Positions 1 to 64,000 of a DNA stretch of 64,000 nucleotides are shown in pieces (within the stretch, counting starts at the first letter, position 1; every line of letters begins with the position of its first letter). A program made the translations under genes and the position numbers. The notes beneath the pieces are model-generated. The model made no database searches and had not been told where the DNA came from. It worked only from the letters and a program-made list of their open reading frames with translations. Origin of the DNA: Macrostomum hystrix (taxonomy: Eukaryota; Animalia; Platyhelminthes); NCBI GenBank assembly GCA_950097015.1, contig CATNEN010000012.1:620001-684000 (forward strand), in the 5' to 3' direction.

Positions 1-1627
1 CGGTGTAAAATAAGAATTAGGAAGACATCCAACAGCCTACTGGATAGTTGCCATTATAATAAGAAGGCTATTACCCGTATCTTCTTGCTCCCTCTGCCTC
101 AATCGGGCAAACAAACTGGAGTCTGTCACAACGAGTAAGTCTTTGAGTTGCTTGAGTAAGCGACTCACTAAATCGCTTACTCTTGTCCTCTGCAGCATTT
201 CGCGTATTTCATTTTCGCTGTCCCCCTCCGCTTTCAAAACTCAGGGCGGGCATACGGCTTTCCCGTACGCCTTTAACCCCATATGCGGCTGCTAATTTTC
301 TTGCCTAAGGGAGAGGGAGGGAGGTGGGGTGCAAAAAGGGGTGCGAAGAGCGAAGAGAGAGGACAGACAGATAGGATCACTTCTTATCCGGCTTGGGCTG
401 CTGCCGCCGCACAATCTGAGTTGCGCCAACCCCCTCCGTTCTCTGCCAAAGCCACAACCACCTCCTCAATTTCAGGCTAGGCGGCTATGGCTGGCCTACC
501 CCCCACCACACTTGCCATAGCACAAAGTCGGAGTGCCTCTCCCCCTCTCTGGCCACGACCCCACACACCCCTCATTATCCAGCACAACCCCCTCCCTCTT
601 GTGCGAGCGAGCGTTTTTTGGGCTGAAAGGGAAGGGCCTGAGGCGGGAGAGGCGCCCCATTCCAACTTAAAAATATAAAAACACTGAGACAGAAGGGACA
701 GAAAGACGGAGTCCCCTTCGTATAACCGGCGTCCCCTTCGACACGACAATAAGCATAGGCAGGCAAGGGCTTTTTTAAAGAGACAATTCTCTCTTGTCGA
801 CCGCAAATCGCTCTGTGCAACGAAGTCGAAGGGGACCTTTCTTGATTCTCGCACATCGTCAAGATTAAGTAACAAATCCTGCTTCTCAGTTCTCTAACCT
901 AGAAGAAAGGAAACGATAAACCTTACTCAAATCAGAGGTAAGCAATCCTTGATGCTGTCTTTCATTGATTAACAGTTACAAAATTGCGTAATCTCTCCTC
1001 CTAACTTCATGAGGCAATTCTAACCATTTCGCCAACTCGTTGGCACTCACAACGAGTACCGTACCGTACATCGGTACGCACCCAGTCTCAGGTGTGTACA
1101 TAATGCCCTGACTTTCTCATCGTCAGTGTATACTCTCCACTGTACCCTGTGGTATTGTGGTATTAGCGAAATTGCATTAACGGCATTATTAATATTACTA
1201 AATACTAAATCGCATGTTCCTAAGGATAAGGCTGCTTTTACTCAGAAATCCCATTTACTCGTAACTGGTGGCCCTAAAAATTAGGGCTCCTGTCTTCTTC
1301 CCTCTTATCCCATTGTTCCCATGCTAGGCTTGGAATAGTCCGTGCCGTACCCATAGCTAGCAAACTCACTAGAGATAATCTTATCTAGTGCAGTGCTGGG
1401 AATCAAACTAGGCATTAAAACGGTTCCTATCCCAATTCTCACAGTTCGCTTCCCGTTCCCATTGCCCGCACAACTCCATTGCCCCATGGGGAGGCCGAGT
1501 AGGGGAAGGTGAGGCGTCGGTGGGAGAGCTCCAGAAGCTCGAATTGGGGGGATATTTTTACACTGAAATGGGAAAAATGCCATTTATAAAATCCCCAACT
1601 GTGCCCACTGTTATAGGAGGTAACAAT

Positions 1628-3319
1628 ATGGACAAATCCAAGCTTCGCACTGGCCTGATTGACGTCATCCGGGCTAACCTGCCCAACTTTGAACGCTCGG
1701 CTCGGGTCACCTGTCTGCTCAGCGTTCGATTTGACGGCTCCGAGGATTCAGCCGTCTTCTTAGACATTGTTGATGATTTTTCGCCATCGGCGAGGACTGC
1801 GCAGCCGGCAACGGAAACAGTGGCCGCTATGGCAACGACCACGGCGGCGTCAGCGAAGGCCGAGAAGTCGTCGAAGCGAAAATCGCAGGCGCCTCAGAAA
1901 ATGATCGCCAACGGTCTGGACTCGTTTGTGACGGCCGCTGTCACCAGTGCCGCGTCTGCGACAACTGCTACAACTTCTTCCGCTATCGGGACTATCCCAA
2001 CGTCGGCGGCCGCATTGTCTGCATCGTCAACTGTCAAGAAGGAGACTGGCGGTGGCGGCGGCGGCGGCGGCGGCAGCTGCGTCGGCTTCTATTTAAACAA
2101 TCCGGGCTTCCAGCCGCACTTCCTGCTGCCAACTGGCTTTCTCACTACCAGCGTCTTCCCGACGCCCACGGCTGTCTTTCAGCCGCAGCCACCAACGATG
2201 TCGCAGGCCTCCACCGTCTCGGCCCATCCGGACTTGTTGAAGGCAACGACTGCTCGCCCAGCGGTCAGATCTAGCCATCAGGAAAATATCGACTTCACGC
2301 AACAGCAAAGGCAGCAGCAGCAGCTGCTGCAAGATGAGGTCCTGCAGCCATCGACACCATCTGGCTCCAAATCTCGCTCCCTGTTTGGTCTTCGCTCTCG
2401 CCGCGGCGGTCACAGGACTTTTCCGTGCAACCAGTGCCAGGAGGCCTTCGTGTCGCTGGCCAGCCTCTCCAAGCACACCTATACCATGCACAAGAGCTAC
2501 AAGTGCACTTTCTGCAGTGCCAGCTTCACCCAGCGCTCAAACTTGCAGCGGCACTCGCTGAAGCACGTCGGCTTCAAGCCGTTCGCCTGCCGCTGCTGCC
2601 AGAAGTCCTACTACCGCAAGGACCACCTGGTGCGCCACATCGAGGTCACGCATCCGGGAAATGAGCCGAAGCGAAACATCGAGACCAAGCTGACCAGCTC
2701 CGAGTGCCTGGAATATCTCGAAAGAAAGTTTGAGAGCGGCGAGTACAGCATCGCCATCGAGCCCGACGGCGAGGGCGACGGCGACGAGGAGATGCCAGAC
2801 GAAGAGGAGCTGGAGGAGCCTGAGGGCGCTGAGGTTGCCGAGATTTCCGGGTCTGCTGTCGGCGGCGCCTCCGCAGATGTTATCGAAGTCGGCGATGGCG
2901 ACGTTGCTATGTCGACACCGACTGCAGCAGCTGACGGAGTCGCAGAGCCAGACGCCAGCGCAGTCGACCTGGCTCCGGCTTCTGAAACAGTCGCTGAGCA
3001 AGCAATGCAAGCTAACAATGCAGTGAAAGTTGACCAGGGCGCAGGCACGGTAGCTGAAGCTGGGCCGGCAGTTGAAGACAGTTCACAGCTAGCTCTGCCG
3101 CTCGTTGTTGAGCACAGTTTTGAGCTGAGGCAGGAGCGTGGGGAAACTGAGGGCATACAGCAGCAGGAGCAGCAGTCGATTGCTCAGCCACAGCGCCGGA
3201 TGCGTCATCAGAAGCGCCAGGAGCCAGCTGCTGACGATCTGACTGTCGGCACTGTGTCAGTGCCTTTACCGGCGGTGGCAGCTGTTGCTGCGGCAGCTTC
3301 TACAGGTACCAGCGCGTGA
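1628..3319 (+). CDS. C2H2 zinc-finger protein (3 fingers), single coding exon, ~563 aa
   Basis: Three fingers at ~2419-2652: FPCNQC..HTYTMH, YKCTFC..HSLKH, FACRCC..HIEVTH. Ala/Thr/Gln-rich and acidic low-complexity flanks. The ORF track starts at GTG 1520, but ATG 1628 follows an AG acceptor (ttatag|, 1615-1616) and marks the start of GC-rich coding sequence. Confidence 0.88.
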   Translation: MDKSKLRTGLIDVIRANLPNFERSARVTCLLSVRFDGSEDSAVFLDIVDDFSPSARTAQPATETVAAMATTTAASAKAEKSSKRKSQAPQKMIANGLDSFVTAAVTSAASATTATTSSAIGTIPTSAAALSASSTVKKETGGGGGGGGGSCVGFYLNNPGFQPHFLLPTGFLTTSVFPTPTAVFQPQPPTMSQASTVSAHPDLLKATTARPAVRSSHQENIDFTQQQRQQQQLLQDEVLQPSTPSGSKSRSLFGLRSRRGGHRTFPCNQCQEAFVSLASLSKHTYTMHKSYKCTFCSASFTQRSNLQRHSLKHVGFKPFACRCCQKSYYRKDHLVRHIEVTHPGNEPKRNIETKLTSSECLEYLERKFESGEYSIAIEPDGEGDGDEEMPDEEELEEPEGAEVAEISGSAVGGASADVIEVGDGDVAMSTPTAAADGVAEPDASAVDLAPASETVAEQAMQANNAVKVDQGAGTVAEAGPAVEDSSQLALPLVVEHSFELRQERGETEGIQQQEQQSIAQPQRRMRHQKRQEPAADDLTVGTVSVPLPAVAAVAAAASTGTSA

Positions 3320-4060
3320 TAAACTTAATAAATTATCGATTTTTATGATGTTTTTCTGTTTTGTTTATTGTGAGCAGTTTCTATTTCCTCTTGGCTTCAG
3401 ATCTTCCGTTTTTCATTCGCGAGAATTTTTTAACTTAAAAACTGTCAGCTATAAGCCTTGTTAAAATGCATCTAAAATATTTATGCTAGATTTATGGCGC
3501 GAATTGAACTAAGGAATTCTAAGAATTGCAACAGGTAGGCATTCCCAGATAAAAAGATTTCCCTTGATTTGCCTTCTATTAGATCAATTCTGTACTGCTG
3601 TTGTTACACATTAACTGCAGACAACTTTTGAGAATTAGAAGTAGATTTTTGTCATTTATTCAAACTTTTTTATGTTTCTAATATTCCTGTTGAGCCATTT
3701 TCAAGCTAAAGTGATTTCATGTGTGTTTATTCAAAAAAATCCCATTCGTGTTCAATGGCCTGTGCTCACTTATCTGCTTTAGGGCTCCGCGCGCGAAGAC
3801 CACCAACGATTTTACGCGCATAATAGATATTCTACTCAATACGCTCTAATTACTAGTAGTAAAATGCGGTCATTAATTGCTTGTTCCTTTTCAAGTCTCA
3901 GTGAAATTTTACGTTTTGTAAGTTTTGTAGTACTTAACATTTGTTTGTCTTTGATAAATTGCACATTACTGAGTTCAACACCAATCAATAAATAATAAAC
4001 AGCTCTTTGTTTATTTATACTGTTTTTGCAACTAGGAGCCAACAGCTATAGTTTTTAATA

Positions 4061-4942
4061 TGCAGTCATGCAGTCAAGATGATTGCAGTCATGCAGTCAA
4101 GATGATTGCAGTCATGCAGTCAAGATGATTGCAGTCATGCAGTCAAGAGATTGCAGTCATGCAGTCAAGTTGGTTGCAGTCATACAGTCAAGATGATTGC
4201 AGTCATACAGTCAAGATGATTGCAGTCATACAGTCAAGATGATTGCAGTCATACAGTCAAGATGATTGCAGTCATACAGTCAAGATGATTGCAGTCATAC
4301 AGTCAAGATGATTGCAGTCATGCAGTCAAGATGATTGCAGTCATGCAGTCGAGATGATTGCAGTCATACAGTCAAGATGATTGCAGTCATACAGTCAAGA
4401 TGATTGCAGTCATGCAGTCAAGATGATTGCAGTCATGCAGTCAAGATGATTGCAGTCATGCAGTCGAGATGATTGCAGTCATGCAGTCAAGATGATTGCA
4501 GTCATGCAGTCAAGATGATTGCAGTCATGCAGTCGAGATGATTGCAGTCATGCAGTCAAGATGATTGCAGTCATGCAGTCAAGATGATTGCAGTCATACA
4601 GTCAAGATGATTGCAGTCATGCAGTCAAGATGATTGCAGTCATGCAGTCAAGATGATTGCAGTCATGCAGTCAAGATGAGTGCAGTCATGCAGTCAAGAT
4701 GATTGCAGTCATGCAGTCAAGATGAGTGCAGTCATGCAGTCAAGATGATTGCAGTCATGCAGTCAAGATGATTGCAGTCATACAGTCAAGATGATTGCAG
4801 TCATGCAGTCAAGATGATTGCAGTCATGCAGTCAAGATGATTGCAGTCATGCAGTCAAGATGAGTGCAGTCATGCAGTCAAGATGATTGCAGTCATGCAG
4901 TCAAGATGAGTGCAGTCATGCAGTCAAGATGATTGCAGTCAT
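4061..4942. repeat. 23-bp minisatellite (GCAGTCATGCAGTCAAGATGATT)n
   Basis: ~38 near-identical tandem copies between the convergent 3' ends of the zinc-finger and PDI-like genes. Confidence 0.95.
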
Positions 4943-5556
4943 TTTAACAAAGAAAAAAATCCGCAAACTTTTGACAGTGCAAATGAGACTAAACACCCGA
5001 TATGAGTAAAACTATCTAGCTGTGATAATTACTTCACGGTATTATAACAGCTGCTAGAATGTACTTCTTAAAAAGAACGAATCGACAAAAAGTTGAGTAG
5101 CTGACCGCAATAAAATTGGAAAATATTTTGGCAACTCTTGGAAATAGGTAAAAAGTTAACAAAGCACAAAGTAAAAAGCTTTGTTTTAGATATTACATCG
5201 AAAACTTGTCCTAACAATGTCTTTAATAGAAATTTCGTAGATAAAAATGTGAAAATAAAAGTTTCGATTAAAAAACATCTGATAAAATTACAATTTTAAA
5301 AAACTCCGAACTGTGGAAGACATCGTTAAAAATGAAACAATTAAAAAAATGATGGATGAAAAAACGTAGTTTATTTAACTTGCAACGCCTTCAGCATAAA
5401 TTGACAGAGGAAAATCTGTGACCTTCACAATAAAAATATATTTAACTAATCTAAACTAACTATTAGCTGAGGACAGCCGTATAGCAATTAATTATTTCCA
5501 ATGCCTGTGAAGTCTGCAGCTCGTAGTTCACAACACAACGTTAGTACCAGACAGCT

Positions 5557-8500
5557 TCAGAGCTCTATGTGTTTGGCTTCCTGCTGAACACTCTCGGCTA
5601 GGAACTGCAACAGGTAGGCCTTACTAACGACATTACGCTTGTATCGAATCACTCTAGGCGATTCTGAGCCGCGAGGTGGCAGCAGCAGAGCCACCTGGGG
5701 CTCCTTGGTACTTAGCTCGATGGCCGATTCGCCTTCGAATCGGTAGTAGAGCTGCCCGGGCAGGTCGTTGAATTTGGTATCGACTCGAACGAATGTCACA
5801 GCGCCCGCGCTAAGCGAAGCCGGGTCAGCAGCGGCCTTATCAAACTCCTTGAGCGACTGCGAGCAGGGCTGCACGGAGAAGTCGCACTGGAGCAGCAGCA
5901 GGCGAGAGTCGGCGACTGACGACGCATCGGCCAGCAACTGCTTCAATCTGTCAGCGTTTGCTTTGAATACTCGATTTTGCTGCTTGCCGTTGGTTGCTAT
6001 GGGAACTGAGGCCGAGCGAATATGCTGAGGCGCGGTGCCGGCAGCGAATGAGTCGAGGAAGCGACGTACAGCGGCCGGGTCGGGGCCGTCCGACTCCGGC
6101 ATGGCGAAGCGACGTCTGGCGACGTCGTAGCAGCCGAGGTTCACTTCGGAGGAGCTCTCGTCGAAGCCGAAGAGCCTGGACTCCGCTGAGTTCTGTTAGG
6201 AGGCGCGGAATGGTGGTCGATTCTGGGGAGGCGGTGGCAAATCAAAGAACAAGCTGCCTCCAAATGCTTCAGTACGACAAGTTTCTTTTGAACTTTTTTC
6301 TACAGATTATACTCTTAGTAACTTCCTCACAGATTGAACTAAAAGACTCAGTAAGCCAGTAAGCACTTTGATGATTCCCGCATGCGAACTGAGAAACTGA
6401 CACAATCTACAAGACTAGAAAGCGACTTACAACAGACTCCTCATCCGCCAGAGCGAACAGTGCCAGATGTTTTCGACCCTCAATCATAGCGGCCAGTCGG
6501 GCGTGAGTCAGCCTTGCCAGATTGCCCGCCTCGCCGCGCCAGTCGCCTGGCAGGGAGGTAAAGAACAGACAGACGGGCGGGCCGGCGCTCATGTAGACCC
6601 TCCTATTGTGCCAGGACAGCAGGCCCAGTTTGGGGAGGCTGCGCTGATCGTAGAAGGCCTTCAGGGCCGGCGTCGAGTGCAGCGGGCCGGGATAGCTGGG
6701 ATTGGCAGGAGGGGGTAAAGAAAACCAACTGTGAGCCAATCAAAACTAAGTAATTAAGTGTGGCGAGAGGTGGGTGATTCGGTAGCAGAGAAGGAGAATA
6801 ACTCCACGAGCCAATAAGAAACTAGAGTCAGAAAGCATTAAAAATGCGCATTACATAAAGAGGATTCCGGGCACAAAGTGACTCACCGCGCCATGCCAGA
6901 TTCACCGCTGGTAAGCAGATTCTGCGATAGCCTGACGTAGATGGCTTCGGCAGTCATGCCCAGTTGCCGAGCGACAGGCCCTGCTAGCAGGCCGCCATTC
7001 AGGCGTCTCTCGTAGAAATAGCCCGACTCGGCTAGGAAAGCAGCCAGGAAGCGCTTGACGGGCTCAGTGGCCTCCGCGCTAGCCACCAGTTGAGCTTCCA
7101 TGCCGTTGTTGAGTGCATCTAGTGGCGCTGTGCTGTCGAAAACTCGAGCGGCTTCGACGCGAAAACTGGTGCCAGATTGGGTCGCATGTGCCCGGTAGAA
7201 TTTGGCGAGGTTTTCGTGACTCAGCGTGTGCGAGAACTGAATGGCCCAGTCCGGCTGTGGAGTGAGGTGGGTGCAAAGCTGTCACTGTTCGGGGAATGTG
7301 TTGCCTGTAATCTGAGCTAGGTGAACTGGAGCAAAGTCTCTGATGTCACCTGCCTAAACAGTGACAGCAGTGTGATAGAGAACCTCATAGTAGCTCGTAG
7401 CTATACGAGTACAGGTTGATAGATTCCTAAATAGAAGCTCTTAGCTCGCACCTCATCTCGGCTAAGCAGTGCAAAAACGGGCACCCGGTCGAGGCGCAGT
7501 CCCAGCCGCTGGGCCATCTCCTTCTCATCGCCGAGGGCATCAGCGTAGCCGATGGCGACCTCGTTACTCGGCCGCAGCTCCGAGGCGGCTGCTCGCAGAC
7601 CATCGAGAGCAAAGTGGAGGCTGGAAGCCGAATTGACATCCACGAAGGCTACCAGCCAGTTGGAGTGGCGAGCCAGCGCATCCGCCAGGCCGGCATCCGT
7701 CAACCGATGCGGCTCGCCGTCTGCCACTTCCGCAGCAACCGTCCGCATGTATTCGGCCACGGCTTCGGGGGCGTCCACCGGCCCTGCGTAGTCTGAAGCA
7801 GCCGGTGAAGCTTGCCGCTTGAATAGCTTCAGCACTGGGTCGGTCGCATTGACGGTAGCGCCGTGTTGCTTAGCCAACGACGGCGAAGCGGCGATGTCTA
7901 CGCGACCCAGTCTGATTCGCATTGGGGACTGATGTGATGACTCTGCCAGCAGTTTGGCAGCCGCAGACAGCACCGACTCAGTGGAAGAGCAGTTGCGGCA
8001 GCTGGTGTGCCAAGAGGGATGGTAAAGTTCGTAATAAACTATTATTATTATTATTTCTTTTGACTGATGTAAAACAACTTCTATTAATAAACATCGAGGA
8101 AAAAAGCGCTGTAAATGAACATATAAAAAATATATTTTTAAAGAAGCTTAGATTCTACATTTACAAAATTTACTGAAAAAAAACATATTATAACACTTGC
8201 TTACTTCTGGGAGTAGAACAAGATAAGAAAAATGTCGGCGTCCTGTAGGGCAATGGAAAATGTCTTCTCACGCAGAAGCAGAAATTCACTTTCATCCTTA
8301 ACTTCTGCTGTGGAGCCTAGAAAAAGAAAATGAAATATAAAAAGATAGTCGATTTTTCAAGAAACATATACTGATAGCAGTATTTTTTTCTTAATATAAA
8401 TAGATAAATTCTCTATTAATTAATTTATTTATCAATTGATGGCTGAATCTGAGAGAAACATATCGGAAAACTTCACATATTTAAATAGTATTTAAAATTA

Positions 8501-8746
8501 AAGTAGGATTAAAAATATGCTGGTTGAAAGATATATTAGAATATATATAGAATTTTTTAAATAAAGCTTTATGTTACAAGTCATGTGAATTCACTATTCA
8601 CATGACAAGAATGTAAAAATTATATACCATACTATGTAAAGATTAGAATTTTTCTGACAAATTATTTCATTAACAAAGCATTACGTGTGCTTACTTAAAA
8701 GTCCGAGGACAGAAGCTGCTAAATAAAGAATAAACAATCTAATCAT
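5557..8746 (-). CDS. Protein disulfide isomerase family, ERp72/PDIA4-like five thioredoxin-fold domains, ~660 aa
   Basis: Six phase-consistent GT-AG exons: 8746-8695, 8316-8205, 8001-7452, 7254-6887, 6695-6431, 6192-5557 (1983 nt). Signal peptide MIRLFILYLAASVLGLL, then FYSQNCRNC (CxxC, split by an intron). A b'-like segment SLPKLGLLSWHNRRVY follows, then the PDI-type linker FLDSFAAG..IRSASVP. The C-terminal HIEL resembles a KDEL ER-retention signal. Confidence 0.85.
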
Positions 8747-9208
8747 TAAAAGGCGAGATTCGAATTCGAGGAGAGATATAAAAAACTGACTAGAAATGAA
8801 TTACAGAAAGCGCCGAAAAGGAATGTTTAATACATAGATGTATCAGTTGGTTTGAGACCTTTGTGCTTTTGTTATTCGCAAGGCGAATGTATGAATTATA
8901 AATTTGATAAGAGTTCCTATAAACTCTTGGATTCATATTTACGCCTATCTAACGTGTCGCGATAGAACACATTTTAACAACATAATCATCTTATTTTTAA
9001 TTGTTCGCATCCAATACTTTTTAAACCTTATTCCGTTTCCTTAGATTTGAATTTCTGCAAAGTAATTTTTGAATTACTTTTTATAAATTAAATAGTAAAC
9101 GAGTGCCATTCTGACGATCGCTGCATGAATCCTAAAATATATCGCTCTTAGACATGCATAAATATAATTCTAATATCTAAAGGAAAGCATCTACCTGAAA
9201 GCATTGTT

Positions 9209-10560
9209 ATGGACGCAGGAGGCGAAACTTCTGGTTCCCAACTGGAAGGTACGTAATATCGGTCAATAATTTACTCATTCTACGAAATATAGTTAAATTT
9301 TCATTTTTCACTTCATAATGAATCCACACTCCGCTGCAGCTCTACAGCATGAACATCGCTCTAGCCCAAATGGGCAGGTACCTTGGTGTCATTCTTGACT
9401 ATAGACTGTACTGGTCTTTCACATAAAGGCTAGATACGTACGATGAACAAAATCAGATTTTTGCTGTGTGTAATTGCAACGATAATTGCAATTGCAATTG
9501 TAATTGCAACTGTGATATTCTGTGATACAGGCAGACCTTTAGTAAATTCAGATGAAAAATTCGGGATCATAAACTAAAGTTTTTTATTTTAACCTGCAAT
9601 TTTTCGAACAAAACATTTACTTCTTGCATGACAACATCATATGCATAATCCTAGCTACAATCATGTGTCGCATATTTTGCTCGCACCTATAAAGGGATGA
9701 GAAAGCCATACCTGGAAAGAGATCATGTCTTGGACGAATCCAAACTGAAGTCATTAGATCCCTACAACCTATGGAAGGCCTGGTTCGATCAGGCCTCTCA
9801 AGTTATTAGCGAAATGAAGAGTCCAAATGAGCCGAACCAGATGGTGCTTGCAACATCAACACGGTTAGAAACTGCATGCATTGATTTCTTGCAAGTGCGT
9901 TTTAACGATTAATTACTTAAAAAAAAGAAAAAAATCCGCTTTATTGCTTTCAGTGACGGGAGACCATCGCTGCGCTACTTGCTCCTGAAGGGCCACGATG
10001 AGGGCGGGTTTTACTTCTACACCAATTACAATAGCCGTAAAGGCCAAGAGCTGGTAGGCTGCCGAGGTTATCTGTACAAAGTTATCAGTGCAAGCTCAAA
10101 GCTATATGCACCACAAGTTCTATATTTCTCTTATATACCGAGTCGGATCATCTCGTAGGAGGAAAATCCGAGAGCTTCTATCTGCATGTACTGGCCAGAG
10201 GTGCACCGTATGATCAATATCGAGGGTGACGTCACTAAGGTGACGCCGGAGCGCAGCGACGCTTATTTCAAATCGCGACCTCTAGATAGTCAAATCGGCG
10301 CCGCTGTCAGTCCTCAGAGCAGCGTTGTGGCCTCGCGCGAGACGCTGGAGCTGGCGCGGAGCCAACTGGCTGAGCGCGCCGCAGCCACAGGAGCCAGTTG
10401 CATCGACCGGCCGCAGCATTGGGGCGGCTACAAGCTGGCACCGAGCCAATTCGAATTCTGGCAGGGCCAGCGGGATCGGCTCCACGACAGGCTCCGATTT
10501 CGTCGGCCGTCTGGTGCTGGAAGAACCGGCGGGTGGATCTGCGAGCGGCTGGCGCCGTGA
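9209..10560 (+). CDS. PNPO: Pyridoxine/pyridoxamine 5'-phosphate oxidase, ~236 aa
   Basis: Exons 9209-9248, 9695-9863, 9954-10053, 10159-10560, all phase-consistent. Motifs [68 protein letters not shown]. Confidence 0.95.
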
Positions 10561-10998
10561 CTGGCACCGCTTTACTCTCTGACGGCCTATTGTTTCAACT
10601 TAACCTTTTAAATAGTTATTTATACTCTCGTATGAAAACTTCACGAAAATTCGCTAAATTTGTAGTTGGGCCTAAGCTAAACATATTATTCATAGCGTCT
10701 GCAGGTGATTCAGCCGCCTTCTCAAAACAATTTTCCTATTACAAGTATATTTCTTTCCCAACTATCAATATTACTCGATATCAATAAAAATTTTTTTGTA
10801 TTGTGCGTTTACTTGTTTTTGCTACTGAGCTGTGCTTAAATAGAAACAAAAGAAGACAAAAATAGCCAAGTAGTGGATCAGAATTTCCTATCTGCCAGTC
10901 AGCCCATACTGGTCCGGAAACTGGTGGTTTGGCGAGGAGTTGTCTCCAGTTTCTAGATTCAGAGTCTCAGTGCCCCCACCCCAAAAAATCAATGGCGG

Positions 10999-13028
10999 TT
11001 GTCCCCAAATCAATGACGCTTCTATCCCAAATCAATGACGCTTCTCTCTTAAATCAATGACGCTTCTCTCCCAAATCAATGACGCTTCTCTCCCAAATCA
11101 ATGAAGCTTCTCTCCCAAATCAACGACGCTTATCTCCCAAATCAACGACGCTTCTCTCCCATATCAATGACGGTTCTCTCCCAGATCAATGACGGTTCTC
11201 TCCCAAATCAATGATGGTTCTCTCCCAAATCAACGACGCTTCTCTCCCATATCAATGACGGTTCTCTCCCAGATCAATGACGGTTCTCTCCCAAATCAAT
11301 ATATGACGCTTCTCTCCCAAATCAATGACGCTTCTCTCCCAAATCAATATATGACGCTTCTCTCCCAGATCCATGACGGTTCTCTCCCAGATCCATGACG
11401 GTTCTCTCCCAGATCAATGACGCTTCTCTCCCAGATCCATGACGGTTCTCTCCCAGATCAATGACGCTTCTCTCCCAGATCAATGACGCTTCTCTCCCAG
11501 ATCCATGACGCTTCTCTCCCAAATCAATGATGGTTCTCTCCCAGATCAATGACGGTTCTCTCCCGAATCAATGACGGTTCTCTCCCAAATCAATGATGGT
11601 TCTCTCCCAAATCAATAAACGTTCTCTCCCAAATCAACGACGCTTCTCTCCCATATCAATGACGGTTCTCTCCCAGATCAATGACGGTTCTCTCCCGAAT
11701 CAATGACGGTTCTCTCCCAAATCAATGATGGTTCTCTCCCGAATCAATGACGCTTCTCTCCCAAATCAATGATGGTTCTCTCCCAAATCAATAAACGTTC
11801 TCTCCCAAATCAATGACGCTTCTCTCCCGAATCAATGACGCTTCTCTCCCAAATCAATGATGGTTCTCTCCCAAATCAATAAACGTTCTCTCCCAAATCA
11901 ATAAAGGTTCTCTCCCAAATCAACGACACTTCTCTCCCAAATCAATGACGCTTCTCTCCCAAATCAATGACGCTTCTCTCCCAAATCAATAAACGTTCTC
12001 TCCCAAATCAATAAAGGTTCTCTCCCAAATCAATGACGGTTCTCTCCCAAATCAATGACGCTTCTCTCCCAAATCAATGACGCTTCTCTCCCAGATCAAT
12101 GACGCTTCTCTCCCAGATCCATGACGCTTCTCTCCCAGATCCATGACGGTTCTCTCCCAGATCAATGACGCTTCTCTCCCAGATCCATGACGCTTCTCTC
12201 CCAAATCAATGACGCTTCTCTCCCAAATCAATGACGCTTCTCTCCCAGATCCATGACGCTTCTCTCCCAAATCAATGATGGTTCTCTCCCAAATCAATGA
12301 TGGTTCTCTCCCAAATCAATAAGCGTTCTCTCCCAAATCAATGATGGTTCTCTCCCAAATCAATAAGCGTTCTCTCCCAAATCAATGATGGTTCTCTCCC
12401 AAATCAACGACGCTTCTCTCCCAAATCAATGATGGTTCTCTCCCAAATCAATAAGCGTTCTCTCCCAAATCAATGATGGTTCTCTCCCAAATCAACGACG
12501 CTTATCTCCCAGATCCATGACGCTTCTCTCCCAAATCAATGATGGTTCTCTCCCAAATCAATGATGGTTCTCTCCCAAATCAATAAGCGTTCTCTCCCAA
12601 ATCAATGATGGTTCTCTCCCAAATCAATAAGCGTTCTCTCCCAAATCAATGATGGTTCTCTCCCAAATCAACGACGCTTCTCTCCCATATCAATGACGGT
12701 TCTCTCCCAGATCAATGACGGTTCTCTCCCAAATCAATATATGACGCTTCTCTCCCAAATCAATGACGCTTCTCTCCCAGATCCATGACGCTTCTCTCCC
12801 AGATCAATGACGCTTCTCTCCCAGATCCATGACGCTTCTCTCCCAAATCAATGACGCTTCTCTCCCAAATCAATGACGCTTCTCTCCCAGATCCATGACG
12901 CTTCTCTCCCAGATCCATGACGGTTCTCTCCCAGATCAATGACGCTTCTCTCCCAGATCCATGACGCTTCTCTCCCAGATCAATGACGCTTCTCTCCCAG
13001 ATCCATGACGCTTCTCTCCCAAATCAAT
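10999..13028. repeat. 22-bp minisatellite (ATCAATGACGCTTCTCTCCCAA)n, ~2 kb
   Basis: ~90 copies with interspersed point variants and no unique spacers. Confidence 0.95.
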
Positions 13029-16000
13029 GTCCTCCTATATAAATAAAATACAGTGACCCATTAGTTGTGTAACACCTAATTTTGTTTTGCTTGAAAAGTT
13101 TTAAACTAAGCATATTTTTTAAACACACATACTTTTCCATGCAGTTGTTCAAAGCAAGACCTCTAAAAATAGGCTCCATGTACCAGCAAACGACTGTCGA
13201 CAAAACAGACCTGCGTTAGAATTACGAGCTAATATGACGGGGGATTGTACAAATAATCGTCTGTGTACATTATGATGGATTGAGATAAGTTTGTTCTGAG
13301 CAAACTAGTCAAACCTTTCAAAAGTAAGCGAAAATAGCAGATTGCGATAAATGCCATGACTATAAACAGAGCATGGTCTAGTATAAATCGTGAGACTTAT
13401 TAAAACTATATTCACACGCGTGACAATGCAGATTGAATAAAGCACTTAGAAATTTATTATTTTATGGTTTTATCTCACTGTAAATCAGCTTCCAGTATGA
13501 TTCTCGTCATTAGTTACTGGAAGTAGTGGCTCGGGTTTTCGTCAGTTTGATCTAATTCGCTTGATTTAAATTTCGAATTAATAAACGATGCGCCTCTAGA
13601 TCACAAGTACATCAAACAGACTGTACAATTCACATCACAGACTCTACAATTACATCATTTACATCTTTAGGCGGAAGCTCAATAGAGGAGTTCTTGTAGA
13701 TACTTCAAGCAAAGATCTTGAGAAAAGCAATGGTACCAGTCATCATGCAAGCGCGAGCATGGCCTGATAGAAGGGAACAATAATGACTTTATCAGTGCGC
13801 TGACGATTTCAAAGTGCACTATCGGTATGCAGTCGCCATCCGAGAAAAATGCTCATTCCATGGCATTCTAAATGATATATTTAGCAGTCCCCCAGTGAAC
13901 AGCTTGATCTCGATTCGACATCGAATGATTTTTTACTTATAACAGATTGTAAATTGCCCATGGGAAATTGCCCATGAAAATGATTTCGAGGTGGTGTTGT
14001 CGATTCGAGCTCGAATCGACGTCGGGCTGTTCACCGGGCCGTGGCCCATTCACGCGCGCACAGCCTTTTTGGGTGACATGCGCGTTAAAGAACAGGACAC
14101 ACTGGCCAGAATATCGCCTCCAAATGAAAGTTTGTAAATTTTATGGTCAGGTGGAATCATTGTCATGCCGCGTTTACTCCACGCAGGTACTGCATTTATT
14201 ACATCAGCAAAGATAATCGAGATCTGGCGTACCTGAAATTTCTAGCTTTCAAATTTTTTTTCCTTATTTCCTACAATGGAACGTTCGTTGCATTCTAGCT
14301 TATGTATAACGATGACATTTAGCTCAACACCAAAACACACAAATCAACCAGGAAATCTTAACACCATGGACGCCTGCTCGATAGACTAATTTGCTTGATT
14401 TGGTTAAAGTCGTCGCGAAACTAAGGTTCTTAACTGTCCAGCTATTTTGTGCGAAATTCTATACTACTGCTTTTACTTTTTGAGCAGGGTATGCAAAACT
14501 CCCGAGCCATAAAAATGAGCTGCTTACAGAATAGAAGAGTAGAAGTACACCAGACATAGGTCCAATGTTTCATCCAAGGACTACTCAAGTAACGTATCTA
14601 CTTAAGTTGTCCTTGGTTTCATCAAAGACCACTAGGATTAGATTCCAGTATTTTGATAAGTAATAATTAATAGCATTTCTAGCATGGAAGGACGTCATTT
14701 TCTTAGGGTTTTATTCAAACAGAGGCAAATATTTATTTCTGCAAAATAAATTACATATTTCTACAAGAGTAAAGGAGGCGAGTGTATCTACGTAATCTAT
14801 ACTTAAATGTAAAAAGATGTAGATACGGAGTAAAAAAAATCCTTCAGACCCTAAGTCTGAAGGACAGCGTCTGACCTCAATTCTTCAGAGCTAAAGTCTA
14901 ATATGCATAAACGTTTTAGATATTTTGTTCCTTTACACGTTATTTACGACGTAAATATGTTTTCATATTATTATTGTTTAATGTTAGGCGTGCGTTTCGG
15001 CTAGAATTGCACCAACTTTGTCCAATAGTTTTGTCTCCCTTCGTTGATTGGTCGGTCTTTACATCATGTGGTCTGCATGCTTTTGAATAAGACGAGAGAC
15101 ACGATAACTGTAAAGTCTGATTTGGCTTCAGTGTAATAGTTACCTGGACACAAGCTTAACCTAGTGCGACTTCATCTTTTTGTTTTCCTGTTCGGCTTTT
15201 GTTATGGTAAATGGCTAAAAGTCCCTGGCATTGTATTAAGTGAAGTTTTGCACAGACTTTTCCATGGCTTATGAGCTGTATGAGTTGTGATAGTTAGCAA
15301 AGTTATTGTACCATGTTTGGCTAATGACAATGTAACTGTAAGTATAGTCTATAAATTTACGCATATCTCTACATATACGAGAGTTATTCCTTACTTTTCA
15401 TATGACAAACCTCCCAGACGACTTCTGACTTCATAAAGAGGGCCAGGTTATTGCTTAAATATTTTTTGATTTTGTGCACTATTACTTCGAGGACATTGTG
15501 TACTTTTATTAACTATGATTATGCCACTAACCTTTTGGCCTAGGCTTATTAAACAATACAAAAGCTTTCACTTATACAGGTTTATGTAGGCCTTTGCTTA
15601 GGGTGTTAAACAATGTAATAGAGTAATGCTGCTAAAATGGCTAATAAATGGCATTGTGTTATATAGGCCTAACACTAAAAACAGTGGCCCTTGCTTTGGC
15701 TGGCTGACTGACAAGACTTGAAGTGAAGAGAGAAAAAGTGAGTATTAAATGCAATAGTCTTTTGAATGATTTGAATTCATTATTAAATGCTTCTTAGTAT
15801 AGTCTAGCACAGTTTTCTATTTAAGAACCTCCTTAGGTATAAAACTATAACTATAAGTTAGCTAGGTTTTGAACCTTCTAAGTTATATCTCTTTCATTTT
15901 GCTAACTTTTTGTGTATATTAATATTGTTTCTTACAATCATAATATTTCTTGCTCCAAATATTATGACCAATTTTTACTGACCTTAAGCTCAGTGACTCA

Positions 16001-16553
16001 AAAGAAGACTCAGACAGGATATTTGTGACAAATCCAATAGGGAAACCTGACAAATTTATATTCTTGGTAAGTGTAATACCCTCCAAATTTCAGCTTTATT
16101 GCAGGTATATTAAAAAGGCCTCCTTTTCTAGGCTTTGCTATCTAGCATATTGTTTTGTCTATACTAGGTATTAAACTAACAAGTCAATAGTGGATAATGT
16201 CTATCACATAGGACAATCCCGTTTTGAAGGTCCATACTCTAGGGCAACTAGCTATACTAGCAGAGCTGAAAAGTTTAACAAAAAAATATAATAATTTAAA
16301 GTAGGAAACCAAAACTATCTAGTTTCAATTCGAAATTCCCAGATCTGTCAACTAATTTTGTTTGCAAACCTTTGTATTTATAATGATCAATTTTATTTCT
16401 GTTTTTTAAAGTTGGTTTTTGCCACATTCTTTTCAGCTAAATTTGCATTGCATCTAAGCATACTTTGAAAGCTTAAGTCAGCATTCTGTAAGACAAGCTC
16501 ATTGACTTATAGAACCATTTCAAGAAGAAATCACCTGCACTTTATTGTTAGCA

Positions 16554-19500
16554 ATGTCAGAAGAACATTACATAAACACAGTCACTGAGAATAGTAGTGA
16601 GAACAACAATGACCACTCACTAGAAAACAAGAATTATAGTGCCTCTAACAAGCTCCGGGTCAACTGTCAACGACATGAAAGTGGTGAGAGTGACACCCGG
16701 AAGGCGGAGTCTGATGCTGAAGTTGACAGCGGCCGGCCCTCCAGTGTTGACACAGACCCACGCAGTCCTTGCACCACCACTGCTCCAGCTAACAAGGATG
16801 TTGAAGCTACCGACTCTAGCATCGCAAAGAAGCCAGCCCCAAAGTCTCCATCTTCGTCGCTTGTCCGTGGCGCCTCGCCAGTGCCAGGGGATGATAATGA
16901 CGTCATTCACCAGTTCCTCATCCCCAACAGGCTAGGCGGCTCTATGGTTGGCACACGCGGTCGCAACATTAATTATATTCGAGCCAAGTCTGGCGCCTCC
17001 GTTTGGATTAGTCGCAACTTCTTTGACAAGAAGACTCAAGTTGTCAATGTTAGGGGTAAGCTGACAGTGATCCTGCCCGCCATCCTACCCGGCCTACCCC
17101 CAGATCTTCAGGTTATTCCCGCCACCTAATCCCCAGATATTCAGGTTGGTCCCTCCTCTCTACCCCCAGATATTCAGGTTAGTCCTACCAATTAACCCCC
17201 AGATATTCAGGTTAGTCCTACCAACTAAACCCTAGATATTCAGGTTAGTCCTACCAATTAACCCCCAGATATTCAGGTTAGTCCTACCAACTAAACCCTA
17301 GATATTCAGGTTAGTCCTACCAATTAACCCCAGATATTCAGGTTAGTCCTACCAACTAAACCCTAGATATTCAGGTTAGTCCTACCAATTAACCCCCAGA
17401 TATTCAGGTTAGTACTACCGCTTTACTTAAGAAAAAATTCCAATTGTCACCTCTCCCAGGCCCTGTCGAGTGCGTCAAGTGTGCCCTGCAGGTGATCAAG
17501 AAGCGCTTTCCCGAGTTGGATGTGAAACCGATTAACACTGCCGTGCCGATTCACCGAAATCCGGCACTGCAGCCCACCATGTGTCAGGTGAGTAGCGGGT
17601 CATTCTTTCCTTTTTTATTTCTTTAACTGCTGGGAGCTTCAACTGTAGATCCTAATCTATGTCAACGATCTTATTGACAGTTTATTGTGAACTTTACTCT
17701 TGTGAAGGATACTTTTACCAGTTCATATTATTTATAGATCCTCAATTTTAAAATCACAATCATCCTTCTCCTAGATCATTCAATTTGTAAGGCAGTCTGT
17801 ACTTATGCAGTCAGACTGCGAGTGTTTCGCGTTATATGCAGGTCTATTAGCATATGCCTGGTTGCAGTGGCAAGATCAAAGGGCTAGCAGAATACAGATG
17901 ATTGTTTGTATGATAGCACAGTTTTTTTTTAGTTTTCCCACGAAAATATTCCTCCAAACGCGAGTCGGTGCTCTGATTTCTTTCCTTTGAAAAGTTCCTA
18001 GCGCTCTGTGGAATTCAATGCCCCAGATTGTAACTGCCGCTTTGCTTTGCGCGCAACTGAGGGTGGGGTAGAGCGGTTGGGTGACCTTTGTTTAGCCAGA
18101 TATTGCCAGAGCCAGGTGGCGTCAGTTGCTGTTCTGTCTTCTGCGAAGAACGGAACCCAATGCCCCGCAAGAAGTTCTCTTCGATAGCTTATTTATAGAA
18201 GCATTTTATTGCCGGCAAGCTCAAACAGAGCTGCGGGCATTCAGGTTCTAGATAACAGAAATAAAGATCTATATACTCGAATATTAACAACTAGGTCAGC
18301 CTGGCCTAGTCAAGTCTTGCTATCTGCTCTTTGAGCGATATAATTTATTGTGTAATTCTGGCGACCTTTGCCTCATAACCAACTCAAATGAGAAACAAGG
18401 CACACACTTTTTGGCTGTCCACTAGTGTAGGGCAGGTAGGTAGCTCACACAGAAACAGTGCATTTAGGCGGCGGCATTCTGTTATAAATTAAACCAACTA
18501 TCTATTATCAAATCTGTTCTTGTAGCCCACCTAAGCTAGGGTCAGGCCAGACCTGTCATGCTCCAGTAGCTAATGTGTCTCTCCTATTCTCTGGCTTTCT
18601 GTTTCTTCGTTTCCTTAGCCAGATCAAATTTTGCATTAAAAAATAGCGGGGTTCTATCTCTAGCTAGAGCCTTGGTGTCTTTCTGTTTCTAGTTTAGTTA
18701 ATTCTGATCTTTTCCTTTTGTGTGCCGCTATTAGTTAGCTATTTATGAATGGCTGACAGGCAAAAAGGTATGAATTTTGAGTGGGCTTACAGTACAGAAG
18801 GACATCAAGCGTTTCTTTCCGCCTTAGTATTTCACTGCTCTCTTTTCCTCTCTTTAATTAGCATTCTCTTTAGTCTTGCTAGCTCTACTTTTTCTTGCCG
18901 GACTGAGAACACTGCTGACCTTTATAGAAATTATTTAAGAATTTCGATCTGTATATCCGATAGCTATATGGTTGCGCAACAGACTTCGCATGGTGACAGA
19001 GAGCTCAGGTGTTGTCACTTCCTGCTTAGCTAGCTTATTAATTCTTACCGGCAATCATTAGGCTATGCTAAAGAATTATAAATTAGCCTTGGAGACGGCC
19101 TCTTTTAGCTCCAGGGCCCATTGTAAAGAACAGGCTGGAGCATGCTCAGCGGACAGACACACGCGTCCAGTCCCGTGACCAGGCTGGCTTGAATGTCAAG
19201 CTTAGGCCTGCCGTGCTCTGCCCGCACCTACTTGAAGCGGCTAGCTTCCTCTCTTATCTCATTTTATCTATTTCCCATGCAGAGATCTCATAGTTTGCAT
19301 CTCCGCCTCGCACAGTGCGGGCTGCCGTCTGCTTTGTTCTTTTTGCCGTTTGTAATTTCCTGTTTAGCTGTTTTGTTTGCAGTCTTAGATTCAAATAGTT
19401 CTTTCTTGCTTGTCTTTATAAGCCGAATTTCCTTCACTGGTGTCATAGTAACTAGCGCCATGACTAGGCTCAGAAAATCTGACTTCTTTTTATCTGAAAT

Positions 19501-22433
19501 TGGAATCAAGTAAATTTGAAAAATTATAGTAAATGTGTTCCTAAATAAGACTGTCTTATCTTAGGGCTATTTCAGATAAAAGCAGCCGCTTTGACATGAC
19601 TCATTTGTGTAATTCTAGATATTAGAGTCTGGAATAAAATCACTATGGAGTTCTAGACCATAGAGTCTGGAATAAAAATCACTATAGAGTTCTAGACCCT
19701 AGAGTCTGGAATAAAATCACCATGGAGTTCTAGACCCTAGAGTCTGGAATAAAATCACTATGGAGTTCTAGACCCTAGAGTCTGGAATAAAATCACTATG
19801 GAGTTCTAGACCATAGAGTCTGGAATAAAATCACTATAGAGTTCTAGACCCTAGAGTCTGGAATAAAATCACCATGGAGTTCTAGACCCTAGAGTCTGGA
19901 ATAAAATCACTATGGAGTTCTAGACCCTAGAGTCTGGAATAAAATCACTATAGAGTTCTAGACCCTAGAGTCTGGAATAAAATCACCATGGAGTTCTAGA
20001 CCATAGAATCTGGAATAAAATCACCATGGAGTTCTAGACCATAGAATCTGGAATAAAATCACCATGGAGTTCTAGACCCTAGAGTCTGGAATAAAATCAC
20101 TATGGAGTTCTAGACCCTAGAGTCTGGAATAAAATCACCATGGAGTTCTAGACCCTAGAGTCTGGAATAAAATCACTATGGAGTTCTAGACCCTAGAGTC
20201 TGGAATAAAATCACCATGGAGTTCTAGACCCTAGAGTCTGGAATAAAATCACTATGGAGTTCTAGACCCTAGAGTCTGGAATAAAATCACTATAGAGTTC
20301 TAGACCCTAGAGTCTGGAATAAAATCACCATGGAGTTCTAGACCATAGAATCTGGAATAAAATCACCATGGAGTTCTAGACCATAGAATCTGGAATAAAA
20401 TCACTATGGAGTTCTAGACCCTAGAGTCTGGAATAAAATCACTATGGAGTTCTAGACCCTAGAGTCTGGAATAAAATCACTATGGAGTTCTAGACCCTAG
20501 AGTCTGGAATAAAATCACCATGGAGTTCTAGACCATAGAATCTGGAATAAAATCACCATGGAGTTCTAGACCATAGAATCTGGAATAAAATCACTATGGA
20601 GTTCTAGACCCTAGAGTCTGGAATAAAATCACTATGGAGTTCTAGACCCTAGAGTCTGGAATAAAATCACTATGGAGTTCTAGACCCTAGAGTCTGGAAT
20701 ATCTGGAATAAAATCACCATCGATTGAAACGCCTATACCTAGAACTCTAGGTACTATTGTTCTCTAAACAATAGCTTGCTGGGTAAATCGTGACCCTTAG
20801 CGAATTTAGTGCTAGTTGGTATTGCAATTGGATTGTAAACACTCGCTTGCTTTGAATCTAACACAGATTAAATATTTGATCAGTCCTTAGACTGTTTCTA
20901 TGATCTGAAGTGGCCTTCCAAATAAGGAAATGCAAGCACATAGTGAAGCAACAAAACTCTACGAGAACCGGAAGTTACCTGTATGAAGGCACTGCAAATT
21001 AGTTTTCCTTAGTTGTACATTAGCCTGGCGTGTTGCTAGAAGTTTAGCATGTGCTTAGCTTGATATTCCTACTAAAATAACTGCTTATCAGTGTCAGACG
21101 GTATGGCAATGCAGTGCGGTGATGTAAAAACTGAATTTGTTGTCTATTCTGCTTCCTGTTTAAATGCTTAGATCTTGGACCCTCGATAACTCACTGTTGT
21201 GACTTGAAGTTTCTTTTTAGGTAAACGGCAGGAGTAACCATGTCTGTGCTTTTAAACAAGAATGCCTCGGCATTTATTAAGTTTGTAATATTTGACAGCT
21301 TATTTGCTAAATAATCGATCCTACCTACCTGCAGCTCAACCTGCCAATCAATGCCTACGTTGATGTTCTGGTAACTGCCGCCTGCCGCGGCACAACCCTG
21401 TTCATGCAGCAGCCTGGCCACCCGACCTATCAGCAGCTGGCCAAGATGGACGGCGCCGTGCGTCGGCACTACGCCGGCGGCGAACATTCGTCACCGATTG
21501 CGGTGCCTGCGCTGCCACGGCCCGTGAATCCCGGCGCTGTGTGCGTCGCGCCGAGTAGCGCTGACGGCGGCGTCTGGCATCGGGCCATCATTGCCGACGT
21601 GTTTCCGGAGACTGACACTGTGCTGATGAAATTCTTGGACTGGGGCGGCTACGAACAGATGTCTGTTGGCTCTCTGAGGCAGATTCGGTAAGGCTGAGTC
21701 TGTCTTAATTTATCCTCATTTTCTGATAGTTTCCTAGTTCCTCAAATCAGCCTCTCAATCTTTCCAGATCCTCAAATCAGCCTCTCAATATTCCCAGATC
21801 CTCAAATCACCCTCTCAATCTTCCCAGATCCTCAAACCAGCTCCTCAATCTTCTCAGATCCTCAAATCAGCCCCCCAATCTTCCCAGATCCTCAAATCAG
21901 CCTCTTAATATTCCCAGATCCTCAAATCAGCCCCTCAATTTTCCCAGATCCTTAAATCAACCCACCAATCTTCTCAGATCCTCAAATCAGCCCCTCAATT
22001 TTCCCAGATCCTTAAATCAACCCACCAATCTTCTCAGATCCTCAAATCAGCCCCTCAATATTCCCAGATCCTCAAACGAGCCTAAAAAGTTTCCTAAAAT
22101 CCCATATCCAGCACGGAGATGATGCACCTGCCCTTCCAAGCTGTTGAGGGCCACCTGGCCTACGTGACTCCTCTGCTGCGCCCAGACCAGGACACCGACG
22201 GCCAGCTGGAGTCGCTAAGCGGCCTCATCCAGCGCCGCTTCCTGGCCGGCCGCCGGCTGAAATGCCAGGTGGTGTACTTTAACCACATCGGCCAGCCGTG
22301 CGTGTACCTGTACAGCCGGGAGCCGAACTCGCCGCACTGGCGCTGCGTACAGGAGGACCTGGTCCAGGCTGGCTTGGCCACCTGGTTCTGCATGCCGCGC
22401 ATTCCTCCCCAGCTACCCTCGCCAGCGGCCTAA
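16554..22433 (+). CDS. AKAP1: KH + Tudor domain protein, AKAP1/spoonbill-like
   Basis: Exons 16554-17055, 17460-17587, 21335-21687, 22112-22433, phase-consistent. KH domain HQFLIPNRLGGSMVGTRGRNINYIRAKSG (GxxG loop). Then LFMQQPGHPTYQQL, Tudor WHRAII..MKFLDWGGY, and LRQIR..HLPFQAVE, typical of the AKAP1 C-terminal half. The start codon is uncertain and an upstream exon may exist. Confidence 0.8.
17125..17420. repeat. ~32-33-bp intronic minisatellite (CCCCAGATATTCAGGTTAGTCCTACCAATTAA-like)
   Basis: ~9 tandem copies filling the intron after the KH exon. Confidence 0.85.
19623..20720. repeat. 38-bp intronic minisatellite (TAGAGTCTGGAATAAAATCACTATGGAGTTCTAGACCC)n
   Basis: ~28 tandem copies. Confidence 0.95.
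21740..22078. repeat. ~30-bp intronic minisatellite (TTCCCAGATCCTCAAATCAGCCCCTCAATC-like)
   Basis: ~11 diverged copies filling most of the last AKAP1-like intron. Confidence 0.85.
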
Positions 22434-23708
22434 GCTGGTGTCCCGCCACTCACTGTTTATACAATTGGCCGACTGGCTATGATAGAGACAGTAAGTAAGC
22501 AAGCTTTTACCACTATTTTAATTTGAGGGGAAAATTTCATACTAGATAAACTAGTTGGGGGATTTGCGAATTTGTTATTTCTAGGGAAACAGTTTTGCAT
22601 TCGTTGGCGCCTTGGAGTTTTTTGTGTTTGTTCATTGCTGTTAGAAATGTTATCTATTTTATAAGCCTACAAATTGAAATATCGAATTGTTGAATGAATA
22701 GTTTGAAGAAAAATTATTTATTTTTTAAAGCATTTTTCTTGTCTATCCAGGCCATCATTTTTCATCTAAATAGAAATGCACTTTAAGCTTGAATTGCAAA
22801 TTTACAATTATTTAGTCCAAGTAATAATGTAATAGTTTTGTTTACGAAATGCAGCTAACTTGGCAAGGCCGCAAATAATATTAGTTGTTAAAGTATTCTA
22901 ATATAGTTCAGCTACTTGGTTATTATTGTGCTCGCTCAGCAATTTGTGTGTGGCTTTGCTTTTTTTTCAGTGCACCTTTATAAACTCTATCTGTAGCCGG
23001 TTTTTGGCAGTTTTTTGTTATTTGCGAATCAAATCCACTCGAATTTAATCACTTAGGCTTGAATTTTGTGCCTCTCTGTCTCTGTTGTTTGTATTTTATT
23101 TTCTAATCATGTTTTAGGTTTTTTTAGCTTTTCATTTATGTCCATTTTCACTACTGATTTGATTAAAATAAGTAGCATACAAGTGACGCTTCGCACTCTT
23201 TTTAAAGAGTGTAAATCGTAACTGTTTATTAGTTAGGACATTGTCATTTTCTCTGTTGTTATTTTCTGCTCCGATTTAGGTGATGCTTTTGTTCATTGAA
23301 TTTCTGCTCTATTTTTATGACTTTAGCTAAAAACAAAGCACACACAATCGAAATCACAAACCTTTAATGCGCGCTAATGTTAATAATGTGAAGTTTCTTG
23401 CCTCGTCTCATTTTGCTCTGGTGCTCAGTTACTCTCGTATTCTTTTCTCTAATAATTTATCAGCTTAAGCGCTGCTATGATTTATCAATGTTCATTTCTC
23501 ATTGGCACTGCAACCTTTTTCTGTACAAAATTATTGAGACTTATAATATGAAAGCAAAGTTATCGGATTTCCTGCCCCGATTTCCGACCAAAAAAAGCAA
23601 ATTTCAACTTGAATTTTACGTAAAACTAACAATACCTTTTCATATTTACAATTACTAATCTTGCCTATGCTGGCTCTGTGCATTCTTAGATTTTCCTTCT
23701 GCAATAAT

Positions 23709-24243
23709 AACCCACAGCCAACTGTTGAACCCACAGCCAACTGTTGAACCCACAGCCAACTGTTGAACCCACAGCCAACTGTTGAACCCACAGCCAACTG
23801 TTGAACCCACAGCCAACTGTTGAACCCACAGCCATCTGTTGAACCCACAGCCAACTGTTGAATCCACAGCCAACTGTTGAACCCACAGCCAACTGTTGAA
23901 CCCACAGCCAACTGTTGAACCCACAGCCATCTGTTGAACCCACAGCCAACTGTTGAACCCACAGCCAACTGTTGAACCCACAGCCAACTGTTGAACCCAC
24001 AGCCATCTGTTGAACCCACAGCCAACTGTTGAACCCACAGCCATCTGTTGAACCCACAGCCATCTGTTGAACCCACAGCCATCTGTTGAACCCACAGCCA
24101 ACTGTTGAACCCACAGCCATCTGTTGAACCCACAGCCAACTGTTGAACCCACAGCCAACTGTTGAACCCACAGCCAACTGTTGAACCCACAGCCAACTGT
24201 TGAACCCACAGCCAACTGTTGAACCCACAGCCAACTGTTGAAC
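23709..24243. repeat. 19-bp minisatellite (AACCCACAGCCAACTGTTG)n
   Basis: ~28 copies. Explains the 19-aa periodic ORFs in three minus-strand frames. Confidence 0.95.
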
Positions 24244-24586
24244 CAGACACAGGCACCAGACTTCAATTATTGGCCCGGCTCCTTTAATTAAGTTTCAAAT
24301 TGATAACATTTTCTGTAGAGTTTAGAAGTAATTGTCCATTTTAGCGGTGTTTATTTTTGTTAACGAATCGCGTTTAGCCACTTTAAAGTTAGCTTAATCT
24401 AGGTTTTTTGTTTAAATACCGACGTGCGTCGCCCTGGCGCTAGTGTTAACTATTTTTAATTATTGCATTAAATCATGCACGCAGAAATTCATAAATACAC
24501 GCTTCTCCGCCTTACAACATTTAGCATGGGTGTTTTTCCGCAAAAAATGCTCAGCACTCCTTCTTTGTGCTCTTCTATATTGCTGA

Positions 24587-26500
24587 CCGAATGCCAGGCT
24601 AAAGAATAACTGAATGCCAGGCTAACGAATAGCTGAATGCCAGGCTAATGAGTAGCTGAATGCCAGGCTAATGAGTAGCTGAATGCCAGGCTAATGAGTA
24701 GCTGAATGCCAGGCTAACGAGTATGCCAGGCTAACGAATAGCTGAATGCCAGGCTAACGAATAGCTGAATGCCAGGCTAACGAATAGCTGAATGCCAGGC
24801 TAATGAGTAGCTGAATGCCAGGCTAATGAGTAGCTGAATGCCAGGCTAATGAGTAGCTGAATGCCAGGCTAACGAATAGCTGAATGCCAGGCTAACGAAT
24901 AGCTGAATGCCAGGCTAATGAGTAGCTGAATGCCAGGCTAATGAGTAGCTGAATGCCAGGCTAATGAGTAGCTGAATGCCAGGCTAATGAGTAGCTGAAT
25001 GCCAGGCTAATGAGTAGCTGAATGCCAGGCTAACGAATAGCTGAATGCCAGGCTAATGAGTAGCTGAATGCCAGGCTAACGAATAGCTGAATGCCAGGCA
25101 AATGAGTAGCTGAATGCCAGGCTAATGAGTAGCTGAATGCCAGGCTAACGAGTAGCTGAATGCCAGGCTAACGAATAGCTGAATGCCAGGCTAACGAGTA
25201 GCTGAATGCCAGGCTAACGAATAGCTGAATGCCAGGCTAACGAATAGCTGAATGCCAGGCAAATGAGTAGCTGAATGCCAGGCTAACGAGTAGCTGAATG
25301 CCAGGCTAACGAATAGCTGAATGCCAGGCTAATGAGTAGCTGAATGCCAGGCTAACGAATAGCTGAATGCCAGGCAAATGAGTAGCTGAATGCCAGGCTA
25401 ATGAGTAGCTGAATGCCAGGCTAACGAATAGCTGAATGCCAGGCAAATGAGTAGCTGAATGCCAGGCTAACGAATAGCTGAATGCCAGGCTAACGAATAG
25501 CTGAATGCCAGGCTAACGAATAGCTGAATGCCAGGCTAACGAGTAGCTGAATGCCAGGCTAACGAATAGCTGAATGCCAGGCTAACGAATAGCTGAATGC
25601 CAGGCTAACGAATAGCTGAATGCCAGGCTAACGAATAGCTGAATGCCAGGCTAGTGAGTAGCTGAATGCCAGGCTAACGAGTAGCTGAATGCCAGGCTAG
25701 TGAGTAGCTAAATGCCAGGCTAATGAGTAGCTGAATGCCAGGCTAACGAGTAGCTGAATGCCAGGCTAATGAGTAGCTGAATGCCAGGCTAACGAATAGC
25801 TGAATGCCAGGCAAATGAGTAGCTGAATGCCAGGCTAACGAGTAGCTGAATGCCAGGCTAACGAATAGCTGAATGCCAGGCTAACGAATAGCTGAATGCC
25901 AGGCTAATGAGTAGCTGAATGCCAGGCTAACGAATAGCTGAATGCCAGGCAAATGAGTAGCTGAATGCCAGGCTAACGAGTAGCTGAATGCCAGGCTAAC
26001 GAATAGCTGAATGCCAGGCTAACGAGTAGCTGAATGCCAGGCTAACGAATAGCTGAATGCCAGGCTAACGAATAGCTGAATGCCAGGCTAGTGAGTAGCT
26101 GAATGCCAGGCTAACGAGTAGCTGAATGCCAGGCTAGTGAGTAGCTAAATGCCAGGCTAATGAGTAGCTGAATGCCAGGCTAACGAGTAGCTGAATGCCA
26201 GGCTAATGAGTAGCTGAATGCCAGGCAATGAGTAGCTAAATGCCAGGCTAATGAGTAGCTGAATGCCAGGCTAATGAGTAGCTGAATGCCAGGCTAATGA
26301 GTAGCTGAATGCCAGGCTAATGAGTAGCTGAATGCCAGGCTAACGAATAGCTGAATGCCAGGCTAATGAGTAGCTGAATGCCAGGCTAATGAGTAGCTAA
26401 ATGCCAGGCTAATGAGTAGCTGAATGCCAGGTTACCCATTAGGCTACTCATTACGCTACTTATCAACGAATAGCTGAATGCCAGGCTAACGGATATCTGA
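24587..26500. repeat. 23-bp minisatellite (GCTGAATGCCAGGCTAATGAGTA)n, ~1.9 kb
   Basis: ~80 copies with alternating AATGAG/AACGAA/AACGAG variants. Confidence 0.95.
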
Positions 26501-26922
26501 ATGCAAAATGTTATTGTCAAGTTGATTAATGCACCTAGTATTTAGAATGTTGCGCGCGAATCGCCACAATATCTATGAGTTGTGATTCTTTGATTTGTGC
26601 TTTACAGTAAATGAAGGATTCATAGTCAGCGATTGGCAATCCATGTCATCACAATGAGTGCGCGCTGTTGGCTTAAAGTAATTGGATAGAGTTCGGCCAT
26701 TGAGTAGTGAGAAGTGTGCTCTGGATTGGCCCGCTGGCTGAGTGCACCTCGAAGTCTGCCTTACTTTCGAGCGGACCAACCACGCGACATTTGAGCTGTG
26801 CTCAGTCTGTGTCCATCCTCCCTGGGAGGGGATATTTCTGCGGCAACTGGGGCCTCTCTGAGAGGGATTTGTTATCGAAGTTAGCAATCGAATAAAACAG
26901 ATTTCGATCTGTCCGCTGCCGC

Positions 26923-27415
26923 ATGTCTATCATTCAGTACTTGGCCAGTGAATTGCTGCGAAGCACGTGAGTGGCATGTACACCTTGCACGGTGCGAAAA
27001 CGGCTACCTAGACGGCAGAAGTGCATCTGAAACATTTTTTTAATATGATTCTCTCCCACTGTGCGCTGCTGCAGTTCACAGTGAAATCTTATAAAAAGCA
27101 TGATGTCTAGCTGTTCCAAAGGAACTCACTTGCACCTTTGTGCCGTCACGTTTTCTGTCGGGTGTCTTTCATCTATACGGTTAGGTAGAATGTTAGATAA
27201 AGGGTAAAATTAACTTCATTCTTTATTTGCGACTGCAATGCTAATTACATAGTGAGGCGGCATTTTCTACTGCAGAATCAGGCACCTGAATAAAAAATGA
27301 TTAACTGAATGCTCAGGCTCGACTAAACTCTACCATTTGTATAATTACCTATCCATGCTTGTACGATTTTCAGTAACATAGCGAATAACCTCTACGGCAA
27401 GGTATTTGACTGGCA

Positions 27416-27459
<44 letters not shown>

Positions 27460-27548
27460 CAAGTGGCGCTGATGATGCTGGACAAAATCCGACTGAGGAT
27501 GGAGCTGGTGGCGGCACCTCAACTCGACTGGCCTTGGTGAAGGCCCAG
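26923..27548 (+). CDS. Candidate 5' exons of the uncharacterised gene at 31.2-40.7 kb
   Basis: Exon 26923-26966 (MSIIQYLASELLRST, donor GTGAGT) is in phase with exon 27374-27548 (NIANNLYGKVFDW-polyQ..TRLALVKAQ, donor GTGAGA). The phase-0 end fits the acceptor at 31224. Confidence 0.45.
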
Positions 27549-27582
27549 GTGAGAAGCTTGTTGCCAATTGGGATTCGGCACG

Positions 27583-27800
27583 GTGCTCATTGAGGGTGGA
27601 TAGTCACTGCAGGTTAAGCAGTGCTCATTGAGGGTGGATAGTCACTGCAGGTTAAGCAGTGCTCATTGAGGGTGGATAGTCACTGCAGGTTAAGCAGTGC
27701 TCATTGAGGGTGGATAGTCACTGCAGGTTAAGCAGTGGTCATTGTGGATAAAACACTGCAGGTTAAGCAGTGGTCATTGTGGATAAAACACTGCATGCTC
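27583..27800. repeat. 38-bp minisatellite (GTGCTCATTGAGGGTGGATAGTCACTGCAGGTTAAGCA)n
   Basis: 4 perfect copies plus 2 degenerate copies. Confidence 0.9.
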
Positions 27801-28327
27801 AGCAGTTGCTTTGAGCAAGACCTTATCCCTTCCCTTGCCAGAATGTAAATCTCAGCATGGCATTTTGTTGAGCTTGCTTTCAGCGAGAGGCCTTCCTATC
27901 ATTCACCCCCGTCTCTATTATCTAATAAATAATTCGTTAGCTGATACCTATGGGTAAATGAGAGAGGGGCTTTGCTGACCCAGCTGCATGTTTGGCAACT
28001 CACTGCATGCAAGATTTGGCTGGCTAACAGCAGAATGGTTTAATGTGCCACGTGAGAGCTTAGGTGCTGAAATCTATCTATCCTTTGGTCAGTCATAAAA
28101 GGCTTCCACTGTCTCAGTAGCTGCTCGTGATGATGATTTTAAAGGCATTTATTTCATTTCTGCCTCTGCACACATTGCCTTCACAGTGTTCAGGATATCA
28201 CAGTTGGCTATCTATTTTTTCTATATTTAATTAATTATTAAAGTTTTTCTGTATCCTGTACGATAGAACTTGAACACTATCGCTTAGGTGTGTAAAATGT
28301 GTAAGTCAGACATGAAGCTATAAAGGG

Positions 28328-29215
28328 TGAGATCTGGAGGTCTGAAGGATGAGATCTGGAGGTCTGAAGGATGAGATCCGGAGGTGTGAAGAGTGAGATC
28401 CGCAGGTGTGAAGTGTTAGATCTGGAGGTGTGAAGAGTTAGATCTGGAGGTGTGAAGAGTTAGATCTGGAGGTGTGAAGAGTTAGATCTGGAGGTGTGAA
28501 GAGTGAGATCCGGAGGTGTGAAGATTTGATCTGGAGGTGTGAAGAGTTAGATCTGGAGGTGTGAAGAGTTAGATCTGGAGGTGTGAAGAGTTAGATCTGG
28601 AGGTGTGAAGAGTTAGATCTGGAGGTGTGAAGAGTTAGATCTGGAGGTGTGAAGAGTTAGATCTGGAGGTGTGAAGAGTTAGATCTGGAGGTGTGAAGAG
28701 TTAGCTATCCGCAGGTGTGAAGAGTTAGATCTGGAGGTGTGAAGAGTTAGATCTGGAGGTGTGAAGAGTTAGATCTGGAGGTGTGAAGAGTGAGATCCGG
28801 AGGTGTGAAGATTTGATCTGGAGGTGTGAAGAGTTAGATCTGGAGGTGTGAAGAGTTAGATCTGGAGGTGTGAAGAGTTAGCTATCCGCAGGTGTGAAGA
28901 GTTAGATCTGGAGGTGTGAAGAGTTAGATCTGGAGGTGTGAAGAGTTAGATCTGGAGGTGTGAAGAGTTAGATCTGGAGGTGTGAAGAGTTAGATCTGGA
29001 GGTGTGAAGAGTTAGATCAGGAGGTGTGAAGAGTTAGCTATCCGCAGGTGTGAAGAGTTAGATCTGGAGGTGTGAAGAGTTAGATCTGGAGGTGTGAAGA
29101 GTTAGATCTGGAGGTGTGAAGAGTGAGATCCGGAGGTGTGAAGATTTGATCTGGAGGTGTGAAGAGTTAGATCTGGAGGTGTGAAGAGTTAGATCTGGAG
29201 GTGTGAAGAGTTAGC
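28328..29215. repeat. 22-bp minisatellite (GAAGAGTTAGATCTGGAGGTGT)n
   Basis: ~40 tandem copies. Confidence 0.95.
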
Positions 29216-30149
29216 TGTCAGCAGCACTAGAGTGGCGAAGACAGCACTAGAGTGGCGAATGAACCAGAATAAATGGATGTCTAAAGGTTATAGGTGCCGC
29301 CAGACAGTTGATGCAAAGATAATAGGGGGGACACGTGACGCGTCACTTGGGTTTCGGGTAGGCAGAATTACTGACACCTGGAGGCAGTCCCAGAGGGTAA
29401 AGTGCCATCTTCAGTTTTAATCCTAAAGATTTTGCGCGTAAAAAAGTGAATTTAGACTTTGGGTTAAAATGACTTGTCCCAAAATTGACTTGCGCGGATC
29501 GAAGCCTGAATGAGAAAGGCCTGAAAAAGATGGGATGGAGACAACCAACTAACGGTATCTCTGGTTGCTAGGCAGCTGTGAGGCCACCTTCATCTGGGCC
29601 CGCAATTAGGCCGAGTCCGAGTCGGAGGGTGGTCGAAGTGTGAGCACGAGCTGCTCGCCGAGGAGGGGGCAGTGCGGCTTGAGGAAGCAGTCGGCTGGGT
29701 GGAGGCTGCGAAATTTCTCATTTCCCTATACTTTCCTCTTCCCATAGTTCGGGAAGTTTCTTTCCTCAGCAGCGGAGGGGGGTTGGTAATTTATGGCGCC
29801 GAGAGAATCGCGGTAAACATGCTCGTGAGAGCACTTCTCTCTCTACTCTTCCCGTTTCGCTTCTCTCCTTCCAATTGGCCGGCACCAGGTTTGTGTCAAA
29901 TGAAACAAGCGGCCGAATCGAAAAATGATTAACCGCTTTGCCACAATTGTCTGATCAAGGACATGAGAATCTACTCATATTGCACTTTTGTGGATTAAAG
30001 GAAGCACTTTGGTTTGAGACGTAGTTAAACAAATGACGGCCAGAAGTCTTGGTACACAAGTCGTGTTGTACTTTCAGTAGTAGATTCGTGTCTCAAATTT
30101 TTTTTATAGAAATTATATTCTTTTATTCGCGACTTCAGGTCTTGGCGAG

Positions 30150-30500
30150 AGAGGGGTCAGGGGAGGTTGGGAAGAAGATCTGGAAAGATTGGGAAGAAGA
30201 TCTGGGGAGATTGGGAAGAAGATCTGTGAAGGGTGGGAAGTAGATTTGGGGAGGGTGGGAAATAGATATGGGGAGGGTGGGAAGTAGATATGGGGAGGGT
30301 GGGAAGTAGATCTGGGGAGGGTGGGAAGATCTGGGGAGGGTGGGAAGATCTGGGGAGGTGGGTAGATCTGGGGAGGGTGGGTAGATCTGGGGAGGGTGGG
30401 TAGATCTGGGTAGGGTGGGAAGATCTGGGGAGGTCGGGAAGATCTGGGAGGGTGGGAAGATCTGGGGAGGTCGGGAAGATCTGGGAGGGTGGGAAGATCT
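30150..30500. repeat. Purine/G-rich ~19-20-bp degenerate minisatellite (GGGAAGATCTGGGGAGGGT-like)
   Basis: Tandem degenerate copies with G-runs. Confidence 0.85.
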
Positions 30501-31224
30501 AGGTAGAGTTTTACAACATTCCTGCAAGTCGTAAAATTGAATTGGTGTGAAGCGGCCTCTCACTCACTCGCGACTGTCGCTGCCAGCAGTGCACGGCACA
30601 ATGGCCTCTCTGACCTCCTCAGCCATGCCTGTCTGCGCTGCATTTCACACACGCCATAGGCTACCGCAAGCATGCGGCCTCCACGACAATGCCAGTTGGT
30701 CGCAGTTGTTCCCCGCACAAATTTCGCATCTTTTTCCCCTGGCCCTAGAATCTAGGCAAATGTATAACAACTTCGAGCCAAGGTGGATTACCAGAGAGGG
30801 CCAGAAATCAACAGGGGAGATTAGTAAGTGAAGGTGGTGACTGCTGCCCCACCCTCAGGCCTTTGGGAATAGTGACAGTGGCGGAATGGCAGAAGCCGCA
30901 ACAAATGCTAGGGGGGTACCGAATGTTCCTGGACTTTGGTTTCTAAAGCCACCATCATAGTCCTGTCCTTCATATCCCTATTCCCCCCAAATCCCATCCG
31001 CTCCCTGCGAAATGCCCAAGCTAGCGAAAGAGTGGGAGACAGGCGATGCAACACCGCCTGGGAATAAATTATCTTAACTCCGGATAGGGGGTGGCTGCGG
31101 CGGAGCGGGGTTGGCTGAGTCGAAGAACGCTTCTGGGAATTGGCGGGAAAGGAAGCGGAGGATAATCTATAAAGTGGTCCGAAGCAACCCTCCCTTCCCG
31201 GGCTTTGTCACGGTGGAGGCTCAG

Positions 31225-34200
31225 CTGGTGAACGGAAGAATGTCGGACAGCGGCAGCCAGCGTCATTCCAGCTCCGCTGCCTCGGCCTCGAACCCTCCGC
31301 AGGTTGAACACCTGCTGGGACTTCGGCGCAACGCTAGCGCCGATGGCGGCGGTGGCGGCGCCGGTTATGACAGCGACGGAGGCGGCGAGGACACCGGCGT
31401 CGCGCGACTGTGGCGCCGGGCCTTCAGCGGGCTGAAGCTGGCCAAGGACAAGGTAAGGCTTTCCCGGATTTCCCGTGGCGATTCCATGGGTTCAGCTGGA
31501 GATGGAAACCTGAATGTGCAATCTTAGGCTATGAAATGAAAGTAATAATAGTAATGGGGGGTCGGTGGCAGAGTGGTTAACGCGTTTGCCTCGCGCACCA
31601 AGGTCCCTAAGTTCGATTCCGCGGCGAGGCCACATTTATTTGGGAGCTTGTCGTGTCATCTGGGCGCTCAGGGATCAGCGGAATTAACCGAATCCCGGGT
31701 GTAACCCACAGTCTCATGATGCAGCCAAAAGTTATGGAACTTACACCAACCAAATTTCAGTCTAACAAGAAGAAGAAGGACTCCTCAATGGAATCAGAAG
31801 GTGAGATTGCTGTCTGGAGGTCGGCAATTGGCTAGTCAAGTGTTTGGCCTCGACCAAAATCAAAATCAACTCAATCGGTCCGAAATTGTGCGCCCCACAA
31901 AATTATGGCATTGGGGTAGAGGGACCCCTTGGACTCCCTCCGTGTCTCCTCCATCCACCACATGCCATCGTATCAAATCTGCTAAACTCATTATTCCACC
32001 CAATTTTTCATATTTATCTCTGCCTCTGATCTCCTTTGGCTGTGAGCTTTAATGCGTCAGCTTTCTGTTCCACCATTTGTCACTTTTCCAATCTTTTTTT
32101 TGACTCCATCATCAATTCCTTCCATTCATCATCTATCCGCCGCTCATGTGTCCACTCCCCTTCCATCCGCCCCTCTTCTATCCGACACTCTTCCATCCGC
32201 CCCTCTTCTATTCGCCGTTCTTCTATCCGACCCTCTTCTATCCGACCCTCTTCTATCCGACCCTCTTCTATCCGACACTCTTCCATCCGCCCCTCTTCTA
32301 TTCGCCGTTCTTCTATCCGACCCTCTTCTATCCGACACTCTTCCATCCGCCCCTCTTCTATTCGCCGTTCTTCTATCCGACCCTCTTCTATCCGACACTC
32401 TTCCATCCGCCCCTCTTCTATTCGCCGTTCTTCTATCCGACCCTCTTCTATCCGACACTCTTCTATCCGCCCCTCTTCTATTCGCCGTTCTTCTATCCGA
32501 CCCTCTTCTATCCGACACTCTTCTATCCGACACTCTTCTAGCCGACACTCTTCTAGCCGACACTCTTCTAGCCGACACTCTTCTAGCCGACACTCTTCTA
32601 GCCGACACTCTTCTAGCCGACACTCTTCTAGCCGACCCTCTTCTATCCGACACTCTTCTAGCCGACACTCTTCTAGCCGCCCACCTCTATCCGCCCACCT
32701 CTATCCGCCCACCTCTATCCGCCCACCTCTATCCGCCCACCTCTATCCGCCCACCTCTATCCGCCCACCTCTATCCTCCCGCTTCTATCCGCCCCTCTTC
32801 CCCCACCCTCTCCATGCAGTTGTTTCCGCCTGCAGTGGTTCCCCAATCACCCCGCAGACATTGACCCGGTGTACAGCCTGCTGAAGCATGCTGCCGACCG
32901 CGGCACGCAGAAGTGTCAGGCCTCCTGCTGCTCGCAGTCAGACCGAGCCGCCTCGGCAGCCGGTGAGTGAGTCGTCTCAGTGCCGATCTCCCAGCTAGCA
33001 GCTTCAACAAGTAGATTTAGAAAATTAGCATTTAAATAAGTTTTGAGTTTGAGTTTTATCGTCTGCCAAAACCTTTTTCCGCTTCGTAGCTACCTAGAGC
33101 TGCACTTTAGCATAGAACAATTTAGCCAAGAAATCTACTAACAATAATAAGTACTCTAGCTTGACGAGAGAAACTTCTCACTGCAGGGACTTTGTTTAAC
33201 TTTGCCTGTCTGTTAAACCGCCTCGTCATTTTTTTCATTTTCCGCTTGGCTGAGATTTTAGAGTTGTGTGCCTCTGGTCCTTCTCCCCCACCAGTGTGCC
33301 TCTGGCCCTTCTCCCCCCACCCGTGTGCCTCTGGTCCTTCTCCCCCCACCAGTGTGCCTCTGGTCCTTCTCCCCCCACCAGTGTGCCTCTGGTCCTTCTC
33401 CCCAACCCGTGTGCCTCTCTGGTCCTTCTCCCCCCACCCGTGTGCCTCTCTGGTCCTTCTCCCCCACCCGTGTGCCTCTCTGGTCCTTCTCCCCCACCAG
33501 TGTGCCTCTGGTCCTTCTCCCCCCACCAGTGTGCCTCTGGTCCTTCTCCCCCCACCAGTGTGCCTCTGGTCCTTCTCCCCCCACCAGTGTGCCTCTGGTC
33601 CTTCTCCCCCCACCAGTGTGCCTCTGGTCCTTCTCCCCCCACCAGTGTGCCTCTGGTCCTTCTCCCCCAACCCGTGTGCCTCTCTGGTCCTTCTCCCCCC
33701 ACCCGTGTGCCTCTGGTCCTTCTCCCCCCACCCGTTTGCCTCTGGTCCTTCTCCCCCCCACCAGTGTGCCTTTGGTCCTTCTCCCCCCACCCGTGTGCCT
33801 CTGTTCCTTCTCCCCCCTTAACAGTGTGCCTCTGGTCCTTCTCCCCCTTAACAGTGTGCCTCTGGTCCTTCTCCCCCCACCCGTGTGTCGTCTGTCTGTC
33901 CACCAATAGCTCTCTTGGGTCTCATTTTAGCCGCATTGGTTTCTCTTCCATGCAGTCTTGGCCTCTTTAAATATTAGAATATTTTCATTAATCTATTTTC
34001 CTCAGCTTAGGCTAGCAGTTTCCTTTTTCTTCCCAACCCCTATTCGCATATCCCATTTCTCGCCAAGTGGTTCAGAATTGATCAGCTCAGAGTCTGGGCC
34101 TGCTATCCCAGGCCAGTGGGCAGCCCCGTGGGTTCTTATTAGAGCATACATAATTTTCGAAATGGACTTCCCACCAAGAACTTCGCCTCTTCTATTCTCT

Positions 34201-37200
34201 AATGACCCCCTGGCCATCACTTTAATCATATGACTTCAAGACTTTTGAGTCTAGTGCTCCGGATTGAGCATGAGCGCGGAGCTAGCGGGTGCAACTCAAA
34301 AACTTTGTTATGATAAAGTCCAGTGCAATATAACTTTACGATTTGAGTTCATATGGCAGTGGCGGGTAAATAGTCTATGGGAAATATGCAATCTTAATGA
34401 CTTTGAAATGACAAATTACTTTAATTTTCTTACGAGTACTTTAGAGTTTAGTAAGGCTGGGGTGTCACGATACAAGTCAGGTAGCTCTGACTCATAATTC
34501 ATAATCGTCACAGAACGTGCCAAAATGTCTCTTAGTATGCTAACACAAATATCCTTAGGGCGCTTTTAGTTGCATATCGATAAGACTGACCTTATGGAGA
34601 TCATGAAGCTTGTTCAATTGATTCGACCAGTTCTTGATGGTTCATAGCATAGTTTAATGGACTCCTGCCTCCCCGCTGCTTCCCCCCGCTGCTTCCCGAG
34701 AAACCCCACCGCTTCCCGAGAAACCCGACTGCTTCCTGAGAAGCCCCACTGCTTCCCGAGAAACCCCACCGCTTCCCGAGAAACCCCACTGCTTCCTGAG
34801 AAGCCCCACTGCTTCCCGAGAAACCCCACCGCTTCCCGAGAAACCCCACTGCTTCCTGAGAAGCCCCACTGCTTCCCGAGAAACCCCACCGCTTCCCGAG
34901 AAACCCCACTGCTTCATGAGAAACCCCACTGCTTCCTGAGAAGCCCCACTGCTTCCCGAGAAACCCCACCGCTTCCCGAGAAACCCCACTGCTTCCTGAG
35001 AAGCCCCACTGCTTCCCGAGAAACCCCACCGCTTCCCGAGAAACCCCACTGCTTCATGAGAAACCCCACTGCTTCCTGAGAAACCCCACTGCTTCCCGAG
35101 AAACCCCACTGCTTCCCGAGAAACCCCACTGCTTCCCAAGAAACCCCACTGCTTCCCGAGAAACCCCACTGCTTTCTGAGAAACCCTACTGCTTCCCGAG
35201 AAACTCCACTGCTTCCTGAGAAACCCCACTGCTTCCCGAGAAACCCCATTGCTTCCCGAGAAACCCCACTGCTTCCCGAGAAACCCCACTGCTTCCTAAG
35301 AAACCCCACTGCTTCCCGAGAAACTCCACTGCTTCCTGAGAAACCCCACTGCTTCCTGAGAAACCCCACTGCTTCCCGAGAAACCCCACTGCTTCCTGAG
35401 AAACCCCACTGCTTCCTGAGAAACCCCACTGCTTCTCGAGAAACCCCACTGCTTCCTGAGAAACCCCACTGCTTCCACAGAAACTGTTTTATTCAGCGAT
35501 AGTGTGGTGTCATCGACTTTGCGTCTGCGTGCAAGAAATAGACCCGACTAACTGCCCCAGCGACTAACGGCAGGTACACATGCTTCTCAAATTGCCCATT
35601 AGCACAATAACCTTCTAGCATATTTTGTGTCATCGGAAATTAGTTAGCACAGTGTTACTGCATCTTGTTAGCATGCCAGTATTTTCCTGCTAATTATTAA
35701 CGGTTTGATGTTGCTCCTCGATGTCGGCTTCTTTTGAACTAACCGAGTGCGTTTCGTCCTATTGAGTTTTTTTGCTTTGTCTAGCGAATGTCGTTAGCAG
35801 CATGCTCTTTTGAGGTCCGTGCCCTGTTCTTTTTTATTATAATAGGCATCTCTGATTGTAAGAGGTGCTAACGATGGCTTCTGGAATCTATTTCTGAATA
35901 CCTTTTTGAATTTTAGAGCAGGCATGATTTCTTGGAAATTCTATTATAAAGCCCGCTCGGGCTGATCAGATTAGCAGAAGCTGTCTTTTGCACCTCGCAT
36001 AAGACTCGCATAGAAAGCATTGTTGACCTGCCAGCCTCAAGTGATGCCCATTTCACAGCGGCTAAGTGTCAGTGCCTCTGCCACAGTCAGCAGCAGCAGC
36101 AGCAGCACGGCTGCGGGGATACTGACTGCAGTGGCTGCGGCGGCAGCGTAGTCTGGGCCGCCAAAGGACGAGTTGCCTCAGTCAGCAGCAGCAGCAGCAG
36201 CAGCAGATGTGCTTCAAAGAAGACCTGAAAAGTTTCAGCTGACGGACTTTTTTCCTGCGAAAATATTTTGTTTCATTTGATGCTAGGCTGTTGTTTAACT
36301 AGGCTAGGAATTTTTGGGTAACATTCTGTTAGTTTATCATCGTCCTAAATAAAAGGAAATTCAATAATAAACTATTTTGGGATCTACTTATAAGCAGAAG
36401 AGAAAATTCACAGCCTTCTGGTGCTTCAGAATCGGTTAAATATTTTGCAACAATGTTCCTATGTGATTTGAAGATGAATTTATTTTAAATGTCTGCCCTA
36501 TTTGTGTAGCTCGTGTGAAATTTTTTTCCTTCACCAAAAATCAATCAGTTTGAAATCGTCTTCGGAAAAAAACACGATGCCCCATTATTGTGACTCGCTT
36601 GTGTCCTCAAAAGTACAGATTTTATGCTCCGCCTTGACCCTAAATAAAGCATCGAAACTGCAGTTTATCCCAGCCAAATCCCTTTGAGTTTTCGGAGATT
36701 GTTCCGACTGTTCCGAGAAGCAGTTTTGTAGCTGCTTCACGATAAAAATGCTTTGGAATTGTGTCGAATTCAAGCAGATCACCTACTCGTCGGACACATT
36801 AGATAAATTTGAGTATGTGTGAGCATTAAAACCACTTAGTCATTTCGGTTAAAAATGCGGAACACGCTAACACGAAGCAGCACAAGCGGTGTTCTCAGCC
36901 CAACAAGCTGCACACTCTACTAGCAGTAGAGTAGGCGCCGACATGCAATCTGAATGTCGAATTTCATAATTAAAATGAAAATGGCCGTTTGTTACCTTTG
37001 ACTTCGCAATTTTCTTTGCTTCGTTTCCCGCTCACCACCTGTCTCTACCCTAAGCTCTAAGAGATTTTCTCAAAATTTAGGATTTCAAGCAACTTAGAGT
37101 TAGGGTTAGGGTTAGGGTTAGGGTTAGGGTTAACGGGGCATCTATCGAAGTGGCACGCTAAACAATTTCGCGAAAAAGTTCCTGTAATACCACTGGGACA

Positions 37201-37254
37201 AGTAATAAGTAACATTTTCGAAAACTATTTAAAAACGCAGCCAACATACGACAT

Positions 37255-37312
<58 letters not shown>

Positions 37313-40300
37313 TTAGACCAACAAGACGAGGTGTTGCGCTACCCCCAACTGGTATCCCCAAGCGCCGTCACAGCAACAGCAACAACAGCAAAGCTGATCC
37401 GGTTGCTAAGGACGCCAACGTGGCTGACTATTTGAATGACAATTGTCAGAGCCTGAACACCCTCACTGTGCCGCTGCCATCCTACGCATCGGATAGGAAA
37501 TACTCGCTGCCCAGTGAGTGAGGGGAGAGACAGGGGTCACTGACTGAGGGGAGGGACAGGGGTCACTGAGTGAGTGTGAGGAGGGACAGGGGTCACTGCG
37601 TGAGTGAGAGGAGGGACAGGGTTCAAATCTGCTCTGGAATCACCTGCAGCTCCGGATGCAGCCACTGGATCGGCAGGCGTGGACCGAAGGCGCCTGGACC
37701 AGCGGATGAAGAGTGTCTCGGTGGACACGGACCGGAGGGCAGGCAGCTTGGGTGAGCCACTGTGTGGCATATCTAGCCTTTGACTTGATTGCTTTTGAGT
37801 TGTTTGTGAGGCAGGTGATTGGCCAGATCGTTTCCACCTTTCAGCTCCACCTAACCCGCGCAGCAACATATCGCCTTCGCTGTCCCTCTCACCCTCGCCG
37901 TCTTTCTCTCTATCGCCTTCGCCGCCGGGTTCGGGATCGCCGTCGCCGACTCCGATGCCGCGCCGACGTTCGACGCCGCGCGCCTCACCGGGCCGAGAGT
38001 TGCCGCCAATCCCGACGACATCTCGCGCAATGGTGATGGCTGCCTCGGTCCCAATGTTTACGATGACGCCGGTCTCAACGTCAGCAACAGGCTCGAGCAT
38101 CGGCGTTGCAAGACTCCCGCGACGTCTGCCTGAAGCCCGACGCCGTAGCCAGCTGTCGAAATCCGCGACTGCGCTGCCGTCGCCGCCACCGCCTCCGAAG
38201 CCGCTGCCGTCAGCTGAAACGGCCGACAGTCATGCTGTCCGGAGGACTGCTGCTGACCCTAGCGAAGGCGCCTCGATTCGTGGAAGGTTTTGTCTTGTCC
38301 GACTGAACGCAAGGGAGTCGGACTGTGCCGAAGGTCAGATTAAAGTTCTCAATTCTCTCAAGGTCTAAAGCAGCCGATATGACGAGAAAGTGTTGCACTC
38401 ATAAACTGACTGCATAAATCAAACCCACAGGCGGCCCACTTCGTTGTGACGATTCCGTCAGCGATGAGGATTATCAAACGGCTTCTTCAGTAAGCACATT
38501 TTAGTTAAGCTCTACTCGAAAAGTTGTATTCAGTATATTATCTACACTTTTTATATCATTTTTGCAGCCTCGATTGAGTCGTGGACGAGTTGACCGAGAT
38601 TGCGATGAGCTTAGTCCTAGGTACGCGATGAACTAAGTGAACTTAAGCGAGACTAGACAGCCCACAAAAAGCTGCTTATTGGCTTGCTCTTCAATCACCC
38701 CAGCTCAATCCTGACCAATCCGAAACCCCAAACTAGCAGCTACCTCACTCCCTGCTCTTCCCCTGCTCCCTGCAGCCACCTCACTCCCTGCTCTTCCCCT
38801 GCTACCTGAAGCCACCTCACTCACTGCTCTTCCCTAAACCCGAATCTAGCAGCCACCTCACTCCCTGCTCTTCTCCTTGCTCCCTGAAGCCACCCCACTC
38901 CTTGCTCTTCCCATACCCCCTAATCTAGCAACTCACTCCCGCCTTTCTCCAAACCCTAATCTAGCAGCCACCTCACCCCCTGCTCTTCTCAAACCCCCAA
39001 TATAGCAGCCATGTCACCCCCTGCTCTTCTCAAACCCCCAATATAGCAGCCATGTCACTCCCTGCTCTTCCCAAACCCCCAATATAGCAGCCATGTCACT
39101 CCCTGCTCTTCCCAAACCCCCAATATAGCAGCCATGTCACTCCCTGCTCTTCCCAAACCCCCAATATAGCAGCCATGTCACTCCCTGCTCTTCTCAAACC
39201 CCCAATCTAGCAGCCATGTCACTCCCTGCTCTTCCCAAACCCCCAATATAGCAGCCACCTCACTCCCTGCTCTTCCCAAACCCCCAATATAGCAGCCATG
39301 TCACTCCCTGCTCTTCCCAAACCCCCAATCTAGCAGCCATGTCACTCCCTGCTCTTCTCAAACCCCCAATCTAGCAGCCATGTCACTCCCTGCTCTTCCC
39401 AAACCCCCAATATAGCAGCCACCTCACTCCCTGCTCTTCCCAAACCCCCAATATAGCAGCCATGTCACTCCCTGCTTTTCCCAAACCCCCAATATAGCAG
39501 CCACCTCACTCCCTGCTCTTCCCAAACCCCCAATATAGCAGCCATGTCACTCCCTGCTTTTCCCAAACCCCCAATATAGCAGCCACCTCACTCCCTGCTC
39601 TTCCCAAACCCCCAATATAGCAGCCATGTCACTCCCTGCTTTTCCCAAACCCCCAATATAGCAGCCATGTCACTCCCTGCTTTTCCCAAACCCCCAATAT
39701 AGCAGCCATGTCACTCCCTGCTTTTCCCAAACCCCCAATATAGCAGCCACCTCACTCCCTGCTCTTCCCAAACCCCCAATCTAGCAGCCATGTCACTCCC
39801 TGCTCTTCCCAAACCCCCAATATAGCAGCCACCTCACTCCCTGCTCTTCCCAAACCCCCAATATAGCAGCCACCTCACTCCCTGCTCTTCCCAAACCCCC
39901 AATATAGCAGCCATGTCACTCCCTGCTTTTCCCAAACCCCCAATATAGCAGCCACCTCACTCCCTGCTCTTCCCAAACCCCCAATATAGCAGCCATGTCA
40001 CTCCCTGCTTTTCCCAAACCCCCAATATAGCAGCCATGTCACTCCCTGCTTTTCCCAAACCCCCAATATAGCAGCCATGTCACTCCCTGCTTTTCCCAAA
40101 CCCCCAATATAGCAGCCACCTCACTCCCTGCTCTTCCCAAACCCCCAATCTAGCAGCCATGTCACTCCCTGCTCTTCCCAAACCCCCAATATAGCAGCCA
40201 CCTCACTCCCTGCTCTTCCCAAACCCCCAATCTAGCAGCCATGTCACTCTCACTCTTCCCCAATGCCCCAGCAACCTCACAAAAAAATTTTCCTAGCCCT

Positions 40301-40655
40301 AAAGAACAGGAATTAGAATGCTTCGCAAAACATTCATTCTATTTTGCTCAGGCGCGATCGTCAGATGCGTAGGCAAAGGCGGCGTCGTCGTCAGACACTC
40401 GCCGAGGCACCCAGCAGCCCGGAGTGGTGGCTGACCTGCGGCCAACTGGAATTCAGCGGCTCGTACGGCCTACCCGGTGACCATGAGGAGGGCGTCCCTA
40501 ACGCTGCACACGGACTGAGGCAACGCCAGCTGTCGCTTTGTCTGCAGCCTCAGACTCAAGCTCAGCAGCAGCAGCTGATGCTCGAGTCTACAGTTGACGG
40601 ACAGCCGCGGACCCAGCATGTCAGACGCCGACTGCCTTCGCCAGCTGGAAACTGA
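31225..40655 (+). CDS. Uncharacterised low-complexity (Ser/Pro/Gln/Arg-rich) protein, multi-exon
   Basis: Exons 31225(ATG at 31240)-31452, 32836-32962, 37241-37513, 37845-~38286, 40352-40655, with GT-AG boundaries in matching phase. The donor at 38287 is weak. An extra or alternative exon may start at 36059. Contains LWRRAFSGLKLAKDK-WFPNHPADIDPVYSLLKHAA, a Q19 tract, KRRHS and RKYSLP. Confidence 0.55.
31556..31778 (+). mobile_element. tRNA-derived SINE-like element, ~225 bp
   Basis: Pol III A box TGGCAGAGTGG and B box GTTCGATTCC in a tRNA-like head (31556-31632) whose anticodon stem pairs poorly. A non-tRNA body follows and ends in an (AAG)n tail. Intronic; no clear TSD. Confidence 0.65.
32128..32790. 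repeat. Pyrimidine-rich compound satellite: 60-bp higher-order repeat of 15-mers, then pure 15-mers, then 14-mers
   Basis: Units such as CTCTTCTATCCGACA, CTCTTCTAGCCGACA and CTCTATCCGCCCAC. Confidence 0.9.
33265..33890. repeat. ~29-bp minisatellite (GTGTGCCTCTGGTCCTTCTCCCCCCACCA)n
   Basis: ~21 copies with variable C-run length. Confidence 0.92.
34665..35478. repeat. 20-bp minisatellite (GAGAAACCCCACTGCTTCCC)n
   Basis: ~40 copies. Confidence 0.95.
37094..37132 (+). repeat. Interstitial telomere-type repeat (TTAGGG)5 preceded by TTAGAG
   Basis: Five perfect TTAGGG units at 37100-37129. Confidence 0.9.
38740..40260. repeat. 41-bp minisatellite (CAGCCATGTCACTCCCTGCTCTTCCCAAACCCCCAATATAG)n
   Basis: ~30 homogeneous copies preceded by degenerate copies. 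Confidence 0.95.
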
Positions 40656-40821
40656 CGGCAAACTACCTGCCGTCAGGCTGGCAGACGACTCGTTCTCTCA
40701 GTCATGCGATAATCGTGCGTTATTAGTAGAAGCAGACAGACATCCTCCTATTCTTATGTCCATAAAATATTTTCAAAACATTTTTTTTCTTGCGTTTTTT
40801 CCTACTGAAAATCACGAATAC

Positions 40822-41510
40822 TGAGGTGGATAAGCCAGGGTTTGAAAGTGCGGGAGTGAGGTAGCTGAGCCAGGGTTTCAAAGGGCAGGAGTGATGTAGA
40901 TAAGCCAGGGTTTGAAAGGGTGGGAGTGAGGTGGATAAGCCATGGTTTGGAAGGGCAGGAGTGATGTGGATAAGCCAGGGTTTGAAAGGGTGGGAGTGAG
41001 GTGGATAAGCCATGGTTTGGAAGGGCAGGAGTGATGTGGATAAGCCAGGGTTTGAAAGGGTGGGAGTGAGGTGGATAAGCCATGGTTTGGAAGGGCAGGA
41101 GTGATGTGGATAAGCCAGGGTTTGAAAGGGTGGGAGTGAGGTGGTTGAGCCATGGTTTGGAAGGGCAGGAGTGATGTGGATAAGCCAGGGTTTGAAAGGG
41201 TGGGAGTGATGTGGATAAGCCATGGTTTGGAAGGGCAGGAGTGATGTGGATAAGCCAGGGTTTGAAAGGGTGGGAGTGAGGTGGTTGAGCCATGGTTTGG
41301 AAGGGCAGGAGTGATGTGGATAAGCCAGGGTTTGAAAGGGTGGGAGTGATGTGGATAAGCCATGGTTTGGAAGGGCAGGAGTGATGTGGATAAGCCAGGG
41401 TTTGAAAGGGTGGGAGTGAGGTGGTTGAGCCCTGGTTTATAAGGGCAGGAGTGATGTGGATAAGCCAGGGTTTGAAAGGGCAGGAGTGAGGTGGATAAGC
41501 CAGAGTTTGA
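40822..41510 (-). repeat. 35-bp minisatellite, G-rich on the plus strand (GGAGTGATGTGGATAAGCCAGGGTTTGAAAGGGTG)n
   Basis: ~19 copies with an alternating 70-bp dimer pattern. Confidence 0.93.
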
Positions 41511-41779
41511 AGCATTCGAACTGTTCCTGCGTGACGATGATATCAACGATGATTGAAATTATACTCGACTTCTGAGAAGGACAAAGAGGTTTAAATTTCA
41601 GATCCAAATGTGAAAAACGTATCGAGAGGTCTTCATATTATCTTGTTAGTATTTACTTAAAACACACAATTTTGTTTATTAAGTTACGAGCGAATTAAGT
41701 AAACTTCGTGTATAAGCTATTGGTTTGCGCCAATCACTCCTTCAAACTATGGCCACTTCCCAAACCACAAAACTTTTGA

Positions 41780-42312
41780 GCTACAAACCACAGCCACCTC
41801 ACTCCCTGCCCTTTCAAACCCTGGCTCAGCCACCTCACTCCCGCACTTTCAAACCCTGGCTTATCCACCTCACTCCACGCCCTTCCAAACCATGGCTCAA
41901 CCACCTCACTCCCGCACTTTCAAACTCTGGCTTATCCACCTCACTCCCTGCCCTTTCAAACTCTGGCTTATCCACCTCACTCCCTGCCCTTTCAAACTCT
42001 GGCTTATCCACATCACTCCCTGCCCTTTCAAACCCTGGCTTACGCTCGTATCCACCTCATTCTCTGCCCTGTCAAACTCTGGCTTATCCACATCACTCCC
42101 GCCCTTTCAAACGATGGCTCAGCCACCTCACTCCCGCCCTTTCAAACCATGGCTCAGCCACCTCACTCCCGCCCTTTCAAACCATGGCTCAGCCACCTCA
42201 CTCCCGCCCTTTCAAACCATGGCTCAGCCACCTCACTCCCGCCCTTTCAAACCCAGGCTTATCCACCTCACTCCCGCCCTTTCGAACCATGGCTCAGCCA
42301 CCTCACTCCCCT
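41780..42312 (+). repeat. Same 35-bp family in the opposite orientation (CCACCTCACTCCCGCCCTTTCAAACCATGGCTCAG)n
   Basis: The unit is the reverse complement of the 40822-41510 array. Confidence 0.9.
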
Positions 42313-42665
42313 CCTTGCAAACTTAATCATGCATATATTTGCATCATGCATCATTTAAAAAAATAGTCTGACTGTAGTCAAGTCACTCGTAAAATAATAT
42401 TTTCTGTTCTTTCTACTTTGCTTGTTTATATTTTTTAAACTGTATATCTAAAACTATATTGTACTTTATATGTGAATCAATGTATCCAAATATGGATAAA
42501 CTTATTTGCACATTTGAGTAAAATTTGTTTTACTTACATTATTTAACTAACAGGCTTTTGGATTGTGTAGATTATGAAGGAAAAATAGTACCCATTTAGA
42601 TAGGAAATCTTATAGCACTGTTCCAGAGAGACTTAAATACTACAAAAGGTTTGAAGATTCACTGA

Positions 42666-45779
<3,114 letters not shown>

Positions 45780-46527
45780 TGTAGGCCACTACAAATCAAA
45801 GACAGCAGTTCAGTTAGTCGCTGGCCTATCGACACCCTTCATTAACAACAGCTGCTTGTTTTTAGCCTTTTGTTACTTCAGGCGGGTCGTGGGAAAGTTT
45901 CCCGAGAGCCGTCAAACAGAGGCCCCTCCCAGACCTGGGGCCCACCAAATTTGGCAGCGGCGGGCAGTGTCTCTCTCACCTCTCTACCAGCACTTCGAAG
46001 GGCTAGAGCGCCCCAAAGTGGAGCCGATAGCTGGTCACGGTTATAAAAAACTATAATTACGCCGATGATTCTATTTTTAGCACAACATTTTTCCATTTAT
46101 ATTTCCACACACACTTTAACCACCGAGGACCACTAAAATAATCACAGATCACGTTTCACGTTTCGCGTGAGAAACGTGAAAATTTCCTATCTCGCTAGTG
46201 CATTTTTGCGTGAAATCTACCTTTAATAAATTTTCCAAGAAACGAAGTGTCCAGTCCTTCTTCTTCTAGTGGTCCTTGAGTTTAACGTGCCCACTGGACA
46301 ATGATTTGTAAAATAACTTCTCTGCGTGTTAGCAGTCGATTGGTGGGGCCTGACAGGCATCGCTATGAATGCAATTTGGCTTCGAGTCGCCTGCCGGTGG
46401 CAGACACTGCGATTGGTCAGCCAAACACTGTTGAATGCTGAAAACTTGTCAAAATTCTTATAGTCGAATTCTACCCCCAATCTGTCCCCAAAGTGAACCG
46501 CGAAATTTGCTCTCAATCAGATCGGTC

Positions 46528-49344
46528 ATGCCTGGCCTAAATCTCTCCCTAGCAACTGTTGCCGAGGACGCCAAGAAACAGTTCACGGACGGCCAGCGGC
46601 TGCTCTACGGCCTGCTGGGCCTCCTGCTGAGCTGCTTCATCACGCTGGTGAACTCCGTAGTTCTGGCCGTGTTCCTGCGCCGCCCGGAGCCGCGGCGGGT
46701 TCCCGGACATCCGCTGATTGTCGGCCTAATGGTCACCTCCGACATCATGATCGGCGCCACGGCTCTGCCCGGCTACCTGGTCGACACACTCTTCGACACC
46801 TGGCCACTGCCCCTGTGGCTATGCGACCTGTGGATCACCTGCGACTACACCAGCACCAATGTCAGCGTGGCCAGCGTCACAGCGGTTGCATTCGACCGTT
46901 TCCTAGCAACCAACTGCGTGTTCGCGCACAAGCGCTGGATGCACCGCGCCAATCAGGCCCGACTCTGCGTGGCCCTCTGGCTGGTCACCGCCGCCCGCAA
47001 CATCGCCACCTTCCCGGTGTGGGTGGCCCTCACTGGCTTCCGCACTCGAACCAACGAGACCCAGCCGACTCGCTGCTCACATCCCATCTATAGGAATCCA
47101 ACGGCGGCGCTGGTGCAACGCACCCTGGCACTGTACATCCCCATCATCCTGCTGGTGTTCTTCTACTCGGCTGTTGTCATGCGCATTCTTCGCAGCACTC
47201 GGGCCGCTAGGCAGGGAGCCGGGCGATCCGACACCCTGCTCAGAACCAGCCAGGGCGGCGCGCGCTCCGAAGGGGTGAGAGCGGCTTGATCAGGGACACC
47301 CATCTGACTGACCTGACACCCATCTGACTGTCCTGACACCCACCTAACTGTCCTGACACCCACCTGTCTGTCCTGACACCCACCTGACTGTCCTGACACC
47401 CACCTGTCTGTCCTGACACCCACCTGACTGTCCTGACACCCACCTGTCTGTCCTGACACCCACCTGTCCGTCCTGACACCCACCTGTCCGTCCTGACACC
47501 CACCTGACTGTCCTGACACCCACCTGTCCGTCCTGACACCCACCTGACTTTCCTGACACCCACATGTCCGTTCTGACATCAACCTGACTGACCAGACACC
47601 CACCTGTCTACCCTGACGTTTCCTGAATGACGGAAAACCTCCCACTGTTTACATAGCATGTCTTCACGTTGATGTGCCAAGTGTACAAAATATCCGATTG
47701 CAGCTAATCCTAAGGTGCGAAGGCTGTGTAATTAGGAGGACTAAATCTGGGCTCTTCATTTTCTTTAAGCTCCATAAAAATCGAAAGTCGGACACTAGTT
47801 TTACAAAAAAGCGAAAGAAAGAAAGTTATCACAGAGAAACCGTAGTGTTCTTTTCGAATCGAAAAAAGGGGAGCTTCAAATCGAGAAACAGCCAGTCACG
47901 CGAGCTCTGTAGATGATAGGGAAAGTCAGGGGAATACAGGGAGGGGATTTCAAGAGACAGCGAGCGAAAGAGAGAAATAGAGCGAGAATGGGGAAGCGCG
48001 AACTGGCAAGCCGCAGTAGACAGACTGAAGCCAACTCTGTCCCCTATCTGAGCGAGGCAAATCCCCAGGGAATCGAGCGGAACTAGGACATTGCGGGGAG
48101 CCGATATACTTCTAAGTTGGGAAGTTTCTCGCCCTAGTGTGTGCCCGAGAATATACTGCCTGCTGCTGCTGCTAGCAAGCTCGTGATTTGCCACGCTCTC
48201 GCTATACCTCTGTGAAGTGAGTAGAGGAGGTTGAGGTTGTACCATTCCCCTGTGGCTTCGTCATCCCAACCCTTTCTTGAAGAACAACAAGCAGCAGAAT
48301 TCTAGAGCCGGGCTAATCTCCGCCCTCCACAATGCTCGGGGAGTGTCTTTGGCCGTCCCAGCCGATTATCGGGGATTATAATGGAAGTTCAAGAGCTCGA
48401 GGACCGCTAGTCTATCAGCCGATGCATGGAGACCGAAATTTCCGAAGCAATTTTTTAAGCTTCTTTTATAGCCGTAATCAGATCTGCTCGGCTGATGAAT
48501 GCCAGTGTGACCACCAATAGGAACTCTAAAAATATGCATAGTCGTATTCTCAGACCTTGTCCAAAATTACTCTAGCAGCAGAACTTCAGGCGGAAGCAGT
48601 ACTAGGAAGCCTCTTTTAAAGGATTCGAGATTTATTGGCCTGTCGAAGACTTCAGAGAATCAGAGCCGACGGCTGCTGGTCTGTTCGTCTTAATTTAAAT
48701 TGCCCTGCTCGTCTGAACAGCAACTCAGAGTATTTCCAGTCAGATACGATTCTAGACTGCTAACAAATGAGTTGAAAACTAATCAGTCAGCTCGACTCAG
48801 ATTCTGCATCATCCCTGATCAGTGAGTTGAGCTCAGCCTCATCACTGCTCAGTGAGTTGAGCTCACCCTGCTCAGCCTCATCACTGCTCAGTGAGTTAAG
48901 CACTTGACTCACGAGTTCTCACCCAAACTTTCCCCCCAGCAGGGTAGTCAGGCCGGGCAGGCGAGGCCGACCCAGTCCGCAGCCGCCGGCGGTCGGTTGA
49001 CCAAGTCCTTCCGCATCGTAACCTGCGTGCTGGTGTCCTTCCTGCTGGCCAACCTGCCGTGGCACGTGCTTGACAACATGATCATGATGCAGCGGACCGA
49101 CATTCGCAAAACTGACTCTGTGTACATCTTGTCCTGGATCATGTGCTACATGAATGCCTTCCTAAATCCGTTTTTCTACCTGTTCATGAACGACAACTAC
49201 AAGCGGGCTCTGCTTGATGCGACTCGGTGTCGCTTTGCGCCTCCCGCTAGGCGGCCCGTTGCCATAGCAACCATTAGCCAGCAGCAGCTCGCCAAGCCTG
49301 CCCCAGCAGCGACTCGAGTTGCTCAGCTTGTCAGCTCAGTGTGA
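46528..49344 (+). CDS. Class A (rhodopsin-like) GPCR, biogenic-amine-receptor-like, ~382 aa
   Basis: Exons 46528-47274 and 48943(or 48940)-49344, phase 0. Seven hydrophobic segments: TM1 LVNSVV; TM2 SDIMIG; ECL1 WPLPLWLCDLW; TM3 CDYTS..AFDRF; TM5 LYIP; TM6 FLLANLPW; TM7 MNAFLNPFFY. The intron falls in ICL3. Confidence 0.9.
47290..47625. repeat. 20-bp intronic minisatellite (GTCCTGACACCCACCTGACT)n
   Basis: ~16 copies directly after the GPCR donor. Confidence 0.9.
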
Positions 49345-49599
49345 TCGGAAACCCACCAAACTGCAATGCGAAAATCAACCAGCTCGACAGCCCACTACTG
49401 GCAGTAGCTGAACCCGCAAAACTATTCATTATTTTATGTTTGCTTACAGAGTTTGCTGCCTAAATGCTGCACACAGAATAAATATTGGACAATTAGCATA
49501 GCTATGCACACATAGACACGACACACATACAATACTGATGCCCATTCAGTTCACAGATATTTTCACTTCAGTAAATCTTGGCTGACTTATAAAAAATTC

Positions 49600-52500
49600 T
49601 TTACTGATTTCTCTCACAGATTACTCACAGATTCCTCACAGACTAATCACAAATTTCTCACAGAGTCATCACAGATCCATCACAGATTCATCACAGACTA
49701 CGCAGATGACTGTCAGATCCATCACAGATTCATCACAGATGTCACGCAGATGACTTTCAGATTCCTCTCAGATGTCACGCAGATGACTTTCAGATTCCTC
49801 TCAAATGTCACGCAGATGACTTTCAGATTCGTCACAGATGTCACGCAGATGACTTTCAGATTCCTCACAGATGTCACGCAGATGACTTTCAGATTCCTCA
49901 CAGATGTCACGCAGATGACTTTCAGATTCCTCACAGATGTCACGCAGACGACTTTCAGATTCGTCTCAGATGTCACGCAGATGACTTTCAGATTCGTCAC
50001 AGATGTCACGCAGATGACTTTCAGATTCCTCACAGATGTCACGCAGATGACTTTCAGATTCGTCTCAGATGTCACGCAGATGACTGTCAGATTCATCACA
50101 GATGTCACGCAGATGACTTTCAGATTCGTCACAGATGTCACGCAGATGACTTTCAGATTCCTCTCAAATGTCACGCAGATGACTTTCAGATTCCTCACAG
50201 ATGTCACGCAGATGACTTTCAGATTCGTCTCAGATGTCACGCAGATGACTTTCAGATTCATCACAGATGTCACGCAGATGACTTTCAGATTCATCACGGA
50301 TTCATCACAGATTCATCACAGATTCATCACAGGTTCATCAAAGATTCATCACAGATTCATCACAGATTCATCACAGATTTATCACAGGTTCATCACAGAT
50401 TCATCACAGCTGTCACGCAGATGACTTTCAGATTCATCACAGATTCATCACAGATTCATCACAGGTTCATCACAGATTCATCACAGATTCATCACAGATT
50501 CATCACAGATTCATCACAGATTCATCACAGATTCATCACAGATTCATCACAGATTCATCACAGATTCATCACAGATTCATCACAGATTCATCACAGATTC
50601 ATCACAGATTCATCACAGATTCATCACAGATTCATCACAGATTCATCACAGATTCATCACAGATTCATCACAGGTTCATCACAGATTCATCACAGATTCA
50701 TCACAGATTCATCACAGATTCATCACAGATTCATCACAGATTCATCACAGATTCATCACAGATTCATCACAGATTCATCACAGATTCATCACAGATTCAT
50801 CACAGATTCATCACAGATTCATCACAGATTCATCACAGATTCATCACAGATTCATCACAGATTCATCACAGATTCATCACAGATTCATCACAGCTGCCAC
50901 GCAGATGACTTTCAGATTCCTCTGAGATGACACGCAGATGACTTTCAGATTTATCACAGATGTCACGCAGATGACTTTCAGATTCCTCTCAGATGCCACG
51001 CAGATGACTTTCAGATTCCTCTCAGATGCCACGCAGATGACTTTCAGATTCATCTCAGATGTCACGCAGATGACTTTCAGATTCCTCTCAGATGTCACGC
51101 AGATGACTTTCAGATTCATCTCAGATGTCACGCAGATGACTTTCAGATTCCTCTCAGATGTCACGCAGATGACTTTCAGATTCATCTCAGATGTCACGCA
51201 GATGACTTTCAGATTCCTCTCAGATGTCACGCAGATGACTTTCAGATTCCTCTCAGATGTCACGCAGATGACTTTCAGATTCATCTCAGATGTCACGCAG
51301 ATGACTTTCAGATTCCTCTCAGATGCCACGCAGATGACTTTCAGATTCATCTCAGATGCCACGCAGATGACTTTCAGATTCATCACAGATGTCACGCAGA
51401 TGACTGTCAGATTCGTCTCAGATGCCACGCAGATGACTTTCAGATTCATCACAGATGCCACGCAGATGACTTTCAGATTCATCACAGATGCCACGCAGAT
51501 GACTGTCAGATTCGTCACAGATGTCACGCAGATGACTTTCAGATTCATCACAGATGTCACGCAGATGACTTTCAGATTCCTCTCAGATGTCACGCAGATG
51601 ACTTTCAGATTCATCTCAGATGCCACGCAGATGACTTTCAGATTCATCTCAGATGCCACGCAGATGACTTTCAGATTCATCACAGATGTCACGCAGATGA
51701 CTTTCAGATTCGTCACAGATGTCACGCAGATGACTTTCAGATTCATCACAGATGTCACGCAGATGACTTTCAGATTCATCACAGATGTCACGCAGATGAC
51801 TTTCAGATTCCTCTCAGATGCCACGCAGATGACTTTCAGATTCATCACAGATGTCACGCAGATGACTTTCAGATTCCTCTCAGATGTCACGCAGATGACT
51901 TTCAGATTCATCACAGATGTCACGCAGATGACTTTCAGATTCCTCTCAGATGCCACGCAGATGACTTTCAGATTCATCACAGATGTCACGCAGATGACTT
52001 TCAGATTCATAACAGATGTCACGCAGATGACTTTCAGATTCCTCTCAGATGCCACGCAGATGACTTTCAGATTCCTCTCAGATGTCACGCAGATGACTTT
52101 CAGATTCATCACAGATGTCACGCAGATGACTTTCAGATTCCTCTCAGATGTCACGCAGATGACTTTCAGATTCATCACAGATGTCACGCAGATGACTTTC
52201 AGATTCCTCTCAGATGCCACGCAGATGACTTTCAGATTCATCACAGATGTCACGCAGATGACTTTCAGATTCATCACAGATGTCACGCAGATGACTTTCA
52301 GATTCATCTCAGATGTCACGCAGATGACTTTCAGATTCATCTCAGATGTCACGCAGATGACTTTCAGATTCATCACAGATGTCACGCAGATGACTTTCAG
52401 ATTCGTCACAGATGTCACGCAGATGACTTTCAGATTCGTCACAGATGTCACGCAGATGACTTTCAGATACGTCACAGATGTCATGCAGATGACTTTCAGA

Positions 52501-52640
52501 TTCATCACAGATGTCATGCAGATGACTTTCAGATTCGTCACAGATGTCACGCAGATGACTTTCAGATTCGTCACAGATGTCACGCAGATGACTTTCAGAT
52601 TCGTCTCAGATGTCACGCAGATGACTTTCAGATTCGTCAC
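49600..52640. repeat. Compound satellite of 11-bp (CAGATTCATCA)n and a 33-bp higher-order unit, ~3 kb
   Basis: 33-mer blocks at ~49720-50290 and 50890-52640 flank an essentially pure 11-mer block at ~50290-50890. Confidence 0.97.
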
Positions 52641-53184
52641 AGTGATCCGCTGCTATAAACGAATGTAATCCAACAATATTTGAAAAGATTTTGGCAACAA
52701 TTTTAAACTGGCAAGTGTCAGCCCAGGTTGAAAGTTAAATTAACGTTCATTAAGGACAAACAAATTACTATCTTACAATTGGAAACATTTAACCCTTTAT
52801 ACCAAGAATTAAGGCTCATTAAAAGTACACGCAGTTCTATACGTGGAAATAACTGTGCTAGAAAATTATAAAAAATGTGCAGAAGACATATGACCCTTTT
52901 ACGATCACTTATAAATTGCCTTCACTCGGGACTCACAAATTCTGGTCTCCCAGCCAACCACGGCCATGCTAGATGTGCATACATTATGGCTTTGAACATT
53001 TATCTGACTCTTAGGTCGCACTAAAGTCATGCACAGCATTGCCAGCAGTCTTATCATAGCTCGTATTATGGGACAGGAAATGCAACATTTTTCCAGTGCA
53101 GCTTGCCTGTAGAAATGCACAAATGTTTCGATAAATTCACACTCAGCGCCTAGGTTTTGCGTAACAGCAAGATAGAGCTCTAGA

Positions 53185-56100
53185 ATGCTGCTGCTGCTGC
53201 TGCTGCTGCTGCCGCTGGCGCATCTACCGCTACAGATCGCTCCTGATCCTGCCGATTCTGCTAGGAGTTCTGGAGTTCGCATCCTGCTCAATCAGACCTT
53301 CGCAAAGACTCTGTTTATTCTATGTAAGCGGCTGCATCAATAACATTTCCATAATAAACCGATTCTAATGCATCTGGGAAGCTTGATCGATGATGGGCAA
53401 GATGAAAATGGGTGCAGTGAACAAAGAGCTATTTATGCTAAATTATTAGGGAGAAGGGAGAAGGGAGAGAAGAGCAGAGAGGAGAAGGGAGAAAAGAGGA
53501 GAGGGGAGAAGAGATAGAAGAGGAGAGGGAGAATAGAGAGAAGAGGAGAAGGAAGAAGGGAGAGAAGGAGAGAGAAGAAGGGAGAGAAGGGGGAGAGAAG
53601 AAGGGAGAGAAGAGGAGAGGGGAGAACGGAGAGAAGGGGAGATGGGTGGGAAGAGGAGAAGGAGAAGGGAGAGAAAAGTAAAGGGGGAAGAAGGGTAGAA
53701 GGGAGAGGGGAGAAGGGGAGAAGGGGAGAAGGGAGAGGGGAGAAGGGGAGAAGGGGAGAGGGGAGAGGGGAGAAGGGGAGAAGGGAGAGGGGAGAAGGGG
53801 AGAAGGGGAGGGGAGAGAAGTGAGAGGATGCTATATTAGCGCATGTCAGGGGACGATTGTTGTGTCGATCGCATTGCTGAGTTCCCGGTTTACTCAGTCG
53901 GTTTTCTAAATCCCCAGGGGATGTTCGAATTTTCAACCAGCCGGAGTTCATCGAGACAACTTCCGTGCGGCTCCAGATCGACGCTGCCGGTAAGCTGAAT
54001 GTGAACTTCTCGGCATTCAGCCGCGACTGGCAGCTCTCGCTTACCGTCAACGGCTTCCTGCTGCCAAATCCGCTGCTCACGGAGCAACGCAGCGCAGTTG
54101 ACGGGACTCCGCTGAACCTGTCAGCGAGCGACCAGGACGTCTGGCAGCCGCTGCGGGGCCGGATGTACCTGGGCACTGCGGATGCAGGCTCAATGGAACA
54201 GGGCTGGGCTGCTGTGACCCTGATTGGCGATGGGGTGAGGAGCTGATGTCACATCCCGATGACACTGTCACATCCTGATGACACTGTCACATCCCGATGG
54301 CACTGTCACATCCTGATGACACTGTCACATCCTGATGACACTGTCACATCCCGATGACACTGTCACATCCTGATGACACCCTTACATCCCGACACCCTGA
54401 CACCTTTAGATTCGCGCCTACATTGTCACAAACATCAATGACTACATGCTGAACGTGCCGCTAGCGAATCAAACAGCATTGAACAATCTCGATAGTGCCA
54501 TTCGATTCGAAGAAAGAAAGCTCAGCTCTGCTCTGCGGTGAGTGGCGCAGTTTTTTATTCGTCCAGCCTTTTGCTAAATAACATAGTAAAACTAATTGTC
54601 TATTTATCGCGCACAAAGGATTTTCAAACAACTAATTGCTGATTAACAATAGGACTACCAAGCCAGGCCGCGCTGAGGCACAGTGCAAGTTTGTTTATAG
54701 GTAGCTCTTATGGGAAAAATCTGACCTTCGTCCAGAACCGTTGAATATCTCGACTTGATTCTTGTTTCAGAAGATGCGCAACAAAAAGTTGGCCCGTGTT
54801 CTTGAGTTTCATCTGCTTCCGTCGCTCCTATCGGGTGCAGCACAAAAAATAGACATGGGGGTAATTCCCCCCTTGGTAGTTCTACTGTTAAGCAATTATC
54901 ACCTTGACGTTTAACTCACCTTAAAGTGATGCCAACGACACTGAAGACTGGATCAATTTCAGCGGCAACATCAAAAAACAGGCGGCCGGCGGTAACATCA
55001 ATGAGCAGCCAGTTGGCGGCAACATCAGTCGCGCCGCAGGTGGCAATGCGACAATTAACTCCAGCCGGCCCAACCCCCACCTGCCTAGGCGAACCGACTT
55101 TGTCAACCTGGGACCCCTGCCCAAGGTGGCCAAGGGCCGGGAGATTTACGCAGAGTTCGGCGTTATTATCGACCAGGTGCGCATGCTTCATGTACAGCTA
55201 ACATGGAATGCTGCATACTACTATGAGTAGTGAAGTTAGCATTTAGATTTTCATATATTAAATTTCTAGACTTGGCTCGACGCGCTGACACAGGGGTACA
55301 GGATCGACAGGGACTCAGCCCTGCTGTTCACAGCGGAACTGCTCAACTATGTAAAAAGAGATTGTCTTCGAGTACATAACATCTCCTACAGAGTTTTATT
55401 CAATCTCACCTGCGCTAACAAGCACCTTACTAATTTCAGGCTCAGCTGTGGTACCTGCATCCTAGTCTTGGCTATCGCATGTGGCTGAGGCTTAACTATG
55501 TCACTGTTCTAACTGCTTCTCTACGCGTGTACGAAAAAGAGGTCTGGGGCAGACATTTTACCATTTACTTAGTCCTAGAGAGTCTCCAATTCCCATGTCT
55601 CTAATTAGTCCACAAAAGCTTGCTCAATCCTAAAAGAACTTTGAGCAGATCTGCCGCTGGCAAGCCAAGCTAAAGAGGAATGTCAAAAGCGCCTTTGTAA
55701 TCATCTTAACTGGGTGAGTCATTATCTTAACTGGGTGAGTCATTATCTTAACTGGGTGAGTCATTATCTGAACTGGGTGAGTCATTATCTTAACTGGGTG
55801 AGTCATTATCTGAACTGGGTGAGTCATTATCTTAACTGGGTGAGTCATTATCTGAACTGGGTGAGTCATTATCTTAACTGGGTGAGTCATTATCTTAACT
55901 GGGTGAGTCATTATCTTAACTGGGTGAGTCATTATCTGAACTGGGTGAGTCATTATCTTAACTGGGTGAGTCATTATCTTAACTGGGTGAGTCATCATCT
56001 TAACTGGGTGAGTCATTATCTTATCTTGGTTAGTCATCATCTGAACTGGGTGAGTCATTATCTTAACTGGGTGAGTCATCATCTTAACTGGGTGAGTCAT

Positions 56101-59100
56101 TATCTTATCTTGGTTAGTCATCATCTGAACTGGGTGAGTCATCATCTGAACTGGGTGAGTCATTAGATAGATAGATAGATAGTTAGATCCTCCCTGCCGT
56201 CTCGCAGCAACAGGCGGCACTGCAACGGCCTTGGCGGAGTGGCCTTCCCCAGCGAAGCCTGCAACGCGCAGTTGAAGAGCCGCCAGTGCGCCTGCGTCTA
56301 TCACCAACGCCTGCAGCCCAACACGCTAATCAGGGCGATTGCTCACGAGATCGGACACCTGTGAGAGCTGGGTGCGGCTACCTGTTAGTAAAAGAAAAAA
56401 AACAGTAATGTTTCACACCCGTTATATCGTGTTACACCTGTGCTAAAATCTCTCAGCGTCGGTATGCCGGACGACTACGCCGGCCGAAGCAGCCAGCTGT
56501 GTTTCTCTGGCCTCATGCGGTACGGCCTGTACGAGGACAGCGGCTGGTCAACCTGCGCCGTTCAGAACCTAGAGCGGTTTCTGTTGTAAGAAAGTAACTC
56601 AGAAAGAAGAGGCTTGAAATCTGAGACTCACTGAATCCCACTGACTCTCGCTGACTCTCACTGACTCTCGCTGACTCTCACTGAATCTCGCTGACTCTCA
56701 CTGAATCTCGCTGACTCTCACTGACTCTCACTGACTCTCGCTGACTCTCACTGACTCACGCTGACTCTCACTGACTCTCGCTGACTCTCACTGACTCTCG
56801 CTGACTCTCACTGAATCTCGCTGACTCTCACTGAATCTTGCTGACTCTCACTGAATCCCACTGACTCTCGCTGACTCTCACTGACTCTCGCTGACTCTCA
56901 CTGACTCTCGCTGACTCTCACTGAATCTCGCTGACTCTCACTGAATCCCACTGACTCTCGCTGACTCTCACTGAATCTCGCTGACTCTCACTGACTCTCA
57001 CTGACTCTCACTGACTCTCACTGACACTCACTGACTCTCGCTGACTCTCACTGACTCTCACTGACTCTCACTGACTCTCGCTGACTCTCACTGACTCTCA
57101 CTGACTCTCGCTGACTCTCACTGACTCTCGCTGACTCTCACTGACTCTCGCTGACTCTCACTGAATCTCGCTGACTCTCACTGACTCTCACTGACTCTCA
57201 CTGACACTCACTGACTCTCGCTGACTCTCACTGACTCTCACTGACTCTCACTGACTCTCGCTGACTCTCACTGACTCTCACTGACTCTCGCTGACTCTCA
57301 CTGACTCTCGCTGACTCTCACTGACTCTCGCTGACTCTCACTGAATCTCGCTGACTCTCACTGAATCTCGCTGACTCTCACTGAATCCCACTGACTCTCG
57401 CTGACTCTCACTGACTCTCGCTGACTCTCACTGACTCTCGCTGACTCTCACTGAATCTCGCTGACTCTCACTGAATCCCACTGACTCTCGCTGACTCTTA
57501 CTGAATCTCGCTGACTCTCACTGACTCTCACTGACTCTCACTGACTCTCACTGACACTCAGTGACACTCGCTGACACTCACTGCAGCATCGAAGGGAACA
57601 CATGTCTGCATGAGTCCGAGACTCCCAGTCTAGCTGAGTCGCAGTCGCTGCCCCGCCTACCGCAGAACATCGCTTGGCGGGCCAAAGCCTCACAAAGCAG
57701 CACCGCTCATGATGACGAAATGGTGTGGGGAGCGTGGAAGGCCACGGACGGCCACATCTTCGGAGTGCCGCATGAGAATACAGACGGAGATACCAAAAAC
57801 TTGCTGGGTATTGTGCATGAGACTGCACAGGGAATGGGGTAGCTGTCCATGAGGTTTCAGGGTCGTTGTAATATGCGACATGGAATGGGGTGGGTGAGTA
57901 GAAGGTTGGAGTGTGACCGTGTGGTTGGACAGAGAGTGGGGTGGCTGTTCAGGAGGTTGGAGTGTGACCGTGTGGTTGGACAGAGAGTGGGGTGGCTGTT
58001 CAGGAGGTTGGAGTGTGACCGTGTGGTTGGACAGAGAGTGGGGTGGCTGTTCAGGAGGTTGGAGTGTGACAATGTGGTTGGACAGGGAGTGGGGTGGCTG
58101 TTTAGGGGCGAGGGGGGTCAGCGGCTAACGTCGCTGCCTCGCACTCCAAAGGACGCTAGTTCGATTCACCCTTCAGGTCACGATTAATTTCGGTACTTGT
58201 TGGGGGGGTTTGGACAGTAGCGACCGGCGGAGGTGCACCATATTTCGTGCAATCAAAGCTTGAAAAATAGCTTCGCTCCTTCCTTTCTGTGTGCCTGTTC
58301 TGCGTTGTATGAGTTTGTGCGTTGGCGCTGGGGCGTTAGACCTTGCGGGGGGTGGCTGGGGGGCGGGTGTACACCGCCGCGCGCTCATCTGGATTTCCGT
58401 CAGCGCGATTGGATAAAGTGTACACTCGTCACCCGCCCCCCCACCTGACTCCTGAGGACTGATTTCTATCAGCCTTCCGCCCCGCCCCGGCTTGGTCTGC
58501 TCTGTGCGTGTGCGGGCCTGGGGTGAGAGGCACTCCGGCTGCCGCCCCCTTCCCCGCTTGGCTTGCTGCTGTGTGTGTGAGGTGCCTGCTCAGGGGAGGC
58601 GGCGCGATGGGCGGCTCTCGCCTAGTTCGCCGGCCTGGGGGCATGCCGTTCCTGTGTTTGTGCGTCAATTGCCCCAGGCCCCCCTGCAAAGTAAGTAAGT
58701 AAGTAAGGGGTGGCTGTTCAGGAGGTTGGATTGTGGCCGTGTGGTTGGACAGAGAGTGGGGTGGCTGTTCAGGAGGTTGGAGTGTGGCCGTGTGGTTGGA
58801 CAGAGAGTGGGGTGGCTGTTCAGGAGGTTGGAGTGTGGCCGTGTGGTTGGACAGAGAGTGGGGTGGCTGTTCAGGTTGGAGTGTGGCCGTGTGGTTGGAC
58901 AGGGAGTGGGGTGGCTGTTCAGGAGGTTGGAGTGTGGCCGTGTGGTTGGACAGAGAGTGGGGTGGCTGTTCAGGTTGGAGTGTGGCCGTGTGGTTGGACA
59001 GGGAGTGGGGTGGCTGTTCAGGTTGGAGTGTGGCCGTATAGTGACGGGTGGGTAGTCTGAAGGCACTAGATTAATATCAGGAATCCATTCCGCAGGTCAT

Positions 59101-61475
59101 CTTGGCTCGTGCAGTCAGACCAAATTGGAGGTCCGGCCGTGGCTGGTAGTGGAGCTGGACGGCCAATTGGTCTCGACCCTGCCGGTCCTGGTGCACGTGT
59201 ACGGACGAGAAGAGTGCTGTGGTGAGTCAGAGGGTTCGCAACAAACACTTCCCCATTTGCCATATTGAATTGATGCACTGTGTACATATTTCAGAGCATT
59301 CATTGAACAACATTGCGATTGGCGTGGGAAGCCGGAAGCAACCACATCAGCACAAAATTTGCCGCACCTTTGAGAACAGTGAGTCTGGGAGTAAATATTT
59401 AGATAGGTCAGACTGATTGCGATTCGTGACTCCGCACTGCACCAATCAAAATCACCCCTACACCCAACTCCATCCTCCTGCCGCGCAACCCCTTCACCAC
59501 TACCTACATCCACCCCATCCTCCTGCTGCCAACACCTTAACCTCTACCCTACACCCACCCCATCCTCCTGCTGCCAACCACTTCACTACTTCCCTACACC
59601 CGACCCATCCTCCTGTCTCGCAGCCCCTTTACCATTACCCAACACCCACTCCATCCTCCTGCCGCGCAACCAATTCCCCTCTACCCTACACCCACCCCAT
59701 CCTCCTGCTGCCAACCCCTTCACCTCTACCCTATACCATACCCCATCGTCCAAAAAATCAAAACTACTGAACTTTACTCATGCGCAGACGAACACGCTGG
59801 AAAGTACAAGATGCTTTCGCTAAAGTGTCAAAGTGGCCAGTTTTTGTCTATCCAGTCTGTCAGCACCTTCAACACCAGTCTTTCTATCTGCGAAGTCTAC
59901 GTCTTCCAAGGTAAGTACATGACATGCTGCTAGATTTCTAGAGCTAATCATCGAATCCCCATTCGCTCTCCCATACGCGAATTTCAGACGCGCCCCTCGT
60001 GCCGTTCAGCCACGCCGGTCAGACCTGCTTCGATAAGGCTCGCTACTGCGACGAATGGAAAATGGTGGGTGACTGCGACACCCCCAGCCGATACAGCTGC
60101 TCGCGCACCTGCGGCCTCTGCGGACCCTACACGATGACCAGGCCGACAATCGTGAGTGAACAGGCGGTGCCTCTGATCCTGTCTCTTGTGTGTCTCTGAT
60201 CCTGTCTCTTGTGTGTCTCTGATCCTGTCTCCTGATCCTGTCTCTTGTGTGTCTCTGATCCTGTCTCCTGATCCTGTCTCTTGTGTGTCTCTGATCCTGT
60301 CTCCTGATCCTGTCTCTTGTGCCTCTCTGATCCTGTCTCCTGATCCTGTCTCTTGTGTGTCTCTGATCCTGTCTCCTGATCCTGTCTCTTGTGTGTCTCT
60401 GATCCTGTCTCCTGATCCTGTCTCTTGTGTGTCTCTGATCCTGTCTCCTGATCCTGTCTCTTGTGTGTCTCTGATCCTGTCTCCTGATCCTGTCTCTTGT
60501 GTGTCTCTGATCCTGTCTCCTGATCCTGTCTCTTGTGTGTCTCTGATCCTGTCTCCTGATCCTGTCTCTTGTGCCTCTCTGATCCTGTCTCCTGATCCTG
60601 TCTCTTGTGTGTCTCTGATCCTGTCTCCTGATCCTGTCTCTTGTGTGTCTCTGATCCTGTCTCCTGATCCTGTCTCTTGTGCCTCTCTGATCCTGTCTCC
60701 TGATCCTGTCTCTTGTGTGTCTCTGATCCTGTCTCCTGATCCTGTCTCTTGTGTGTCTCTGATCCTGTCTCCTGATCCTGTCTCTTGTGTGTCTCTGATC
60801 CTGTCTCCTGATCCTGTCTCTTGTGCCTCTCTGATCCTGTCTCCTGATCCTGTCTCTTGTGCCTCTCTGATCCTGTCTCCTGATCCTGTCTCTTGTGTGT
60901 CTCTGATCCTGTCTCCTGATCCTGTCTCTTGTGCCTCTCTGATCCTGTCTCCTGATCCTGTCTCTTGTGTGTCTCTGATCCTGTCTCTTGTGTGTCTCTG
61001 ATCCTGTCTCTTGTGTGTCTCTGATCCTGTCTCTTGTGTGTCTCTGATCCTGTCTCCTGTGTGTCTCTGAAAAAGTTTAAACACGTGAGTGACGTATTTG
61101 GGGCGGTTCAATCTTCAGAGGGCTCAGCAGCCGCAGCTCAGTCAGTGCAGGGACAGCCACCGTTACTGCAGATTCTTCGCTGCCAACGGCATGTGCGAAA
61201 AGAAGTGGCTGCACTGCCAGCTGGCCTGCAACCGCTGCGAGGCGGTGCCAACCGCCGCAGCCACCACCGCAGAGATTGCGACAACCAGAACCAGCGCCAC
61301 AGCCACCTCCGAACTAACCACAGTCGAACCCGTAATAGCGACAACAACAGTTGCTATGGCAACAAAACAGACTGAATGCTCGGATACGGATCCGAATTGC
61401 AAGTACTGGACTGAGCATTGTGAAAGGCGACACATCGCCGATGAGTGCTGCAGGAAGTCCTGCGGAACTTGCTGA
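53185..61475 (+). CDS. Secreted reprolysin (M12B, ADAM/ADAMTS-like) metalloprotease with FTP/fucolectin-like domain and three ShKT domains, ~823 aa
   Basis: 15 phase-consistent GT-AG exons (2472 nt): 53185-53323, 53918-54234, 54410-54537, 54927-55176, 55270-55350, 55440-55541, 55637-55713, 56187-56360, 56457-56585, 57587-57807, 59096-59221, 59295-59378, 59788-59910, 59988-60151, 61119-61475. Signal peptide MLLLLLLLPLA; prodomain FSAFSRDWQLSL..N.FLLP. Catalytic domain IYAEFGVIID, LWYLHPSLG, ICRWQ, HEIGHLVGMPDD, Met-turn GLM, WSTC..FL. FTP-like NIA..ASQSST..ATDG..SCSQT..PWLVVEL..REECC..CEVYV. Three 6-Cys ShKT units. Confidence 0.87.
53450..53825. repeat. Polypurine (GA-rich) low-complexity tract
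   Basis: Almost only G and A on the plus strand; lies in intron 1 of the protease gene. Confidence 0.9.
54245..54402. repeat. 19-bp minisatellite (GATGACACTGTCACATCCY)n
   Basis: ~7 copies making up nearly the whole of intron 2 of the protease gene. Confidence 0.88.
55698..56165 (+). repeat. 21-bp minisatellite containing a 5' splice site (AACTGG|GTGAGTCATTATCTT)n
   Basis: ~22 copies; the first copy supplies the end of exon 7 and its donor. Confidence 0.95.
56628..57582. repeat. 10-bp minisatellite (CTGACTCTCA/CTGACTCTCG)n
   Basis: ~95 copies filling intron 9 of the protease gene up to the acceptor at 57586. Confidence 0.95.
57880..59038. repeat. 51-bp minisatellite (GTGTGGTTGGACAGAGAGTGGGGTGGCTGTTCAGGAGGTTGGAGTGTGACC)n, split in two by a SINE-like insertion
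   Basis: Blocks at 57880-58102 and 58707-59038. Confidence 0.92.
58105..58706 (+). mobile_element. tRNA-derived SINE-like element, ~600 bp, (GTAA)4 tail, with target-site duplication
   Basis: The head GGTCAGCGGCTAACG..TGCCTCGCACTCCAAAGG..GTTCGATTC aligns with the element at 31556. A GC-rich body ends in GTAAGTAAGTAAGTAA. GGGGTGGCTGTT is present on both flanks (58091-58102 and 58707-58718). Confidence 0.75.
59455..59745. repeat. Degenerate C-rich repeat (CCCATCCTCCTGC core)
   Basis: ~6-7 diverged copies in intron 12 of the protease gene. Confidence 0.7.
60168..61070. repeat. 36-bp minisatellite (13+23 subunits of CTGATCCTGTCTC[TTGTGTGTCT])
   Basis: ~24 copies filling the last intron of the protease gene; gives the spurious 12-aa periodic ORFs. 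Confidence 0.95.
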
Positions 61476-61714
61476 GCAGCCTGACTGCACGAATCTCACT
61501 AATTCACGGCATGGGTCCTTACATGGTAGTATTTACAGTCACTACGCTCGTATTTTATTCTACGCTACCGTATTGCGCCTAGTAATTCATATGGAATTTG
61601 CTTTATTTGCATACCCAGCTGAGTAGCATTCTAGAGTAAAGCTGACAGCTCAAAATGAATGCACTTCTAACAGCAAATCAGTTCTAGGCAGCTCACAGCA
61701 TTGCGAGGAATATG

Positions 61715-63248
61715 TCCCTGACACTGAGTAGCTGCAGTCCTGACACTTAGTAGCTGGAGTCCTGACACTGAGTAGCTGGAGTCCTGAGACTTAGTAGCTG
61801 GAGTCCTGAGACTTAGTAGCTGGAGTCCTGAGACTTAGTAGCTGGAGTCCTGACACTTAGTAGCTGGAGTCCTGAGACTTAGTAGCTGGAGTCCTGACAC
61901 TGAGTAGCTGGAGTCCTGACACTGAGTAGCTGGAGTCCTGACACTGAGTAGCTGGAGTCCTGACACTTAGTAGCTGGAGTCCTGACACTTAGTAGCTGGA
62001 GTCCTGACACTGAGTAGCTGGAGTCCTGAGACTTAGTAGCTGGAGTCCTGAGACTTAGTAGCTGGAGTCCTGACACTTAGTAGCTGGAGTCCTGAGACTT
62101 AGTAGCTGGAGTCCTGACACTGAGTAGCTGGAGTCCTGACACTGAGTAGCTGGAGTCCTGACACTGAGTAGCTGGAGTCCTGACACTTAGTAGCTGGAGT
62201 CCTGACACTTAGTAGCTGGAGTCCTGACACTTAGTAGCTGGAGTCCTGACACTTAGTAGCTGGAGTCCTGACACTGAGTAGCTGGAGTCCTGACACTTAG
62301 TAGCTGGAGTCCTGACACTTAGTAGCTGGAGTCCTGACACTGAGTACGTAGCTGGAGTCCTGACACTGAGTACGTAGCTGGAGTCCTGACACTGAGTAGC
62401 TGGAGTCCTGACACTGAGTAGCTGGAGTCCTGACACTGAGTAGCTGTAGTCCTGACACTTAGTAGCTGGAGTCCTGACACTGAGTAGCTGGAGTCCTGAC
62501 ACTGAGTAGCTGGAGTCCTGACACTGAGTAGCTGGAGTCCTGACACTTAGTAGCTGGAGTCCTGACACTGAGTAGCTGCAGTCCTGACACTGAGTACGTA
62601 GCTGGAGTCCTGACACTGAGTACGTAGCTGGAGTCCTGACACTGAGTAGCTGGAGTCCTGACACTGAGTAGCTGGAGTCCTGACACTGAGTAGCTGTAGT
62701 CCTGACACTTAGTAGCTGGAGTCCTGACACTGAGTAGCTGGAGTCCTGACACTGAGTAGCTGTAGTCCTGACACTTAGTAGCTGGAGTCCTGACACTGAG
62801 TAGCTGGAGTCCTGACACTGAGTAGCTGGAGTCCTGACACTGAGTAGCTGGAGTCCTGACACTGAGTAGCTGTAGTCCTGACACTTAGTAGCTGGAGTCC
62901 TGACACTGAGTAGCTGGAGTCCTGACACTGAGTAGCTGGAGTCCTGACACTGAGTAGCTGGAGTCCTGACACTTAGTAGCTGGAGTCCTGACACTGAGTA
63001 GCTGCAGTCCTGACACTGAGTACGTAGCTGGAGTCCTGACACTGAGTACGTAGCTGGAGTCCTGACACTGAGTAGCTGGAGTCCTGACACTGAGTAGCTG
63101 GAGTCCTGACACTGAGTAGCTGTAGTCCTGACACTTAGTAGCTGGAGTCCTGACACTTAGTAGCTGGAGTCCTGACACTGAGTAGCTGGAGTCCTGACAC
63201 TGAGTAGCTGGAGTCCTGACACTGAGTAGCTGGAGTCCTGACACTTAG
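61715..63248. repeat. 22-bp minisatellite (AGTAGCTGGAGTCCTGACACTG)n
   Basis: ~68 copies downstream of the protease gene. Confidence 0.95.
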
Positions 63249-64000
63249 ATCAAACAGCAGCGTCACTATCACTCTGGATGTTGCTTCATGCATCGGTGAA
63301 CACTGGTCTTGAATTCAGAGAACAAAAAATATACTTTAATGCTGTTGTTTATTTATTTTACCACTAGTTGTTTTTAACAGCTCACTAAGAATTATTAATG
63401 AAGGCATAAAATTTATGTCACATTGATTCAGATCTTTTTCTAAGAAAAATGCTTTAAATTTTAATTTTGATTTTAATTTTAAACAATGTGATGTGCTGTA
63501 GACTGCTGAGCAGCCTCCAGACAATCCGTGATTCAGGCTGTCCTAGGTCTGTGGGAGGGCTGGGGTGTAGGTAGCTTGTGTTTCCCGTGCACATTCACCT
63601 CCGCTCGCCACCCCCTCCTCTTTCTCTCTCTCGTTCCAGCTCTGTCTGCGCACTGAGTTACATTGCACGCCATGGTGCAATCGCTTCGGTTCGGAAGAAG
63701 ACTGGCAGAATATCGCTCAAATGCTCCTACTATAAGTAGAGCACAGTCTGACGAATACGCAGGGTTGTGTTAGCATTATGGTAGCACAACTTCTCTACTT
63801 TCATGGCACTGTGTGGACTGAAATTTCTTCATGCGTTTGTGCTTACCGTTTGTGTTTGCAATTCATTTACTTTGCCTCCTGAGACTTTAGAAACTTATTG
63901 TCGAGCTAGGCCATACATAGCATTTTGAAGCTTTGTATATCGCCCGTTCGAGTATAAGGTCCACAGGGGCTAACAGGACGTAGTCCGAACAAGGAAAGCA

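Follow-up and report, generated by a model that had tools for sequence, protein, structure and literature searches.

The window analyzed here, a stretch of 64,000 nucleotides of Macrostomum hystrix DNA, contains a gene in which sequences of a divergent M12B-like metalloprotease, an FTP-like domain and three ShKT domains are joined in one reading frame. We consider it reasonably probable that this is one real, single-copy Macrostomum gene, encoding a secreted modular zymogen of 812 amino acids that has the mechanism and the origin proposed below. The Pfam, PDB, profile and atlas searches were all run exon by exon, and hence the domain assignments rest on individual exons.

Gene model and domain order

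The gene was rebuilt from the raw sequence of the + strand. The data showed 15 exons spanning positions 53185-61475 (Table 1), with the start and the stop at exactly the positions given by the initial annotation. All 14 introns are of the GT...AG type, with donors that are mostly GTGAGT or GTAAG, the frame is kept at 14 of 14 junctions, none of which creates a stop codon, and the spliced reading frame of 2439 nt corresponds to 812 amino acids followed by TGA. The 15-exon gene is real and confirmed, far beyond what chance would produce. The single in-phase frame of 15 exons described by the initial annotation was thus recovered, although its length is 812 rather than about 823 amino acids. The bacterial-style list of open reading frames was checked as well, and it indeed shows this gene only as fragments. 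The exon-by-exon rebuild also returned the domain order that had been claimed, including the Thr-rich linker between the last two ShKT domains. The full order is signal peptide, Cys-free pro-region, M12B domain, FTP-like domain, ShKT1, ShKT2, Thr/Ala-rich linker and ShKT3.

Table 1. Exons of the reconstructed gene and the protein regions assigned to them
Exon	Positions in the window	Strand	Content
1	53185..53323	+	ATG, poly-Leu signal peptide (MLLLLLLLLPLAHLPLQIA..., ~20 aa), start of pro-region; ends in phase 1; donor AT|GTAAGC
2	53918..54234	+	Pro-region, 105 full codons, no Cys
3	54410..54537	+	Pro-region; acceptor TTTAG, donor CG|GTGAGT
4	54927..55176	+	Pro-region Gly/Asn-rich repeat, dibasic PRR, first catalytic strand (REIYAEFGVIIDQ)
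5	55270..55350	+	Catalytic, 27 aa; phase 0/0; acceptor TCTAG, donor GTAAAA; assigned by position and order only
6	55440..55541	+	Catalytic, 34 aa; phase 0/0; acceptor TTTCAG; assigned by position and order only
7	55649..55713	+	Catalytic domain (ICRWQAKL...VIILTG)
8	56208..56360	+	Catalytic core, HEIGH at its end (56344-56358: His407, Glu408, His411)
9	56457..56585	+	VGMPDD, candidate Met-turn Met432, C-terminal part of catalytic domain (WSTCAVQNLERFL)
10	57587..57807	+	26-aa linker, then start of FTP-like domain from 57666 (NIAWRAKASQSS...ATDG)
11	59096..59221	+	FTP-like core (GSCSQT...RPWLVVEL...YGREECC)
12	59295..59378	+	FTP-like (HSLNNIAIGVG...C)
13	59788..59910	+	FTP-like C-terminus (...SLSICEVYVFQ)
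14	59988..60151	+	ShKT1 (Cys653-Cys684, 60026-60121)
15	61119..61475	+	ShKT2 61146-61238, Thr/Ala-rich linker 61239-61376, ShKT3 61377-61472, TGA

An in-frame stop codon is located 9 nt upstream of the ATG in exon 1. The neighboring genes encode a 7TM receptor, PNPO, a Tudor protein and a C2H2 protein, and a tandem gene cluster was rejected because these adjoining genes are unrelated. Minisatellites fill many introns of the gene, and the last 11 nt of exon 7 together with its donor form the first unit of a 21-bp × 22 minisatellite.

The presence of minisatellites in many introns could be expected of a decaying or unexpressed copy that has retained its open frame by chance, as could the absence of AATAAA or ATTAAA, the canonical poly(A) hexamers, within about 800 nt downstream of the stop codon, and the divergence of the domains, which standard profiles barely detect. 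Such a copy is, however, very improbable, because 812 codons in 15 exons are free of stops and frameshifts, the splice-site pairs of all 14 introns are intact, an orthologue with an invariant 22-aa block is found in Macrostomum lignano (see below), and all 19 cysteines of the ShKT domains, seven of them in ShKT3, are retained.

Pro-region, catalytic domain and zinc site

The pro-region is about 240 aa long, and no cysteine is encoded from the end of the signal peptide up to the catalytic domain. The only relatives found were two M. lignano fragments, P0001 and P0004, which cover exons 1-4. P0004 is 63% identical to the 3′ half of exon 1, with the match extending over the W codon at the junction and on into exon 2, while exon 2 matches both P0001 and P0004 with 45% identity over 94 aa. 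The first 22 aa of exon 3 (54410-54475, IRAYIVTNINDYMLNVPLANQT) are all identical to residues 92-113 of P0001, and the GGEIKQ repeats of P0001 align with the repeat part of exon 4. The junctions between exons 1 and 2 and between exons 2 and 3 are crossed by two M. lignano database proteins. A HMMER search with exon 2 returned these two fragments together with three spurious repetitive proteins. Word-index protein searches, in a length window without full-length proteins, gave no relatives for exons 2 and 15, and gave P0001 itself and P0004 when P0001 was the query. Neither Pep_M12B_propep nor any other Pfam family matched exons 2-4 or the M. lignano fragments, and no clear R-x-K/R-R (furin) site was found in the sequence.

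The catalytic domain comprises about 190 aa, at about residues 266-457, and its zinc site, which lies across the junction of exons 8 and 9, reads HEIGHLVGMPDD. When the exact exons of the gene were compared with Pfam at E values up to 10, the only matches were those of exon 8 to Reprolysin_3, Reprolysin_4 and Reprolysin_5, and those of exons 14 and 15 to ShK. Exon 8 alone scored 22.0 bits against Reprolysin_3 (E 2.5e-4; cut-off 22.4), with weaker matches to Reprolysin_4 and Reprolysin_5, and it had an atlas (language-model) feature score of 0.95 to Reprolysin_3 clusters. Exon 9 alone had no Pfam match, and neither exon 8 nor exon 9 had a PDB sequence match. A genome scan with PF01421, the classical Reprolysin profile, did not detect the locus, nor did a local profile built from the other M12B genes of the genome recognize exons 8 and 9. 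The astacin profile (PF01400; HEXXHXXGFXHE) did not match any of the exons. These data suggest a divergent M12B domain, an assignment for which the Pfam score lies near the threshold and the language-model lead gives further support. No disintegrin, Cys-rich, TSP1 or PLAC module was detected by Pfam on the exons that follow the catalytic domain.

The HEXXH motif, the catalytic Glu and the Gly turn are intact in exons 8 and 9. The site departs from the consensus HEXXHXXGXXHD in the third His, whose position is occupied, with the spacing kept, by Asp417 (56470-56472). The third-ligand His was retained in 12 of 12 other metzincin active-site exons sampled from the same genome. Met432 (56515-56517; ..CFSGLMRY..), located 15 residues past Asp417, is a candidate for the Met-turn. 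The protease could be inactive, in view of the His-to-Asp change and of the lack of both a cysteine switch and a clear furin site. In that case a secreted protein with a dead M12B scaffold would have a binding or adhesive role, or serve as a mucus component, through its FTP-like and ShKT domains. In favor of such a role, limpet adhesive mucus is reported to contain a reprolysin-domain protein without HEXXH that carries Ser-Pro-Thr-Thr repeats (PMC7333891). We regard the loss of activity as rather unlikely, given that HEXXH with its catalytic Glu, the Gly turn and a Met at a distance of 15 residues from the Asp are all in place, and that the long pro-region with its invariant 22-aa segment suggests that control of latency is still needed. 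Moreover, HEXXHXXGXXD is the working zinc site of the Asp-zincins, in which Asp is a legitimate third ligand (PMC3890501). The motif of the M. hystrix protein is identical to theirs, but no further sequence relationship to the Asp-zincins was found, and here the motif sits in the M12B-like domain. With Asp instead of His as the third zinc ligand, even the catalytic competence of the protein is putative.

In the mechanism proposed for an active protease, the protein would be secreted together with its pro-region. The absence of Cys from the pro-region means that the cysteine switch of the ADAM proteases is impossible, and the active site would more likely be blocked through the invariant IRAYIVTNINDYMLNVPL. 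After removal of the pro-region, Glu408 would act as the general base in the cleavage of peptide bonds, while His407, His411 and Asp417 would coordinate the zinc ion in the arrangement of the Asp-zincins, with Met432 as the candidate Met-turn.

FTP-like and ShKT domains

The FTP-like domain, a putative beta-sandwich of about 158 aa at residues 482-639, is divided among four exons (10-13), whereas each of the FTP domains sampled from the same genome is contained in one open frame. With a local FTP profile, built from 19 FTP domains of this genome, exons 11 and 13 were the best and the second best of 1889 six-frame open reading frames of the window (profile positions 36-73, E 0.014, and 86-128, E 0.025, respectively). 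The exact exon 13 gave an E value of 0.009, and exon 12 aligned weakly but collinearly with profile positions 75-85. Exon 10 had no significant profile match, and its best named atlas clusters, which serve as a lead only, were F5_F8_type_C_2 and fucolectin (0.86). None of exons 10-13 taken singly matched Pfam at E values up to 10. In PDB searches the best match of exon 11 was the F-type lectin FBP32 (3cqo), at a non-significant E value of 0.38, while exons 10 and 13 gave chance matches only. The FTP or F-type-lectin-like identity of this region thus has weak but collinear support. Similarly to F-type lectins such as eel agglutinin and striped bass FBP32 (PF22633), the region contains the collinear elements ..QSS..DG.., SC.xT..PW, R-x-[DE]-CC and CEV.VF.

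The fucose motif of F-type lectins, as in eel agglutinin, is His-X(~26)-Arg-X-Asp-X4-Arg/Lys. In the M. hystrix protein the triad H..R..R reads Q..R..S, with Gln (SCSQT) in place of the fucose-binding His, Arg-Glu-Glu (YGREECC) in the middle, and Ser (EHS) in place of the second Arg. Many of the FTP domains of the same genome read CTHT and NRQDCC..RL. The degeneration of the triad makes fucose targeting doubtful, and fucose is probably not the ligand. While the architecture in the initial annotation stood exon by exon, its interpretation as a glycan-targeted protease is weakened by the Q..R..S triad and by Asp as the third zinc ligand.

The three ShKT domains are well supported by the sequence comparisons. 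Exon 14 scored 19.6 bits against Pfam ShK (E 0.0014; cut-off 20.9), and its best PDB match was 2mcr, the ShK domain of a zinc metalloproteinase (E 0.0044), with MMP23 (2k72) also listed. Exon 15 scored 28.1 bits over two stretches (E 3e-6; the same cut-off), while its PDB sequence search gave no match. All three positions were picked up in a genome scan with PF01549, and the cysteine spacing is canonical in 3 of 3 domains, with the pattern C-x6-C-x8-C-x7-C-x3-C-x2-C in ShKT1. The linker between ShKT2 and ShKT3 is 46 aa long, and among 45 residues counted there are 15 Thr and 11 Ala. In the proposed mechanism, the FTP-like domain and the three disulfide-knotted ShKT domains, carried on an O-glycosylated stalk, would act as exosites, directing the protease to a ligand or matrix outside the cell.

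In an alternative reading there would be two genes, a protease (exons 1-9) and an FTP-ShKT lectin-like gene (exons 10-15), arranged head to tail and merged by the model. Reading through the donor of exon 9 leads to a stop after one codon (...ERFLL and stop), so that the protease would be complete in a transcript that ends in the 1001-bp intron 9, and the coverage by the M. lignano orthologue, which is limited to exons 1-4, stops short of the junction of exons 9 and 10. On the other hand, exon 10 has no in-frame ATG ahead of the FTP-like domain, which rules it out as a first exon; its earliest Met falls within the domain, and a signal peptide is missing. Additionally, exon 9 ends in phase 2, exactly as exon 10 requires. 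Two merged genes are thus quite improbable, and we favor a single gene for the whole protein.

Uniqueness of the architecture and its relation to known systems

The gene is single copy in the 220-Mb genome, as searches for paralogues of exons 2, 3, 8, 9 and 10 in the window and in the whole genome returned only the gene itself. Three of the 17 ShK matches in the genome belong to this gene, and none of the 34-45 other M12B matches is near a ShK or a strong FTP match, which makes the architecture unique within the genome. In the full-text literature ShKT domains were tied to astacin, CAP and MMP23, and no paper with a ShKT-M12B junction was found. Our verdict is that this is a rare combination, lineage-restricted and probably new, which is made of known families and ordinary parts. 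Each of the three building blocks occurs commonly in secreted animal proteins, exon shuffling among them is expected, and hence the protein does not represent a new kind of system. The architecture would most likely have arisen by exon shuffling in the Macrostomum lineage. The borders of the domains fall at those of exons, and the same genome shows a massive amplification of FTP-type domains, with at least 150 PF22633 exons in tandem arrays.

The M12B (adamalysin/reprolysin) family includes the ADAM and ADAMTS proteases, snake-venom metalloproteinases and secreted invertebrate members such as MIG-17 of C. elegans. The M. hystrix protein shares with this family the layout of a secreted zymogen, the long pro-region, HEXXHXXG, the later Met, and the Cys-containing C-terminal segment ...WSTCAVQNLERFL, while it differs from the family in its third zinc ligand and in the lack of both the cysteine switch and the disintegrin, Cys-rich, TSP1 and PLAC modules. 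The position of ShKT domains C-terminal to a metzincin domain is the same as in human MMP23 (M10) and in the astacin-ShKT proteins (M12A) of cnidarians, nematodes, molluscs and flatworms. In the latter the catalytic domain is followed by at least one C-terminal ShKT domain (PMC6409789). In contrast to both, the catalytic domain here is of the M12B type, neither astacin nor matrixin, and an FTP-like domain is placed between the protease and the ShKT domains. F-type lectin domains have been described previously as parts of large, catalytically active multidomain proteins (PMC8878817).

A more specific reading is that the protein is a working M12B protease with an Asp ligand and a conserved Met-turn. 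Its latency would depend on the invariant segment NINDYMLNVPL of the cysteine-free pro-region, which may act as an aspartate switch, and a lectin fold that has lost fucose binding would steer it, together with the three ShKT domains, as a secreted effector specific to Macrostomum. We offer this detailed version as a speculative one, which is rather unlikely to hold in all its parts.

Adhesion, regeneration and reproduction are studied in Macrostomum as a laboratory model. With this gene, the adamalysin family would join the astacins and MMP23 in the pairing of metzincins with ShKT domains and, if true, this would be the third time that a metzincin family has independently combined with ShKT. 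As a natural M12B scaffold with Asp as the third ligand and no cysteine switch, the protein would also be of use in asking how far the zinc site and the control of latency can drift. Finally, a domain with a lectin fold would have been recruited as a probable exosite of a protease in a genome that contains this fold in very large numbers.

Exon structure and surroundings of the gene

The gene model was built by reading the three forward frames over positions 53000-61700 and checking each candidate boundary; the 64,000-nt window comes from a 220-Mb assembly of 42 contigs, and its DNA is eukaryotic. The gene rebuilt from the sequence contained 15 exons on the plus strand (see table), with an in-frame stop 9 nt upstream of the start ATG. 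All 14 introns had GT...AG borders, with mostly GTGAGT or GTAAG donors and pyrimidine-rich acceptors, while at every junction the entry phase matched the preceding exit phase and no stop arose in a junction codon. The coding sequence of 2439 nt corresponds to 812 codons followed by TGA. This model bore out the coordinates and exon number of the initial annotation, and also the approximate size of its protein, the exact length being 812 rather than about 823 amino acids. The gene is real and the original observation was well made.

Exon 10 has neither an in-frame ATG before the FTP-like domain nor a signal peptide, which means that another exon must precede it; its entry phase fits exon 9. Read-through of the exon 9 donor gives Leu and then TAA; because this stop follows after one codon, transcripts ending in intron 9, if they exist, could conceivably yield a protease-only isoform devoid of the FTP-like and ShKT modules.

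The introns are rich in minisatellites, with arrays in introns 1, 2, 7, 9, 10, 12, and 14. The array of intron 7 consists of 22 copies of a 21-bp unit, ATCTTAACTGGGTGAGTCATT, and already includes the last 11 nt of exon 7, so that the real donor GG/GTGAGT is part of its first unit. It is followed by 21 further identical donor-like sites; since every unit contains a TGA in the frame of exon 7, the use of later copies would not lengthen the protein. In the array upstream of the gene, both strands are open, which gives rise to sham ORFs of 576-587 aa. The neighbouring genes are not related to the protease gene.

Features of the gene, its surroundings, and other loci of the M. hystrix genome (C1, C3, and C10, contigs)
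Feature	Position	Strand	Remark
Protease gene	53185-61475	+	ATG at 53185; TGA at 61473-61475
Invariant exon 3 segment	54410-54475	+	22 residues
Exon 9 donor read-through	56583-56590	+	Leu, TAA
ShKT1	exon 14	+	Pfam ShK 19.6 bits (cut-off 20.9)
ShKT2, ShKT3	exon 15	+	Pfam ShK 28.1 bits
Intron 7 minisatellite	55703-56165		21 bp x 22 copies
Upstream minisatellite	50000-52642		33 bp x 80 copies
Downstream minisatellite	61717-63245		22 bp x 68 copies
Rhodopsin-type 7TM receptor	46435-47286 and 48895-49341	+	just upstream of gene
Pyridoxamine-phosphate oxidase	10159-10557	+	
Tudor-domain exon	21311-21688	+	
635-aa open frame	1412-3316	+	C2H2 zinc finger
M12B-like copies	C10:1955273-1955566 and C10:1969989-1970282		HEIGHR, then stop
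FTP-type arrays (examples)	C1:8455116-8498207, C1:6621171-6637049, C3:4453030-4462596		

Pro-region and catalytic domain

Exon 1 encodes a poly-Leu signal peptide. The following stretch of about 240 aa (exons 2-4) has many N-x-S/T sequons and a Gly/Asn repeat, contains no cysteine, gave no Pfam match in the exon-wise scan, and is called the pro-region on the basis of its position. Two Macrostomum lignano protein fragments support this part of the model: P0004 covers the 3′ half of exon 1 and continues into exon 2, with Trp as the junction codon, and P0001 extends from exon 2 through exon 3 into exon 4. The identity to M. lignano was 45% in exon 2, while the first 22 residues of exon 3 (IRAYIVTNINDYMLNVPLANQT) were 100% identical to P0001 residues 92-113, which suggests that this segment is constrained. 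It may serve as an inhibitory segment of the cysteine-free pro-region.

The catalytic domain of about 190 aa extends from the end of exon 4 through exons 5-9. The domain scans were run exon by exon, and their sensitivity was limited by the splitting of this domain among six exons and of the FTP-like domain among four. Exon 8 alone scored 22.0 bits (E 2.5e-4) against Pfam Reprolysin_3, whose cut-off is 22.4, and lower against Reprolysin_4 and Reprolysin_5; in a protein language-model similarity atlas it was placed with Reprolysin_3 clusters (0.95). The zinc motif, HEIGH-L-VGMPDD, spans the junction of exons 8 and 9 and keeps the HEXXHXXGXXHD spacing, with Asp417 in the position of the third His and a Met 15 residues further on. 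The third-ligand His was retained in all 12 other metzincin active-site exons sampled from the same genome, such as HELGHNLGSRHD and HEMGHNFGANHD. The motif resembles that of Asp-zincins, in which HEXXHXXGXXD is a working zinc motif (PMC3890501), and this likeness makes proteolytic activity of the predicted M12B domain plausible. Two M12B-like copies on another contig read HEIGHR followed immediately by a stop (one TGA inside the match); they could be broken paralogues, but the motif could also be followed at once by an intron.

FTP-like and ShKT modules

Exons 10-13 showed the motif order of an F-type lectin (FTP) domain, and none of them singly matched Pfam. A local profile of 19 FTP domains from the same genome was compared with all 1889 open stretches in the six frames of the window. 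Exon 11 ranked first (profile positions 36-73, E 0.014) and exon 13 second (positions 86-128, E 0.025), and the two lie in the correct order; exon 12 aligned weakly to positions 75-85. The top PDB match of exon 11 was the striped bass F-type lectin FBP32, while exon 10 was nearest to F5_F8_type_C_2/fucolectin clusters of the atlas (0.86), which is only a lead. The fucose triad of F-type lectins is His/Arg/Arg. Many FTP domains of this genome read CTHT and NRQDCC..RL, whereas the corresponding positions of the gene are Gln/Arg/Ser. Thus, the earlier suggestion of a glycan-targeted protease is weakened for fucose, while other ligands are unaffected. F-type lectin domains are reported to be frequent constituents of large, catalytically active multidomain proteins (PMC8878817).

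The three ShKT domains have canonical cysteine spacing, and a Thr/Ala-rich linker of 46 aa separates the two in exon 15. For ShKT1, the PDB search gave 2mcr (E 0.0044), a ShK domain from a zinc metalloproteinase, and also listed the toxin domain of MMP23. Astacins and CAP domains have been described as ShKT partners (PMC6409789), and the PDB matches add MMP23 to the ShKT-bearing proteins. A limited look at literature naming both reprolysin and ShK found no link between them in one protein.

Relatives of the gene

The gene is present in a single copy in the M. hystrix genome, where 34-45 M12B matches and 17 ShK matches, three of them from this gene, were counted. No other M12B match lay close to a ShK or a strong FTP match, and therefore the domain combination is unique within this genome. 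FTP-type (F5_F8_type_C_2) exons are massively amplified: at least 150 matches were counted in tandem arrays, most of them complete domains within one open frame each.

An exhaustive protein search with exon 2 returned as relatives only two fragmentary M. lignano predictions. M. lignano proteins were the only cross-species matches, and protein searches found no relatives of the catalytic, FTP-like, or ShKT parts in other species. Nothing was found in the literature on Macrostomum together with reprolysin or fucolectin. The protein joins three ordinary extracellular modules in a new, lineage-restricted combination, marked by an atypical zinc site and the lack of a cysteine switch, and we infer that its putative function is that of a secreted protease steered by non-catalytic exosites.
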